A stretch of DNA of 64,000 bases, from NCBI GenBank assembly GCA_015229005.1, contig JADGCL010000004.1, positions 6,314 through 70,313 on the forward strand. The letters run 5' to 3'. This stretch comes from Magnetococcales bacterium. Its GTDB lineage: Bacteria; Pseudomonadota; Magnetococcia; Magnetococcales; JADGCL01. Of this stretch, positions 1-64,000 are shown piece after piece. The position numbers were made by a program, and so were the translations under genes. The notes under the pieces were generated by a model. That model saw only the letters and a program-made list of their open reading frames with translations, was not told where the DNA came from and ran no database searches. Positions within the stretch are counted from its first letter, which is position 1; each line of letters begins with the position of its first letter.

Positions 1-400
1 GGTCCGAACCGGAATCTCCTGCCGGAGTTGCTGCCGATTTGTCTATTGCTCCGTCCTGCCCGGCCTCCATTGGAGCATCCATGGGGAACTCTGTGCCGAC
101 GGCGGCAGTGGTCTCTGGCCTTGGGGCGGAACCGGACGGATCGATTTCGGCTTTTCCGGTGGGTGTTTCTTTCTCGCCGGGCTGGTGATTCGCAGTGTTA
201 CTTGCGAGGGCGGGATCGGATTCGAGCGGAGGACGCTCACGCAAGCTGGCGTTGGCGTCGAGCCAACCGGCCAATCCGGCGACGGAGATTCGCCACCGCG
301 CATCGTGACTGGAGTAGACCGAGAGGAGGAGATAATTCCCCCCGGCCAAGGCCGCAACGAGAGCTGCAGGAAGGAGCAGTCGGGTTGGCCAATGCGGCAT
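1..400 (-). CDS. hypothetical membrane-anchored protein, 5' part only (ORF runs off the left edge)
   Basis: Reverse-strand ATG at 400-398 is preceded by AGAGGAA. I translated the frame by hand and it stays open to nt 1, so it is absent from the supplied track (no stop reached). N-terminus MPHWPTRLLLPAALVAALAGGNYLLLSVY looks like a signal/TM segment. The rest is Pro/Ala/Glu-rich. No family recognised. Confidence 0.4.
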   Translation of the reverse strand, partial: MPHWPTRLLLPAALVAALAGGNYLLLSVYSSHDARWRISVAGLAGWLDANASLRERPPLESDPALASNTANHQPGEKETPTGKAEIDPSGSAPRPETTAAVGTEFPMDAPMEAGQDGAIDKSAATPAGDSGSD

Positions 401-671
401 GGACTCGTTCCTCTTGGTGGTTACGGGTCTTTGCGGGCGCCCCGCTCCCGAGGGGGCAGCCAAAACAACCCTCCAGGGGGATTTTACACCACTGTTGCTC
501 ACCTTGGAATGACATTCTTTTCCTGGGTGAGGCTGCCGTCGCTTATGGTATTTGCTGCCGTTCTGTCCGGATGGTGGGGCAATTGGGTATTGCCGTTGAG
601 TGAGGGAATGGGGTATTGCTACCAGGGGCGATGGATGTGCCTGGAAGTTACTGCTTGGTCTTGAGAGTCCC

Positions 672-2546
672 ATGCCGCTGGAAAATGAGATTGCCATTCT
701 CGTGGATTTTTGCCGGCGGGCCCTTGGGGACGAAAACGCCGAGCGGGTGGCCAGGGCGGCCCGATTGGCGGTGCGTTTTCACGAAGGGCAGGTTCGCAAG
801 CTGGACGGAAGCCCCTACGTGACGCACTGTCTGGAGGTTGCCACGGAGTGTCTGGAGCGGGGGCTCTTGGATGTGGATGCCATCGCTGCCTCTCTGCTCC
901 ACGATTCCCTCGAAGATGCCCCGGCATCAATGGATGCCGGAGGCGAGATCGAACGGGCCCTTGGTCCGGCGGTTCTGGAGATGGTCCTGGCGCTGTCGAA
1001 GATCCGCAATCTCCAGACCGGAACCGGTGATATCCCCGCGACCTACCGGCGGATCCTGGGGGCTGCCGCCAAGGACCTGCGGGTACTCATCATCAAGATT
1101 TTCGATGTCCTGCACAACGCCTCCACGCTGGGGGTACACGGACCGGCAAAGGCGAAGGTCAAGGCCAGCCTGGGGCTGATCTACGTCGGGGTGGCCCGTC
1201 GCCTTGGCATGATGGATGTCGCTGATCGGCTGATCGAACACTTTCTGCCGCATTTGATGCCGGTACAGTATCAGCGGGCGATGAAAAATCTGACCACCCT
1301 GCAGAAGCAGGGAGCGGCGGGCATGAATCGTCTGCTGAAGGTATTGGAAGTGGTTCTTCACGACGATCTGGCCCGAGATTTTTCTCTGGAGAGCAAGAAG
1401 ATCGCCGATTTTTTCTACCTGACCGAGAAGCCTGGGACCGGGCGTTTGCAGCGGGTGGGATGGCCGGTTTTCCGGCTGCGCCTTTTCGTCGATGACGACG
1501 ACAAGGCCTGGCGGGTCCTGGGAAAGATGCACACCCTTTTCGGGCCGCTGCCGCGACATATCCGGGATTATCTCAATGCTCCCAGGATCAATGGCTTTCG
1601 TGCTTTGACCAGCCGGGTGTTCTGGGAGGGTCAGCCGTTCACTGTCCAGGTGGTTCGTTCCCAGGATCACGCGACCAACCGTCGAGGGGTCCTTGCCCAG
1701 TGGGGCAAGAGCGGTCCCGACATGGCCCCCTACATGCGGTTGTTGGCAACCTTGGGCGACAGCGATTTGCGCATGTCCGAGGTCCATGCCCATGTGTTGC
1801 CGGACCTCCTGGATGTCTACACCCCCCGGGGGGATCGGCTCACCTTCCCGGTGGGCTCGGTGGTAGTCGATTTCGCCTATCTGGTTCATACCGAGTTGGG
1901 GGAGCGGTGCGTCGGTGCCAAGGTCAACGGCATTGTTCGTCCCCCGGATCATCCGCTGGGGGACGGGGATGTGGTGCGGGTTTTGACGGCCAAGGAGGCC
2001 AGGCCGCAGCGGGCCTGGTTGGACGTCGTCAAGACCGCTCGCGCCAGGACTCTGATCAAGCAGGCCCTGAAGAATCGCGATATCCCGGTCGATGGCATCA
2101 AGCGGACCCTGTCGGGCAATTTTCTTCTGACCACCTTGAGCGGTCCGGATATTCTATGGTCGACCTGCTGCATGGCGGTGCCGGGTGATGCCATCATCGG
2201 TCGTCTTTCCGGCGACGGGCGCTGGATTGTGCATCGTGCCGACTGTGCCAAGGCCCAGGGCAGTCAGTGGCTCCCGGGGGCCTGGGCGCATACCACCCGG
2301 TCGGAGATTCTCCAGGTCACTTTCATTATCCATCACCGGACCGGTTCCCTGCTGCCGGTTCTGGAATTGCTGGCGAAAAGGGGGGTCAACGGTCACTCCA
2401 TCCAGGGGCAGGGGCGCTCGGCCGACAGCTACATCATCGCCATGGAGCTGGAAAGCCCGGATCATCCGACGTTGGGGACGGTGCTCAAGGAGCTGGCCAC
2501 GGTCTCATCGGTCCAGGAGATCCGGAGTTATTGCTGGAAGCAGTAG
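672..2546 (+). CDS. long RelA/SpoT homologue (HD hydrolase, degenerate synthetase core, TGS, CC, ACT)
   Basis: ORF 600-2546; the ATG at 672 (MPLENEIA) is taken as the start. Motifs: HD (ASLLHDSLED), RelA_SpoT-like core (DYLNAPRINGFRALTS), TGS (VYTPRGDRLTFPVGSVVVDFAYLVH..GAKVNG), CC (CCMAVPGD..HRADC), C-terminal ACT-like segment. Confidence 0.85.
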   Translation: MPLENEIAILVDFCRRALGDENAERVARAARLAVRFHEGQVRKLDGSPYVTHCLEVATECLERGLLDVDAIAASLLHDSLEDAPASMDAGGEIERALGPAVLEMVLALSKIRNLQTGTGDIPATYRRILGAAAKDLRVLIIKIFDVLHNASTLGVHGPAKAKVKASLGLIYVGVARRLGMMDVADRLIEHFLPHLMPVQYQRAMKNLTTLQKQGAAGMNRLLKVLEVVLHDDLARDFSLESKKIADFFYLTEKPGTGRLQRVGWPVFRLRLFVDDDDKAWRVLGKMHTLFGPLPRHIRDYLNAPRINGFRALTSRVFWEGQPFTVQVVRSQDHATNRRGVLAQWGKSGPDMAPYMRLLATLGDSDLRMSEVHAHVLPDLLDVYTPRGDRLTFPVGSVVVDFAYLVHTELGERCVGAKVNGIVRPPDHPLGDGDVVRVLTAKEARPQRAWLDVVKTARARTLIKQALKNRDIPVDGIKRTLSGNFLLTTLSGPDILWSTCCMAVPGDAIIGRLSGDGRWIVHRADCAKAQGSQWLPGAWAHTTRSEILQVTFIIHHRTGSLLPVLELLAKRGVNGHSIQGQGRSADSYIIAMELESPDHPTLGTVLKELATVSSVQEIRSYCWKQ

Positions 2547-2568
2547 TGGGTCTGGAGCGGGGGGGGGG

Positions 2569-2970
2569 ATGATGGTTATGACCACCGGGAAGAGGCAGCT
2601 CAAGGCGTTGCTGGAGGCTTGGGAGAGGCTTGGCGATTCCGAGCGGGAGAGCGTCGTCCACTTTGCCCGGTTTCTTTCGGCTTCTTGCCCCCCGATCCCG
2701 GAATCATCGGTTCCCGAGGCTCCGGTTCTTCAGGCGCCTGTTCCCGGGGAAACCGCGATCCAGGCCCTGAAACGGTTGAAGCGCGGCTACCCCATGATCG
2801 AGGCCGACAGTCAGCTCCTGGATGCCGCCTCGCGGCTGGTCATGGAGCGGATGTTCGGCGGCGAGGAGGCGGCGGTGATCGCCCGGATGGAGGCGCTTTT
2901 CGCCGGGCGTTACCGGGAGTGGGCCGAGCTTCGCTCGGTAAATGGGGGGGGGGCAGGCAACGGCGTATAG
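2569..2970 (+). CDS. hypothetical protein (133 aa)
   Basis: In-frame ATG at 2569 (MMVMTTGKRQLKALLEAWERLGDSE), just after a G-rich RBS-like run. The upstream part of ORF 2185-2970 overlaps the RSH gene. The composition is protein-like but no family is recognised. The 3' end overlaps the next gene convergently by about 60 nt. Confidence 0.4.
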   Translation: MMVMTTGKRQLKALLEAWERLGDSERESVVHFARFLSASCPPIPESSVPEAPVLQAPVPGETAIQALKRLKRGYPMIEADSQLLDAASRLVMERMFGGEEAAVIARMEALFAGRYREWAELRSVNGGGAGNGV

Positions 2971-3216
2971 TCGCTGGTGATCGGTTTGGAGGTCTCTTTC
3001 AGTCGTTCCGCCGCCACGATCAGGGTGAGAATGGCGAAGACGACCAGGAGGAGTCGCCCCCAGCGGGTCAGGAACCAGGGCAATTTTGCTCTTCCCTCGA
3101 GGGGTGGGGTTGTTCCCGGTTTGGGAGGGGTGAAACTTCTCCAGACGAAGAGACCGGTGTGGACGATGGCGCTTATCGCTATTGCCATCAGGAACAGGAC
3201 TGCTACGACACGCATG
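2910..3216 (-). CDS. small membrane protein with two predicted TM helices (102 aa)
   Basis: Internal ATG at 3216 is preceded by GGGAGGAAG. Sequence MRVVAVLFLMAIAISAIVHTGLF...LLLVVFAILTLIVAA. The ORF extends upstream to 3626, so the true start could lie further upstream. Confidence 0.35.
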
Positions 3217-3666
3217 TCTTCCTCCCTGGGGCCGCCGCATTCCGCGACGGTCTTTTTGTCGATGGAGAATTCCCGTTGACCTGGTCCCACCCTTTGATCA
3301 TCGAACTCGAGGCGGGTTCCCACCGCATCTGCGGATGCCGCGAAAGTCTCTCCCCGCCCCTGTGCGACGAGAGTGGGGGGGGCCTTTGCCGGCGCCTGGG
3401 CGTCGTTCTCGAACTGGGCGAAAGGCGGACGGTGGCCCTCTGTCAGTGCGCCCTGAGTCGGAAGATGCCCCTGTGTGACGGTGGTCACGGGACCCCGCAG
3501 CCGAAGCGGCGACCGAAAGGGAGGCCCTCTACGGGATGATCCAACAATCGGGAGCGGAAAGCCACTCCCGGAGAGGGGAGGGACGGGAGCGGGGTGGCGG
3601 TCCGGCGGGTTCTCCCCCGCCCGCATGGGGAGGGGGAGGTCTCGGGTAGCTCGGAGGGGGGTGTCT

Positions 3667-4017
3667 TCAGTGGAGGCGGTAGAGGGTCTCGGTCAGGCGG
3701 ACGCCGGACCGTTCTTCCCAGAGGATGAAGGCCTCTTCGGCCTCCTCTTCGAGCAGTGCGATCGGGAGATTCATGTGGTTGGCGATGATCTCGGTCGACC
3801 AGAATGGTTCGTTCTGGCTGGAAAAGCCGCTCGGCGGCGGGAGAGCCCCAAGCCGGTCTTCCATGAGGAGGTGGACTGCCTCCAGCAACTCCGGCTCTTC
3901 GTCTTCCATCAGGGACTCGCGTACCCGGTAGTAGTCGGGATGACTGGGGCCGGTCGCCATGATTTCCAATGCCTCCGTGACCCATGCCTTGTGCGGATTC
4001 GTTCTGGACATCGCCAT
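3667..4017 (-). CDS. hypothetical acidic protein (116 aa)
   Basis: Clean ORF with AGGGAGGA before the ATG. Balanced, protein-like composition (MAMSRTNPHKAWVTEALEIMATGPSHPDYYRVRESLMEDEEPELLEAV). No family recognised. Confidence 0.5.
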   Translation of the reverse strand: MAMSRTNPHKAWVTEALEIMATGPSHPDYYRVRESLMEDEEPELLEAVHLLMEDRLGALPPPSGFSSQNEPFWSTEIIANHMNLPIALLEEEAEEAFILWEERSGVRLTETLYRLH

Positions 4018-4466
4018 CCTCCCTGGACGCTCAAGCCTGTTGACCTGTAACGGTCACCCGATTGGGCACCGATGATTGCCCCCGCCAGGTGATGTCGGCT
4101 GCAAGAAAGTGGCCATGGATGGGAGGGTGGGATTATTGTCTGGAGTGGTGACTGGTGAAGCTGTTGCCTTTCGGAATTTTATGTCTGAAACGAACTGTTT
4201 TCGTTCTGTTATTCAGGATTGTCTACGGCTCTTTGCGGTGTCGGTCGGGGCTGCCGTATTCTGCCCGGGTCGGGTCCTGGGGACGAAAAGGGGAGAGGAA
4301 GTTTTGCCGGGGCGGCAATTTTTTCCGCCCGTGCTGGGGGTGACGAGGTTCCCGTTTTCGCCAGTTCCAGAGTGGGGTGCTGGTCGGGAGAATCCTTCTG
4401 GATTCGGGGCGATCGGTGGTCTATGCTTGCCGCGTGCAACGGGCGAGACGATGAGGTTGGATTCCA

Positions 4467-5303
4467 GTGGCATCATTTTTTAGACGATTCCTGACCGCCA
4501 TCGGTGGGCGTCCGCAGGTGGAGGCCAAGAGCGGGAAAGAGGGGGAGGAGGGGGACCTGCCGGTGGTGTCCCTGCGGGTTCCGGCGCCCTCGATTCCGGA
4601 GTCGAATCGGGTTTATGTGGTTGGTGATATCCATGGGCGGGTCGATCTCCTGCGTCGTTTGCACGCGCTCATGAGGGAGGATTTTGCCTCGACCCCGCCC
4701 GGGAGCAGGCTCTGGGTGGTCTACCTGGGTGACTACATCGACCGGGGGGAGACCAGTCGTCAGGTTGTGGATCTGCTCCTGGACGAACCCCTTCCTGCGA
4801 GCGAGACCGTTTACCTCAAGGGGAACCATGAGGCAGAACTGAGCCATTTTTTCGGGGATCCGGGTGCAGGCCACCAGTGGTTTCAGTACGGGGGGCTTGC
4901 AACCCTGTTGAGCTACCGGGTGCGGGTGCCATCGGTGGTGGTTCCCTCCGAGCGAATGCGGATTGTACGTGACGAGTTGATTCGGGTGATGCCGGAGCGG
5001 CACCAGCTGTTCTTCGCACGCCTCAAGCTCTTTGTGGAGATCGGTGATTATTTCTTCGTGCATGCCGGCATCGCTCCCGGCGTTCCCTTGGCCCGGCAAA
5101 ATCCGGCGGATCTCCTCTGGATCCGGGAGCCGTTTCTGGTCTCGACCCTTCATCACGAGAAGGTGGTGGTCCACGGGCACACGGTGTTCAAGGAGCCGAT
5201 GGTGTTACCGAACCGCATCGGGCTTGACACCGGGGCCTATTTTACGGGGAAGTTGACATGTCTGGTTCTCGAAGGGGAAGGGCGACGATTCATCACCACC
5301 TAG
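4467..5303 (+). CDS. PP1/PrpA-type serine/threonine phosphatase / metallophosphoesterase
   Basis: Calcineurin-like motifs GDIHGR, GDYIDRG, GNHE, VHAG and HGHT are present in the canonical order. The start is a GTG at 4467 (no upstream ATG in frame). Confidence 0.85.
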   Translation: MASFFRRFLTAIGGRPQVEAKSGKEGEEGDLPVVSLRVPAPSIPESNRVYVVGDIHGRVDLLRRLHALMREDFASTPPGSRLWVVYLGDYIDRGETSRQVVDLLLDEPLPASETVYLKGNHEAELSHFFGDPGAGHQWFQYGGLATLLSYRVRVPSVVVPSERMRIVRDELIRVMPERHQLFFARLKLFVEIGDYFFVHAGIAPGVPLARQNPADLLWIREPFLVSTLHHEKVVVHGHTVFKEPMVLPNRIGLDTGAYFTGKLTCLVLEGEGRRFITT

Positions 5304-7039
5304 CGAGTCGCTGTTGGGTGGTCAATCCGGGTCGCTTGCTTGGCCTGTGGCGCCTGTTTCTGCGATCGATTCTTCCGGACCGGCGTGTCCTGCTGGTCTT
5401 TCCGGGGCTTTTCTTCCTGGTCGGTTGTGCTGTCGACGGCGTCACCCCGGAAGCGGGAGGGGGAGACCCTGTGCCGGCGAGGTTGCTGATTATGCCCTTT
5501 CAGGGGGAGGAGCCGGTGGATGGCGCCGAGCAGATCCGGCAAGCGATGGAGGATTATTTCTCCGGGCGGGTGAGAGGGATGGCGGAGGTGGTTTGGCGGG
5601 AGCCGGAACGATCCCGGCTCGATCCGGTCGTTGATGGGGGGGGAGAGCGTTTGGCCCATCTGGGTGTGGACCGGGTGGTGAGCGGGCGCTTTCGTCAAGG
5701 TGCGGAGGGTTTTTTCACCCTGGAACTCCATGCCCCTCCCCGACCCGAGCCGGTCTGGGTGTTCAGTCTGCCGCTGGTTGCAGGTGAGGATCTCGGTGAG
5801 AAGACCCGCTTGGCCCTTATGCGGTTGACGGAACGTTACGACCTCTCCAGGGTCGTGGTCTCTTTTCTTGCCCCGGAAAAGAGGATGGCGCCCTCCCGAG
5901 TCGAAGAGGAGAGCCTTTCTTCGCCCGACGTCGCCGCTCAGCCGGCGTTGTTGCCTCCGACGTCCCCTCGACGTGGCATGGTTCCACAACGGCGGGAGGA
6001 GCGGGCTGCGACACCGGTGGAGGAGCCTCGTGGGAAATCCAAGGAGTCCCGGTTGCCATCGGTTGCTTCGACCCCTGGGGGGGCGGCGATCGGGGTGAAG
6101 CCGGAGGGGAAGGCGCAGGCGGATGGGGTGAAAGGTGCTGCGCTACCTCCTGGTGGGGAGGGGGTTGGGTCGAAGCCGGAGAGTGGGGATGTCGCTGCCG
6201 AAGCGAAAAGGGCGGCAGCAGGCAACGGGGCAGAAGCAGGAAAGAAGTCTTCAGGAGCTCCTGCGCGTTATGCGGTGCAAGTGGCCGGAGGGATGGGGCG
6301 GGAGGAGGCCGATCGGGCTGTCCGGGAATTGAGGCCCAAGGGATTTGCCGCAGTGGTCGTCCGGGATCCCAAGCGTGCGGAGGAGCATGGTTGGCGGGTT
6401 AGGATCGGTCCTTTCGGGAACGAAAAGGAGGCGATTGAGACGGGGGAGCGCTACCGTCAGGTCACCGGGAAAGAGGCCGTTGTATTGACTCTGAGAGCGG
6501 GGGAGGGGGCGGACTCTGAGGGCGGGAAGGCCCGGACGCCGGTTTCGGTCGCGTCGGGAGTCTCCTCTGACAAGGCCAAGGCTGCTGCCGGTGTCTCTAC
6601 CGCACCCGCTGCTGCGCCCGGGAAGAGTGCCGCGCCTGCGGTTACGCCCGGGAAGAGTGCCTCTGCTGCGCCCGCTGCCGCGCCCGGGAAGAGTGCTTCT
6701 TCGTCGTCTTCGGGTGGTGGCGCCGTCGAGGGGGGTACCCGTTACGTGGTCCAGGTGGGGGCTTTCGCCACGAAGGAGGCGACCGAAGCCCTTGTTGCAA
6801 AGCTTCGCCAATGGGGTTACCGACCTGTGGTCGAGCCTTCGGTCGATGGCCAGGGTCGTTCCCGCTGGAGTGTTGAGATTGGACGGTTTCGTGGCTTCAG
6901 CAAGGCGGATGCGCTGCGCACGGATTTCGTGCGCCAACGGGGGATGGAGGCGTTGGTGCGGACTATCGTCCCTCCTCCGGCAGCCGCACCCAAGTCACCC
7001 AAAGGTGAGGTGGGCAAGGGAGCATCTCCGAGACCGTGA
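5258..7039 (+). CDS. SPOR-domain lipoprotein with low-complexity linker
   Basis: Two SPOR-like modules: YAVQVAGGMGREEADRAVRELRPKGFAAVVVRD..WRVRIGPF, and YVVQVGAFATKEATEALVAKLRQWGYRP..WSVEIGRF. Lipobox-like FFLVGC. The alternative GTG start at 5318 would remove the overlap with the phosphatase gene. A PGKSA motif is repeated three times around 6600-6700. Confidence 0.8.
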   Translation: MSGSRRGRATIHHHLASRCWVVNPGRLLGLWRLFLRSILPDRRVLLVFPGLFFLVGCAVDGVTPEAGGGDPVPARLLIMPFQGEEPVDGAEQIRQAMEDYFSGRVRGMAEVVWREPERSRLDPVVDGGGERLAHLGVDRVVSGRFRQGAEGFFTLELHAPPRPEPVWVFSLPLVAGEDLGEKTRLALMRLTERYDLSRVVVSFLAPEKRMAPSRVEEESLSSPDVAAQPALLPPTSPRRGMVPQRREERAATPVEEPRGKSKESRLPSVASTPGGAAIGVKPEGKAQADGVKGAALPPGGEGVGSKPESGDVAAEAKRAAAGNGAEAGKKSSGAPARYAVQVAGGMGREEADRAVRELRPKGFAAVVVRDPKRAEEHGWRVRIGPFGNEKEAIETGERYRQVTGKEAVVLTLRAGEGADSEGGKARTPVSVASGVSSDKAKAAAGVSTAPAAAPGKSAAPAVTPGKSASAAPAAAPGKSASSSSSGGGAVEGGTRYVVQVGAFATKEATEALVAKLRQWGYRPVVEPSVDGQGRSRWSVEIGRFRGFSKADALRTDFVRQRGMEALVRTIVPPPAAAPKSPKGEVGKGASPRP

Positions 7040-7083
7040 TCGGTTGGTTTCCCGGGTTTCGGTCCGGTAGTACTCTTGCTGGA

Positions 7084-8241
7084 TCAGACCGCCCGCCCGT
7101 GCTGTTTGGAGTGGATGTCCACATGGATCAGGAGGGCCATGGCCAGGAGGACGGTCATCATTGAGCTGCCTCCGTAACTGACCAGGGGTAAGGGGATTCC
7201 GACGACCGGGAAGATCCCGATCACCATCCCGACGTTGACCACGACCTGGATGCCGAACAGGGCGGTGAGGCCGCTGGCGGTCAGGATGCCGAAGCGGTCG
7301 TGGGCCGCCGAGGCGATGATCCAGCCTCGGAGGATGGTCAGTCCGTAGAGGAGGATGAGGAGCATTGTTCCCAGGAAGCCCCACTCTTCGGCCAGCACTG
7401 AGAAGATGAAGTCGGTGTGCCGCTCGGGGAGGAAATCGAGGTGGCTCTGGCTTCCTTCCAGGAATCCTTTGCCGAACACCCCACCGGAACCCACGGCGAT
7501 CTTTGACTGGATGATGTGGTAGCCTGATCCGAGGGGGTCCTGCTCCGGAGAGAACAGGGTAGCCACCCGGCGTCGCTGGTAGTCGTGCAGGTTGCTCCAG
7601 ACCAGGGGACCGGAGGCGCCCAGTACGACCAATCCGGCGACGACCCCGCGCCAGGATAGTCCGGCCACGAAGATCACCACTCCCCCGACGGCGGCCACCA
7701 GAAGTGCTGTACCCAGGTCGGGTTGTTTGGCGATCAGGCCGACCGGGGCCATGATCAGGATGGCCGGCATCCAGAGCTCTTTCCAACCGAGTTGCGTCGT
7801 CACTCCGCGATCGTGAAAATACCGTGCCAGGGCCAGGATCACCCCGACCTTCATCAACTCCGAGGGCTGGAACCGGAATGATCCCAGCACCAGCCAGCGG
7901 CGGGCTCCCATACCAACGGTCCCGCCCATGGCGACTGCCAGGAGGAGGAGCAGGGAGATGCCGTAGAAGAGGTAGGTGTAGCGCCTGAACAGTTTTTCGC
8001 CCACAAAGAGGGTGATTGCGAAGAGGAGAAGGAGTCCCACGACCAGGCGCAATCCCTGCCCCCAGAAGAGATCGATATTTTCCCGTCCCCCGACTGCGGA
8101 ATAGAGGATGATCAGTCCGAGGATGGCGATCGAGAGTAGCAGGGCCACAAGGCTCCAGGGGTAGCGGCGCAGGCGTTCGCCCAGTCCCAGTCGATCGTCT
8201 CCGGCGATCCCCAACATCGCCGCCCAGTTCGTTCTGATCAT
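7084..8241 (-). CDS. rodA: rod shape-determining protein RodA (SEDS family)
   Basis: 385-aa polytopic FtsW/RodA/SpoVE-like protein directly downstream of PBP2 in the mre cluster. Confidence 0.95.
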   Translation of the reverse strand: MIRTNWAAMLGIAGDDRLGLGERLRRYPWSLVALLLSIAILGLIILYSAVGGRENIDLFWGQGLRLVVGLLLLFAITLFVGEKLFRRYTYLFYGISLLLLLAVAMGGTVGMGARRWLVLGSFRFQPSELMKVGVILALARYFHDRGVTTQLGWKELWMPAILIMAPVGLIAKQPDLGTALLVAAVGGVVIFVAGLSWRGVVAGLVVLGASGPLVWSNLHDYQRRRVATLFSPEQDPLGSGYHIIQSKIAVGSGGVFGKGFLEGSQSHLDFLPERHTDFIFSVLAEEWGFLGTMLLILLYGLTILRGWIIASAAHDRFGILTASGLTALFGIQVVVNVGMVIGIFPVVGIPLPLVSYGGSSMMTVLLAMALLIHVDIHSKQHGRAV

Positions 8242-8304
8242 CGTCTCCCTTCCTGCATCCGGTTTGGAGCGTTCATCGTCGCCACCTCCCGACTGCTTCG
8301 GCCT

Positions 8305-10194
8305 TCACTCCTCCTGCTCTTCCTGGGGCGGCGCCTGCCGTTTCGTTGTATTCCCGGGGTCGGGGTTGGTGGTTCCGGCCACCTTCACCCCTCCCGAGAG
8401 TCGCGAAAGGTAGAGGTCGATGACTCGTTTGGCGACCGGTGCGGCGGTGCTCCCGCCGTGGCCCCCGTTTTCCACGATCACCGAGATGGCGATCGCGGGG
8501 TCGTCCACAGGAGCGAAGGCGACGAAAAGCGCATGATCCTGATAGAGGGGATTCGACGCGTTCAGGGCTTTGCCATCGGCAGCCCGTTTTCCGCGAACCA
8601 CCTGCGAGGTGCCTGTCTTGCCGGCCACACGTCCGAACTCGGACCTGGCTTTTCGACCTGTTCCTCGGGCCCCGTGAACGACCTCTTCCAACCCCTCGCG
8701 GATCAGAGAGAGGTGATGCCTGTTGATCTGGCCATGCTCGACGATCTCCGTTTGTCCGCCTTTGTCGTTCCAAACGAGTGTCGGCCGTCGTAACGTACCG
8801 CCGTTGGCGATGGTGGCGATCATGTTGGCCAGTTGCAAGGGTGTGGCCAGGACATAACCCTGGCCGATGGCGGTGATGAGGGTCTCCCCGGGGAACCAGC
8901 CGGCATTGAAGCGGCGCCGTTTCCAGGCTCGCGAGGGGATCAGACCGGCGGCCTCCTCGCGGAGTCCGAGTCCGGTCAGCTTGCCCAGTCCCAGGAGATG
9001 GGCGTGGCGCTCGATGCTGTCGATACCGATCCGCTCGGCCATTTTATAGAAATAGACGTCGCAAGACTGGGAGATGGCCTGTTTCAGATCCATCCGCCCG
9101 TGGCCGCGATGCTGCCAGCAATAGAACCGGTGATTCTGACGATTGAGGGAGCCGTTGCAGTAGATGCCTTCCGACGGGTTGAGTTTGCCGTCGTCCAGGG
9201 CGGCCAGGGCGACTACCATCTTGAAGGTCGACCCGGGGGGGTATTGTCCCTGGATGGCCTTGTTGGTGAGGGGGCGTCTCTTGTCGGTCAGGAGGGCATT
9301 CCATTCCTTGCGTGAGATCCCCTGGATGAACATGTTGGGATCGAAGGAGGGTTGGCTGGCCATTGCCAGGACAGCTCCGGTCTTGGGGTCCATTGCGACC
9401 ACTGCCCCGACGCGATCTCCAAGGGCGGCTTCGGCCTCGCGCTGGAGTTCGGGATCGATGGTCAGACGCAGGTCCATCCCCGGGCGGGGATCGGTACGGT
9501 TCAGCTCTCGCACTTGTCGACCGAGGGCATTGACCTCCATTTCTCGGACCCCTTCGCCGCCGCGCAAGAGGGGTTCGAACTGTCGTTCCATTCCTGCCTT
9601 GCCTACGAGATCTCCGGAGCGGAAATTGATTGTGGGGAAGGCGTTTTTGTCAGAGCTGCTTACCTCGCCCAGGTATCCCAGGACGTGGGAAGCCAGGGTT
9701 CCGTTCGGGTAGGAGCGCAAGTTGTAAGTTTGAATCTCCGTGCCTGGAAAGGAGTGTATTCTGACCTGGACGCGACTCAACTCTTCCCAAGTTAATCGCG
9801 ACTTGACTTTCAGCGGCAGAAAACGCCTCTGGGATCGCGATTTTTTGATGACCGAAAGGATTTCCTCTTCCGACAAATCCACATAGGGGGCGAGTCGTCG
9901 CAGCAGCCGGCCCAGTCCTCCGGAGAGTTCCGGGATGACGGATAGGCGGTATTCCGGGGTGTTGTCGACCAGCACGCCGCCGGTTCGGTCCAGAATTCTC
10001 CCTCGGGGGGCGGCGATCGGTTCCAGACTGATGCGGTTGTTTTCGGCCAGATCGTGGTAGGTACCCCCCTTCAATACCTGGAGATGGAAGAGGCGACCGG
10101 CCAGGGCGGCCACGGAGAGTCCGGTCAGGCCACCGAGGACCAGGAGTCGTCTGCGGGATTCTCCCCGGAAGAGATCGTGATCGTTTTCCAGCAA
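8305..10194 (-). CDS. mrdA: penicillin-binding protein 2 (elongasome transpeptidase)
   Basis: 629 aa. N-terminal anchor, PBP dimerisation region, transpeptidase motifs STFK, SCD(V) and KTGT. Located between mreD and rodA. Confidence 0.95.
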   Translation of the reverse strand: MLENDHDLFRGESRRRLLVLGGLTGLSVAALAGRLFHLQVLKGGTYHDLAENNRISLEPIAAPRGRILDRTGGVLVDNTPEYRLSVIPELSGGLGRLLRRLAPYVDLSEEEILSVIKKSRSQRRFLPLKVKSRLTWEELSRVQVRIHSFPGTEIQTYNLRSYPNGTLASHVLGYLGEVSSSDKNAFPTINFRSGDLVGKAGMERQFEPLLRGGEGVREMEVNALGRQVRELNRTDPRPGMDLRLTIDPELQREAEAALGDRVGAVVAMDPKTGAVLAMASQPSFDPNMFIQGISRKEWNALLTDKRRPLTNKAIQGQYPPGSTFKMVVALAALDDGKLNPSEGIYCNGSLNRQNHRFYCWQHRGHGRMDLKQAISQSCDVYFYKMAERIGIDSIERHAHLLGLGKLTGLGLREEAAGLIPSRAWKRRRFNAGWFPGETLITAIGQGYVLATPLQLANMIATIANGGTLRRPTLVWNDKGGQTEIVEHGQINRHHLSLIREGLEEVVHGARGTGRKARSEFGRVAGKTGTSQVVRGKRAADGKALNASNPLYQDHALFVAFAPVDDPAIAISVIVENGGHGGSTAAPVAKRVIDLYLSRLSGGVKVAGTTNPDPGNTTKRQAPPQEEQEE

Positions 10195-10195
10195 G

Positions 10196-10705
10196 TCAGC
10201 GGCGCTCCACCCAGTTCTTGTGCAATCGAATCAATACCCTGACCAGCAGCGGCGAGATCAGCATCGTCGCCAACGGCCCTCCTGCCAACCGGATTCCCGG
10301 CCAGTGCCAGCCCTGGAGGAGGAGCATCAGAAACCACTTGCCTCCCTCCTCCACGAGAGCCAAAAACAACAGGATCAGGGGGAGGACATTGAAATCGGCG
10401 GCTCGGAGCCGGTTACCCTGGTGACCGACAAGGAGGATCATGAGCGACTTGGTCAGGGCGTTCAATCCCCAGGGAAGGCCGCTGACGATGTCGAGGGCCA
10501 GACCCGAGGCGAAGGCCAACATGACCCCACACAGATCGGGACGGAAGAGGCGCCAGTAGAACAGGACAATCAGCACCAGATCGGGGCGAAACACCGACCA
10601 TCCGACCGAGGGCAGGGCCAGACTTTGGATCACCAGGACCAGGAAGACCGAGGCTGCTGGCAGCCAGGGAACGATCAGGGACAGCACAACCGCCAAACCC
10701 GACAT
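10196..10705 (-). CDS. mreD: rod shape-determining protein MreD
   Basis: 169-aa hydrophobic protein immediately after mreC and abutting the mrdA start (stop at 10196, mrdA start at 10194). Confidence 0.85.
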   Translation of the reverse strand: MSGLAVVLSLIVPWLPAASVFLVLVIQSLALPSVGWSVFRPDLVLIVLFYWRLFRPDLCGVMLAFASGLALDIVSGLPWGLNALTKSLMILLVGHQGNRLRAADFNVLPLILLFLALVEEGGKWFLMLLLQGWHWPGIRLAGGPLATMLISPLLVRVLIRLHKNWVERR

Positions 10706-10846
10706 CTCTCCCCCACAGGTCCTTGTAAACGGAATTGCGTGGACAGGGAAGTTCTCCGGCGGGTCATGCCCATCTCCTCCCGGGGGTTTGCCGGCCTGTC
10801 GATAGACGGGCGGAGCCTTCCAAGGGCGGACTCTTTCGGTGGCCTG

Positions 10847-11758
10847 CTATGGCGGCGCTGCTCCGGTATTCTTCACCGGAGCCGTCTGGCTTTTTCCCGC
10901 CTCCAACTCCAGCAGGGAGTCCCGGAGCGGGACCTCGTCCACCGGCAACAGCAGGCTGACCTCCTCGAGCCGGTGAAAATCCACCCGCGACCGGACCAGA
11001 ATTTCTCCCGAAACGGAGTCATCCATGGGGACCGGCATAGCCACCTTGCCGACGACCAGTCCCTTGGGGAAAATGCCCCCGATGCCGGAGGTGACGACCT
11101 GATCGCCGTCGACGATGTCATCTCCTTTGGCGATGAAGGCAAGTTTCAGGAGATCGTTATTGGTTCCCATCGCCACCGCCCGGACTCCGGAGCGCTCGAT
11201 CAGGACGGGTACCCGGGAGTTCAGATCTTGGAGGGAGAGGACGAGGCAAGCCCCTTGCCCTACCCGTACCACTCTCCCGACCAAGCCGTTTGGCACTATC
11301 ACCGGGGAATCCATCAGGACGCCGTGACGACGGCCCGAGGAGAGCAGATAGGAACGCGAAAAGGCCGACGAGGAATCTCCCACGACCCGTGCCACCAGGG
11401 CATGATACCGGGGGTCCGGGGCCATGGCGAGCAACTCTCGCAAACGCCGGTTTTCCTGAAGCAGGCCGCCGTTCTGGAGTTCCGCTGTTCGCGCTCTTTC
11501 CAGTTCTGCCCGCAGTACGCGGTTTTCCTCGTCCAGATGGGAGAGTTCCTGGAACCGGGCGACGGCCCCACGCCAGGCCACTACCGGGGATTGCAGCAGA
11601 TTCTGAAGGGATCCTACCAGATCCAGGAGTCCTCCCTCGAGGCCGCTGCCGGGGGCCCCGCCGCGAGAGGCGAACAGCAAGAGAACCGCTGCCGAGAGGA
11701 AGAATGCGGCTGTCAGCCGATGGAAGTTCTGCCTGATGAGGGAGACCAGGGTGAGCAT
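10847..11758 (-). CDS. mreC: rod shape-determining protein MreC
   Basis: Start moved to the ATG at 11758 (MLTLVSLIRQNFHRLTAAFFLSAAVLLLF). Coiled-coil followed by the beta-rich MreC core (VVTSGIGGIFPKGLVVGKV). Confidence 0.9.
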   Translation of the reverse strand: MLTLVSLIRQNFHRLTAAFFLSAAVLLLFASRGGAPGSGLEGGLLDLVGSLQNLLQSPVVAWRGAVARFQELSHLDEENRVLRAELERARTAELQNGGLLQENRRLRELLAMAPDPRYHALVARVVGDSSSAFSRSYLLSSGRRHGVLMDSPVIVPNGLVGRVVRVGQGACLVLSLQDLNSRVPVLIERSGVRAVAMGTNNDLLKLAFIAKGDDIVDGDQVVTSGIGGIFPKGLVVGKVAMPVPMDDSVSGEILVRSRVDFHRLEEVSLLLPVDEVPLRDSLLELEAGKSQTAPVKNTGAAPP

Positions 11759-11922
11759 GAAAGGGCTTCTCCAGGCCCGACCGAGTGGGCTTCCGGGTAA
11801 TGGGAACCCGGGACGGAAGGATGAGCCTCCAAATCGGCAGATACCATACTCCCTCGGCGGCCACTTTGGCAAAACCCGTCGTGCCGGGGAGGGGAGGGAT
11901 CGACCGGTGAGTCAGGGCCTGG

Positions 11923-13230
<1,308 letters not shown>

Positions 13231-13486
13231 TTGCCACGGGATCGCCCGGAAATGCCAACGGAGCCCCCTGGGATCGCCAACGGCAGGCCGCCCGGAACCA
13301 TCCTGGAACTGGCGGAAAAGGCCAATGTCGTCGACCCTCCGGCTGCATTCCGCAAGCTGGGAAGCAGGTGAGGCTATCATGACGGGTTCGTGACGGCAAG
13401 GAGACCGAAAACGGCCTTGCGCCGGTTGGGAAAAGCGGTACCATTCTCGGGTCGCTTGCGAAGTTTTTCCGTGGGAGGTTGCGTCC

Positions 13487-16400
13487 ATGAGTCGCCGTTT
13501 CACCAGGAAGGATATCATCGATGCCAAGGCACTCGACGCCGAGATCGCGGGAATAGACGGGGCCTTGGGCGGCTCCTTTTTCAGCGGTGACAAGCGGGCG
13601 AAACTTCTGGAACTCTTCCGCCGCAGTCTTGCCGAGGGGCGCAATGAGCTTCACCGGAGTCACCTCCAGGGGGCGCCGGGGCGTTTTATCGTCCTTGGCC
13701 ATACGCACCTGATGGACACACTGCTGCAGAAGCTGCATTCGGTGGTTCTTGCCGATCAGCCCGGGGTCAAGGGCAAATGGTTCTGGCTGCGTCGAGCCAA
13801 GCGGGAGTTCAGTCTGGTTGCGACCGGAGGGTATGGACGCCGGGAGTTGGCTCCCTACTCGGACATCGACCTGCTGTTCCTCATGCCGGAAGGCAAGGGC
13901 GCCCATTTGGCCGAATCGGTCGAGAAAATGCTCTATTTTCTCTGGGACTTGGGGATCGACCTGGGACATGCGGTCCGCCGCATTCCGGAGTGCGTGGAGC
14001 AGGCGAAGAAGGAGTTGGAGGTCCGGACCTCTCTTCTGGAGTCCCGCTTTCTCGCCGGCGACGAGGCCCTTTTCGAGAGCTATCACGCTACCCTGACCGA
14101 GAAGGTTCTCGACAAGGACCCGGAGGGGTTCCAGCGGGGAAAACTCGTCGAACAGAGCAAGCGCCATGAGCGTTTCGGCAATTCACTTTTCTATCTGGAG
14201 CCCAACATCAAGGAGAATCCCGGGGGGTTGCGGGATATCCAGACCTTCTTTTGGATCTCCAAGTACCGCTACCGGGTCTCCCGTCCCAAGGAATTGATCG
14301 CGAACGGTTTTCTCAGTGAGCAGGAGTATCGGGTCTTCTCCCGCTCCCACGCTTTTCTTCTGCGGGTGCGCAACGCCCTCCACTATCGTGCCGGGCGCCG
14401 GGACGATCGCCTGACCTTCCACCACCAGTTGGAGATTGCCCAAGAGTTCGGTTATCGGGATCGCCCCGGATTCCGGGGGGTGGAGCAGTTCATGCGCCGT
14501 TACTACCAGGTGGTCCGCCTGGTCGGCAATCTCTCCTGGATCTTCCTGGAAAAGTACAAGGAGGAACACCGACGCTCCGATCTGGGGGTGACCCCCCTGG
14601 AGGGCCCCTTCATTCTGGAGGCCGACAAGGTCGCGGTCAGCCATTCCAAGGTATTTTCCGAAGATCCCAACAATCTGATGCGCCTCTTCGAGGTCGCGCA
14701 GCGCTACGTTCGCTCGATCCACCCCGAGACCCTGCGCCTGGCGGCCAGGGACGTCGGTCTGATCGACCGTCGCTTCCGGGAGAGCCCGGAGACTTCTGCC
14801 CTTTTTTTGAAGATGCTCAACGGCAAGCAGGCGGTGGCCTGGGTACTCCGACGCATGAACAGCATCGGCATGCTGGGGCGTTATCTCCCCGAGTTTGGTC
14901 GGGTGATTGGTCAGACCCAGCACGACCTCTTCCATGTCTATACGGTCGACGAACACACGATTCTCGCGGTCGAGGCCTTGCGAAACCTCAAGGCGGGCAA
15001 GCTCCAAAAGGAGTTGCCGCTGCCGACCAAGCTCATGCGCCAGGTCCAGAATCCGGTCCTTCTCTATCTGGGGGTACTCTGCCACGACATTGCCAAGGGC
15101 CAGGGGGGTGACCATCAGATCAAGGGGGCGGCCCAGACCAGAACCATCTGCCATCGGCTCTCCTTGAGCGATCAGGATACCGACATGGTCACTTGGCTGG
15201 TAGGCAATCATCTTCTGTTTTCGCGGACTGCCTTTCACCGGGACATCAACGACCCGGGGACCATTGTCCAGTTTGCCCGCAAGGTGGGGCAGGCACAACG
15301 GCTCGATCTCCTGTTATTGCTGACTATTGCCGATATCCAAGCCGTCGGTCCGGGGATCTGGACCCCTTGGAAGGCGACCCTCCTTTTGCGGCTGCACAGC
15401 CTTGCCTTGGAGACTCTGACACGGGGGCTCTTTACCTATCGAGAGTTGAAACAGCGAGCCCTGGGGATCAAACGGGCGGTGCTGAAGCTCCTGGGGCCGG
15501 AGGGAAAAACGGAGATGGCCGAGAATCATCTGGCCCGTTTCCCTGTGACCTACTTCACCAGCCACGATCCGCAGACCCTGGCCAGCCATTACCGGGCGTT
15601 GGCGCCGTTGATGGATCACCCCCTGGCCGTGGTATTCCAGACGCGCCCCGACTGGGAGACGACGGAAATGCTGATCCACACCCAGGATCACCCGGGGCTG
15701 ATGGCCAAGATCTCCGGGGCGTTGGCTGTCGAAAACGTCAATATTTTGAATGCCAGTATCAACACCGCCCAGGACGGTATGGTCCTGGACGTTTTCATTC
15801 TCCAGGAGATGGCGGGGGGGCCGATCGTCAGTACCCGCAAACTTGACCAGATCGAGAAGACCTTGCGCCGGATCCTGACGGGCCAGGCGCGCCCGGAGGA
15901 TCTGATTGCCCATTATCGCCCGCCCAAGGTCAAGGGGAACACCTTCCAGATTCCGACCTCCGTCGTCGCCGACAACAGCTTTCACGCCCACACGGTTTTG
16001 GAGATTACCGCCCTGGACAGGGTCGGCCTCCTCTTTACCATGACCCGGGTCCTGGAGAGCCATGGCATTCAGATCAGCACCGCCAAGATTGCCACTTACG
16101 GCGAGAGGGCGGTCGATGTGTTCTATGTCCGGGATCTCTTTGGTCTCAAACTGGAGCCGCGCCGACTCGATCCCCTGATCCAGGGGTTGAGGGATGCTGT
16201 GGATGGTCTTGCGGACGGACTGGGTCCCAAGAGCCGGGGTCCCGCCTTTCGGACCTCGGCAGCCGCCTATCGGAAATTGCCCGCCTCGGCTGCGGAGCCT
16301 CCCGGGGCGGCGGGGTCTCCGGAAACCGAGACCTGGAAGGCCACGGTTCCGGAGAGTGGGGCTGCAGATGCTTCGAGTCCAAAGAGCGTGGCTCCGGATG

Positions 16401-16621
16401 CCGCAGGTCCGGAGGGTGTGCCTCCGGGCGCTTCGAGTCCAGAGGCCGTGACTGCGGTGGGCGCAGCTCCTGAGAGCGTGGCTGAGGGGGGCGCTGCTCC
16501 GGAGAGTGTGACTTCGGATGGTCGCGAATCCGACAGCGGGTCAGGTGGTGACCGTGTCGCCGAGGATCCCGACTTCGACGATGCCGAAAGCAGCCGTGGC
16601 CGCGGTTGGGGATGGTCTTGA
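13487..16621 (+). CDS. glnD: bifunctional [protein-PII] uridylyltransferase/uridylyl-removing enzyme GlnD with a C-terminal tail of about 135 aa
   Basis: Nucleotidyltransferase motif GGYGRRELAPYSDIDLLFL, HD domain (LLCHDIAKG), two ACT domains. Residues from about 910 to 1044 form an extra Pro/Ala/Ser/Glu-rich tail. Confidence 0.93.
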   Translation: MSRRFTRKDIIDAKALDAEIAGIDGALGGSFFSGDKRAKLLELFRRSLAEGRNELHRSHLQGAPGRFIVLGHTHLMDTLLQKLHSVVLADQPGVKGKWFWLRRAKREFSLVATGGYGRRELAPYSDIDLLFLMPEGKGAHLAESVEKMLYFLWDLGIDLGHAVRRIPECVEQAKKELEVRTSLLESRFLAGDEALFESYHATLTEKVLDKDPEGFQRGKLVEQSKRHERFGNSLFYLEPNIKENPGGLRDIQTFFWISKYRYRVSRPKELIANGFLSEQEYRVFSRSHAFLLRVRNALHYRAGRRDDRLTFHHQLEIAQEFGYRDRPGFRGVEQFMRRYYQVVRLVGNLSWIFLEKYKEEHRRSDLGVTPLEGPFILEADKVAVSHSKVFSEDPNNLMRLFEVAQRYVRSIHPETLRLAARDVGLIDRRFRESPETSALFLKMLNGKQAVAWVLRRMNSIGMLGRYLPEFGRVIGQTQHDLFHVYTVDEHTILAVEALRNLKAGKLQKELPLPTKLMRQVQNPVLLYLGVLCHDIAKGQGGDHQIKGAAQTRTICHRLSLSDQDTDMVTWLVGNHLLFSRTAFHRDINDPGTIVQFARKVGQAQRLDLLLLLTIADIQAVGPGIWTPWKATLLLRLHSLALETLTRGLFTYRELKQRALGIKRAVLKLLGPEGKTEMAENHLARFPVTYFTSHDPQTLASHYRALAPLMDHPLAVVFQTRPDWETTEMLIHTQDHPGLMAKISGALAVENVNILNASINTAQDGMVLDVFILQEMAGGPIVSTRKLDQIEKTLRRILTGQARPEDLIAHYRPPKVKGNTFQIPTSVVADNSFHAHTVLEITALDRVGLLFTMTRVLESHGIQISTAKIATYGERAVDVFYVRDLFGLKLEPRRLDPLIQGLRDAVDGLADGLGPKSRGPAFRTSAAAYRKLPASAAEPPGAAGSPETETWKATVPESGAADASSPKSVAPDAAGPEGVPPGASSPEAVTAVGAAPESVAEGGAAPESVTSDGRESDSGSGGDRVAEDPDFDDAESSRGRGWGWS

Positions 16622-16736
16622 GCCAAGATGATTTTCCGCCAGCACGATGTTATGTTGGATGGGTTGCGGAGGGGATGGCGGAGCTGGTCGTTGTGGTGGC
16701 TTCCGGGGAGTTCCTTGGGGACGGGGAGGGTGGAGA

Positions 16737-17684
16737 ATGAAACTTGCGGAACTCTCTGATCGGCTGGGGCTTCGGCACCGAGGTGGCAATCCCGAGATTC
16801 TCGGTGTGGCGCCGCTTGCGGAGGCGGGGCCGGATGATCTGACCTTCGTGACCGAAAAAGGGTGGTTGAGCGGTTGGCGCCAGCAGGCGGGGGCGGTGGT
16901 GATCCCGGAGTCGCTGGCCGGGGCCTTGCCGGAATCGACCCCGATGCTGATCAGCCGGTCCCCGGCCGTCGATATCGGGCGGGCGGCCTGCCTGTTGGGG
17001 GGGAAAACCCTGGGGGTCCTGGGAGTTCATCCCCGGGCCATTGTCGACCCGACCGCCCGTCTCGGCGAAGGGGTGGGGATCGGCCCGGGGGCGGTCATCG
17101 GCGCCGAGGTGACGATCGGCGACGAGAGCGTCGTCCACGCCGGGGCGGTGATCCTGGATCGTTGCGTGATCGGGAGGCGCTGTATCATCCATGCCAACGC
17201 GGTGGTAGGAGCGGACGGCTTTGGCTACGAGGTCGTCGACGGTCGGCTGGTCCGGATTCCGCATCTCGGTATCGTCCGTATCGAGGATGATGTCGAGGTG
17301 GGGGCCTGTACGACCATCGACCGGGCCCGGTTCGGGGAGACCCTGATCGGCAACGGCACCAAGATCGACAATCTGGTCCAGATTGCCCACAACTGTCGCA
17401 TCGGCAGACAGGTGACCATCGTCTCCCAGGTGGGGATTTCGGGTTCCTGCGTCATCGAGGAGGGGGCGGTCCTTGCCGGTCAGGCAGGCGTGGTGCCGCA
17501 TGTCACCATCGGTCGGGGGGCCCGGATCGGGGCCTCGACGGGGGTGACCGGCGATGTCGCCGCCGGGGAGACGCTCTCGGGCTGGTGGGGGAGATCGCAC
17601 CGGCGCAACATGACGGAGCTGGCGGCGCTGCGCAAACTGCCGGAGTTCATGAAGTCCATGCGCGAACTCCTGTCGGGGAAGTGA
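16737..17684 (+). CDS. lpxD: UDP-3-O-acylglucosamine N-acyltransferase
   Basis: Start at the ATG at 16737 after GGAGGGTGGAGA. LpxD N-terminal domain ([29 protein letters not shown]), then hexapeptide-repeat left-handed beta-helix. Confidence 0.9.
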
Positions 17685-17730
17685 TCGGGCGGGGCGAGTC
17701 CCGCCGTGGTTCTTCGGGAGGAGAGGGAAG

Positions 17731-18384
17731 ATGAACGAGTTGGATCGGCTCTACGCCCGGTCGGTTGATGTCGCCGCCTTCGGTCGGGGCTATCTCGACT
17801 ACCTGGCGCGTCTTCTGGGGAGGATCGAGATCGCGGAGATCGTGACCTTCGTCGAGGTGCTTCTCGGGGCCAGGGAGGGAGGCCGGCAGCTCTTCTTCCT
17901 GGGCAATGGTGGCAGTGCTGCGACCGCGAGCCATTTCGCCAACGACTTGGCCATGGGACCGGGGAGGCAGGCGCGGCCCTTCCGGGCGGTGAGCCTGGTC
18001 GACAATATTCCCATCCTGACGGCAGTGGCCAACGACGATCACTACGACCAGATCTTTGTCCGGCAACTGGAGATCTTGATGGTTCCGGGAGATGTGGTCG
18101 TCGCCATTTCCGCCTCGGGCAACTCTCCCAATGTTGTGAAGGCCGTCACCTGGGCCAATGACCATGGGGGGATCACGGTAGGGTTGACCGGTTTCGACGG
18201 CGGTCAGTTGCGCCGGATCGCCCGATATGGGGTGCATGTTCCCACCGCTCTGGGGGAGTACGGTCCCGTCGAAGATGGTCATATGGTCCTGGATCACCTG
18301 GTCTCTTCCTATCTGATTCGGCTCTGTCGGGCCGAGGCGGGGCTCTCGACCGTTGGCTTGGGGGCTGGGGGGAAAGAAAAGTAA
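17731..18384 (+). CDS. SIS-domain protein, GmhA/DiaA-like (probable sedoheptulose-7-phosphate isomerase)
   Basis: LGNGGSAATASHFANDL and ISASGNSPNV motifs, typical of phosphoheptose isomerase. Next to lpxD. Confidence 0.8.
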   Translation: MNELDRLYARSVDVAAFGRGYLDYLARLLGRIEIAEIVTFVEVLLGAREGGRQLFFLGNGGSAATASHFANDLAMGPGRQARPFRAVSLVDNIPILTAVANDDHYDQIFVRQLEILMVPGDVVVAISASGNSPNVVKAVTWANDHGGITVGLTGFDGGQLRRIARYGVHVPTALGEYGPVEDGHMVLDHLVSSYLIRLCRAEAGLSTVGLGAGGKEK

Positions 18385-18429
18385 TATCAGAAGTGGTTGC
18401 GACTTTTTCCAATAGGCTGGTAAGACCGA

Positions 18430-19539
18430 TCAGGCGTGGCAGGAAAGGGCCAGTTCCGTCGGATCGGGTTCGAGATACCAGGACCCCGTCAGCGAGGGGT
18501 GTTGGATCCGACGTTGAACGTGGTTGATCAGGGTGATGGGGACGATTCGGGGAAGATCTCCCCGGGTGAAGCCGCCGATCGCCGCCTCGATGGCCTGCTG
18601 GTCGTCGGCGGCGATTCTTTTTTTCAGGGTTCGGAGGATGGCCCCCAGAAGTCTCTCGTGATGGTGTCGTGTCGCCGGGTGCGCCACTGCGCGCATCAGC
18701 AGTTCGCCGTACTCTCCCCACGTCTGGTCCCGGACCTGCTCCCGGGGCCGGGGGTCGGGATCCGTGATGGAGGCCAGGAGGTGTTCCATGGGTCGCAGGA
18801 GGCCCGGTCGGTGGAGTCTCACGAGGAGCCTGTGGCGATGGTGAAAGTGGCTGAGTTCGGTCGGGGAGCGGGCCTGTCGCGACGCCGCCGACCAGCGCCC
18901 ATAGACGAAGAGGCGTTCGATGAACCCGGCCCGGGCCGTTTCGTCCCGAAGGGCCTCGATATCGGCGATCGGGAGCAGCGGCAGGCGTTTTTTCAGTGCC
19001 CGGGCGAAGAGTCCCATCCCGGGTTGTGACCGAAGGGGGGTGGCTCTGTCGCCGGGGACGGGGAGGAAAGCTCTCGGGTGCAGACCCGGGGCGGCCCCCG
19101 CTGGTATCGGTCGATGCGTGTTTTCTTCCTGGGCTTCGGCGTGAACCGGGACGCCGACGGAGCCGCAGGAGGGGGAGCCGCCCTTGAAGAGGAAGCCCGA
19201 CAGGGGGATCCCGGCCAGGGCGTCCAGGGTCTCTTCGATCTGCCCGGAGAGGTGATCGGTGAGATCCCGGCGGGTATTGACCGAAACCACCCGGGGGGAG
19301 CCGGGGTTGCCTTCCAGGCGTATCGGTTCCCTGGGAAGGCCCAGACCGGCCTGGAGTTCCGGGCAAATCGGCAACAGTCGACAATGGCGGGCCAGGGTGT
19401 CGGCCACGAAACTCTCGCGACGGTCGGTGCCGTCGTAGCGGACCCGGTGGCCGCAGAGACAGGCGCTGACCCCGATGATCGGCGGCGGGTTCCCTCTGGA
19501 GGAGGGATGGGTGTCGGGTCTGCCGGGGGTTGTTTTCAA
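18430..19539 (-). CDS. DUF523 (TudS-like) / DUF1722 (YbgA-like) fusion protein
   Basis: Only the last 369 codons of the 885-aa ORF look real: IIGVSACLCGHRVRYDG and GGSPSCG (DUF523), then a YbgA-like helical C-terminus. Proposed TTG start at 19539 overlaps the mscK-like stop (TTGA) and follows GGAAAGGGGG. Confidence 0.7.
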   Translation of the reverse strand: MKTTPGRPDTHPSSRGNPPPIIGVSACLCGHRVRYDGTDRRESFVADTLARHCRLLPICPELQAGLGLPREPIRLEGNPGSPRVVSVNTRRDLTDHLSGQIEETLDALAGIPLSGFLFKGGSPSCGSVGVPVHAEAQEENTHRPIPAGAAPGLHPRAFLPVPGDRATPLRSQPGMGLFARALKKRLPLLPIADIEALRDETARAGFIERLFVYGRWSAASRQARSPTELSHFHHRHRLLVRLHRPGLLRPMEHLLASITDPDPRPREQVRDQTWGEYGELLMRAVAHPATRHHHERLLGAILRTLKKRIAADDQQAIEAAIGGFTRGDLPRIVPITLINHVQRRIQHPSLTGSWYLEPDPTELALSCHA

Positions 19540-22500
19540 CGCGCCCCCTTTCCGGTATCGAGTTGGGGGATGCTCCCGCGCAGATGGATCTCTCTCTGGG
19601 GGAACGGCATCTCGATCCCCTCCTGCAGGAACCTTTTGTTGATCAGTTTGTTCATCCGGTCCTGGAGTTCGAGACGCATCTGGGTGTGCGGCAGGAAGAT
19701 CCGGAGTTCGAAATCGAGGGAACTCTCCCCGTGTTTCATGAAAAAGACCTGCGGGGGTGGGGTCTTGAGGACCTCCGGTTGTGCCCGGGCAAGTTCCAGC
19801 AGAACCTCCGAGACGTGATCGACATCGGTTCCGTAGGCGACGCCGACGGCGATGAGGAGCCGGGTCTGGTTGTTGCTCAGGGTCCAGTTGGTGACCTCCT
19901 TGGTGATGAGGTCGCGGTTGGGGATGAGGATCTCCTGGAGATCCCAGTTGACGACGGTGGTGGCGCGGATGTTCACCCGGGTCACCTCGCCGTTGATGCT
20001 GCCGACGGTGATGATGTCGCCCACCCGGATCGGGCGCTCCATAAGCAGGATGATGCCGCTGACGAAGTTGGCGACGATCTCCTGGAGTCCGAAGCCGAGA
20101 CCGACGCTGATGGCGGCGACGACCCAGCCGATCTTTCCCGGTTCGAGACGCATCCAGGAGGCGGCGACGAGGAGTCCGACGATGACGATGCCGTAGCGGC
20201 TGATGGTAATGAGGGCGTAGCGCACTCCGCGGTCGGGGTGCCACCAGGAGAAGAGGAGGAGCCCGAAGAGACTCGGCAGGAAGTGGACGAACCAGAAGGT
20301 GAAGAGGATGGTGATCGTTGTGTGACTGATGTGCGAGAGGGTCACGAACTCGATCTTGCCCTCCTCTCCGGGGACGCTGTAGAGGGTGACCTTGCCGAGG
20401 GCTTCGACGAGCTGTTCGTCGACGTTCCAGTAGGAGACCAGGAGCCAAAGCCCTGTGAGGGTGAGGACCAGTTTGAGCAATTTTCGGGTCTCGATCTCCA
20501 CTCGGGTGCGGTCGACCCGGGAGGAGTCGCCGGTTGAGGGGGTGATTTCCGGGCCGTGGAGTTGGATCCAGACGGCGGCGATCCTGGCCAGGATCCGATA
20601 GAGACCGACGAGGCCGAAGATGGTGGCGAGGGTCAGGAGGCCGTTTTCGGCCAAGTGGATGGCGCCGAAGCGATATCCCATGACATCCATGGCGATCACC
20701 ACCGCCATGAAGAGGAGGATGGCGCGATTGATCAGGGGCCAGTGACCGGCGAGGCGGTTGGGGGCCGGTTCTGCGACTGTGTGGGAGGAGAGCGAGGCGT
20801 GGGAGGGGCGAAAGGTGTGGGCGATGAGTGGGGAGGAGGGGCGGATGACACCGTAGATGGCCCAGCCGCAGGTGACCTCGAAGAGGATCGAGCCGATGCG
20901 CGGCAGGGCCTCGAACTCGAAGGCTGGGTCGTCGAAAATGGACCAGGGGAGGAGAAAGACGACGAAGGCGAAGAGGGCCGTGGAGATCCCGCGGCGGAGG
21001 GTTGCGGCGAGATCCCGGGGCATGGCGAAGAGGGTTTCGGCATGGCCTCCGGGCAGGAGGAGGATGCGGTTGAGTCGATAGAGCCACAGGAACAGGGCGA
21101 TGTGGAAGAGGGTCGGGAGGAGGATCCGGAGGAGTTCCTGGGGCGGGTCCAGGTAGAGGAGGGGGGGAATGGCGAGGAGGAGTCCGAGGGGGAGGAGGGA
21201 GATTGCGGTCGCCTCCAGGAGGAGGAGGCGGGTCTGTTCGAGGCCGGAGGTGCGTGCGCTTTCCCGGGGGGAGAGGTGTGTGGCGAGTTGATGCAGCCGC
21301 TGTCGGGTCCTGATGAGGAGGCCCAGGGCGGCCATGGCCCCGAATCCGAGGAGCGCTCGCGACCAGGGGTCCTCCAGGTTGGTGGTGAAGGGTTTCCAGG
21401 CTTCGGGTCGGAGGAGGTTTCTTACGGTATTCAGGAGGGATTTGGTTTTACCCTGGTCGAGGAGTTCCCCGCGGAGGGTGGCGAGGAGGTTGAGGCCGAA
21501 GGGTTCCGCGTCCTGGATCCAGAAGACCTTGGAGAGGACGAAGCGTTCGAGTTCGTCGAGGAGATTGCGCCGCTCCCTGGGGAGGAGGTCGAGTCGCTGG
21601 TATTCGACCATCAGGTCGAAGGCGAGGCGTTTTTCGTCGGTGAGGCGTTGGCGGCTGGTCTCGAGCTGTTTTTCCGCCCGGCGGAGAAAGGCGGGCTGTT
21701 CTTCCCGGGTGAGGGAGAGGGCCAGCCTGTCGAGTTGCTGCCGGTAGGTGGTGCGCAGGGCCGAGAGGATGAGATCGATCTCCACCCGCCTGGCCTGGAA
21801 GCGTTCGATCTCGTCCGGGATCGATTGGGGGATGGCGACTTCGAGGTCGAGGCGGCGTTTGCCGATGACCCGGAAGGTGGACTTCAGGAGTGCCACCGAG
21901 GGTCCCTGGATGCCGGTGGTGTTGACGAGTTCCTGGAGATTCTTGAGTTCGTCGCGTTCGATCTTGAGGCGACGTTCCTGTTCGCCGGCCTCGGCGGCGA
22001 TGTGGGTCTTGAGGCGGGTGAGCCGGGCGATGTTCCAATCGGCCCGGGCCTGTTCGGTTTCGAGACGGGCCTGGAAGCGATCTCTGGGGGAGAGGGCGGC
22101 GGCTTCGGCGGTCTCCTTGGCGGCGAGCTCGCGGGTTCGTTCGGCGATGACTGTTTCCAGGCTGCCGGCGAGGGCGAGGCGGTAGAGGCGGAAATTGGCT
22201 TCGAGCCAGTCGCGTCTCTCTGATTCGAGATCCAGGCGTCGGTCCCGGCGAGGTGCGAAGAGTTTTTCGTAATTCTGTTCGTCGGTCCAGAGGGCCACCT
22301 GTTCGTCGGTGACGCGGCGGAGGAGGTCGACGTTGGCGATGCGGGTGGCGGCGACTCTTTTGAGCGTGCCGGTGGCCGATGCCAGCAGTTTCTCGAGGCC
22401 GGGGAGTTCCTCCTCGGCAAGTTTCCGCTGTTCCTTGGTTTTGAGAATCCGGTCCGGGATCTGTTCGAGCAGTTGCCTCCGGGTTTTTCGTTCCGCGTCG

Positions 22501-23024
22501 AGCTGTTCGAGTTTGTGGATCTGTTCCGAGAGGGTTTCGCTGAGCTTTTGGAAGGTGGCCTCGTCGGCGGTTGTCGGGGCTGTCGGGGGTTTGAGGAGGC
22601 CGATTTCCCTTTCCAGGCTGTCGAGTTCCCGGTCCAGACGCTCCCCTTCGGCGATTTCCCTGGCGATGGCCTCGCGTCGGGGCAGGGCCAACTCCAGTTC
22701 CTGCAAGAGCCCGAGTCGTTTTTTCAAGGCGGTTCGCCATTGTCCGTCCGGGCTCTCGTCGGTGGCCTCCGCCGGGATGGCCTCAAGCTCTTTGTTGAGC
22801 AATTCCATGATGGACTGAATGGCGGCCAGATCGAGCTGTTTCTCTTTCCAGACCTCGGAGAGGAGGGTCACTGCCCCGGGTTTGGGAGCCTTGGTGGTCC
22901 CGGCGGTCGTCGCCGGGTTGGGAGCGGCTGCCCAAAGAATCCCGAACGGGTTGGGAGCGATGGCCCAGGCGACCCCGATGAGGAGGATGATGCCAAGACG
23001 GAGGATATTTCGGCAAAACGGCAT
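19536..23024 (-). CDS. MscK/KefA-like mechanosensitive channel (MscS family with long periplasmic coiled-coil domain)
   Basis: 1162 aa. Signal peptide, about 500 aa of coiled-coil, multiple TM helices, and the MscS core (GDIITVGSINGEVTRVNIRATTVVNWDLQEILIPN). Confidence 0.9.
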   Translation of the reverse strand: MPFCRNILRLGIILLIGVAWAIAPNPFGILWAAAPNPATTAGTTKAPKPGAVTLLSEVWKEKQLDLAAIQSIMELLNKELEAIPAEATDESPDGQWRTALKKRLGLLQELELALPRREAIAREIAEGERLDRELDSLEREIGLLKPPTAPTTADEATFQKLSETLSEQIHKLEQLDAERKTRRQLLEQIPDRILKTKEQRKLAEEELPGLEKLLASATGTLKRVAATRIANVDLLRRVTDEQVALWTDEQNYEKLFAPRRDRRLDLESERRDWLEANFRLYRLALAGSLETVIAERTRELAAKETAEAAALSPRDRFQARLETEQARADWNIARLTRLKTHIAAEAGEQERRLKIERDELKNLQELVNTTGIQGPSVALLKSTFRVIGKRRLDLEVAIPQSIPDEIERFQARRVEIDLILSALRTTYRQQLDRLALSLTREEQPAFLRRAEKQLETSRQRLTDEKRLAFDLMVEYQRLDLLPRERRNLLDELERFVLSKVFWIQDAEPFGLNLLATLRGELLDQGKTKSLLNTVRNLLRPEAWKPFTTNLEDPWSRALLGFGAMAALGLLIRTRQRLHQLATHLSPRESARTSGLEQTRLLLLEATAISLLPLGLLLAIPPLLYLDPPQELLRILLPTLFHIALFLWLYRLNRILLLPGGHAETLFAMPRDLAATLRRGISTALFAFVVFLLPWSIFDDPAFEFEALPRIGSILFEVTCGWAIYGVIRPSSPLIAHTFRPSHASLSSHTVAEPAPNRLAGHWPLINRAILLFMAVVIAMDVMGYRFGAIHLAENGLLTLATIFGLVGLYRILARIAAVWIQLHGPEITPSTGDSSRVDRTRVEIETRKLLKLVLTLTGLWLLVSYWNVDEQLVEALGKVTLYSVPGEEGKIEFVTLSHISHTTITILFTFWFVHFLPSLFGLLLFSWWHPDRGVRYALITISRYGIVIVGLLVAASWMRLEPGKIGWVVAAISVGLGFGLQEIVANFVSGIILLMERPIRVGDIITVGSINGEVTRVNIRATTVVNWDLQEILIPNRDLITKEVTNWTLSNNQTRLLIAVGVAYGTDVDHVSEVLLELARAQPEVLKTPPPQVFFMKHGESSLDFELRIFLPHTQMRLELQDRMNKLINKRFLQEGIEMPFPQREIHLRGSIPQLDTGKGAR

Positions 23025-23479
23025 GGGCGGGCCTTTGAACCGGAGGGTGGTCGTCTGGGTGAATGAGAACGGCCTGGCCGGGGTTTTCCTCCACCGGGTC
23101 GTTGATAAAGTCCATCCATTTCAAAACGAAAATCGAAAAATAATACTCAAGAGTGGTTTTGGGGAGCCCGAGGGGGATGCTCCGCCTGCCCCTCGGCAGG
23201 GGTTCGGGGGCGAAGCCCCTGAAACAACAGGATGATACCTTTGCCTGTGTTTCCTCAACGGTTACCCCATCGTGGATGCAATGGATTACGTTGCCGTATT
23301 GGCCGGTGCAACCCGTTCTCCATGTGGCGTTATCGCACAGCCTGGTTGCCGGCTCAACCGGTGATGAGGCGGCACTTCCCTTGGGGGGCGACAGAAGGTC
23401 CCGAAGGCAGGCAGCGTTCCTTTCCTGGCGGAGTCAAATCCGGGATGGAATTTCTGGACATGAAGGTCCGGCAACATAT

Positions 23480-24240
23480 TTTAAGTAAATTTTTATTTCA
23501 TAAAATATATCAAAGAGCATTGATATTTATTTGATTTGGCGTATTTTTTTCTGATCCTATGGTTAGTTGCATTTTTCATGCTTGATTATTTTTATGGTGA
23601 TGTGATAGCATCGGGGGCTACGCGGCAGGATGATTTCTTGACCGCTTCAAGCGTAGGTCTAGCTTTTTAGCAAGTGATTCGCTGAAGAATCTTGATTTTG
23701 TCAGTATCGCAACTATTTGTTGCGTTTCGGATTTTATTTAAGATTCCCGTAATGGTTTGTGTCCTGCAGGTTTATGGCTGTTCGATAGTTTTTATTGTTT
23801 CACCTGGTATTGCAATTACCGGGAATGGGAATGTTGGAAAAATGTTATTGGAAATAATAATGTTATTATTGAAGGCGACGGCGCACAAACTGATAAAGTA
23901 AGATATATTGGTGAAAAGATTGATTTTATTGAAAAAAAGGAAAATGAGAGAGTTCAAATTAGTGCATCAGGAAAATCCCCGTTTCGGTTTTTCTTTCGAT
24001 TACCCTGAGGGATGGGAACGCTTTGATCCTACTAATCTTGATGGCAATAAATATTTGACCCAACAAATCGTAATGCTGAAGTGATCTTTTCGGCATCTTA
24101 TGCTGTTTTGCATGGATTTGTATAATGAACTATGGGTAAGGCTTATTCAGTCTTATAGAATATTAGAACAAATTGCATACAAAATTTATAGGGGTTGACG
24201 ATACAGATAACGAGGTATCTACTTCTGCCATTCTTATGGT
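23480..24240. other. AT-rich island (roughly half the GC of its flanks) with no intact gene
   Basis: Abrupt compositional drop visible by eye (runs such as taaatttttatttcataaaatatatcaaag). Only short, mutually overlapping ORFs. Boundaries are approximate. Confidence 0.75.
23757..24125 (+). pseudogene. decayed AT-rich gene of unknown family, needing at least two frame changes to read through
   Basis: Three protein-like pieces lie in three frames: NVIGNNNVIIEGDGAQTDKVRYIGEKIDFIEKKE, MREFKLVHQENPRFGFSFDYPEGWERFDPTNLDG, and FDPTNRNAEVIFSASYAVLHGFV. The first junction is at an A7 run (23931-23937). The second is at a 32-nt-offset duplicate of the FDPTN codons (24022 vs 24054), which differ only at third codon positions. 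Confidence 0.35.
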
Positions 24241-24426
24241 ATTTCCGCAATAGTTTCGTGGCCTGACGCACGTTCCGTCCCGAGCATCTGCAACCTCAGC
24301 CGTTCTTCCGCATACCCATTCCTGTGCCGGTCTGGCCTCCTCGGGTGTCATGGGTGTTCCTGGGGGGTGTCGAAGAGCGGTATACTGCCCGGCGAAGGGT
24401 GATGATCCGCAGCGGGAGAGTGGGCT

Positions 24427-24998
24427 ATGTCCGAGACCGTGACGTTCGATGATGTCTGGAGGATGTTTCAGGAGACGAGTGCGCAGATGCGGGAGACGGA
24501 CCGTAAACTTCAGGAGACGGACCGCAAGTTTCAGGAGACGGACCGCAAGATCAAAGAGGTTTCCGCGCAGATAGGCCGATTGGGTGGACGCGCTGGGGGG
24601 AATTTTTGGAGGATCTGGTCGCCCCGGTCTGTGAGACGCTGTTTGCCGAACGCGGTATTCCGGTCCACAAGGTGAGCCGACGGGTGCAGGCCAGATTGTC
24701 GGGTAACCGCCACATGGAGATCGACCTTCTGGTGGTGAATACGGATGCCGTTGTCCTGGTGGAGGTCAAGAGCCGGTTGACGGAGGGGGACGTGCGGGAG
24801 CACCTGACCCGGTTGGCGGAGTTCAGGGATTTATTCCCGGAATACGCCGACAAACGCATCATGGGTGCCGTGTCCGGGATTGTGATCGAGGGGAATGTGG
24901 AACGCTTTGCCATGAACGCGGGGCTCTTCGTGATGATCCAGTCGGGCGAGTTCATGCAGTTTGCCAACGAGCCCACGTTCCAGCCTCACGTCTGGTAG
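24427..24998 (+). pseudogene. coiled-coil + PD-(D/E)XK-like (DUF3782-type) protein, interrupted by a frameshift in a G6 tract
   Basis: ORF 24427-24675 (..QIGRLGGRAGG) and ORF 24606-24998 (EFLEDLVAPVCETLF..MEIDLLVVNTDAVVLVEVKS) together form one recognisable protein. One extra G in the run at 24595-24600 would fuse them as ..GRAGGEFLEDLV... Confidence 0.75.
24493..24555 (+). repeat. 21-bp tandem repeat x3 (ETDRKxQ heptads) inside the frameshifted gene
   Basis: gagacggaccgtaaacttcag / gagacggaccgcaagtttcag / gagacggaccgcaagatcaaa. Confidence 0.85.
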
Positions 24999-25297
24999 CG
25001 CCGGGTATAACTTTCAAGGCAGGTTCTCTCCCCGCCTCGCTTCCTGTCGTCCTTCCTGTCGCACCAACTGTGTCCAAGTAAAGGAGCCCCCTGGATTCGG
25101 GTGGCCTGAGTCGTTCAGGGGTGGTTTCGGGTCAACCGTTGACGGTCGGGAGGGTGTGGGTGACAATCGCCGGGGTGGGACGGCGCGGTTTTTTTCTGGT
25201 CTGCGAGGACCGGTTGCCGGTTGCCCTCGTTTACCGATTCCAATGGGTGATATCGCCGTGGCTGTGGCTTTGGTTCCGTGCCGGGTTTGCCGCTGAG

Positions 25298-26125
25298 ATG
25301 GTGGCCGGCCCGCGCCTCCTGAATATTGAGCTGACGGCCCGCTGTCAGTTGCGCTGTGCCTTCTGTCCTACCCAGACCGATCCGCTCTACAAGGCCCGAA
25401 ATCACTCGGGGGATATGCCGCTGGCGCTGGTGCGGAAGATCCTGGGTGAGTTGTCGTACCCGGTGGAGATCAGTTTCCACAAGGATGGTGAGCCCCTGCT
25501 TTATCCGTATCTTGCTGATGCGCTGCGGGAATCCTCCCGGTTTTTCACCCATTTCTGTACCAACGGCCTTCTCCTCGCCCGGCGGGCGGAGCGGATCCTG
25601 GGGTGGGTCGATCTGGTGACCCTCTCCGTGGTCGAGGAGAGTCCCGAGCAAGTGGCCGCGGTGCGGGCCTTTCTGGACCGGCTCGGTTCCTGGGCTGGGT
25701 CAGGGGGGGGGAAGAAGACCCGCCTCAACATCAAAACCTTTTCCCCGGCGATGGAGGCTTATTGGCGCACCATCCATCCGGATGTCTTTCTCACCCCGGA
25801 GCACAACTGGGGAGATTGGAAGAAGCCCTGGGGCGGCGCCTCCGCAGAGGAAGAACGGTTGCGGCAATGCCCGCAATTGGTCGACAAGATGGCGGTCAAC
25901 TACGACGGGAGTGTCAGTGCCTGCTGTCTCGATTTTCGCCACCAGGCTTTGATCGGTGATGTGCGCCACCAGACCATCGCCGAGATTTGGAACGGCGAAC
26001 CTCTGGCGAAACTGCGAGGGCTCATCGCCGAGGGTCGCTCCAGAGAGACCGCCATCTGCGGCCAATGCCAGTTTCTTCTTCGCCCTCCGGACGCCCAGGG
26101 TCAAATTACGGGGAAGTCCGGGTGA
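25298..26125 (+). CDS. radical SAM enzyme with C-terminal SPASM/twitch-like Cys cluster
   Basis: CX3CX2C (CQLRCAFC) near the N-terminus and C-terminal CCLDF...ICGQCQF. ATG at 25298 chosen; the ORF opens at 25121, so the start is uncertain. Confidence 0.8.
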   Translation: MVAGPRLLNIELTARCQLRCAFCPTQTDPLYKARNHSGDMPLALVRKILGELSYPVEISFHKDGEPLLYPYLADALRESSRFFTHFCTNGLLLARRAERILGWVDLVTLSVVEESPEQVAAVRAFLDRLGSWAGSGGGKKTRLNIKTFSPAMEAYWRTIHPDVFLTPEHNWGDWKKPWGGASAEEERLRQCPQLVDKMAVNYDGSVSACCLDFRHQALIGDVRHQTIAEIWNGEPLAKLRGLIAEGRSRETAICGQCQFLLRPPDAQGQITGKSG

Positions 26126-26254
26126 CCAAACTCCTTGCGCTGCCCTGTAATTTATTCGAGGGGCGGGGACCTGGTCATTTCGGCACAAGGGGGCCTGTGC
26201 CTCCGGGGGCATGATTTTCCGGCGATGGCTGAAGTTCGGGTGAGGAGATTTCGC

Positions 26255-26581
26255 ATGAGAGGCTATGTCATCACCTTCTTCACCCAACAGGATCGGAGAC
26301 ATCGGGGCGAGTTGCTGGGCGAATGGATGGTCAATCTGGCGCGGGAGATGGGGCTTCCGGGGGCGACCTTGATCGCGGGCAGCATGGGTTATGGTCATCA
26401 CCGCCGCATTCACTCGTCCCACTTCTTCTTCGAACTGGCCGACCAGCCCCAGGAGATCCAAATGGCGGTCAGCGAAGAGGGCGCCGAGCGTCTGTTCGAG
26501 CGATTGCGGCAGGAGGAGGTGCATGTCTTCTTCATCAAGACCCCTGTCGAGTACGGTACCCTGGGCGAGGCCGAGTCGTGA
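26255..26581 (+). CDS. DUF190 (PII-like, UPF0166) protein
   Basis: ATG at 26255 after GGTGAGGAG. MRGYVITFFTQQDRRHRGELLGEWMVNLAREMGLPGATLIAGSMGYG is typical of DUF190. Confidence 0.75.
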   Translation: MRGYVITFFTQQDRRHRGELLGEWMVNLAREMGLPGATLIAGSMGYGHHRRIHSSHFFFELADQPQEIQMAVSEEGAERLFERLRQEEVHVFFIKTPVEYGTLGEAES

Positions 26582-26621
26582 GCTGGGCTTTTCCTCCCGG
26601 CTGTACTCTCGCAGCCTGAGA

Positions 26622-26663
26622 GCCTGTCGCGGAACGGCCACGGATGGCCATTCTGCGACAGGC
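26622..26663 (+). terminator. perfect 9-bp-stem hairpin after the DUF190 gene (no U tract)
   Basis: GCCTGTCGC ... GCGACAGGC, with a nested GGCCA-cgga-TGGCC in the loop. 41 nt past the stop codon. Confidence 0.3.
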
Positions 26664-26714
26664 TCTTGAGAAATAATGAATCGAAAAGTCATCGCCGTGA
26701 TTTTCTTGTCATTC

Positions 26715-26728
26715 TTGACCGTGGTCAA
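26715..26728. promoter_or_regulatory. FNR/Dnr/NnrR-type palindromic box upstream of norC
   Basis: TTGAC-cgtg-GTCAA, a perfect inverted repeat. If centred at -41.5, it places GACAAT (26751-26756) at the -10 position. Lies 176 nt upstream of the norC ATG. Confidence 0.5.
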
Positions 26729-26903
26729 TGAGCTTTTCCGCCTTTTCGATGACAATCCCGCCAGTGCAATGTGCAGGGCTGCCCCTGTTTCCGGGGATTC
26801 CTTGATCGAACCGCAGGGGATCTGAGTCACCGCTGTTTGGGAATGTCCGGGCGTGGGGCACGCCCGCCAACCATCCACATCACAGGGCAAGGGATATGCG
26901 GTC

Positions 26904-27329
26904 ATGAAAGAACGATTCACCGTCGGGATGGCGAGAAACATCTTTTATGGAGGGGGGGTATTTTTCTTCCTTGTCTTTGTCGGGCTCAGTTTCGGCACCG
27001 TTCGGGATCTGCCGAAACGGGACAACAGCCAGAATTTGACTCCCCAGGTGGCCATGGGGAAGAAAGTTTGGGAAGAGAACAACTGCATCGGCTGCCATTC
27101 ACTTCTGGGAGAAGGGGCCTACTTTGCCCCGGAACTGGGCAACGTCTACCTCAGACGCGGCCCCGATTTCATCAAGTCCTGGATCCAAAGCCAGCCGACG
27201 GAGGTCGCCGGACGCCGGCAGATGCCGCAATTCAATCTCAGCGAGGCCGAACTCGATGCGGTGGTGGCCTTTCTCAAGTACACCTCGGGGATCGATACCG
27301 CCAATTGGCCACCGAACATCGAAGGGTGA
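26904..27329 (+). CDS. norC: nitric oxide reductase subunit C (mono-haem cytochrome c)
   Basis: ATG at 26904 (MKERFTVGMARNIFYGGGVFFF), single TM, CIGCH haem motif. Directly precedes norB. Confidence 0.92.
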   Translation: MKERFTVGMARNIFYGGGVFFFLVFVGLSFGTVRDLPKRDNSQNLTPQVAMGKKVWEENNCIGCHSLLGEGAYFAPELGNVYLRRGPDFIKSWIQSQPTEVAGRRQMPQFNLSEAELDAVVAFLKYTSGIDTANWPPNIEG

Positions 27330-27338
27330 GGAGACTGA

Positions 27339-28718
<1,380 letters not shown>

Positions 28719-28797
28719 TTTCCGGTCCTCCGGTCGGGAGGGGGAGGATTTCCCCCTTCCTGACCAGGCACCGGTTCCCGGGATCGGGGATTTTGCC

Positions 28798-29727
28798 ATG
28801 GATGCTGCTCTTTTTCCCTCTCCGTCGGGTTTGTCTGCCCTTTCGGCAGGTTTCCCTTCTTCCCCGGTGGGTTCGCCTGCCCCTTCGGCAGGTTTTTCTT
28901 CTCCCCGGGAGGGTTTTTCTTCGGCGGATCCGTCCGGGGTTTTCGACGGTGCGGCCCCCTTCTATCAGCCGGTCGGCCAGGAGGTACTCCTCTTTGAACA
29001 TGCTTGGCGGAATCGTTTGCCCCTCCTGATCAAGGGGCCTACGGGGTGCGGCAAGACCCGATTCATCCGTCACATGGCCCATCGTTTGGGGCGCCCTCTC
29101 TTCACCGTTGCTTGTCACGATGATCTCACGGCGGCTGATCTTGTCGGGCGTCATCTCATTGGTCGGGAGGGAGCCTGGTGGTCGGATGGCCCCCTGACCC
29201 GTGCCGTGCGTGAGGGGGGAATCTGCTATCTCGATGAGGTGGTGGAGGTGCGCAAGGATACGACGGTCATCCTGCACCCTTTGGCCGACGATCGTCGGGA
29301 ATTGCCCATCGATCGGACCGGAGAGATCCTTCGGGCGCCTCCCGAGTTCATGCTGGTGGTCTCCTTCAACCCCGGTTACCAGAATCTGCTCAAGGGGATG
29401 AAGCCCAGCACCCGCCAGCGATTCGTCTCCCTTCGCTTCGATTTTCCGCCGCCCGAGGTCGAGGCGGCCATATTGCAGCGGGAGTGCGGCATCGACCCGC
29501 TCCTGGCCAAGCGTCTGGTGCGGTTGGGGAACGGCCTGCGCGGGCTGAAAGATCTCGATCTGGAGGAGGGGGCGGGGACGCGCCTGCTGGTCCATGCCGC
29601 CACCTTGATCCTGGGACGGCTCGATCCGGTGGAGGCGTGTCGGGCGGCCATCGCCGAGGCCCTGAGCGACGATCCGGAGACGGTTGCCGCCATGGTCGAG
29701 GCGATCCATGCCACCTTCGGTCGCTGA
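28798..29727 (+). CDS. norQ: NorQ/NirQ/CbbQ-family MoxR-type AAA+ ATPase
   Basis: FYQPVGQEVLLFEHAWRNRLPLLIKGPTGCGKTRF, then Walker B ICYLDEVVE. The 45-aa N-terminal Ser/Pro-rich lead makes the start uncertain (ATG 28798, TTG 28831 or GTG 28866). Confidence 0.88.
   Translation: MDAALFPSPSGLSALSAGFPSSPVGSPAPSAGFSSPREGFSSADPSGVFDGAAPFYQPVGQEVLLFEHAWRNRLPLLIKGPTGCGKTRFIRHMAHRLGRPLFTVACHDDLTAADLVGRHLIGREGAWWSDGPLTRAVREGGICYLDEVVEVRKDTTVILHPLADDRRELPIDRTGEILRAPPEFMLVVSFNPGYQNLLKGMKPSTRQRFVSLRFDFPPPEVEAAILQRECGIDPLLAKRLVRLGNGLRGLKDLDLEEGAGTRLLVHAATLILGRLDPVEACRAAIAEALSDDPETVAAMVEAIHATFGR
28835..28918 (+). repeat. 42-bp tandem repeat x2, each carrying a CTGCC-N5-GGCAG inverted repeat
   Basis: ctgccctttcggcaggttt at 28835 and ctgccccttcggcaggttt at 28877. 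Encodes SGLSALSAGFPSSP / VGSPAPSAGFSSPR if translated. Confidence 0.7.
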
Positions 29728-30685
29728 GGGTGCGGTAGCCCCTCGGAGCGGAGGGGGGACGGTTCCGGGGCTTGAGCCGGCACCGTTGGTGCGCACGGCT
29801 CGGGAGAGGCGGTTACGCTTCGTGACCCAGACCGGATTCTTTCTCCTTTTCCTGGTGGCCCCGCCTTTGGATCTGTTTCGTCTCGACCTGGAGGCGGGGC
29901 ATTTCTTTTTCCTCGGGGTTCCCTGGACCCTGGGTTTCGATCCCTGGCTGGCCGGTGCGATTTCGACGGAGACGGCGGTGTTGCGCCTGGTTGTTCGCGG
30001 GTTTCTTCCCGTTCTCGGGGTGGTTGGGTTGTTTCTCTTTGTTTCCTGGCGATGGGGTCGGCTTTATTGCGGTTGGCTTTGCCCGCATTTTGCTGTGGTC
30101 GAGGTGATCAACGACCTCATGGAGGTGGCTCGTGGGGCGCCGACCCTTTGGGAATCCCCTGCCTCCCAGAGGCGGGGATCCCTGGTCGGGGCTCTCTTCC
30201 TGGGGGTTGGGGTGGCGGGCTTTGCCCTGGTCTGGGCGGTAGCGCTGCTCACCTATCTTCTTTCCCCGCTGGAGGTCTATGGCAATCTTCTGAACGGGAC
30301 CTTGACCCGCAACCAGGGTCTGTTCCTGGGGGTGGCGACACTGGTTCTGGCGCTTGACTTCGCCCTGGCGCGTCACCTTTTCTGTCGATTCGGCTGTGCG
30401 GTGGGATTTTTCCAGTCCCTGGCGTGGATGGCCAATCGCCGGGCCCTGGTGGTGGGGTTTGATCGCCGTTTGGCGGAGGCTTGTGTTTCCTGTCCGCAGG
30501 CGGCCTGTGAACGGGTTTGCCCGATGCGGCTGGTGCCTCGTGGCGGTCGCCGGCGCCTGGCGACCTGTACCCAGTGCAGCCGCTGTTTGCGTGCCTGCGC
30601 CTTGGTTCAGCCTCCGGGAAGGGAGCCGCCTCTGACCTGGCGGGTGGCGGGAGAGGGTTCGTCCCCCTCGCGATCAAAGGGGTGA
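29708..30685 (+). CDS. integral-membrane polyferredoxin (NapH/MauN/FixG-like 4Fe-4S protein)
   Basis: Four or more TM segments, with YCGWLCP and FCRFGC membrane-proximal motifs. C-terminal ferredoxin-type clusters CVSCPQAACERVCP and CTQCSRCLRAC. Start uncertain (ATG 29684 or 29708); both overlap the norQ 3' end. Confidence 0.75.
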   Translation: MPPSVAEGAVAPRSGGGTVPGLEPAPLVRTARERRLRFVTQTGFFLLFLVAPPLDLFRLDLEAGHFFFLGVPWTLGFDPWLAGAISTETAVLRLVVRGFLPVLGVVGLFLFVSWRWGRLYCGWLCPHFAVVEVINDLMEVARGAPTLWESPASQRRGSLVGALFLGVGVAGFALVWAVALLTYLLSPLEVYGNLLNGTLTRNQGLFLGVATLVLALDFALARHLFCRFGCAVGFFQSLAWMANRRALVVGFDRRLAEACVSCPQAACERVCPMRLVPRGGRRRLATCTQCSRCLRACALVQPPGREPPLTWRVAGEGSSPSRSKG

Positions 30686-30694
30686 GGGATCGTT

Positions 30695-32629
30695 ATGGAA
30701 GAGGGGGTTGGTCGTCTGTGGCACCACCTGGTTTCGCGTCTGGCGGCGAACGACCACCCGGAGGCGGCGGTTACTCTGGAGGAGATGCGGAAGATCCTGG
30801 GGATGCTCTTCCGCACCCTGGGTGGGGAGCGGCACCTGGAACTGGCGGCGGCGGTTCCGGAGAGGCATGGGGCGAGGCGTCGCTGGCTTCCGCGCCTGGC
30901 GGGGAGCGATCGGCGGATCGCCCTCTCCTCCCTGGAGGCGGGGGGACTTTTTCTGCCGGAGCGGCTTTCGCTCTTTCCCGAACGCGAACTCAACCGGGGT
31001 CTCTACCTCTGGTTGGCGGCCTTTCATGCCTGCGAAGGGGGCTCGGGAGTGCCCCTGGCCTGGTTGCCCCGTTGTCGGGAGGTGACTCGCCGGGCGGTGA
31101 TGGAGTTTCCCGGCATGGCCTCCCTGTTTGCGACCCTGGTCGCGGCGCATTTGCGGCAACGTCCGCTCCCGGAGGCGCTTCCCCGGGATGAGGCCCGGCG
31201 GGAGGAGCTCCTTCGCCGGGTCTTGCGGGAGCTGGGGCAGTTGGCGACCGACAGCTCTGGGGCTTGTGGCGATTCCGGCTTGGCGGTGAATTCCCGGGAA
31301 GCTGGTGATGATCCCGATGCTGTCACGAGCCTGCCGAAGGCCCGGGGCAATCCCTTTCCTGTTCCGCTCTGGCCGGCCCCCTGGGCGGGGGAGAGGGCGC
31401 TGGAGCTGGCGTCGCGGATTGCTGCCTCGGATGATCCGGGGGAGCAGACCCGGTCGACCCGGGGGAAGCGGCAGTTGCCGATGCGGCGGCAGGCGGAGCG
31501 GGTGGCGATGCCGCGAGAGGATGGGGCGGTGTTGCCGGGACGCTTCGAGTCGATCCTGAGCTGGGCCGATTTTGTCCCGGTGGATCGACCGCATGAGGAG
31601 GAGGACGAGGCAAAGGATGCGGCGGCGTTGGCGGCTGATCTTGACCGCCTGAGCGTTGCGCGTGACTCGAAACCGGTGGCGGCGCGTCTCCGTTTTGACC
31701 TCGATCTTCCGGGGGCGGCGGTGGACGATCTGCCGGTGGGCGATGGGATTCTTCTGCCGGAGTGGGATTGGAAGAGGGGGGTCTTGCGGGCCGATCGCTG
31801 TCGCCTGGTCTCCATGCTGCCGCGAGAGGCGCCGCCGCGGCCCCTGCCGCCTCACCTGGAGCGACCTGCCCGGCGTCTCCGGCATCAATTCGAAGGGTTT
31901 CGTCCGGAGAGGCACTGGTTGCGTCGCCGGACCGACGGCCCGGAGGTGGACCTGGATGCCTGGATCGCCTTCCAATCTCAACGGTTGCGGGGAGATTGGG
32001 AGAGTGATCCGCGGCTGTACCGGGGGCTGGTCCCGGGGTTGCGGGATCTCTCCTGTCTTCTTCTGGCCGATCTATCCCTCTCGACCTCCGCCTGGGTCGG
32101 GAATGAGCGTCAGGTGATCGAGGTGATCCGGGAGACGCTTCTCCTCTTCGCCGAGGCGCTTGCCGCAGTGGGGGATCGCCTGGCGCTCTACGGGTTTTCC
32201 TCGCGGCGCCGGGATCATGTGCGGTTTCATCTCCTGAAGGGGTTTGCCGAGAGGTATGATGACACCGTTCGTGGAAGGATTCTGGCGCTCAAGCCTGGGT
32301 ACTACACCCGCATGGGGGCCGGGGTGCGGCAAGCGACCCGTCTCCTGGCTGCGGAGAAGGCCTCGAGGCGTCTGCTGCTGCTTCTTACCGACGGCAAACC
32401 GCACGATCTCGACGGTTACGAGGGTCGTTTCGGCAACGAGGACACGCGCATGTCCTTGATCGAGGCACGCCGGGCGGGGATCATCCCCTTCGTGATCACC
32501 ATAGACGATGAGGCAACGGCCTATGCCGATCATCTCTTCGGTGCCGGCGCTCATGCCGTGATTCACCGACCGGAGGAACTCGCTGCCCGTCTGCCCCTTC
32601 TGTATGCGCGTCTGACCGAAGGCGGGTGA
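30695..32629 (+). CDS. norD: NorD (VWA-domain nitric oxide reductase activation protein)
   Basis: 644 aa. C-terminal von Willebrand A domain (LLLADLSLSTSAWV..LLLLLTDGKPHD), and the NorD position after norQ. Confidence 0.88.
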   Translation: MEEGVGRLWHHLVSRLAANDHPEAAVTLEEMRKILGMLFRTLGGERHLELAAAVPERHGARRRWLPRLAGSDRRIALSSLEAGGLFLPERLSLFPERELNRGLYLWLAAFHACEGGSGVPLAWLPRCREVTRRAVMEFPGMASLFATLVAAHLRQRPLPEALPRDEARREELLRRVLRELGQLATDSSGACGDSGLAVNSREAGDDPDAVTSLPKARGNPFPVPLWPAPWAGERALELASRIAASDDPGEQTRSTRGKRQLPMRRQAERVAMPREDGAVLPGRFESILSWADFVPVDRPHEEEDEAKDAAALAADLDRLSVARDSKPVAARLRFDLDLPGAAVDDLPVGDGILLPEWDWKRGVLRADRCRLVSMLPREAPPRPLPPHLERPARRLRHQFEGFRPERHWLRRRTDGPEVDLDAWIAFQSQRLRGDWESDPRLYRGLVPGLRDLSCLLLADLSLSTSAWVGNERQVIEVIRETLLLFAEALAAVGDRLALYGFSSRRRDHVRFHLLKGFAERYDDTVRGRILALKPGYYTRMGAGVRQATRLLAAEKASRRLLLLLTDGKPHDLDGYEGRFGNEDTRMSLIEARRAGIIPFVITIDDEATAYADHLFGAGAHAVIHRPEELAARLPLLYARLTEGG

Positions 32630-32683
32630 GTTTCCAGAAAACCGCTGGCAGGACATCCTGCTGGTTGGAAATGGGCTGAGGCC

Positions 32684-33037
32684 ATGATTGTGACCCGTTC
32701 TCCCCGTTTGGTAACCCGCTGCCTCAAGTTGGCCCGTCCTTCGGACCCCGGGTGCGAAACGCGTATCCGGGAGGTTCTGGAGGGCCGGGAGGGTATTTAC
32801 AGGGTTGATGTTCTCCCTTTGCGGCATCAGGTTGCTGTGACTTATGATCTTTGTCATCTTCGTTTGGCGACCATCGAGGGGTGGTTGGGTGATGCCGGTT
32901 TTTCCCTGGATGTTTCCATAATTCCGCGCCTCCATCGCCAATGGGTCCACTTTACCGAGGAGAACGAGGCCAACCACCAGGCCCATCTCCCCCATTGTTG
33001 CAACAAACCGCCGGTGAACCGCCGAACAGCCCGTTGA
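32684..33037 (+). CDS. small HMA-like (ferredoxin-fold) protein with C-terminal H-x-PHCCNKPP tail
   Basis: The central segment (IREVLEGREGIYRVDVLPLRHQVAVTYDLCHLRLATIEGWLGDAGF) resembles a heavy-metal-associated fold but lacks the CxxC loop. Ends ..NHQAHLPHCCNKPPVNRRTAR. The assignment is tentative. Confidence 0.45.
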   Translation: MIVTRSPRLVTRCLKLARPSDPGCETRIREVLEGREGIYRVDVLPLRHQVAVTYDLCHLRLATIEGWLGDAGFSLDVSIIPRLHRQWVHFTEENEANHQAHLPHCCNKPPVNRRTAR

Positions 33038-33047
33038 TAAACTGGGG

Positions 33048-35018
33048 TTACCGGTTCGTCAACAAGCGGTCGATTTCAGACCCTAACTGTTGTCGGATCG
33101 CGGTCTCCTGATCCCCAGGATTGAAGCGCAGGCGGTAGTGAAGCCGGACGAGGGGAAGCAGTGAATGGTGACCGCCGCGTTGCAACCACGGAAGCAGCGG
33201 CTCGCCTGGGGGACGGGTTTCCCCGTTGCGAGCCAGTTCGGCGATGACCCGTGCAAAGGGAGACGCCTCTGCGAGTGATGTGTCGTGTTCGCTGGCGGTT
33301 GTTCGTGTTTCTCCCGATTCCCGCCGTATTCTGAATTTCCCTCGGGAACGCCACAGGAACCAGCCCAAGAGGCCTGCTGCCGCCGCTGTCCCGAGGCCTG
33401 CCCACTGCCCATGCTCACGCCCTTCCTGTGGCATTCTCCACACTTCGAATTGTGTCAGGAGGCGCGCCAGGGAGTCGCCAAGCGGTTGCCACCAGGGGGC
33501 GGTGTTCGCCTCCTTCGCGGCCCAGTCCGGAGGGGTGGTGTCGACCTCCTGCCAATGTCCGTCGAGATGGGCGGAGACCCAGGCGTGCATGTGGTTCTGG
33601 CGGACCAGATAGAGATTCTCCCCCGGACTGAATTCCTGTACCGAATAGCCGATGACATACCGCGCCGCGATCCCGGCCTGGCGCAGGAGGAGGACCGTGG
33701 AGGTGGCGAAGAGTTCACAGTGGCCGGCTCGGGTCGTCAGGAGGAAATCGGCCGTCGGGGTCACTCCGGGAGGCGGCTCGGTCAACTCCAGGGAGTAGCG
33801 AAAACGGTGGCGGAAATAATTTTCCAGCCGCCGAAGTTTCTCCATCGGCGGCTGGGTTTCTTCGATTTTGGCGTCCCGCAGTACACGTTCCAGGGCTGGT
33901 GCTTCTCTGGGGGGAACGTTGAAATCGCCGATGTTGGGTTCGGCATCCGTTATTGCCCCGGGATCGAACTCAACCCGATAGCTCAGGTAACCCTCCGCTC
34001 CTCTCCCCTTGGCCACGCCATACTGGCTGAGTTCCAATTGTTCGACCGGCAAATCGATGATCTCCAATGCTCCGGTCGGCAGGGGAATCAGGTTGGATTC
34101 CCGGGAGAGGGATCGGTGGATCGTTACCTGCTCGTGGGCATGGCTGCGACCTGGCAAGGTCCAGTGTCCGGGACGGATCCCCGGGGAGATGGTGCGAAAG
34201 CGGGTCCCTGCTGCCGTCCAGGTGCTGCCATCGAAGTACTGGTAGACTCCTTCGCGCAATAAAAGTGGTTGCAACGCCACCCCGGGTCGCTCCACCCGAA
34301 AGAGGATCCAGGGTGTATCCTTGAGGCTTCCTATCCTTCCCAGGGCGGTCGATACCCGGAAGGGGTCGCGATCGCCGGAAAAAAATTGAACGAACCATTC
34401 CGCGTAGTTTTCGAGAAGATTCCGTTGCAGGGTCGAAAGCCCCCATTGGACCCCATAGCCGCCTCCGGCCAGCAGGAGGGCGAGGAAGAGCCAGATACCC
34501 AGTTGGTAGCGCCGGCTGCGAATCCCCCAGAGGAGACCGAGGAGGAGCAAAGTCCCTGCCGGGAAATAGACGGGGGCAGGATCAACCCCGGCCCCGGCAG
34601 AGATCAGACAGAGCCCTGCATAGGCGATCAGAAGGGTTTCCTGGGGGCAGGCAAGCGATCTGCTTCGATCCCCTCGTTTGCCGGCTGTCCGAAAGAGGAG
34701 GTCGAGAGGTATCGGCCCATCCGGGGCAAAGCTCAGGAAAGCGATCAGGGGAAAGCTGGCAAGTGGCAGAAGGCGCAACAGAAGGATCAGTGGGTGGGTC
34801 CCCCGTTGCAGGAAAAAGGCGAATCCCGCTGTTGCGATGAGAACCAGAACGGTCAGGTTGGCCAGTCGCTGATAGGCCGTCATGTCCCATTCCCAGCGGC
34901 TCCCGACCCAGGGGCGGGAGCCCAGGAGGAGGGCCATCGGCACTGCCAATGGGAGCCAGTCTGTCTGCCACCCCCAAAGGAGAATGTTCATGCCGACGAG
35001 AAAAGTGGGAAGGTTCAC
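33048..35018 (-). CDS. transglutaminase-like membrane protein (TgpA-type: DUF3488 + transglutaminase core)
   Basis: N-terminal polytopic region, then the transglutaminase Cys motif TTRAGHCELFATSTVLLLRQAGIAARYVIGY with downstream His/Asp. Last gene of the moxR-DUF58 trio. Confidence 0.85.
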   Translation of the reverse strand: MNLPTFLVGMNILLWGWQTDWLPLAVPMALLLGSRPWVGSRWEWDMTAYQRLANLTVLVLIATAGFAFFLQRGTHPLILLLRLLPLASFPLIAFLSFAPDGPIPLDLLFRTAGKRGDRSRSLACPQETLLIAYAGLCLISAGAGVDPAPVYFPAGTLLLLGLLWGIRSRRYQLGIWLFLALLLAGGGYGVQWGLSTLQRNLLENYAEWFVQFFSGDRDPFRVSTALGRIGSLKDTPWILFRVERPGVALQPLLLREGVYQYFDGSTWTAAGTRFRTISPGIRPGHWTLPGRSHAHEQVTIHRSLSRESNLIPLPTGALEIIDLPVEQLELSQYGVAKGRGAEGYLSYRVEFDPGAITDAEPNIGDFNVPPREAPALERVLRDAKIEETQPPMEKLRRLENYFRHRFRYSLELTEPPPGVTPTADFLLTTRAGHCELFATSTVLLLRQAGIAARYVIGYSVQEFSPGENLYLVRQNHMHAWVSAHLDGHWQEVDTTPPDWAAKEANTAPWWQPLGDSLARLLTQFEVWRMPQEGREHGQWAGLGTAAAAGLLGWFLWRSRGKFRIRRESGETRTTASEHDTSLAEASPFARVIAELARNGETRPPGEPLLPWLQRGGHHSLLPLVRLHYRLRFNPGDQETAIRQQLGSEIDRLLTNR

Positions 35019-36364
35019 AGTCGCGCCAGCTCCTGGGCGATCCTGCCCACGGGCAAGATTCGCAATCGATCCGGCGTCGCGGCCAGGGGGCCGGGGTCGA
35101 CGGGGCCGGGGTCGTCTTCGGCGACCACCAGGAGTACCAGGATCGGAATCCCCAGGTTGATCAGTCGGCCCACCAGGGTGCGTCTCGCGTCATCCCAGGC
35201 CAGAAGGACCAGAATCGTCCCGCTCAGATAGGGAACACTCTCCAGAACCAATTTCGCGAGCCGCGAGAAAGGCTGGTCGTGGTTGGGGGAGACCGCTGCC
35301 AGGATCTCCAGAAACTGTTCCGCTTGCCCCAGGCCCCGTCCCGAGGTGAACCGATGCGCTGTTTCGCCGACGAAGAGGAGATCCAGGAGGGTCTCGGAAT
35401 TCTCTACAGTCATGGCGAAACTGGCCGCCACCGAGACCGCCTCCTCGAAGAGGGCGTTGGCCTTGGTGGTAATGGTATCCAGGACCAGGGCATGGCGGAC
35501 AAAGTATTCTTCCTGATACTCGCGGACCACGGGTTTGCCACTCTTGGCCAGACTTGGCCAGTGGATGTGACGTGGGGAGTCCCCCTCGCGATAATCTCGC
35601 AGGGAGACGAACTCCTCGGCATCGCCCACAGACGAGGCCAGGGAGACGCCGCCGCGTTGATGGCAACGTCCTCCGGGCATGGCGAAGCCTGGGGGGAGGG
35701 GATAGAGGCGCGGCAGGACCAGGAGGGAGTCGGATATCTGCACCCGGTGAAAGGCGCGGCAGAGCCCGAGGGGATCCTGGCGGGCGACGATCAGTTCCTG
35801 CCACTGGACATACCCGCGCCTTTCCGGGGTCAGGGTCAGACTGAGGGATCGGCCCTGGTGGGGGGGGAGCTGGTCGATGTGACCCGGGGCGATTGAGCCG
35901 CCTCGCTTGTATTGGTGCAGCCAGAGGTAACGGCGAAAGCCGACCATCCGGTCAAAGGCGTTGATCCGGCGTTCTCCAGGGGCCTCGAATCGGGCCATTT
36001 CCAGCCCGTTGATCGGGGGGGCCGTGAGTTGGTCGATAACCTCAAGGGCCAATTGGGGGGGCTTGCCGAGTGAACGGATCTCCAGTTCATAGGTCAGGGG
36101 TTTCCCCACCATGGCAAGCCTGGGCAGGAGGCGGCGAACTTCCACATGTGGCGAGAAGCGCCACGAGGCCGCCATGGCGAGAAACATGGTGACGAGCAGG
36201 AGGGAAAAAAGCTGATAAACCTGGCTCAGTTGGGTGTCCACGCCAATGGCGGCGGTGGCGATGATTCCTCCCCAGACGACTTGCCCGGCAGTGGTGAAGC
36301 GGCGGTGGAAGCGGTTGCTTTGCGACAGCAGCCGACGGTGGAAGGAGAGCAGGGGGCGGAACAT
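35015..36364 (-). CDS. DUF58 protein
   Basis: Hallmark VSLRDYREGDSPRHIHWPSLAKSGKPVVREYQEE. 4-nt overlap with the transglutaminase gene. Confidence 0.85.
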   Translation of the reverse strand: MFRPLLSFHRRLLSQSNRFHRRFTTAGQVVWGGIIATAAIGVDTQLSQVYQLFSLLLVTMFLAMAASWRFSPHVEVRRLLPRLAMVGKPLTYELEIRSLGKPPQLALEVIDQLTAPPINGLEMARFEAPGERRINAFDRMVGFRRYLWLHQYKRGGSIAPGHIDQLPPHQGRSLSLTLTPERRGYVQWQELIVARQDPLGLCRAFHRVQISDSLLVLPRLYPLPPGFAMPGGRCHQRGGVSLASSVGDAEEFVSLRDYREGDSPRHIHWPSLAKSGKPVVREYQEEYFVRHALVLDTITTKANALFEEAVSVAASFAMTVENSETLLDLLFVGETAHRFTSGRGLGQAEQFLEILAAVSPNHDQPFSRLAKLVLESVPYLSGTILVLLAWDDARRTLVGRLINLGIPILVLLVVAEDDPGPVDPGPLAATPDRLRILPVGRIAQELARL

Positions 36365-36369
36365 GGTGG

Positions 36370-37311
36370 TCAGGCCGGGACCGGGACCGTCTTGAGGAGT
36401 TGGCGCACGACACTCTCGGCGGTTTGTCCGCCGAAGCGGGTTTCGCGATTGAGGACCAGGCGGTGTGCCAGGACCGGTACCGCGATCTCCTGGACAAGCT
36501 CCGGGGTGACGAAGGACTCTCCATCCAGGAGAGCCAATGCCTGGGCGATTCGCATCAGGGCCAGGGAGGCACGGATACTGGCGCCCATGCTGACCCCTGG
36601 GGCGCTCCGACTTGCCCGGGTGAGGTCGATGATATAACGGCGGATCTCCTCGGCGACCGGGATAGAGGCCGCCGACTGGCGCAAGGTTTTGGCTTCTTCG
36701 ATAGTCGCGCAGGCGGTGAGGCGGTCGAGCGGGTGTTCCTTTTGTTGGCCGGCGAGGATGGCCATTTCCGTTTCAGCCGAGACATAGCCCAGGGAAAAGC
36801 GCATGGCGAAACGATCCAACTGGGCCTCGGGCAGAGGGTAGGTTCCGTGAAATTCCACTGGATTCTGGGTGGCGACGACGAAAAAGGCATCCGGCAGGGG
36901 GCGCCTTTCGCCTTCGACCGTAACCTGGCCCTCGGCCATGGCTTCCAGGAGGGCCGATTGGGTGCGGGGAGAGGCGCGGTTGATCTCATCGGCGAGGAGA
37001 ATGTGACAGAATATCGGTCCTTCCCGAAACTGGAAGGTGTGTTCCCGCTGGTTGAAAATCGAGACCCCGAGGATGTCGGTGGGGAGTAGATCCGGGGTGA
37101 ACTGGATCCGCTTGAAGCCGGCGCCGAAGGAGAGTGCCAGGGCCTTGGCCAGGGTGGTCTTTCCGGTGCCAGGGTAATCTTCCAGGAGGACGTGGCCGCC
37201 TGCCATGAAGGCAGCGGCGAGCCAGCGCACGGTCGGTCGATCCGTGCTGTAGACCCGGGAGATGTTTTCGACGATGTTCCGGACGCATTCCCGCTCCATG
37301 ATTCGGTCCAT
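36370..37311 (-). CDS. MoxR-family AAA+ ATPase
   Basis: Walker A GTGKTTLAKALA, Walker B ILLADEINRASP, AAA_3/MoxR lid region. Confidence 0.92.
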   Translation of the reverse strand: MDRIMERECVRNIVENISRVYSTDRPTVRWLAAAFMAGGHVLLEDYPGTGKTTLAKALALSFGAGFKRIQFTPDLLPTDILGVSIFNQREHTFQFREGPIFCHILLADEINRASPRTQSALLEAMAEGQVTVEGERRPLPDAFFVVATQNPVEFHGTYPLPEAQLDRFAMRFSLGYVSAETEMAILAGQQKEHPLDRLTACATIEEAKTLRQSAASIPVAEEIRRYIIDLTRASRSAPGVSMGASIRASLALMRIAQALALLDGESFVTPELVQEIAVPVLAHRLVLNRETRFGGQTAESVVRQLLKTVPVPA

Positions 37312-37407
37312 TCAAGATACCTTCCAGGTATTGGGGCTTTCTTGCGGTTTGTCAGGATGGATCGAGGGGATGTGGCAGACACCCGTTCCCAACAGCCGGA
37401 TCCGGGT

Positions 37408-38283
37408 TCATGCGACCCAGTTCTCCAGAAAATCGATCCACGCCTCCATGCCGAGACCACTTCGGGCGCTTACCTCCAGGAGCGTCACATTCGGTCGCAC
37501 CTGCCGGAGGTTTTGCCGACAGAGGGCCATATCCCAGTCGAGATGGGGAACGAGATCGATCTTGGTGATCACCACCACCGGCGTTTGATGGAACAGCGTT
37601 GGGTACTTGACCGGTTTGTCTTCGCCCTCGGTGACGGACAGGAGTGCGACCTTCATCGTCTCCCCCAGATCGAAGGCGGCGGGACAGACCAGGTTGCCGA
37701 CATTTTCGATGATCAGGAGCCGGGTTCCCACTGGAGCCGCATGTGCCAGCAACTCTCCCACCTGCCCCGCGGCCAGGTGACAGGAGTTCCTGGTCTCGAT
37801 CTGATGCACTGGGGCCCCCTTGCCCCGGAGCCGACGGGCGTCATTGTCGGTCGCCACATCACCGACGATGATCGCGCAATTCACCCGACCCTGCAAACGT
37901 TCCAGGGTTTGTTCCAGAAGCAGGGTCTTTCCCGCCCCGGGCGAGGAGATCAGGTTGATGGCCCGGATCTGCCGCTCCGCCAACCAGCGACGATTGGCCT
38001 CGGCAAGGGCATCGTTTTTGGCCAGAACCCGGCTCTCCAGGGAGAGATGCCGATGAGCCGGGCTTACAGCTCCGATCGATGAGGTCCGCAATGGCCCGCG
38101 GTCATGGCTGTGAACATGATCGTGCCCATGATCGTGCCCGTGATCGTGCCCGTGATCGTGCCCATGTTCATGATCGTGTTCGTGACCATGGCTGTGCCCG
38201 TGATCCCGGAGGTGATCAGGGTTCGTTGCGTGATCAGGGTCGAGACCCTGGACGTGAGTCAGACATCCGCACTCCCGGCACAT
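37408..38283 (-). CDS. hypB: hydrogenase nickel incorporation GTPase HypB with His-rich tract
   Basis: Start at MCRECGC (ATG 38283, TGATG overlap with the hypA stop, GGAGG RBS). His-rich tract HGHSHGHEHDHEHGHDHGHDHGHDHGHDHVHSHD. G-domain motifs SSPGAGKT and ENVGNLVCP. Confidence 0.92.
   Translation of the reverse strand: MCRECGCLTHVQGLDPDHATNPDHLRDHGHSHGHEHDHEHGHDHGHDHGHDHGHDHVHSHDRGPLRTSSIGAVSPAHRHLSLESRVLAKNDALAEANRRWLAERQIRAINLISSPGAGKTLLLEQTLERLQGRVNCAIIVGDVATDNDARRLRGKGAPVHQIETRNSCHLAAGQVGELLAHAAPVGTRLLIIENVGNLVCPAAFDLGETMKVALLSVTEGEDKPVKYPTLFHQTPVVVITKIDLVPHLDWDMALCRQNLRQVRPNVTLLEVSARSGLGMEAWIDFLENWVA
38101..38205 (-). repeat. His-Asp/His-Gly codon microsatellite encoding the HypB metal-binding tract
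   Basis: Repeated catgatcgtgccc/gtgatcgtgccc units on the plus strand. Confidence 0.8.
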
Positions 38284-38624
38284 CAAGTCACCTCCAGGGA
38301 TCGAATCACCAGGTCGCGCCCGTCGATGATCTCGGGGGCGGACCCGCAGCCGCCGCAGGGGGCAAAATCGACCTTCTCGGCTTGCCACTCCCGTTGACAC
38401 CTGGGACAACGAAAGCAGAGGGGGGTCTCCACGATCTTGAGGATGGCGCCCTTCAGGGGGGTTGCCTCCACCACCAGAGGGAAGCAGAATTCCAAGGCCT
38501 CGCGCTCAACCCCGCTCAACACGCCCATCGCCACGGTGACCGAGACCAGTTCCTGGACCCCCTCCCGGGCCATGATTTCCTGGAGCTGCTCCACCAGGGC
38601 CGTGGCCAGGCTCAGCTCGTGCAT
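38283..38624 (-). CDS. hypA: hydrogenase nickel insertion protein HypA
   Basis: MHELSLATALVEQLQEI N-terminus (MHE nickel site) and zinc motifs CFRCPRC ... CGGCGS. The start overlaps the hypE stop (TGATG). Confidence 0.9.
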   Translation of the reverse strand: MHELSLATALVEQLQEIMAREGVQELVSVTVAMGVLSGVEREALEFCFPLVVEATPLKGAILKIVETPLCFRCPRCQREWQAEKVDFAPCGGCGSAPEIIDGRDLVIRSLEVT

Positions 38625-39628
38625 CAGCAGATCCTTGGGAGGAGTTCGCCGCTGGGCAGATCCACAAGCCTCAGGCCGCCGATGGCGGTCTCCAGGACGA
38701 CCCTTCCGGCCTGATCGGTGACCTCGCCGATTACCTGGGCCTGCCGTCCTTCCGGGAAAGTGCGCCAGCGTTCGAGGATGGGGTCGGCCAATTCCCGGGC
38801 GCAGAGGAGGAGGAGACACCCCTCCGAGGCGACATGGAGGAGATCCAGCCCCAGCATTTCCGCGAGTGCCCTGGTGCCGGGGGAGTGGGGGAGGTCATTT
38901 TCCCTGATCCGCAGGCCGAAGTGGTGTCCCAAAGCCATCTCGTTCAGGACGGTCGCCACCCCGCCGCGGGTGGGGTCGCGCATGAACCGGACCCCCGCCG
39001 CAAGGGGGGCAATCGCCTCGACCAGACGATGCACCGGTCTGGAATCGCTCACCGGCCCCCGGTCGATGCGGAACCCTTCGCGGGCGGCAAGGATCGCCGC
39101 CCCATGGTCACCGATCGGGCCGCTGACGAGAATGGCATCTCCCGGGATGACCCCTGCGAACCCCAGGGAAAATTCCTCGATCACCTCGCCGATGCCGGCG
39201 GTATTGATGTACAGGCCATCGCATTGGCCGCGGCGGACCACTTTGGTGTCCCCGGTCGCGATGGTTACGCCGCAGGCATCGGCGCCACGTTTCACCGCAT
39301 CGAGAATGCGTCCGAGGGTTGCCAGGGGCAGACCCTCCTCCAGGATCAGGGCGAGAGAGAGGAAACGGGGACGTGAGCCCGCCACCGCGAGATCGTTGAC
39401 GGTCCCGTGGACGGCCAGGTCGCCGATATTGCCGCCGGGGAATTCCAGCGGCTGGACCACGAAGCTGTCGGTTGAAAAACAGAACCTCCGGCCCCCCAGG
39501 GTCAAGGTCGCCGCATCCGGCAATGACTGGAGCGGGCCGGCGCCGAAGCGGGGAAGGATCTCCGTTTCGACCAGTTCGTGTGAAAGCCGACCGCCGCCAC
39601 CGTGCCCCAATAGGATCCGTCCCTTCAT
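38624..39628 (-). CDS. hypE: hydrogenase maturation protein HypE
   Basis: Start at MKGRILLGHGGGG (ATGA overlap with the hypD stop). PurM-like fold. C-terminal ..LLPRIC with the terminal Cys typical of HypE. Confidence 0.93.
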   Translation of the reverse strand: MKGRILLGHGGGGRLSHELVETEILPRFGAGPLQSLPDAATLTLGGRRFCFSTDSFVVQPLEFPGGNIGDLAVHGTVNDLAVAGSRPRFLSLALILEEGLPLATLGRILDAVKRGADACGVTIATGDTKVVRRGQCDGLYINTAGIGEVIEEFSLGFAGVIPGDAILVSGPIGDHGAAILAAREGFRIDRGPVSDSRPVHRLVEAIAPLAAGVRFMRDPTRGGVATVLNEMALGHHFGLRIRENDLPHSPGTRALAEMLGLDLLHVASEGCLLLLCARELADPILERWRTFPEGRQAQVIGEVTDQAGRVVLETAIGGLRLVDLPSGELLPRIC

Positions 39629-40752
39629 GCGCAAACTCCCGAGGCCATGCCGACCTTCCCGCCGTAGCGAAACGCTGCTGCGCAGTTGCCCTCGGAGCTG
39701 ACCATGCAGGGGCCGAGGGGGCGATCCGGGTGACAGGCGCCTCCAAACAGGGGGCACTCCTCGGGGGCGAGTTTGCCCTTCAGAATCTCTCCACAGAGGC
39801 ACCCGGGGTTGAGCCGGCCCGGCTGGAGGATGAGGCCGTGGCGGTTCCCGGCGTCGAATCGGGAGAATTCCGGACGGAGGTTGAGAGCGCTGGCGGGGAT
39901 CGTCCCCAACCCCCGCCAGGAGGCGTCACCCGGGAGGAGATAACGATCCATGAGGGCGAGCGCCTGACGGTTGCCCCCGGGCTTGACCACCCGCGCATAC
40001 TGGTTGTCCACCCGTGCTTTTCCGGAGAGATATTGCTGCAACAGACCATCCAGGCCGAGAAGGATGTCGAGGGGCTCGAACCCGGCCACCACGCAGGCCA
40101 CTCCGTGGGTTTCGGCAAAAGGCAGGTAGGCATCGGCGCCGATGATGGCGCTGACGTGGGCGGGACAGAGGAGACCGTCGATGCGTATCCCGGGATCGGA
40201 GATCAGGGCCGCAAGGGCCGGGGGGATCCGCTTGAAGGCAGTGAGGAGGGAGAGATTGCCGATCCCCTGGGAGACTGCTGCGTCCAGCATGGCAATGACC
40301 GGGGCGACGGTGGTTTCAAAGCCCACGGCGAGAAAAACCACCTCGCTTGCCGGGTGGTTGCGGGCGAGTTCGAGGGCCGACATCGGCGAATAACAGACCT
40401 CGACTCGTCCCCCCTCGGCGCGTGCCTGAGCCAGAGTGGAGCGTGACCCCGGGACGCGGACCATGTCGCCGAAGGTGGACACGATCACCCCGCGATCGGC
40501 GAGTTCGATGGCGGCGTCCAGATAGCCCGGATCGGTCACGCAGACCGGGCAGCCCGGACCGCTGACCAGGCGGATACCCGCCGGCAGGAAATCCCGGATG
40601 GCGTAGCGGGCAATGGCCATGGTATGGCTGCCGCAGACCTCCATCAGGCGAACGACGCGCCCCTCTCGGGCGAGTTGCCGTCCGTGGTCGGCCAATCTCC
40701 GACGAAAATGGCCTGCGGCCTCCATCCTTCGAAATCCGTCCCGATAATTCAT
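39625..40752 (-). CDS. hypD: hydrogenase maturation protein HypD
   Basis: Start at MNYRDGF (ATGA overlap with the hypC stop). Motifs MEVCGSHT, GPGCPVCV and GFETT, plus the C-terminal Cys cluster. Confidence 0.93.
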   Translation of the reverse strand: MNYRDGFRRMEAAGHFRRRLADHGRQLAREGRVVRLMEVCGSHTMAIARYAIRDFLPAGIRLVSGPGCPVCVTDPGYLDAAIELADRGVIVSTFGDMVRVPGSRSTLAQARAEGGRVEVCYSPMSALELARNHPASEVVFLAVGFETTVAPVIAMLDAAVSQGIGNLSLLTAFKRIPPALAALISDPGIRIDGLLCPAHVSAIIGADAYLPFAETHGVACVVAGFEPLDILLGLDGLLQQYLSGKARVDNQYARVVKPGGNRQALALMDRYLLPGDASWRGLGTIPASALNLRPEFSRFDAGNRHGLILQPGRLNPGCLCGEILKGKLAPEECPLFGGACHPDRPLGPCMVSSEGNCAAAFRYGGKVGMASGVCA

Positions 40753-41033
40753 GGGTCCTTGCCCGGTGGTCGGGGAGGGGCCACCAGGGTCACCTCCGCA
40801 CCCGTCTCCTGGCGGGCGATTTCGGCCAGGGATCGGAAGAGAGCGAGGCGAGCATCGGCCTCGGCGGTATCCAGTTTTTCGATGGCATAGCCCGCATGCA
40901 CGAGGAGATAATCGCCGATTGCGGGGGATTCGACGAGCATCAATCCCACCCCGAAGCGGATGCCGTCCTGTTCGACCACTCCCATGCCGTTCTCTTCGAC
41001 GGCGACGAGCTGCATCGGCACGGCAAGGCACAT
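40749..41033 (-). CDS. hypC: hydrogenase assembly chaperone HypC/HupF family
   Basis: Begins MCLAVPMQLV, the invariant N-terminal Cys2 motif. 94 aa. Confidence 0.9.
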   Translation of the reverse strand: MCLAVPMQLVAVEENGMGVVEQDGIRFGVGLMLVESPAIGDYLLVHAGYAIEKLDTAEADARLALFRSLAEIARQETGAEVTLVAPPRPPGKDP

Positions 41034-41034
41034 G

Positions 41035-42264
41035 TCAGGGATTTCCTCCGGCGATCCAGGCTTGACCCAGTGCTATCCCGGCATCCCCGGTGGCAACCTG
41101 CCGATGGAAAAGGGGCGAACCCCCTCTTGAGGCAAGTTCGGGAATCACCAGTTCGCACAATACGGTATTGAAAAAAACGCCGCCGCTCAAGATTACGGTC
41201 GTGAGCCCCGTTCGAGCGATGCCCCAGGCGGCCATCTCCCCGATGGCCTGGGCCATCGCTCGATGGAAGGCCATGGCCCATTCGGCCCTTGCGGAGGCGG
41301 CCTCCCTTGCCGGCGCCTCTCCCCGGGGCATCTTACGAGCCGGCGGTGGCAGGCGAAACGCGGCGGACCAGTCGATCTCCAGAAGGCCCTCCGCCTCGCG
41401 GCGGGCAAAGCTCACGGTACGTTGGCAATCGTTGTCCGTCCAGCGCCGGGCTTCGGCCTCGAGGCGCATGGCCGCCTCGCCTTCGTGAGCGATGGTCGTA
41501 GGGGCCACCCCGAGCCAGGCGGCAAAGGCATCGAAGAGCCGCCCCGCCGCATGGCTGACCGGGGCAAGGACCCCCCGTCGACACTGATGAGCCCAAATTC
41601 CGGCCTCGGGCTCCGACACCCCGCAACTTTCCCGCCAGGCTGGTGGGGGCTCGATCCCGGCAGCCACCCAGCGCCCGACCAGTTGCCGGCGCGGCTCCCG
41701 GACGGCGGCATCGCCTCCCGGGAGCGGCACGGGGGCGAAGGTGCCCAGACGGCTGAAGCCGTCCGGTCCGATCCGCAGCAACTCCGCCCCCCAAAGACGA
41801 CCATCCGGGCCCCATCCCAGACCGTCGAACACCACCGCCAGTCCCGCCGCGAGGGCGTGTTCCGCCAGGCCTGCCGCGCCATGGGCATGGTGGTGTTGTA
41901 CCGCCACGACCGGAATCTCCCAGCTTGCGGCCAGACGGCGCCCCAGGATCGAGGGGAAGAGATCCGGGTGGAGATCCACCGCGATTACTTCGGGGGCCGT
42001 GGCCGGATCATCGCGGAGGTGGGCGACGGCCTCTTCCAGCCTTTGGCGTGCCTCAGGGTCGGAGAGCTCACCGGAGGGCGGTGAGAGGGTGATCGTCGAT
42101 CCGACTCCCAGGGCGATGCGGTTTTTGGCCTCGCTTCCCATCGCCAGGACCCGGCGCCGCAGGGGTTGGGGGAGGGTGATGATCGTTGCCAGGCCCGTGT
42201 CGAAGGGGGGCGGCAAAGCCCTGCTCGATATCGGGGAAGAGGGGATAACCCGGGAGCCACTCAC
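41035..42264 (-). CDS. hypF: short HypF: Kae1-like carbamoyltransferase domain only (about 409 aa)
   Basis: Matches the C-terminal half of HypF (LAMGSEAKNRIALG, VVAVQHHHAH, HAAGRLFDAFAAWLG, ILSGGVFFN). Proposed GTG start at 42264 overlaps the protease stop (GTGA). No acylphosphatase, Zn-finger or YrdC-like region is encoded in any frame nearby. Confidence 0.8.
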   Translation of the reverse strand: MSGSRVIPSSPISSRALPPPFDTGLATIITLPQPLRRRVLAMGSEAKNRIALGVGSTITLSPPSGELSDPEARQRLEEAVAHLRDDPATAPEVIAVDLHPDLFPSILGRRLAASWEIPVVAVQHHHAHGAAGLAEHALAAGLAVVFDGLGWGPDGRLWGAELLRIGPDGFSRLGTFAPVPLPGGDAAVREPRRQLVGRWVAAGIEPPPAWRESCGVSEPEAGIWAHQCRRGVLAPVSHAAGRLFDAFAAWLGVAPTTIAHEGEAAMRLEAEARRWTDNDCQRTVSFARREAEGLLEIDWSAAFRLPPPARKMPRGEAPAREAASARAEWAMAFHRAMAQAIGEMAAWGIARTGLTTVILSGGVFFNTVLCELVIPELASRGGSPLFHRQVATGDAGIALGQAWIAGGNP

Positions 42265-42869
42265 AGGAGTCCGGTTCCCTTTGCGGCGGGACTGCCTGGG
42301 CCGGTTCCCGGCGCCGCCTGCTCGGAGCGGATGAGCCAATTCTGCAACGCTTCCAGGAGAACTGGAAATCGGGCCGACATTTCGGTCGTGAGGCCCGAAT
42401 ACGGGGTCAGGGCAAACGGTTGTACACCGAAGATATCGATGGTGTGGGGGTATCCAAGGCCGACGGCGATGGCCAGGGCCTCGGCCAAACCCAGTCCATG
42501 GGTGGAGAGCGGGGAGAGGTGATCCCGGAGCTGCCCGCCCCGGAGCGAAAATGCCCGCCATGCCCCTGCTTCAAGCCCCATGTCGGCGCAATCGACGATG
42601 AGGAGCGGCCCCGGAAGGGTGGTCAGGTCATGGGCCAAGGTGAGGGCGTCGGCATCCTCCCAGAGCAGGGTGGTGATCGGACGGTAGTCCCTCATGGAGC
42701 CGGGAAGGGTCCTGGCAAGGGCCTCGACCAGGGCGAGACCTATCGCGTCATCGCCCGCCGCCCGGCTGCCGAGGCCAGCCACTGTCAGCCCAGGGTTGAC
42801 GCAGCCGACCAATTCGGTCGATGACAACACGGGTCTCCCTGGTGGCTTGGGCAGAGCTTCAATCGGCAA
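42261..42869 (-). CDS. hydrogenase maturation endopeptidase (HupD/HyaD/HybD family)
   Basis: GLGSRAAGDDAIG, IVDCADMG and STHGLGLAEAL correspond to the three metal-ligand regions of HybD-type proteases. First gene of the hyp operon. Confidence 0.85.
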   Translation of the reverse strand: MPIEALPKPPGRPVLSSTELVGCVNPGLTVAGLGSRAAGDDAIGLALVEALARTLPGSMRDYRPITTLLWEDADALTLAHDLTTLPGPLLIVDCADMGLEAGAWRAFSLRGGQLRDHLSPLSTHGLGLAEALAIAVGLGYPHTIDIFGVQPFALTPYSGLTTEMSARFPVLLEALQNWLIRSEQAAPGTGPGSPAAKGTGLL

Positions 42870-43338
42870 GGGTGATGTCCTGTCCGTGTCTCAAGCGGCA
42901 GATGCAGAGATCATAGGCTCTGAGGGGCATTTCCATAGGGAGCGCCAGTGCCTCCTGGGACATCGACGGCAACATCCATCACGACTCCTGGCAGGGTCCG
43001 CCCTTGGCAGCGAAAGATCAACCACTTTTTGAGCCGGGATGATTTTTCTCGATGATCTGGAAGGCGATCGGGTCGTTTCCCCATTGAATGTCCCAGGAAC
43101 AGGAAAGTTTCCGCGAAGCGGTCTCGGGATCAGCGGTTTCCAACTGCAAACAGGCTGTTCATGTGAGGGCAATTTCTCTATACTGCCGGGCCTCCCGACG
43201 CGATTGCCGGTGTTGGGAGCTTCGGGGCCTCCTTTTCCGGGGGGAGGTTTCCTGCCCGGGATCGGGTTCAGGGTGGGGCCCCGATGGAGGAAGGGAACTC
43301 CGTCTCACCACTGGTCGCATTGTCGGAATGGATCCGCC

Positions 43339-44856
43339 ATGGCAAAAACTTTTGTAATTGACCCCGTCACCCGCTTGGAGGGCCATCTCTCGGTCCGAAT
43401 CGAGGTGGCGGACGGCAAGGTGACCGAGGCCTATTGTCAGGGGGAGATGTTTCGGGGTTTTGAGCAGATTCTCCGGGGCCGGCACCCGATGGACGCGCAG
43501 CAGATCACCCAGCGTATCTGCGGGGTCTGTCCCATCTCCCACGGCATTGCCTCGGTTCTGGCCCAGGACGCTGCCTACAAGGTGTCGCCGCCCCCAAATG
43601 GCCGATTGTTGCGCAACCTTGTGCAGGCGGCGAACTACATTCAGTCGCACATAGTCCATTTCTACCTCCTTTCGGCGCTCGATTTTGTCGACATCACCGC
43701 CGTTCTGAAGTACACCGGCGACAGCCCTGTTATGGCCGATCTTCGCGGCTGGGTGGAGCGCCAGCTCAAGGAAAAGCTGATCTATCCGGCGGCCCCCTTT
43801 CTGCCGCGCTACGAGGGGAAATACCTGGCCGATGACGCGGCCAACTTCATGGCCATCCGCCACTACGTCGAGGCCCTGGAGATGCGCCAGACAGCCCACC
43901 AGATGGTCTCCCTTTTCGGCGCCAAGGTACCTCACTCGACGGCCCTTGTTCCTGGTGGTATCACCGAGAAGGTCACGGCTCGCGCCATCGTCGCCTACAA
44001 GTCCAAGCTGGAGAAATTGCGGACATTCATCCGCGATGCCTACCTTCCGGACGTGGTGCGGGTGGCGCAGGCGATGCCCGATTATTTTGAAATCGGCAAA
44101 GGCTGTGGCAACTTTCTGGCCTATGGGGTCTTTCCGGAAAGCGATGCGCCCGATGATGCCTTTTTTCCCTCGGGGGTATTGACGAAGGGTCAACTCCAGC
44201 CCCTGTCGACGGCGAAGGTGGCCGAGCACCTCAAATTCTCGAAGTTTGACGCTCGTGCCAGCGGTCGTCACCCGTACCAGGGGGAGACCATTGCCCAGCC
44301 CGCCAAGGAGGGGGCCTACACCTGGCTCAAGGCGCCGCGCTACGATGGGCAGGTCATGGAGGTCGGGCCACTGGCACGGATGCTGATTGCCTACCACTCG
44401 GGGAAACACCCCGAGATCGTGAAATCAGTCGACGCCCTGCTCGCTGCGGTAGGGGGCAAACCGGAACACCTCGATTCGGTCCTGGGGCGTCATGCGGCTC
44501 GGGCCTTGGAGTGCCAGATCGTTGCCGACAAGTGCCTCGACTGGCTTGCGGAACTCAAACCGCGTGAGTCAAGCTTCAACGAGTTCGAACTGCCGCAAAC
44601 GGGCGAGGGGGCCGGTCTCACGGAGGCTCCGCGTGGGGCGCTGGGACATTGGCTGGTCCTGGAGGAGAAGCGTATCAAGAGCTACCAGTGCATCGTACCG
44701 ACCACCTGGAACTGTTCTCCCCGGGACGACAAGGGAGTCCCCGGGGCGCTGGAACAGGCGATTGCCGGCACCCGTGTCGAGAGTCCCGAAAATCCCATCG
44801 AGGTGGCGCGGGTGGTTCGTTCATTCGATCCTTGCCTGGCTTGCGCGGTCCATTAA
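43339..44856 (+). CDS. [NiFe]-hydrogenase large subunit, 505 aa, ending exactly at DPCLACAVH
   Basis: Start at the ATG at 43339 (MAKTFVIDPVTRLEGH). N-terminal Ni-binding RICGVCPISH and C-terminal DPCLACAVH, followed directly by TAA (no cleavable extension). Confidence 0.93.
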   Translation: MAKTFVIDPVTRLEGHLSVRIEVADGKVTEAYCQGEMFRGFEQILRGRHPMDAQQITQRICGVCPISHGIASVLAQDAAYKVSPPPNGRLLRNLVQAANYIQSHIVHFYLLSALDFVDITAVLKYTGDSPVMADLRGWVERQLKEKLIYPAAPFLPRYEGKYLADDAANFMAIRHYVEALEMRQTAHQMVSLFGAKVPHSTALVPGGITEKVTARAIVAYKSKLEKLRTFIRDAYLPDVVRVAQAMPDYFEIGKGCGNFLAYGVFPESDAPDDAFFPSGVLTKGQLQPLSTAKVAEHLKFSKFDARASGRHPYQGETIAQPAKEGAYTWLKAPRYDGQVMEVGPLARMLIAYHSGKHPEIVKSVDALLAAVGGKPEHLDSVLGRHAARALECQIVADKCLDWLAELKPRESSFNEFELPQTGEGAGLTEAPRGALGHWLVLEEKRIKSYQCIVPTTWNCSPRDDKGVPGALEQAIAGTRVESPENPIEVARVVRSFDPCLACAVH

Positions 44857-44886
44857 GCGGAAGCGCTTGCCGGATATTCTTCGCCG

Positions 44887-44953
44887 ATGGGGCTGGCGCG
44901 GGATGATGGGGCCGGCGCGGGATGCGACAGTCCCGGACCAAGTCCCGAACCAA
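44887..44953. repeat. two short tandem duplications in the large/small subunit spacer
   Basis: 19-mer atggggcYggcgcgggatg x2 (44887-44924) and 12-mer gtcccgRaccaa x2 (44930-44953). Confidence 0.75.
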
Positions 44954-45015
44954 GTGGGATTGCCTTGCCGCTTATGCGGTCTCTCGGTACCACAGGATTG
45001 TGATCCCAGGGAGAT

Positions 45016-45969
45016 ATGGGAATGGCCATAATGAATCGACGCGATTTTTTGAGATTGGGCAGCCTTCTTGCTCTGTCGATGGGGCTCGGGGAGTCTCTGG
45101 CGCCGCGTCTCGCCGAAGCTCTGGAGGAGCTTACCCTGGGGCAGAATCCGATCCTGTGGTTGCAGAGTCAGGCCTGCTCGGGTTGTTCGGTCTCTTTTCT
45201 CAATTCCGATGATCCTGGGCCTGCGGAGCTCCTGACCACCTACATCAATCTCCTCTTCCACTCGACCGTTTCGACCGCGACCGGTGATCTGGCGGCCCAG
45301 GTTGTGAACGGTACGATCAAGAAGGGGGGATATTATCTGGTTGCCGAGGGAGCCCTGCCCGCTACCATGGAAGAGGCCTGCATCTTTGCCGGGGAGCCGA
45401 TGACCAAACTGGTCACCGAAGCCGCACGCAAGGCCAAGGCGGTGATCACCGTTGGCAGTTGCGCTTCCTGGGGCGGGGTCCCGGCGGCGGAAAACAATCC
45501 GACCGGGGCAACTTCGGTTCCCGACTATCTGGAGAAGCAAGGAGTCCACCCCACCTTGATCCGGCTCCCGGGATGCCCGGTCCATCCGGATTGGGTGGTG
45601 GGTACTCTGGCCCATGTTTTGGGCTTTGGACTGCCGGAGTTGGATCATTTCAAACGCCCGCTCATGTTCTACGGCAAGACCGTTCACGACCAGTGTCCCC
45701 GCTTCGCCTATCATGAGCGTGAACAATTCGCACGTTCGTTTGCCGAGGAGGGGTGCTTGTTCGAGCTGGGATGCGTCGGTCCCCGCTGTTTCGCCGATTG
45801 CCCGCAACGCTTGTGGAACTCCCGCACCAATTTTTGCATACGCGCGGGGGCGCCGTGCATTGGTTGCGCGAATGAGGATTTCGCCCGCCTGGCGAATTTC
45901 CCCTTTTATCCCAAGGGGATGGACTTTTCTCAGCGTCGCGAGATCGTGCTCCCCAAGGGGTTCAAATAG
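45016..45969 (+). CDS. [NiFe]-hydrogenase small subunit with twin-arginine signal peptide
   Basis: MNRRDFLRLGSLLALSMGLG Tat motif. Proximal cluster CSGCSVSF, GSCASWGG and PGCP. Medial/distal cluster HDQCPR and CLFELGCVGPRCFADCP..CIRAGAPCIGC. No C-terminal TM anchor. Three possible ATG starts at 45016-45031. Confidence 0.92.
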   Translation: MGMAIMNRRDFLRLGSLLALSMGLGESLAPRLAEALEELTLGQNPILWLQSQACSGCSVSFLNSDDPGPAELLTTYINLLFHSTVSTATGDLAAQVVNGTIKKGGYYLVAEGALPATMEEACIFAGEPMTKLVTEAARKAKAVITVGSCASWGGVPAAENNPTGATSVPDYLEKQGVHPTLIRLPGCPVHPDWVVGTLAHVLGFGLPELDHFKRPLMFYGKTVHDQCPRFAYHEREQFARSFAEEGCLFELGCVGPRCFADCPQRLWNSRTNFCIRAGAPCIGCANEDFARLANFPFYPKGMDFSQRREIVLPKGFK

Positions 45970-46043
45970 GTGATCCCAGGTCTGTATTGCGGTACGCGGT
46001 CGACGAATATTGACTCCGGCAGGGAACCGATGGCAGACGCAAA

Positions 46044-48185
46044 ATGAAACTTCAGACGAAGCTAATTTTATCGTTCATTGTCGGGTTGGTTGCCGTCATC
46101 AGCGTGGCACAGGTTGTCCAGTACTTTCGCATGACCCAGTTGGCCCAGGTCATGGCCGAGGCGAATACCCGCGAGGTTCGGCGGATGGTGGAGAAAAACG
46201 CCGTAAACGTTTTCACGGCTGTTGAACGCGCCATTGCTGTCTCGATGCAGCGGGGTGAAATGGAAAAGTTCGACCGAATGGTCCGGGAACAGGCCCAGGT
46301 GGCCGGGTTGGTGGAATTTTCACTGTACGACAAGGAAGGCAAGGTTTTCAGCTCCACCGCCTATCAAACCGATAAGCTCAAACTTCCTGAAAAGCACGCT
46401 TTACAGGTCAAGGGTGTGGTCGTTAGCAATAACTGTATCCGCTGTCATGATCCTGAAGACGTTGGCTTGCCAAGTCGTATGATTGGCGGAGAGTTGCTGA
46501 AGACTCTTCGAGCCCAAAAGGAAATGTGGCTTTCCCAGACGGCGGATGAGATCGAAATTTATCAGCCGCAGATTGTTGTTACCACTTGTACCCGTTGTCA
46601 TTCGGAATGGCGGGAGGGGGAAGCGGCAGGGTATACCCATTTCAAGTTTTCCAAGGCCGCTCTTCAGGAGCTTGAGGAGAAGGTCGAGGAATCATTGATG
46701 ACAATTCAGGATGCTATTCTGAATTTCAGTTTTCTGTTGATTATTGGTATTGTTATGGTTCTTACGCCTCTGGCTTTTTTCTACACCCGTCATGCACTGG
46801 TCCTGCGTCTCCAACATCTCGGGGAGCAGGTCCAGGCTATTGCCAAGGGCGATCTTTCCCGGCGTATTCCTCTTGCGGCTCGTCTGGACGAGATTTCGCT
46901 GATTGCCAGCCATGTCAATACCATGGCTGACAGTCTGGCCAAAACGGCGGCCTCGGTGGGGGATCAGGCGGGGACGGTCGCTTCGGTGGTCAGCCGTTTC
47001 GAGGATGCCCGTCAGGCTCTTGGGGAGAAGGCCCAACGTACCAATGATCTGGCCCTCACTGCCCTTGGGGAAAATGAGCAGCTGGTAAGTGAGATCCGCA
47101 CCATGCAGGAGGAGGTGACCCGTGCCACGGGCAATATCGACGCGATTTCCCAATCGGTCGAGGCCCTTTCCGGTAACGTCAATACTGTCGCTTCCGCCGC
47201 CAATCAGGCCAGTCAGAATGTTACCACCATGGCCTCTGCGGCGGAGCAGATGACCTCCAATGTGGCCGAAGTCAATTCCAGTCTGGTGAGCGTCAACGAT
47301 TCGGTGGCCCGGGTGGCCCACTCCGTCCAGGAGATGACCCATTCCCTGGGCGAGGTCAGGCGACGTTGCCAGGACGCGAGTCAGAAATCCAATGAGGCCG
47401 ATAAACATGCTCGTGCCGCCGAGTCGGTGATGAGTCGTCTTTCCGATTCGGCGATCGAGATCGGCAAGGTGGTCGAGTTGATCAACAACATCGCTGAGCA
47501 AACCAACATGCTTGCCTTGAACGCCTCCATCGAGGCTGCCGGGGCAGGAGAATCCGGCAAGGGATTCGCGGTGGTGGCCAACGAGGTCAAGGAGCTGGCG
47601 CGGCAGACCACCAGCGCCACCCGGATCATCGATGAGCGCATTGCCGACATGCAGGAGAGTTCGCGGCAGGCCTCCCTTTCGGCCCACGAGATCGCCCAGG
47701 TTGTCAGCGACATCAACTGGGCCAATAACGACATCGCCGAGGCCGTGGATCTGCAATCGCGGTCGGCTGAGCAGATTTCCGGCTCCACCCGGAACGTCGC
47801 CGAGGCTGCCGCTTCCGTGACTCGCAATGCCCTTGAACTGGAACACGCCGTTCAGGACGTGGCTCGGGCGGCCTCCGAGGCGGCTGCCGGAACTGCCGAG
47901 ATTGCCCGATCTTCCTCCGAAATGGCCAGTCAGGCCGAGGAGGTTTCGGTCCAGAGCCTGGGGGCGCGTACCTTGATGCAATCGGCGTCTTCGAGTACGG
48001 AAAGGACGTTCCAGTTCTCGACCGGTGTACAGAGCAGGATGGAAGAGGCCTGTGAGTTGGCTACGGGGATGAATGCTTCGGTCCGTGAATTGGGGGCCCT
48101 GGCCGAGGTGATGCAGGAGAGTTCATCCCAGCTCGAGGCGGCGCGGAACGAACTGGACCGGGTTGCCGGTGTTCAAGGGGTGTGA
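46044..48185 (+). CDS. methyl-accepting chemotaxis protein with a periplasmic domain carrying two CxxCH c-haem motifs
   Basis: TM1 ([19 protein letters not shown]). Periplasmic region of about 195 aa with CIRCH (46434-46448) and CTRCH (46587-46601). TM2, HAMP, and the MCP signalling hairpin [35 protein letters not shown]. Confidence 0.93.
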
Positions 48186-48543
48186 TTCGGGACGGGGTGC
48201 AATCGGCCTGGCGCAAGGGGGCCTGTCGCCGGGTGATGAGAGCCGTCGGGATGGATCACGGGTGATCCAAAGGGATTCCTTCCTCCTGCCCCCATTGTCG
48301 CAGGATCTCCAGACCTTGCCATCGAAACCAGGGACGCGGTGACCTTGACGGTCTGTCGATAAACGGGCGGAGTCTTCCACGGATGGTCGGCAAAATTCAA
48401 TGGGACGGTGTAACCCGGCGAATTTGGGTGGGAGGGAGGAACCGGCTTTTGCCCTCCCGGATTGAAGCGGAGTTGAGCCGAATCGGATAACAACCATGAG
48501 TGGACGATGCGCGGTCGCCGCCCGCCGGTCTGTGGGGGCGAAG

Positions 48544-49578
48544 ATGGGTTTCTTCGAGCGTTGGCTGACCCTGTGGGTGGGCCTGTGCATCGTGGTCGGG
48601 ATTCTCCTCGGTCATTTGCTCCCGGGGCCTTTCCGGCAGGTGGGAAGCCTGGAGGTGGCCCGGGTCAATCTGCCGGTGGCGTTTCTCATCTGGCTGATGA
48701 TCGTGCCCATGTTGCTGAAAATCGACTTTCGTGCCCTGCACCGGGTCAAGGAGCATTGGCGGGGGGTTGGGGTCACCCTGTTCATCAATTGGGGGGTCAA
48801 ACCCTTCTCCATGGCGTTGCTGGGATGGTTGTTTATCGCGCATCTGTTCCGCCCCTGGTTGCCGGAAGGGCAGATCGACTCCTACATCGCCGGATTGATC
48901 ATCCTGGCCGCCGCGCCCTGCACCGCCATGGTTTTCGTCTGGAGTCACCTCACCGAGGGCGAGCCCCACTTCACCCTGAGTCAGGTGGCCCTGAACGATT
49001 TGATCATGGTCGTTGCCTTCGCGCCTATCGTTGGGCTGCTGCTGGGGTTGTCGGCCATCACCGTGCCGTGGGAGACGCTGCTGCTCTCGGTGGGGTTGTT
49101 CATCGTCGTGCCGGTCATCGTGGCTCAGGGATGGCGGTTCAAGCTGCTGGCCAGCGGCGGTCAGGAAGCCTTGGACGCTACCCTCAAGGTCCTGCATCCA
49201 GTCTCCCTGACGGCGTTGCTGGCCACCCTGGTGCTGTTGTTCGGGTTCCAGGGAGAGCAGATTCTGGCCCAACCCATGGTCATCCTGTTGCTGGCGGTTC
49301 CCATTCTGATCCAGGTCTATTTCAACGCCGGTCTCTCCTATTGGCTCAACCGCAAGCTGGGCGAGGCCCACAACGTGGCCGCGCCCTCGGCCCTCATCGG
49401 GGCCAGCAATTTCTTCGAGCTGGCGGTGGCCACCGCCATCGGTCTGTTCGGTTTCGAATCCGGTGCGGCCCTGGCCACGGTGGTGGGGGTATTGGTGGAG
49501 GTGCCGGTGATGCTCTCGGTGGTGCGCATCGCCATCGCCAGCCGGGACTGGTACCAGCGGGGCGCGGCCCACGGTTGA
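48544..49578 (+). CDS. acr3: ACR3-family arsenite efflux permease
   Basis: MGFFERWLTLWVGLCIVVGILLG..VNLPVAFLIWLMIVPMLLKIDF is the typical Acr3 N-terminus. About 10 TM segments. Confidence 0.9.
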   Translation: MGFFERWLTLWVGLCIVVGILLGHLLPGPFRQVGSLEVARVNLPVAFLIWLMIVPMLLKIDFRALHRVKEHWRGVGVTLFINWGVKPFSMALLGWLFIAHLFRPWLPEGQIDSYIAGLIILAAAPCTAMVFVWSHLTEGEPHFTLSQVALNDLIMVVAFAPIVGLLLGLSAITVPWETLLLSVGLFIVVPVIVAQGWRFKLLASGGQEALDATLKVLHPVSLTALLATLVLLFGFQGEQILAQPMVILLLAVPILIQVYFNAGLSYWLNRKLGEAHNVAAPSALIGASNFFELAVATAIGLFGFESGAALATVVGVLVEVPVMLSVVRIAIASRDWYQRGAAHG

Positions 49579-49645
49579 CGCCATTTTGCGTTCCGTTCTC
49601 TGGATTGTCTCCTTCGATCGTGAAAGCGGCGTGCCGTCGGTCTGA

Positions 49646-49667
49646 CGCCCCGGGTTGCCCCGGGGCG
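49646..49667. terminator. 9-bp GC stem / tetraloop hairpin between the convergent acr3 and rubrerythrin genes
   Basis: CGCCCCGGG-ttgc-CCCGGGGCG. No flanking U tract on either strand, so intrinsic-terminator status is uncertain. Confidence 0.4.
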
Positions 49668-49708
49668 ATGATTGAGACCGGCTCCTCGTCCGCCGGGGTC
49701 GGGTGGGG

Positions 49709-50209
49709 TCAGGCCACCTTTCGGTAGGCGGTCTGTTTCGCCCCGCAGACCGGGCAGTTTCCCGACGGTTCACCGAAGATGGTGTGGCCGCATACATCGC
49801 AGACATGCAGTGCCTCGTGATCCAGATCCCGACCGCTTTCCAGGGCGGCGATGGCCTGTTTGTAGAGGGCACTGTGGACCTTCTCCACCTCCAGGGCGTG
49901 GCGCATGCCCTGGGCGGCGCGTTTTTCGCCCTCGGCCTCGGCGGTGGCCACCATGCCGGGATACATCTCGTTGACCTCGTAGTCCTCGCCCGCCGCGGCC
50001 TCGCGCAGGTTGGTCAGGGTATCGGCGACGCCGCCCAGGTTGCGCAGGTGGGTGTGGGCATGGATGGTTTCCGCCTCGGCCACGGCCCGGAACAGGCTGG
50101 CGATGCCCGGATAGCCCTCCTGTTCGGCCTTTTTGGCGAAGGCGAGATATTTGCGGTTGGCCTGGCTCTCACCGGCGAAGGCTGCTTTCAGATTATCCTT
50201 GGTTTTCAT
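49709..50209 (-). CDS. rbr: rubrerythrin
   Basis: Start at MKTKDNLKAAFAGESQANRKYLAFA (ATG 50209). Di-iron four-helix motifs (ExxH) and a C-terminal rubredoxin-like CDVCG...CPVCG. Confidence 0.92.
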   Translation of the reverse strand: MKTKDNLKAAFAGESQANRKYLAFAKKAEQEGYPGIASLFRAVAEAETIHAHTHLRNLGGVADTLTNLREAAAGEDYEVNEMYPGMVATAEAEGEKRAAQGMRHALEVEKVHSALYKQAIAALESGRDLDHEALHVCDVCGHTIFGEPSGNCPVCGAKQTAYRKVA

Positions 50210-50312
50210 GATGGCGGTCCTGTTGTTGCGGTCGTGGAAGGGAACATCGGACGACGACGACACACCGGGTGAAACCCTGGTTTCCTCGATCCCGAAGCGA
50301 TGCAGATGGAGG

Positions 50313-50624
50313 TCAAAATGCCCCTGAGGCCGGGATGCGTGCCTCCTGTGTCAATGCTTCGCCACGCACCCGGTTACGGCCCTCCTGCTTGGCCAGGTAG
50401 AGCATGCGGTCGGCCATTTCCCAGAGGGTCGCGGGGCTCGATCCCGAACAGGGCCGGGCGGTCGCCACCCCCAGGCTTGCGGTGACCACCGGGGCGGTCT
50501 CGGAAAGACGGTGGGGAATCCCCAGGCTCATGATGTTCGCTCCGATCTTCTCCGCCAGCTTCAAGGCTCCGGCCAGCCGGGTTTCGGGGAGGAGGATGGT
50601 CTGTTTTCCTTCCGTGTTCGTCAT
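50313..50624 (-). pseudogene. C-terminal half of a GGDEF domain (103 aa), lacking the GGDEF/I-site half
   Basis: [57 protein letters not shown] matches only the post-GGDEF part of diguanylate cyclases. Its ATG (50624) overlaps the kinase stop (TGATG). The rest of ORF 50313-51494 is out-of-frame overlap with the kinase. Confidence 0.5.
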
Positions 50625-53600
50625 CACCCACTCCCGTTCCGAGGCGGCGCCGAGGCCAGGAACCTCTCCAACAGTGCCGCTGCCTCGTCGTATTCCAACT
50701 CGTTCATTCTCTCCCCGACACGGGAGAACAACTCCCTCGTCTCCGCCCCTCCGTGGTCGGCTTGGATCCTCGCCAGGAGTCTCTCCGCCCCGACATCGCA
50801 GGCTCGCAGCAGATCGCGCAACTCCACCAGGAGGTCCAGGGGAACGGCGCCACCGGCGGACCGGGCAGGAGTGCCCCCCCCGCCGGGAAAAATCTCCCGC
50901 AACCGGTGCGCCGCCATCTCCACCGGCAGCATGGCCTGCTCCAGTTCGATGGTCAACTGCAAAGCTGTTTCGATCTCTCCGTTGCGGCAGGCCTGCTCCA
51001 GCTTCCCGGCGATGGCGTATACCGCATTGGCGGAGATGTTTCCGGAGGAGCCCTTCAGTCCATGAGCCAGACGGAAGGCCTCCTCCATATTTTCCGATTC
51101 GATCAATTTCCGGCACTGTTCCGCCGCCGGAAGATGGCGTTTCGAGAAACCATCGACGAGCTGTACCAGGAGTTCGTGGTTGCCGCCCAGCCGGTCCAGG
51201 GCTTCGGCCACATCGAGGCCCGGCAGGGTCGCGGGGAAAGCCGGGGCTTCGGCCACATCGAGACCCGGCAGGGTCGTGGGGAAAGGGCTCGCCGCTGGAG
51301 CGGTTGCCCTGTCTCCCTGGTGCGCCGTGTCCGTCTTGCCCTTGGTGAGCCAGCGGCGGAGCAGTTTCTGAAAGAGGTGCGGGTCGATGGGTTTGGTCAT
51401 GTAATCGTCCATGCCGTTGGCCAGACACCGTTCTCTTTCCGAGGCCAGGGCGTGGGCGGTCATGGCGATGACGGGCAGTTGCTCCGCTCCCCACCTTTGC
51501 CGCAGGAGACGGGTGGCCTCCAGGCCATCCAGGTTGGGCATCTGGAGGTCCATGAACACGGCGTCGAAGCCTGTTGGTTCCCGGTCGAGGAGAATCAGGG
51601 CCTGCCGTCCGTCTTCTGCTCGCGACGCCACGACGCCGGCCATGGACAACAACTCCCGTGCCACCAGCCAGTTGATGTCGTGGTCCTCCACCACCAGGAC
51701 CCGGGCGCCGCCGACCCGGGCGCGGGTTTCCTCCCAGTCGGACGGGTCGAGGGCCGGATGCGTCGGCGTGGATGGCGCCTCGGACAGGCCGAAGGCATCC
51801 AGAATGGTGTTGAGAAGCACCGAGGGTGTGACCGGTTTGAGGAGGAATCCGTCCAGGGAGGCGGCCTGGCGCATGACCTCTTCCCTTCCGAAGGCCGTCA
51901 CCATGATGATCGTCAACGGGTTGGGCAGGTCGGGATCGCCCTTGATGCGTGACGCGGTTTCGAGACCATCCATTCCGGGCATGCGCCAGTCCAGCAGGAC
52001 GAGTCTGTAGGGCGTTTTTCCTTCATCCTGGGCACGTCGCAACTCCCGCAGGGCCTCCAACCCACTAGCCACGGTGGTGCATTGGAGGGCGAACTCCTCC
52101 AACAGACCGCGCATCAACTCCCGGGAGGTTTCGTTGTCGTCCACCACCAGGGCGCGGGTTCCCCGCCAGTGCTGAACGGGCGCCAATGGTTTGCTCTTCT
52201 CGTGTTTCTGGAGACCGAAGAGGGCGGTGAAGGAAAAGCTGCTGCCCTCTCCCGGCACGCTCTTCACGGAGATCTCCCCGCCCATCATCTCCACCAACCT
52301 CTTGGTGATGGTCAGACCCAGGCCGGTTCCTCCATGTTTGCGGGTGATGGAGGAATCCGCCTGAACGAAGGGACGAAACAGGCGGGACCTCTCCTCTTCG
52401 CTCAGACCGATGCCCGTGTCTCGCACCTCGAAACGAAGCATGACCTCGTTCTTCTGCCGCTGCTCTGCGAGCCTGGTGCGGAACAGCACCTCCCCCGCCC
52501 GGGTGAATTTCATCGCGTTGCTGCCCAGGTTGAGCAGGGATTGGGTCAGGCGCAGTGGGTCGCCGATCAGCAGGCGGGGCAACTCGGGGGGAGTGTCGAA
52601 AATCACCTCCACCCCCTTCTCCTCCCCTTTGAAGGCGACGATGGCGGAGACATTCTCCAGCACCTGGTCGAGATCGAAATCCGTTCTTTCCAGTTCCAAC
52701 CTGCCCGCCTCGATTTTGGAAAAATCGAGGATCTCGTCGATGAGTTGCAGAAGGGCGTGAGCGGCGGTCTGGACCTTCTCCAGGTGGTCCCTGACCACCG
52801 GGGGCAATTCTCCCTGGAGCAGCAGATATCCCAGGCCGATGATGGTGTTCATGGGGGTGCGGATCTCATGGCTCATGTTGGCCAGGAACTCGCTCTTGGC
52901 GGCATTGGCCCGCTCCGCCTCTTCCCTGGCTTGCCGAACCTGAAGGTCGCGCTGCTGAATGCGGTCGGCCATGGAATCGAAGGCGACTCCCATGGTCCCC
53001 AACTCGTCTTTTCCCGTCACTTCCGTGCGGGCGTTCAGGTCTCCCTGGGCAAGACGGGTGGCCACCTCCTCCAGATGCCTGAGGGGAGAGGTCAGACGAC
53101 GCGCGGTCAGGGCGGTCAGACCGACGATCATCAGCAGGCCCAGCATGCCGGACAGGAACGCCATGACCGATACGCGGTGCATTGGTGCGTAGAAATCGTC
53201 CTGATCGATCTTGACCACCACCCCCCAGCCCAGGTCCGGATGCAGCCGCAGGTGACGGAATGCGGCCATGACCGCAACGTTGCGATAGTCGTTCTCCTCG
53301 ATGACCCCATCCTCTCCCTGGGAAGCCAGGATGGCGGGTGGGCGCCGGACCCGGAACTCCAGAAGGGCGGCCCGACCGCCATCGGGCAGGGGATGGCGCA
53401 GGGGCGTGAGCAGCCGGGTCTCCCCGTCCACTAGAAACGATTCTCCGCTCTCCCCCAGAAAGCGCCGCGATTCCCGCAGGGAGTGGGTGATCATCTCCAG
53501 GTTGATCGTGATCACCAGGAGCGCCAACACCGGACCGTTCTCCTTCTGCAGGCTGATGGCCATGGGCAGGACAGGTTTGTCTCCGGAGGGCGTAAGCCCC

Positions 53601-54139
53601 ACCTGGCCCACATGGGCCCGGTGGGCGTGCAGCAGACCTCTCTCGACGAAAGCCGCAGAGAAGACCGGCGGGGATTGGGCCAGAGGACCCGCAGCCAGCA
53701 GCACGGCGCCGGTATCCGGAGCGATGAGATGCACCGCCTCGGCATTGGAGAAGGAGGCCACGACGCCGCGCAGATGATCCAGCACTGCGTCGCGATCACG
53801 TTCCTCGCCCCGTTTGCGGTACTTCTCCAGTCGTTCGAGCAGATTGGGGTCGTTGGCCACGAACTGCAGACGGCGCTGTTTTTCCTCGATACGGGCCAGG
53901 ATTTCCTGTTTGTGGTCCTCGGCGATCATCTCCAGGCGGGAGAAGACCTCGGTCCGCAAGGCGGCGAGTTGCCCCTCATATCCGGTGAGGGGAAGCCCCC
54001 AGGTGACCACATGGAAGGTGGCGACCAGAACCATGGCGAACAACAGCCCGAACTGGAACACCATGCGAAATTCCAGCCTTTGCCACCACCGCCTGGGGGA
54101 GCTGCCAGGTCCCGTCGGGGATGGAATGCCGTCACTCAT
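50624..54139 (-). CDS. hybrid sensor histidine kinase (periplasmic Cache-like domain, HAMP, HisKA, HATPase, REC, REC, Hpt)
   Basis: Start moved to the ATG at 54139 (MSDGIPS; ATGA overlap with the upstream binding-protein stop). Motifs: [17 protein letters not shown], two receiver domains ([18 protein letters not shown]), Hpt ([10 protein letters not shown]). Confidence 0.92.
51200..51285 (-). repeat. 45-bp in-frame tandem duplication in the REC2-Hpt linker
   Basis: ggcttcggccacatcgagRcccggcagggtcgYggggaaag occurs twice with a 45-nt period. Encodes [15 protein letters not shown] / [15 protein letters not shown]. Confidence 0.85.
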
Positions 54140-55302
54140 TCCGGGGACCTCTCTGTGTAGTCGAAGTGATCCAGGCGGTAGCCCACCGGATCGGCCATCA
54201 CCTGGAGTGCCGTTTGCCGCTGGAAACATTCCTGCAATTCCTCCGGCGAGGGGGGCACGGGCAGCTTGCCGTGGGAAGAGAGAAAATCGACGGCGCCGAA
54301 CAGCGGACCTTCGGTATCCAGGATTCGTTCCGGCAGGAGCGGCGCCTGCCCCAGATGGCGCAACGAACGAGCCACTTGCCGGGCGAGTTCCTCCCGGGAG
54401 AGTTCCAGGTCGCGACCGGTCATCCCGCGAACGGTTTTCCTGGTCCACTCCACGGCCCGCAAGAGGTTTTCCTCGGTGCGCTCCAGCCAATCCAGGGCCC
54501 GGATCTGGGCGGCGATGAGCTGACGCACGGCCTCGGGACGGCTTTCCGTGAACTCGGCGCCGAAATAGAGATAGCCGCGGGCCAGCACCCGGTGCAACAC
54601 CTTGCCGTTCCCCCGGCGTTCGGTCAGGGTCGAGATGATATCCCAGGAGGAGATGGCGTCGACTTCCTTCCGGATCAGCATGCCGGGAAGCTCCTGCACC
54701 TCGGCATCCTCGATGTTCACGTCGCCTTCCCGCAATCCCACCGTCTCCAGGGCCCGCAGGAGTCCGTAGTGGGCATTGGTGCCGAGGGAGACCCCGATGC
54801 GTTTGCCGCGCAGCTCGGAGACGCGCATCCACCGGCTGGCGATGAGGGAGGTGAAATCGAGTTCCACCAGGGTGACCACCCGCACCCGATCCAGGGCGCA
54901 GGCGGTGAGGGTCGGTATGTCGCCGCCGGTCCCACCTTCCAGTTTGCCGGCATGAAGGAAAAAATGGACCTCCGATCCCTTGAGGAAGGGATGGAAACGC
55001 ACCGTCAGGCCCATCCCTTTCAAGGCCCCGGTCAGCAGGAGATCATGGCGCATGGTTTCCATGACCAGACCGGCGGGAAACCGGAACGGTTGCATACCCA
55101 GGTCGATGACCGTGTCGTCCTGACCGAAGGCATAGGCGCGGTAGAGCGGGTGTTGGAAAAGATCTCCAGAGTGCGGCGGTTCTTCGGCCAAGGCCGGGGC
55201 CGCGACGAAAGCGGAGAGGATGGCCAGAATGCGACCGATCCCGATACGCCCCCGGGAGGCAGTCTGTTTTGTGGTCGTTGGCGGCAAGACTGGCTTCATC
55301 AT
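54136..55302 (-). CDS. periplasmic solute-binding protein (NMT1/SsuA/TauA-like), translationally coupled to the kinase
   Basis: Signal peptide ([15 protein letters not shown]), followed by a type-2 periplasmic binding fold resembling aliphatic sulfonate/nitrate binding proteins. The family call is approximate. Confidence 0.75.
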
Positions 55303-55389
55303 TCGGGTCCCTGCTCCTGGGCGCCGTTCCTGTTTGTCGGCGGGCCGGTTGGCATGTGAACACCCGGGCTGGGGTGTACAAAACCCGGG

Positions 55390-58300
55390 CTAGCGGGTCA
55401 ACACCACGGCGCCGTCCTGGATGGTGATCGAGGAGACCAGGCCCGGGAAATAGTAGTCGACCCGTTGGGCGAGGGGAACCGCCTGGCCATCATCGGTGGG
55501 GGGCTGCCCGAGGTTCAGGGTCGCGTTCTCCGTCTCTCTCTCGGTGGCGAGGCTCTCGTCCATCGTGGTGTGGAGGAAATGTGAAGGGGGGGTGCTGCCG
55601 CCTCCGGAGAAAAACCAGAGACCGCCCGTCTTGAGGTCGGCGATGGCGTTGTTGTAGTTCGTGATCAGGGTGGCCAGGCCAAAGGTCACATCCGGCAGGT
55701 AGGAGGCGTTTTCATGCATCACCTCGACCACCGAGTCGGCCTGGTTGAAGCCCAGGACGCGGCTGTCGAGCGGGTCGATGGCGGGAGAGACGCGGATCCG
55801 GACAACGGCAGTGTAATCGGTGGCATACGGGGCCAGAAGATCGAAAAGGGTGGTGGCGGTCGACTGCACCGAAGCGGGCAGGCGGGCCATGATGGCATCG
55901 ATCACCCCGACCTCCAGGGTGGCGGTGATCAGGGTGGGTTTGATATCGAGGACGAGCTTCCTGACGACCTCGGTGAAGCTCTGGCTGAAGGAGCCGCCGG
56001 GGGTCAACTGATGCGCCGCCTTGCCGGCGATCAGCTCCATCAGGTCCGTTTCGGTGACGGTGACGGATCCTCCCGGTGCGGCTTCGGCAAGGGCCTTGTA
56101 GAGGCGACCATAGGTGGTCGGCGCGGCGGCGACGAGGGTCGCGACCGTCGGGGTCGCCGGAATGGTCGTCCCGGAAATACCGATCACCCGCAGCGTCAGG
56201 GCCTTCTCGAAGGTCAGGGCATCCTTGTCGGTGACCCTGACGGTGACGGTGAAGGTGCCGTGGACCGTGGTCGGTGAATCGACCACCTGGAGTGCGTCGC
56301 CGCTCACCGCGAAGCGCCCCCCCTGATCATCGGTCAAGGTGTAGGTGAAGCTCTCGCCGGCGTCCTGATCGGTGGCGCTCAAGGTGCCGATGGTGGCACC
56401 GTCAGGCCGGTCGAGGAGGGGGAGAAAATCATTGTCGATGGTGATATCGGTCGGGGCCTCGGGGAGGTCATTGACCTGGATCGTGAGATTCTGACTGAAA
56501 TTGCCCTGGGCATCGCTTGACTGGACCTGGAGCCCGAGGGTTGACCGGGTTTCGAAGTCCAGGGTGGTGCCGGCCTTGATGAGGAGGGTACTTCCCTGGA
56601 TGAGGAAGCTGGCCTGGTCCGTACCACCCACGACGGTATAGATGCCGTTGCCATCGGCGCTCAGGGTGCCCAGGACGACGTTGGCGCTGGTGTCGGTATT
56701 TTCGTCGACCTGGCTGGTGGAGAGGGTGATCGGTTTGGCGGCGGTCACCGAGATGGCAAAGGTTTGAACCTGGCTCTGGACCGGGGAGCCATCGTCGCGG
56801 ACGGTGATCTCGACCTCGAGGGTGGGCTTGCTGGCATGACTCAGGGTCGTGCCGGCGGCGATTTTCAGGGTGGCGCCGTCGAGCTGGAAGAGGCTCTGAT
56901 CGGCGCCACCGCTGATGGTGTAGGTCAGGGTCTGCCCCGTGTCCTGATCGCTGGCCGAAAGGGTGCCGAGGGCAGCGGCCTGGGAGAGATCGGCATTCTC
57001 GGCGATGGTTTGGCCGCTCAGGGCAAGCCCCGTCGGCGCCTCGTTGAGGTCGTTGACGGTGAGGGAGAAGGGCTGGACCAGGGAGAGGCCGCCGCTGTCG
57101 GTGACGGTGACCTCCACGGCCAGGGTATCCTTGACCTCGTGGTCGAGGGTGGCGCCGGCCACGACCTTGAGGGCATCGCCGGCGATCTCGAAGGTGGCGG
57201 CGTCGGCGCCGCCGGTGATGGCATAGGTCGCGGTGTCGCCCTGATCGGGGTCGGTGGTGGTCAGGGTGCCAAGGGTGACGGCACTGGTGGTCGTGGTGTT
57301 CTCGTCGATCCCGCTCGCCGAGAGGGCGAGCGCGGTCGGGGCCTCGTTGAGGTTGTTGACGGTGATCGACAGGGTCTGGTGAACGTCGACCCCGGTGGCG
57401 GTGACGATGACCTCCAGGCTGGGGTCGCTCTCCCGATCCAGGGTGACACCGGCTTTGATCCAGAGTTCGTCACCGTTCACGATCTCGAAGGACGCGGCGT
57501 CGGCCCCCCCTTCGATGGTATAGGTCCTGGCGACGGCGCTGCCGTCGTTCATCGTCAGATTCCCCAGGCTGACGGGGGTTGCGGTGCCTTCGTTGACGTT
57601 GTTGATGGCGACGTGGATGGCGTAGGCCACGGTGATCTTCTTGCGTTCGAAGGTCCCGGGATCCTTGGGTCCGTACCCGGCGGCGATGCTGTAGGTCAGG
57701 ACGAACCATTCGCCGCTTCCTTCGGCGACGGCGAAGGCCGGGGCATGCGAGCAGGTTCCGGCGCCGGTGGGACAGTTGGCCTCGGCGGCGGTCAGCCATT
57801 CGTCGATGACCAGGACACCGTTTTGGGCGAGGCGCAGGAAGTAGTAGTCGCTGCCGTTCACCGCCTGCCATTGGAAGAGCAGTTGCGGACCGGCGACTGT
57901 CCCTGCCGGGGAGAGGAGGGTTGTCGCGCCGGGGGCGGTGGCGGGGGGAACCAGGGTGAAGGCCAGGGAGGTCGAGGCGCTCCCGGAGGTGGTCAGGTCG
58001 CCGACGGTATTGAGTGCGGTGACTCTCCAGCTCCCGGCCCCCTGGGCAAGGGTGAAGGCTGGGGTCGAGGTACAGGTGCCGCTGCCGCTGCTGCAGCCGA
58101 CACTCGCGGCAGTGAGGGTCTGGGCGAATCCCGAACCGGTCGAGTCGGTCACCTCCAGGAGGTAATGGGTGGCATTGCTCACCGCGTTCCACCCGTAGGT
58201 GGGACGGCTTTCGGTTATGGCGCCGCTCGGGGATACCGGGGTCGGGGTCCCGGGGGTGGCGGGAGGGGCGGCGACGGTAAAGGCGGTCGCGCCGGAGGTG

Positions 58301-60183
58301 GCGCCGCTGACGGTCTGAGTGCCATCGTTGTTCTGTGGCAATATGGTCCACTGGTAGTTGCCGTTGCTCAAGGAGGTTGCGGGGGTGGTGGTGCAGGTGC
58401 CGCCGCCGGTGCAGCCGGCGGCAGCGGCGGTCACCGTCTGCTCGATGAGAATCCCACTGTTTCCGGTCACCTGCAGACGGTACTGGGTGGTGTCGCTGCT
58501 GGCGTTCCAGGTATAGGTCGGGGTCGCCGTGACGATGCTCCCCGAGGGGGAGACCAGGGTCACTGCGCCGGGCGTGGCAGGTGGCGGGACATAAGTGAAC
58601 GTGGTCGCCGCCGTGGTGGTGCCTGTGGTCGTCTGGGAGCCGTCGGAGTTGGAGGGGGTGATGGTCCACTGGTAACTGCCGGCGGTCAGGGTCGTGGCGG
58701 GGGTCGTGGTACAGCTCCCGCTCCCCGAAGAACAACCAACGGCGGCGACGGTGAGGCTCTGGTCGATGACGCTGCCGCCGCTGCCGGTCACGATCAGGCG
58801 GTAGTGGGTGGTGTTGCTGCTGGCATTCCAGGTATAGGCCGGAGAAGCCGAGGCGATGGTTCCCGAGGGGGAGGTCAGGGTGACTGTCCCGGGGGTTGCC
58901 GGTGGCGCGGTATAGGTGAAGGCCGTTGCCGCCGAGGCGGTGCCGGTGGTCGTCTGGGAGCCGTTGGAATTGGAGGGGGTGACTGTCCACTGGTAACTGC
59001 CGGTGGTCAGTGTCGTGGCGGGGGTTGTGGTACAGCTCCCGCTCCCCGAAGAACAACCGACGGCGGCGGCGGTGAGGTTTTGGTCGATGACGCCGCCGCC
59101 GCTGCCGGTCACGATCAGGCGATAGTGGGTGGTGTTGCTGCTGGCGTTCCAGGTATAAGCCGGGGAAGCCGTGGCGATGGCGCCGGAAGGTGAGACCGGA
59201 GTGACGTTGCCTGGAGCGGCGGGGGCAGCGGCGGTGACGGTGAAACTGGTGGCTGTCGATGTTGGGCCGACGACCGAACCGGCGCTGTTGAAGGTCGCGA
59301 TGGTCCACGAGCCGGCGCCGGTCGGGAAGGTGACCTGAGGGGAGACGCTGCAGGTTGCCTGGCCGCTGGCACAGGATGCTTCGCTGGTGCTGTACCATTT
59401 ATCGATCAGTTTGCCGTTGGCGCCGGAGGCCACGACTCGATAATGGGTGGTGTTGGCGGCCGAACTCCAGGTGAAGCTAGGCACGGTTTCGGTGATGGCG
59501 CCACTCGGGCTCTGGGGGGTGGCCGATCCCGGGGTGGACGCCTGGCTGGAGACGGTGAAGGAGAGCCACTGGATGGAGCCGGGCGCGGTGGGACCGTAGC
59601 CGCCGGCGCCATAGGTGAGGACGTACCAGGAGTAGTTGCCGGCGGCAAGAGTGATCCCCGGGGTCGCTGCACAGACGCCGGTCGTCCCGGGGCATCCGGC
59701 TTGTGCGCCGGTGTACCAGGATTGGATCACCATGGCATTGGTGGTCTTGTTCTTGACGCCGAGGAAGTAGTGGGTGGCGTTGCTGGTGGCGTTCCACCGA
59801 TAGGTGGCGGAACCCTGACCGGCGGCGAGAGTGCCACTGGGGGAGACGAGGGTGACGGCGGTCGGGGGGGTGGCGGCGCCGGCGGGCAGGCTCGGGAGGA
59901 GGAGTGCCAGGAACAAGAGCGCAAGGAACCCTGCCCATGAAACCGGGGTATTTGCGGGGGGATCGCTCCCCCGAGGGTTCCGGGACTTCACGGACCGGAC
60001 CCTGTCGGGCGGGTAGCGTTCTACCGAGCCCTCTGAACCGAACGGGCGATTTTTCCGCACGCGGTTCTCCGGTTGGCGGTTTTCCAGATCCTGCCCCGAG
60101 CTCTTCGGCCTGGGGGGTGGGGGCCGACCGAGCCGGGGGCCCCCGAACGGTGGAGAGGAGGCAAGAGCGGTGCCGACGGTCAT
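55390..60183 (-). CDS. giant secreted repeat protein: 7 Cys-pair modules of about 107 aa, about 5 cadherin-like repeats, and an unassigned C-terminal domain
   Basis: Signal-like FLALLFLALLLPSLPAGAA; a GTG at 59991 is an alternative start. Seven modules share SPSG..Y.W....(T/D)HY...C..G.G.C...P......G.Y.W. Cadherin-type junctions VNNLNEAPT, VNDLNEAPT and VNDLPEAPT, with D.D.G and LD.E motifs. Confidence 0.85.
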   Translation of the reverse strand: MTVGTALASSPPFGGPRLGRPPPPRPKSSGQDLENRQPENRVRKNRPFGSEGSVERYPPDRVRSVKSRNPRGSDPPANTPVSWAGFLALLFLALLLPSLPAGAATPPTAVTLVSPSGTLAAGQGSATYRWNATSNATHYFLGVKNKTTNAMVIQSWYTGAQAGCPGTTGVCAATPGITLAAGNYSWYVLTYGAGGYGPTAPGSIQWLSFTVSSQASTPGSATPQSPSGAITETVPSFTWSSAANTTHYRVVASGANGKLIDKWYSTSEASCASGQATCSVSPQVTFPTGAGSWTIATFNSAGSVVGPTSTATSFTVTAAAPAAPGNVTPVSPSGAIATASPAYTWNASSNTTHYRLIVTGSGGGVIDQNLTAAAVGCSSGSGSCTTTPATTLTTGSYQWTVTPSNSNGSQTTTGTASAATAFTYTAPPATPGTVTLTSPSGTIASASPAYTWNASSNTTHYRLIVTGSGGSVIDQSLTVAAVGCSSGSGSCTTTPATTLTAGSYQWTITPSNSDGSQTTTGTTTAATTFTYVPPPATPGAVTLVSPSGSIVTATPTYTWNASSDTTQYRLQVTGNSGILIEQTVTAAAAGCTGGGTCTTTPATSLSNGNYQWTILPQNNDGTQTVSGATSGATAFTVAAPPATPGTPTPVSPSGAITESRPTYGWNAVSNATHYLLEVTDSTGSGFAQTLTAASVGCSSGSGTCTSTPAFTLAQGAGSWRVTALNTVGDLTTSGSASTSLAFTLVPPATAPGATTLLSPAGTVAGPQLLFQWQAVNGSDYYFLRLAQNGVLVIDEWLTAAEANCPTGAGTCSHAPAFAVAEGSGEWFVLTYSIAAGYGPKDPGTFERKKITVAYAIHVAINNVNEGTATPVSLGNLTMNDGSAVARTYTIEGGADAASFEIVNGDELWIKAGVTLDRESDPSLEVIVTATGVDVHQTLSITVNNLNEAPTALALSASGIDENTTTTSAVTLGTLTTTDPDQGDTATYAITGGADAATFEIAGDALKVVAGATLDHEVKDTLAVEVTVTDSGGLSLVQPFSLTVNDLNEAPTGLALSGQTIAENADLSQAAALGTLSASDQDTGQTLTYTISGGADQSLFQLDGATLKIAAGTTLSHASKPTLEVEITVRDDGSPVQSQVQTFAISVTAAKPITLSTSQVDENTDTSANVVLGTLSADGNGIYTVVGGTDQASFLIQGSTLLIKAGTTLDFETRSTLGLQVQSSDAQGNFSQNLTIQVNDLPEAPTDITIDNDFLPLLDRPDGATIGTLSATDQDAGESFTYTLTDDQGGRFAVSGDALQVVDSPTTVHGTFTVTVRVTDKDALTFEKALTLRVIGISGTTIPATPTVATLVAAAPTTYGRLYKALAEAAPGGSVTVTETDLMELIAGKAAHQLTPGGSFSQSFTEVVRKLVLDIKPTLITATLEVGVIDAIMARLPASVQSTATTLFDLLAPYATDYTAVVRIRVSPAIDPLDSRVLGFNQADSVVEVMHENASYLPDVTFGLATLITNYNNAIADLKTGGLWFFSGGGSTPPSHFLHTTMDESLATERETENATLNLGQPPTDDGQAVPLAQRVDYYFPGLVSSITIQDGAVVLTR
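57625..59871 (-). repeat. coding tandem repeat array, period about 321 bp; copies 3 and 4 (58585-59223) are nearly identical
   Basis: tagtgggtggtgttgctgctggc recurs at 58802 and 59123, with a diverged copy at about 58482. Protein copies 3 and 4 differ at only a handful of residues. Confidence 0.85.
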
Positions 60184-60352
60184 CCTGTTCTGCGGATTGT
60201 TCGTAACTAATTATTTTTAATAGTAAAATCAAGAACCGTCGGTTGCCCGCCCCGCCGCCGTCTTTCCCCATTTCCGGGGAACTTCGCGCCGATACCGGAC
60301 GAGAGAGGCAACCTCTTCTCCGCTGGCAGGAAAAGTCTGCCACATCCTCTCA

Positions 60353-61528
60353 TTATGTTAAAGACGAATCGCCCCCTCTCCCCGCTTGTCGGAGGGCGGA
60401 ATTCAGCTCTTCGAGAGTTGCGGGGTCTGTCTCCAGGGCTCTGTGGGCGTTCAGGCAGGCGATGATGTGGCCATTATTTTCCCGGGGGCCTGATTCCAGT
60501 GCGTGACCAAGACCCCAGGCGGCGTGTTGACGCACCAGAGGCTCTGGCTCCCGCAACAGCCCGGTCAGGGCTTGAACCGCCTCGACGGATCCCCAGTTTC
60601 CCAAGGCAACCGCGAGGTTTCGCAGGAAGCGGGTTCGTCCCAGGCGACCGATTGGAGTCGATCGGAACCGCAGGTGGAAGGCGCTCTTGTCCCATTCCAG
60701 GCCATCCAGCAATCGCGATGCTCCCGAGGCCGGTGTCGAGGGGAATTCCGCTGGCGGGTTCTTGGGGGCGAAACGGTTCCAGGGGCAGGCGACCAGGCAA
60801 TCGTCACAGCCGAAGAGGCGATTGCCCATGGCCCGACGCAGGTCGGTCGGGATCGCCTCTTTTTCCTCGATCGTGAGGTAGCTTAAGCAGCGGCGTGCGT
60901 CCAGACGGTAAGGTTTGTCCAATGCCCCTGTCGGACAGGCATCCATGCAGCGGCGGCAACTCCCGCAGTGGTCCCGCTCCACCGGATCGGGTGGCAGGGG
61001 CAGAGGCAGGACCATCTCCCCGAGGAGCAACCAGCAGCCAAAGCGGCGCGAGACGAGGAGAGAGTTTTTTCCCGGCCAGCCGATCCCGGTGGCGTGGGCG
61101 AGGGGTTTCTCCATCGCCCGACCGCTGTCGACCAGCAATCGGGTCGGGATTTCCTGGCCCAGATGCCCGTGCAGCCATTCGCGCAGTCTCTCCAGTTTTT
61201 CGAGGATCACCTCGTGATAGTCCCGACCCCAGGCAAAGGCGGCAATTCCCATCCGTCCCGGATCGGCCAGGTGGGCCAAGGATTCCTCCGCAGGGCGATA
61301 GAAACAGCCGACCACCACCACGCTCCTTGCCCCATCGAGGAGGGCGGCCGGGTTCTGGCGGGTCTCGGGGTCTCGCCCCAACCAGGCCATCGACGCCTGA
61401 CATCCCTCCTCGATCCATGGCCGCAGCTTGTCCGCGTTGGGGGGTTCGACCGCCGGAGCCACCCGGAGAACGTCCAGACCGAGATGATGGGCTTCGGTGC
61501 GCAATCTCTCTTTCAGTTCGTGCCACAT
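60353..61528 (-). CDS. queG: epoxyqueuosine reductase QueG with C-terminal HEAT-like repeats
   Basis: Two ferredoxin motifs, CGSCRRCMDACPTGAL and FGCDDCLVACPWN. QueG N-terminal region (MWHELKERLRTEAHHLGLDVLRVAP). Confidence 0.9.
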   Translation of the reverse strand: MWHELKERLRTEAHHLGLDVLRVAPAVEPPNADKLRPWIEEGCQASMAWLGRDPETRQNPAALLDGARSVVVVGCFYRPAEESLAHLADPGRMGIAAFAWGRDYHEVILEKLERLREWLHGHLGQEIPTRLLVDSGRAMEKPLAHATGIGWPGKNSLLVSRRFGCWLLLGEMVLPLPLPPDPVERDHCGSCRRCMDACPTGALDKPYRLDARRCLSYLTIEEKEAIPTDLRRAMGNRLFGCDDCLVACPWNRFAPKNPPAEFPSTPASGASRLLDGLEWDKSAFHLRFRSTPIGRLGRTRFLRNLAVALGNWGSVEAVQALTGLLREPEPLVRQHAAWGLGHALESGPRENNGHIIACLNAHRALETDPATLEELNSALRQAGRGGDSSLT

Positions 61529-61678
61529 AGTGATAAACCTTCACCGGGTCTGGCGTTCACGCTCGGGCGGCGGGCGGCGGTCGACCTTCGCAGGGCACTT
61601 CCCTTCCGTTCGAGCGGATCTCGTGCCGTCCGGGTCTCTCTTTTCCACTTCCCCAAGGTTGATTGGCGTGGTCCTGTC

Positions 61679-62782
61679 ATGAATATGCGCGAAGAGCCCC
61701 CGCTTCCCCTGGAGCCGTTGTATGCGTTGAGCGATGAACAGCTTGCGGAGCGCATTGCTCGGGCCAAGGTCAGCCTGGGGGAGAGTTGTGTCATCCTGGG
61801 GCATCACTATCAGCGGGAGGAGGTCTACCGCTTCGCTGATCTTACCGGAGATTCCCTGAAGTTGGCGAGGCTGGCCAGTCTGCGTCCCAATGCTGCCTAC
61901 ATTGTTTTTTGCGGCGTCCACTTCATGGCCGAGGTCGCGGATATCCTCTCCGGGCCGGATCAGGCGGCGATCCTGCCGGATCTTGCCGCCGGTTGTTCCA
62001 TGGCCGACATGGCGGATCTGCCTGCGGTCGAGGATGCCTGGCGCTGCCTTGGCGAGTGGATGGACGTCGAAAGATTGGTGACACCGATCACCTACGTCAA
62101 CTCGATGGCGAATCTCAAGGCTTTCTGTGGACGGCACGGGGGGACGGTCTGCACCTCCTCCAATGCCACCGAGGTCCTGAAGTGGGCCTTCGCCAAACGT
62201 GAGAAGGCCCTCTTTTTCCCCGATCAGCACCTTGGGCGGATCAGTGCCTATCGTCTCGGGATTCCGCTGGAAGAGATGGCCCTCTGGCGTCCGGGGGAGC
62301 CCCTTGGTGGCCTCACCGAGGCCGAGATCCGGAAGGCCCGCATCATCCTTTGGGACGGGTATTGTTCGGTTCACCAGATGTTCCAGCCGGCGCATGTGAC
62401 CCTCTTTCGCGAACGCCACCCGGGGATCCGGGTGGTCGTTCACCCGGAGTGTTCCTTCGAGGTCTGCCAGATGGCCGACGCCTTGGGCTCGACCGAAGGA
62501 ATCCAGAAGCTGGTGCGGGAATCCCCCTCCGGGAGCAAGTGGGCGATCGGCACGGAACTCAACCTTGTCAATCGTCTCAAGGGGGAGATGCCGGACAAGG
62601 AGATCCATTTTCTCTGTCCCACCATATGTCTTTGCTCCACCATGTTCCGCATCGACCTGGCGCATTTGTGCTGGATCCTGGAAAATCTGGTTGCCGGACG
62701 GGTCATCAACCGGATTGTTGTACCGCCGATCGAGAAGGAACAGGCGCGTCTGGCCTTGGACCGGATGCTTTCGATAACCTGA
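61679..62782 (+). CDS. nadA: quinolinate synthase NadA
   Basis: Start at the ATG at 61679 (MNMREEPP). Motifs ILGHHYQ, FCGVHFMAE, CSMAD, VCTSSNA and CSVHQ match the NadA triplicated fold and its cluster Cys ligands. Confidence 0.92.
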   Translation: MNMREEPPLPLEPLYALSDEQLAERIARAKVSLGESCVILGHHYQREEVYRFADLTGDSLKLARLASLRPNAAYIVFCGVHFMAEVADILSGPDQAAILPDLAAGCSMADMADLPAVEDAWRCLGEWMDVERLVTPITYVNSMANLKAFCGRHGGTVCTSSNATEVLKWAFAKREKALFFPDQHLGRISAYRLGIPLEEMALWRPGEPLGGLTEAEIRKARIILWDGYCSVHQMFQPAHVTLFRERHPGIRVVVHPECSFEVCQMADALGSTEGIQKLVRESPSGSKWAIGTELNLVNRLKGEMPDKEIHFLCPTICLCSTMFRIDLAHLCWILENLVAGRVINRIVVPPIEKEQARLALDRMLSIT

Positions 62783-62808
62783 CAGATTGACAATCGAGGA
62801 TCGTAGCC

Positions 62809-63237
62809 ATGCTGGAAGAGGCCATTCGACTGGCTGTGTTGGCGCACCGGGGACAGAAAGACAAGGCTGGGCAGCCCTATATTCTCCACCCCCTGCGGGT
62901 GATGCTGGGTTTGGATTCCGATGAGGCCAAAATCGTCGGGGTGTTGCATGATGTGGTCGAAGAGACGAGCGTCTCCTTTGCAGAGCTGCGCAAGGTCGGT
63001 TTTGGTGACACCGTACTTGATGCCCTGGACAGTCTTACCCTGCGCGAGGGCGAGGCCTACGAGGCCTACATCGAGCGGGTCCTGGAAAATCCCCTGGCCA
63101 CCCAGGTCAAGCGGGTGGACCTGGTTGACAACATGGATATCCGGCGTCTCTCCTCGCAACCCACCGGTCGGGACTGGGCCAGGCTCGGCAAATACCGGTT
63201 GGCTTACGAGCGTCTTCTCCACCACCGTCCGAAATGA
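62809..63237 (+). CDS. stand-alone HD-domain protein, SpoT/Mesh1-like small alarmone hydrolase candidate
   Basis: AHRGQKDKAGQPYILHPLRV and GVLHDVVEET match the RSH hydrolase-domain motifs. 142 aa. Confidence 0.75.
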   Translation: MLEEAIRLAVLAHRGQKDKAGQPYILHPLRVMLGLDSDEAKIVGVLHDVVEETSVSFAELRKVGFGDTVLDALDSLTLREGEAYEAYIERVLENPLATQVKRVDLVDNMDIRRLSSQPTGRDWARLGKYRLAYERLLHHRPK

Positions 63238-64000
63238 GCCACAAGGTTTTTCGGGACGTCATCCACAACATGATCTCCCTGCAAAGGGAGGGCGAAGAAG
63301 GGTCGGCGGCGTGGCGCGATTGGGGGGATGGTCTCCTCCTTGCCCTGATCGATACCCCCGAGGTCCAGCGCCTGAGGCGGATCCGGCAGTTGGGGCCGGC
63401 CTCGCGGATCTACCCCAACGCGGAACACTCGCGTTTTTCCCATGCCCTGGGGGTGATGCATCTGGCCAAGCGGATCCTCGGGGCGGTGGCCCCGGGGATG
63501 GTCCGCCCCCTGGAGCCGGAAGAGCTTCTTCTCGCCAAGGTGGCTGCCCTGTTGCACGATATCGGTCACGGGCCTTATTCCCATCTCTTCGAGGAGGTGC
63601 AGGTGCCGTCGCTCTCTCACGAGAGTTGGGGCCGGCGTATCCTCCTGGATGAAGCCACCGGGGTGTATCGGGTTCTCCATCGGGGCTGTCGCCGGTTGGG
63701 CCTCGATTTCGCGTCCTTTCTTGATCGGCTTCAGGCGATCTTCACCGAACTTCCCCCGGGGGAGAGTCCCTCGCTGGTGCGGCAGGTGATTTCCAGCCAG
63801 TTGGATGCCGACCGGATGGATTATCTGTTGCGGGATGCCCATTTTACCGGGGTCATCTATGGGCGCTATGATCTCGAGTGGTTGCTCCACAGTCTCAGGG
63901 TCCAGGAAGAGGCGGGCGGGGAACGCCTCACGGTGGATGTCTCCAAGGGGCCGGCGGCGTTGGAGAGTTATCTCAATGCCCGTGATCATATGTACCTGCA
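63234..64000 (+). CDS. HD-superfamily phosphohydrolase (SAMHD1/YdhJ-like), 3' end beyond the window
   Basis: Hand translation from the ATG at 63234 (ATGA overlap with the preceding stop) stays open to the window end. Motifs: VFRDVIHNMISL, EHSRFSHALGVMHLA, AALLHDIGHGPYSH, DADRMDYLLRDAHFTG. Absent from the supplied track because no stop is reached. Confidence 0.8.
   Translation, partial: MSHKVFRDVIHNMISLQREGEEGSAAWRDWGDGLLLALIDTPEVQRLRRIRQLGPASRIYPNAEHSRFSHALGVMHLAKRILGAVAPGMVRPLEPEELLLAKVAALLHDIGHGPYSHLFEEVQVPSLSHESWGRRILLDEATGVYRVLHRGCRRLGLDFASFLDRLQAIFTELPPGESPSLVRQVISSQLDADRMDYLLRDAHFTGVIYGRYDLEWLLHSLRVQEEAGGERLTVDVSKGPAALESYLNARDHMYL

Follow-up and report, generated by a model that had tools for sequence, protein, structure and literature searches.

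In the window analysed here, a 64,000-nucleotide stretch of a Magnetococcales MAG, the genes for the large (L) and the small (S) subunit of a [NiFe]-hydrogenase are followed contiguously by the gene of a chemoreceptor (MCP) with a periplasmic haem-c domain. As judged from the sequence, the three genes probably form a periplasmic H2-sensing module, where H2 oxidation would reduce the sensor haem and be read out by taxis or two-component signalling. Sensing of H2 by such an L-S-sensor unit, steering either swimming or gene expression, is most likely a previously undescribed mode, and no description of a hydrogenase-haem receptor module of this kind was found in the searched literature. Gene content, motifs, export signals, fold class, clade structure and a two-way genomic association were established here. 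An initial annotation had taken hydrogenase and receptor for a single H2-sensing unit: its gene features were all found, at the coordinates reported below, and the comparative evidence (two-way synteny, a swap of the output domain, traits of the hydrogenase clade) argues strongly for its proposal.

The large subunit (505 aa; 43339..44856, + strand) is identified by its ORF and by Pfam, NCBIfam and PDB matches (PF00374, E 7e-154; NF033181, 659.7 bits, with a cutoff of 600). It contains, as originally claimed, RLEGH (aa 12-16) and the Ni-Fe ligand motifs RICGVC (aa 59-64; 43513-43530, + strand) and DPCLACAVH (aa 497-505; 44827-44853, + strand). The stop codon comes directly after the latter, and the protein is therefore devoid of a C-terminal extension. 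A 605-aa ORF starting at 43039 was rejected as the large subunit: it is only an upstream extension, MAKT being the start in all homologues. The standard catalytic residues, i.e. the proton-path Glu in RLEGH and the His in RxCGxCxxxH, are kept; the gas-channel positions, which we take to be V63 and L111 by offset onto V74/L122 of D. fructosovorans, are also standard. The protein thus shows neither the active-site nor the gas-channel changes of known regulatory hydrogenases, and might just as well be catalytically active in an energy-yielding role, a point which counts against the H2-sensing reading.

The small subunit (317 aa; 45016..45969, + strand), supported by the same types of matches, features, as anticipated, a Tat signal, ligands for three Fe-S clusters and no hydrophobic C-terminal anchor. 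The Tat signal peptide (45016..45120, + strand) includes the motif RRDFLR (aa 8-13, 45037-45054), whose RR is conserved in all clade members, and is likely cleaved at A-E-A (aa 33-35). The proximal cluster Cys are C54, C57, C149 and C187, the distal cluster is marked by HDQC and GCLFELGC, the medial one by ADC, NFC, APC and IGC. The fourth medial Cys indicates a [4Fe-4S] cluster at this position, like in [NiFeSe] enzymes.

The window holds one hydrogenase; neither a cytochrome b gene nor an additional haem-c gene is present in its checked neighbourhood. The spacer between L and S (44857..45015, + strand) contains two short tandem duplications and, at 159 nt, is unusually long for the module, the corresponding gaps in relatives being 14-78 nt. 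S and MCP are 74 nt apart, a distance which in other loci goes down to -4 to 13 nt. No terminator-like site is found in either gap of the window; yet, given their length, co-transcription there is only putative, and this is counted against the H2-sensing reading. A divergently transcribed maturation cluster (37408..42869), lying outside the conserved trio and reported as context, encodes, all on the - strand, a HycI-like endopeptidase (42261-42869), a truncated HypF (41035-42561), HypC (40749-41033), HypD (ORF 39625-41031), HypE (ORF 38624-39802), HypA (within 38283-38819) and HypB (37408-38409). A HycI-like gene beside a large subunit with nothing to cleave is seen in the window alone, and is a further point against H2 sensing. 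A rubrerythrin gene is located just downstream of the module.

The MCP (713 aa; 46044..48185, + strand) is organized, as originally described, into TM1 (aa 6-28), a periplasmic sensor domain (aa 28-225; 46125..46718, + strand), TM2 (aa 225-247), a HAMP domain recognized by Pfam (aa 249-298; 46788..46937, + strand) and a signalling domain, whose hairpin core (aa 442-542; 47367..47669, + strand) is the best Pfam MCPsignal stretch. Being placed between two TM helices, the sensor lies on the periplasmic side of the membrane, the destination of the Tat-exported enzyme. It contains, on the + strand, the motif GEMEKF (aa 71-76; 46254..46271) and two haem-c attachment motifs, CIRCH (aa 131-135; 46434..46448) and CTRCH (aa 182-186; 46587..46601). 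The description of a di-haem receptor may hold for the MCP of the window, but the conserved core sensor would carry a single haem: only the C182 motif is family-wide, while C131 is found within an insertion of about 33 aa, modelled by AF2 with low confidence and confined to the Magnetococcales group.

No Pfam model covers the domain, and a sequence match in PDB is likewise lacking. Its AF2 model (pLDDT 76) shows a PDC/PAS-like fold, for which Foldseek matches include WalK, KinD, DctB, CitA and the haem-c MCP sensor GSU0935 (3b42, E 1.7e-3). It constitutes a new PDC/PAS-like family of at least 260 representatives, characterized by a near-invariant GEM motif and by a single CxxCH that is conserved. 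The second CxxCH is kept in 145 of 150 representatives, and CxxCH as such is present in 149 of the 150; C152 and H153 of this motif are invariant across the family and C149 nearly so, while G71, E72 and M73 of GEM are invariant or nearly so. The output part is an MCP in 115 of the top 150 representatives, and a histidine kinase in 5. Of the 16 sensors located after L-S, 15 contain CxxCH; a clade member from Phycisphaerales (L015), in which the L-S-sensor synteny is kept, has a homologous sensor without CxxCH.

The unusual large-then-small gene order, already noticed in the initial annotation, is borne out as the trait of a monophyletic group: L-to-S large subunits group together in a single clade (NJ bootstrap 78/100), nested within the Group-1a-like periplasmic [NiFeSe]/[NiFe] assemblage. 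The last residue in all clade members is the His of the Ni-ligand motif DPCxxCxxH; a C-terminal extension of 13-19 aa is present in nearly all S-to-L relatives. The locus includes an endopeptidase gene in 43 out of 63 S-to-L relatives, often directly after L. The L-to-S order is clade-specific and co-occurs with the loss of the extension, whose absence is a hallmark of H2-sensing regulatory hydrogenases (HoxC/HupV).

The synteny of the trio is kept in relatives, at large-subunit identities between 70% and 48% and among unrelated flanks. In Magnetococcales relatives the flanking genes already differ; distant members (48-64% identity) belong to several phyla. Hosts include Magnetococcales, Desulfobacteraceae, Desulfurivibrionaceae, Deferrisomatales, Verrucomicrobia, Planctomycetes and Omnitrophota, with the cultured Desulfosarcina cetonica and Ca. 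Magnetomorum HK-1 among them. When loci were retrieved by the large subunit, the sensor gene was found beside S in 8 of the 10 clade members, and in none of the 63 S-to-L relatives. The reverse search, by sensor motif, retrieved 80 metagenome loci, 76 of them informative: in about 71 of these, hydrogenase genes adjoin the sensor. Most of the 80 (53) are L-S-sensor loci and 12 are S-sensor loci ending at a contig edge; 6 more are order variants beside hydrogenase genes (S-MCP-L, MCP-L-S, MCP-S-MCP-L, S-MCP-MCP), and only 5 sensors are orphan. L-S-MCP is also found in all three long contigs picked by sensor. L089, the only locus with a kinase fusion that was examined, has L and S directly ahead of a sensor-histidine kinase, which indicates a coupling of L-S to the sensor, independent of the output domain. 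In no locus examined is the module accompanied by a cytochrome c3-like gene. Recurrence of the trio across phyla, together with the kept second CxxCH, points to an association beyond chance.

From these data we infer haem attachment, electron transfer from hydrogenase to sensor, the sign of the response and the physiological role, according to the following scheme. H2 would be oxidised by the Tat-exported soluble [NiFe]-hydrogenase, Group-1a-like in origin and matured without endopeptidase cleavage. Electrons would exit via the His-ligated distal [4Fe-4S] cluster, like in cytochrome c3-reducing relatives, and reduce the receptor's c-type haem, which would be attached to the PDC/PAS-like domain in the periplasm via the conserved CxxCH; the loop inserted in Magnetococcales may hold a second haem, serving as a relay. 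The redox or ligation state of the haem, whose candidate distal ligand is probably M73 of the GEM motif, would alter the conformation of the sensor domain. Via TM2 and HAMP, the signal would then reach the MCP hairpin and CheA, and swimming would be biased according to the supply of H2 compared with that of the haem's re-oxidant, of whatever kind. In some family members a histidine kinase takes the place of the MCP: in L089 its gene directly follows L-S, so that in this locus a two-component pathway would be fed by the same input. The need of a redox sensor for a re-oxidation route counts against the H2-sensing reading, as do the L015 sensor, which has no CxxCH, and the five orphan sensor genes.

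The strong genomic coupling would be accounted for equally well, if the haem domain sensed O2, NO or CO, and the hydrogenase were a dedicated reductase keeping the haem ferrous: H2 would then be only permissive, and the oxidant or ligand the signal. Haem-based gas sensors require ferrous haem; Magnetococcales inhabit oxic-anoxic interfaces and depend on aerotaxis; and the downstream rubrerythrin gene would fit as well. The near-invariant GEM Met, in contrast, points to a haem with six-coordinate His/Met ligation, which is found more typically in redox sensing than in ligand binding; the hosts, moreover, are mostly strict anaerobes (Desulfobacteraceae, Omnitrophota), for which H2 itself would be the valuable cue, and a complete catalytic hydrogenase is a costly means of keeping one haem reduced. 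This explanation is considered unlikely.

According to NCBIfam and PDB, the closest characterised relatives of both subunits are Group-1a periplasmic [NiFeSe]/[NiFe] enzymes. These lack cytochrome b, and their distal cluster donates to c-type haems, soluble cytochrome c3 being the partner. The receptor had been said to occupy the slot of cytochrome b, which is inexact for this reason, also because the gene usually near L in the S-to-L relatives is that of the endopeptidase. As for membership in a respiratory clade, the enzyme does adjoin one, but is not inside it, and forms a separate lineage with sensor-like traits. It might be an ordinary energy-conserving respiratory uptake hydrogenase of Group-1a type, its electrons going to a soluble cytochrome of the periplasm encoded at another locus, with the haem MCP as a co-regulated but independent periplasmic redox or O2 sensor, like DcrA and GSU0582/0935: its nearest characterised relatives are respiratory, its catalytic and Fe-S motifs are all standard, the large subunit has only three clade-diagnostic residues, and a full hyp maturation set adjoins the hydrogenase genes. 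Co-regulation, however, leaves unexplained why the association is two-way and near-exclusive across phyla (sensor in 0/63 S-to-L relatives; hydrogenase beside about 71/76 sensors), why it persists with a histidine-kinase output, and why the extension is lost and the gene order inverted throughout the clade; the absence of a cytochrome c3-like gene beside the module, in all loci examined, also speaks against this possibility, which we regard as quite improbable.

Signalling by contact is one proposal for HoxBC-HoxJ. A docked hydrogenase, passing an H2-dependent change in conformation or occupancy to the receptor, with the haem structural or secondary, would agree with the synteny retained in L015 and with the fact that, in the known regulatory hydrogenase-kinase complex, the interaction itself is described as presumed (PMC6978683), but is very improbable here, since a dispensable cofactor is hard to square with the near-universal CxxCH and its invariant C152 and H153, and the kept His ligand of the distal cluster is typical of electron-exporting enzymes.

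Compared with known systems, the H2-sensing module has its best matches in the Group 1a enzymes of Desulfovibrio and Desulfomicrobium (PDB 2wpn, 5jsu, 1cc1, 4kl8; E 1e-122 for L, 1e-63 for S; NF033181). Both are Tat-exported soluble heterodimers that lack cytochrome b, and in both a fourth Cys makes the medial cluster a [4Fe-4S] one; Group 1a enzymes deliver electrons to a periplasmic c-type haem protein, and the same is proposed for the module. Unlike them, the module enzyme has an inverted gene order, falls into a separate clade and, having no C-terminal extension, would undergo no cleavage step; unlike the [NiFeSe] members, it features Cys rather than Sec in DPCxxC. In place of cytochrome c3, a membrane receptor would accept the electrons.

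In Group 2b of HydDB (HoxBC-HoxJ of Ralstonia eutropha, HupUV-HupT of Rhodobacter), as is proposed for the module, the hydrogenase is the H2 receptor for an adjacent signalling protein, i.e. one encoded beside it. Large subunits of both types (HoxC/HupV in Group 2b) have no C-terminal extension, and the histidine-kinase output of Group 2b is found in some members of the present sensor family. Group 2b enzymes, however, are cytoplasmic, and their partner contains a cytoplasmic PAS domain; the module enzyme is periplasmic, with a Tat signal, L-to-S order, standard gas-channel residues and Group-1a-like, not Group 2, phylogenetic neighbours, and its partner features a periplasmic haem-c PDC-like domain, with chemotaxis as the main output.

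The Geobacter receptors GSU0582/GSU0935 (PDB 3b47/3b42) and Desulfovibrio DcrA are likewise MCPs with a periplasmic CxxCH haem domain of PAS/PDC-like fold. The sensor model matches the Geobacter ones by Foldseek (3b42, E 1.7e-3; 3b47, E 5.6e-2), while no sequence similarity to Geobacter or DcrA sensors is detected by phmmer or profile search, at E up to 10; conserved motifs (GEMEKF ... EIYQPQ ... DCIRCH) also differ. None of these receptors has been reported as a hydrogenase partner.

[FeFe]-hydrogenases of Group C2 are cytoplasmic, contain a PAS domain, and are fused to or co-transcribed with an MCP. Classified in HydDB as "chemotactic (putative)" (PMC5037454), they embody the same idea, a hydrogenase sensing H2 and signalling via a methyl-accepting chemotaxis protein, and are as putative as the module. 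They belong, however, to another metalloenzyme superfamily, and their signalling involves neither haem nor a periplasmic step. [NiFe] Group 2c, "diguanylate cyclase-linked (putative)" in the same classification (PMC5037454), differs in being a cytoplasmic Group 2 enzyme with a cyclic di-GMP output and no haem sensor domain; like the module, it is proposed as a sensor on the grounds of a conserved neighbouring signalling gene.

The three genes of the trio, which the initial annotation had proposed to form an H2-taxis module, are all present and co-directional exactly where it placed them (43339-48185). The large subunit (L) of the [NiFe]-hydrogenase, encoded at 43339-44856 (505 aa), contains the RLEGH, RICGVC and DPCLACAVH motifs, the last being directly followed by the stop codon, and matches PF00374 (513.9 bits, E 7e-154) and NCBIfam NF033181 (659.7 bits, with a curated cutoff of 600). 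Its start is assigned to 43339, because every homologue begins at MAKT; a 605-aa ORF, opened by an ATG at 43039, was accordingly rejected as the large-subunit gene. The small subunit (S), encoded at 45016-45969 (317 aa), features a twin-arginine motif, RRDFLR, at aa 8-13, and matches PF01058 (97 bits), PF14720 (93 bits) and TIGR00391 (248 bits, cutoff 179.5). Its Fe-S ligands were located: four proximal Cys, a His/Cys3 set for the distal cluster, which thus retains its His ligand, and four medial Cys. Compared to the D. gigas and Dm. baculatum enzymes, the fourth medial Cys (NFCIRAG) presumably replaces the Pro of [3Fe-4S] clusters' binding motif, a feature shared with [NiFeSe] hydrogenases. 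A hydrophobic tail was not found at the C-terminus of the small subunit.

The chemoreceptor (MCP), encoded at 46044-48185 (713 aa), has the typical MCP layout: TM helices are predicted at aa 6-28 and 225-247, followed by a HAMP domain (aa 249-298, E 1.6e-9) and by the MCP signalling domain (MCPsignal, E 3e-29). The exported domain between TM1 and TM2 carries two CxxCH motifs of the c-type cytochrome kind, CIRCH (131-135) and CTRCH (182-186). L and S are separated by 159 nt, S and MCP by 74 nt, and no terminator-like site was found in either gap. The L-S spacer (44857-45015) is long, compared to the 12-78 nt of its relatives, and exceeds several of them ten-fold; it holds two short tandem duplications, ATGGGGCYGGCGCGGGATG and AGTCCCGRACCA, each present in two copies.

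Within the 64-kb window, a second hydrogenase, another haem-c gene or a cytochrome c3-like gene were not found. Upstream of the trio, a divergent hyp operon is headed by a HycI/HybD-like endopeptidase gene (42261-42869, minus strand; PF01750, E 2.7e-7), where GDD, VDC and STHG motifs may be recognized by eye, with an intact-looking Asp/Asp/His metal site. Among the L-S-sensor loci examined, a HycI-like gene is nearby in the window only, yet it adjoins an L without an extension to cleave; it may serve another hydrogenase, located elsewhere in the genome. The HypF gene (41035-42561, minus strand) looks truncated: the match is limited to the Kae1-like C-terminal domains (aa 136-500), while acylphosphatase, Zn-finger and YrdC domains were not found in the Pfam search. 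Its true start is probably further downstream, because the ORF overlaps the endopeptidase ORF by 300 nt. Full-length HypF proteins (751-879 aa) are encoded in three related loci (L001, L005, L007).

Just past the hyp operon, a Bat-like cluster (30695-37311) encodes a MoxR-type AAA ATPase, together with DUF58, transglutaminase-like and VWA proteins. The region at 22000-28000 has a GC content of 0.54-0.58, compared to about 0.63 elsewhere, and the ORFs at 25700-26941, 27099-28799 and 28588-29796 have no Pfam match: it may therefore be a foreign island. Downstream of the MCP, two long overlapping ORFs without Pfam match (48397-49872) are followed, on the minus strand, by genes for a rubrerythrin (49709-50263), a GGDEF protein (50313-51494), a hybrid histidine kinase of 1402 aa (50624-54832), which contains HAMP, Hpt and two receiver stretches, and a 1597-aa protein with cadherin-domain repeats (55390-60183).

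The trio is not confined to the window. Homologues of L at 66-70% identity are found on three other Magnetococcales-type contigs, each followed by S and by an MCP of about 705-711 aa, with different flanks. For members at 59-64% identity, found on long contigs, sizes are 503-504 aa for L, 301-307 aa for S and 496-563 aa for the MCP, with gaps of 1-20 nt. A genome scan with the family alignment, limited to one genome per species, led to the identification of at least 80 loci (39-61% identity), in each of which S and both halves of the MCP were sought by tblastn. Among the matches listed, L is directly followed by S in 10 loci, and a sensor gene, coding for an MCP or kinase with the periplasmic haem-c domain, adjoins S in 8 of them; none of the 63 listed loci with the classical order, S before L, contains a sensor gene detectable by tblastn. 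As to the exceptions, an assembly gap follows S in locus L012, and no sensor gene was found after S in L009; L003, an apparent exception, is a truncated contig.

Sensor-bearing loci are hosted by Desulfobacteraceae, other Thermodesulfobacteriota, Desulfurivibrionaceae, Deferrisomatales, Verrucomicrobia/Opitutaceae and Phycisphaerales, and further protein matches are labelled Omnitrophota, Planctomycetota and Calditrichaeota. The L-S-MCP synteny is therefore conserved across genomes, as the trio recurs, with differing flanks, in several phyla.

Some of the scanned loci show unusual arrangements. In an uncultured Verrucomicrobia (L011, CAJCBL010000287.1, 3080-11700) two divergent L-S pairs are present, one of them preceding a tandem pair of sensor MCPs that both contain the conserved CxxCH. 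An Opitutaceae locus (L013) retains remnants of a second hydrogenase. In Ca. Magnetomoraceae gMMP-15 (L006, 7001-8717), an L of the clade described below (504 aa, no extension) has no adjoining S or sensor; a 62-aa ORF follows it, and a CheA gene is located upstream.

The same association is observed when the search starts from the sensor. Three sensor homologues, picked solely for their long contigs, one of them from Ca. Magnetomorum HK-1, are all located directly after L-S. In L093, the end of the S gene and the start of the MCP gene share 4 nt. In a further locus, L089, a truncated histidine-kinase version of the sensor (P0124) is found 13 nt after L-S. An L-S-MCP trio is also present in the cultured Desulfosarcina cetonica. 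When metagenomes were scanned for the sensor motif [EQ]RGEM[EK]KF, 80 loci were obtained. The order L-S-sensor is found in 53 of them; in 12 more, S is followed by the sensor, and the contig ends within or before L. Less frequent arrangements are S-MCP-L (2 loci, L115 and L122), MCP-L-S (2 loci, L152 and L160), MCP-S-MCP-L (L108) and S-MCP-MCP (L130): adjacency is retained in these variants, despite the changed order. The upstream sequence is too short in 3 loci, the arrangement is not assignable in one (L128), and 5 loci (L099, L109, L111, L129, L166) feature an orphan sensor with no hydrogenase nearby. About 71 of 76 informative sensor genes, therefore, adjoin hydrogenase genes. This association, which holds in both directions, is close to exclusive, extends across phyla and is independent of the output domain, a pattern expected for physically cooperating proteins.

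The D. cetonica locus (L090, BBCC01000016.1, 992-9322) deserves a separate description: its MCP is split into ORFs of 342 and 98 aa, by a frameshift or a draft-assembly error, and the module immediately follows TraG/T4SS-coupling-protein and serine-recombinase genes, a hint that it may be located on a mobile element.

In a neighbour-joining tree of 88 large subunits, all the sensor-linked L with L-S gene order fall into a single clade (bootstrap 78/100). Its sister is a group with S-L order, including Spirochaete MAGs, and the clade is nested in an assemblage with Sec-containing enzymes and Dehalococcoidia Hup. Locus L021 was rejected as a clade member: it is an L-endopeptidase-S-HybA-NrfD operon, its L has a C-terminal extension and is found elsewhere in the tree. 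All clade members end exactly at the His of DPCxxCxxH, whereas nearly all S-L relatives run 13-19 residues further. The Tat signal is retained in every clade small subunit. Only three large-subunit positions are diagnostic for the clade (E36, Q76, W138), and the catalytic machinery, judging from sequence, looks intact.

Among solved structures, the best matches are two periplasmic [NiFeSe] hydrogenases, from Desulfovibrio vulgaris and Desulfomicrobium baculatum (E about 1e-122 for L and 1e-63 for S), followed by the periplasmic [NiFe] enzymes of Desulfovibrio and, with progressively lower scores, by membrane-bound O2-tolerant enzymes, Hyd-1/2, Huc and the cytoplasmic groups. Because of these nearest matches, the enzyme is described as Group-1a-like; both the Tat signal (RRDFLR) and the nearest similarity to characterised enzymes (PDB matches, NJ tree) are those of HydDB Group 1a. 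The window enzyme has a Cys at the position of the selenocysteine of Sec enzymes. Periplasmic [NiFeSe] and [NiFe] relatives have no cytochrome b, and their distal cluster donates electrons to soluble cytochrome c3. The remark, made in the initial annotation, that the receptor takes the slot of the cytochrome b gene is therefore inexact: the nearest relatives are textbook users of cytochrome c3, and most of those with S-L order (43 out of 63, among the matches listed) feature in the locus a HycI/HybD-like endopeptidase gene, often directly after L.

Receptor alignment identifies a well-conserved periplasmic domain of about 140 residues, with consensus SVERAVAGSLERGEMEKF ... GLLEFSLYD..GVVTHSSD ... 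EIYQPQ....DCIRCHT.W..G.IGGVT.FRFS. The receptor had been described as di-haem. Two CxxCH are indeed present in the window MCP, but only the second one (C182) is found family-wide, while the first (C131) lies in an insertion of about 33 aa, present in the Magnetococcales group only: the di-haem form is best seen as a local elaboration of a predicted single-haem sensor. The conserved CxxCH is present in 15 of the 16 sensor proteins found after L-S. The exception, from a Phycisphaerales MAG (L015, 7409-10146), is a homologous sensor MCP without CxxCH; in the small subunit of this locus, the proximal-cluster motif reads CSGD rather than CSGC, and the module could be a haem-independent or decaying version.

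The search for sensor proteins retrieved 14 short proteins, when run with the insertion-bearing sequence of the window, and 313 when the alignment was used instead. A profile search over 1.84 billion cluster representatives identified 436 members at E <= 1e-10, 260 of which reach E <= 1e-30. Of the top 150 representatives, 145 contain one CxxCH, 4 contain two and one contains none. Their outputs, classified by phmmer with MCP and kinase probes, include 115 MCPs and 5 histidine kinases, some of them hybrids of 921-938 aa; 27 are fragments and 3 fall into none of these types. Outputs other than MCP are fused to the sensor in P0327 (671 aa) and in P0249, P0283 and P0319 (921-938 aa), which comprise hybrid histidine kinases and one protein without MCP- or kinase-core match past the sensor. 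Within the CxxCH, C152 and H153 are invariant and C149 nearly so. In the GEM motif (G71, E72 and M73 in the window MCP) Gly is invariant, Glu and Met nearly so; the Met may plausibly act as the distal ligand of the predicted haem.

No Pfam family covers the sensor domain, for which only a sub-threshold match to Cytochrome_CBB3 is reported, and no relevant PDB sequence match was obtained by phmmer or profile search. The AlphaFold2 model (pLDDT 76, from a 15-sequence alignment, low in the insertion) begins with a long helix and continues into an alpha/beta core of the PDC/PAS-like kind. By Foldseek, the model matches the extracellular PDC domains of WalK, KinD, DctB and CitA. The haem-c MCP sensors of Geobacter are also matched, GSU0935 (3b42) with E 1.7e-3 and TM scores of only 0.31-0.48, GSU0582 (3b47) with E 5.6e-2; TM scores are modest for both, and generic PDC domains are matched better. 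At the sequence level, neither 3b42 nor 3b47 is matched by phmmer or profile search at E up to 10, and membership in the GSU0582/0935 family was rejected, as no homology emerges from Pfam or PDB searches. According to the model, the sensor domain would work like the Geobacter haem-PAS sensors, yet by sequence it stands outside their family.

The sequences place both partners in the periplasm: the enzyme by its Tat signal and the sensor domain by its position between two TM helices. The CxxCH haem motif is matured on the periplasmic side only, and relatives of the enzyme reduce c-type haems. H2 oxidation would thus reduce the sensor haem; a change in redox state or ligation would be relayed, via TM2 and HAMP, to the MCP hairpin or the kinase, and some oxidant would re-oxidise the haem. 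Since re-oxidation would reset the sensor, the output would report H2 relative to the oxidant. The module is probably a sensor of this kind, for H2 or for an H2-dependent redox signal. The coupling would be accounted for equally well by a hydrogenase acting as a reductase, which holds a gas-sensing haem in the ferrous state: this explanation, which differs only in the identity of the signal, is considered unlikely. The intact catalytic motifs would also fit a respiratory enzyme, accompanied by an independently acting redox MCP; this is quite improbable, being at odds with the exclusivity of the association, with the swap of output domains and with the derived traits shared by the whole clade. 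Coupling by conformation, rather than by electron transfer, finds favour in the L015 variant lacking CxxCH, but is opposed by the near-universal conservation of this motif and is very improbable.

Sensing through haem reduction remains the preferred reading, and it is unaffected by the HycI-like gene, the truncated HypF and the long L-S spacer of the window. In its wider form, it is on balance likely that these loci represent an unrecognised class of H2 sensors: a Group-1a-derived periplasmic [NiFe] lineage, with inverted L-S order and cleavage-independent maturation, whose electron acceptor is the haem of a new PDC-like family, within a receptor dedicated to H2 taxis (MCP) or gene control (histidine kinase), in at least six phyla.

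Anaerobic food webs have in H2 one of their central currencies, and movement toward it has long been postulated; we know of no receptor for H2 taxis. If the proposed reading is true, the module would be without precedent, both as a candidate molecular H2 chemoreceptor system with a [NiFe] enzyme at its core and as a sensory hydrogenase acting outside the cytoplasm, and would provide bacterial H2 taxis with a concrete, testable receptor. A respiratory-type hydrogenase lineage would have turned into a sensor via a changed electron acceptor, and a new haem-c sensor domain family would be defined, with at least 260 representatives at 50% identity and MCP or kinase outputs. For magnetotactic cocci, whose habitat is one of opposing redox gradients, magneto-aerotaxis would gain an input from H2 or reductant, while sulfate reducers and other anaerobes would gain taxis toward an energy source. 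As only three genes are involved, and a cultured host, Desulfosarcina cetonica, is available, the module is open to biochemical and behavioural testing. Metagenomic surveys of hydrogenases would also have to be read differently, because the genes of the module are likely counted as Group 1a respiratory uptake enzymes.

When compared to known hydrogenases, the clade combines features of two groups. The layout of characterised Group 1a enzymes (S before L, C-terminal extension, dedicated endopeptidase) is not matched, as the order is L-S and the extension is absent. H2-sensing regulatory hydrogenases (HoxC, HupV) characteristically lack the C-terminal extension, and in this the clade resembles the regulatory Group 2b (HoxBC/HupUV), the window L ending at the His of DPCLACAVH. 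Group 2b enzymes, in contrast, are cytoplasmic and hold a Group 2 position, whereas a Tat motif is present in all clade small subunits and the best matches are Group 1 enzymes, with far lower scores for the Huc type and the other groups. Active-site or gas-channel substitutions similar to those of regulatory hydrogenases were not found in the clade: unlike Group 2b, where Ile and Phe replace Val and Leu in a narrowed gas channel, V63 (RICGVC) and L111 (HFYLL) are retained. These residues we take to correspond to V74 and L122 of D. fructosovorans, mapped by a constant offset of 11.

To our knowledge, the known H2 sensors are either cytoplasmic and transcription-controlling (Group 2b), or merely predicted. 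The HydDB classes include [NiFe] Group 2b, a sensor linked to a histidine kinase, the putative Group 2c, linked to a diguanylate cyclase, and [FeFe] Group C2, labelled "chemotactic, putative"; Group 2c and the [FeFe] Group C sensors are predictions only, and a periplasmic or MCP-linked [NiFe] class is absent from the list (PMC5037454). H2 taxis is reported to have been shown only in one archaeon, Methanococcus maripaludis (PMC3817446). A 2025 neighbourhood survey includes an MCP cluster among the genes near [NiFe] hydrogenases, which its text, as searched, leaves without discussion (PMC12727194). A [NiFe]-hydrogenase/haem-MCP module was not found described in the openly accessible full-text literature that was searched. 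Hydrogenases with a sensory role and haem-c chemoreceptors are each already known; their pairing, its periplasmic location and the derivation of a sensory lineage from Group 1 appear to be undescribed.
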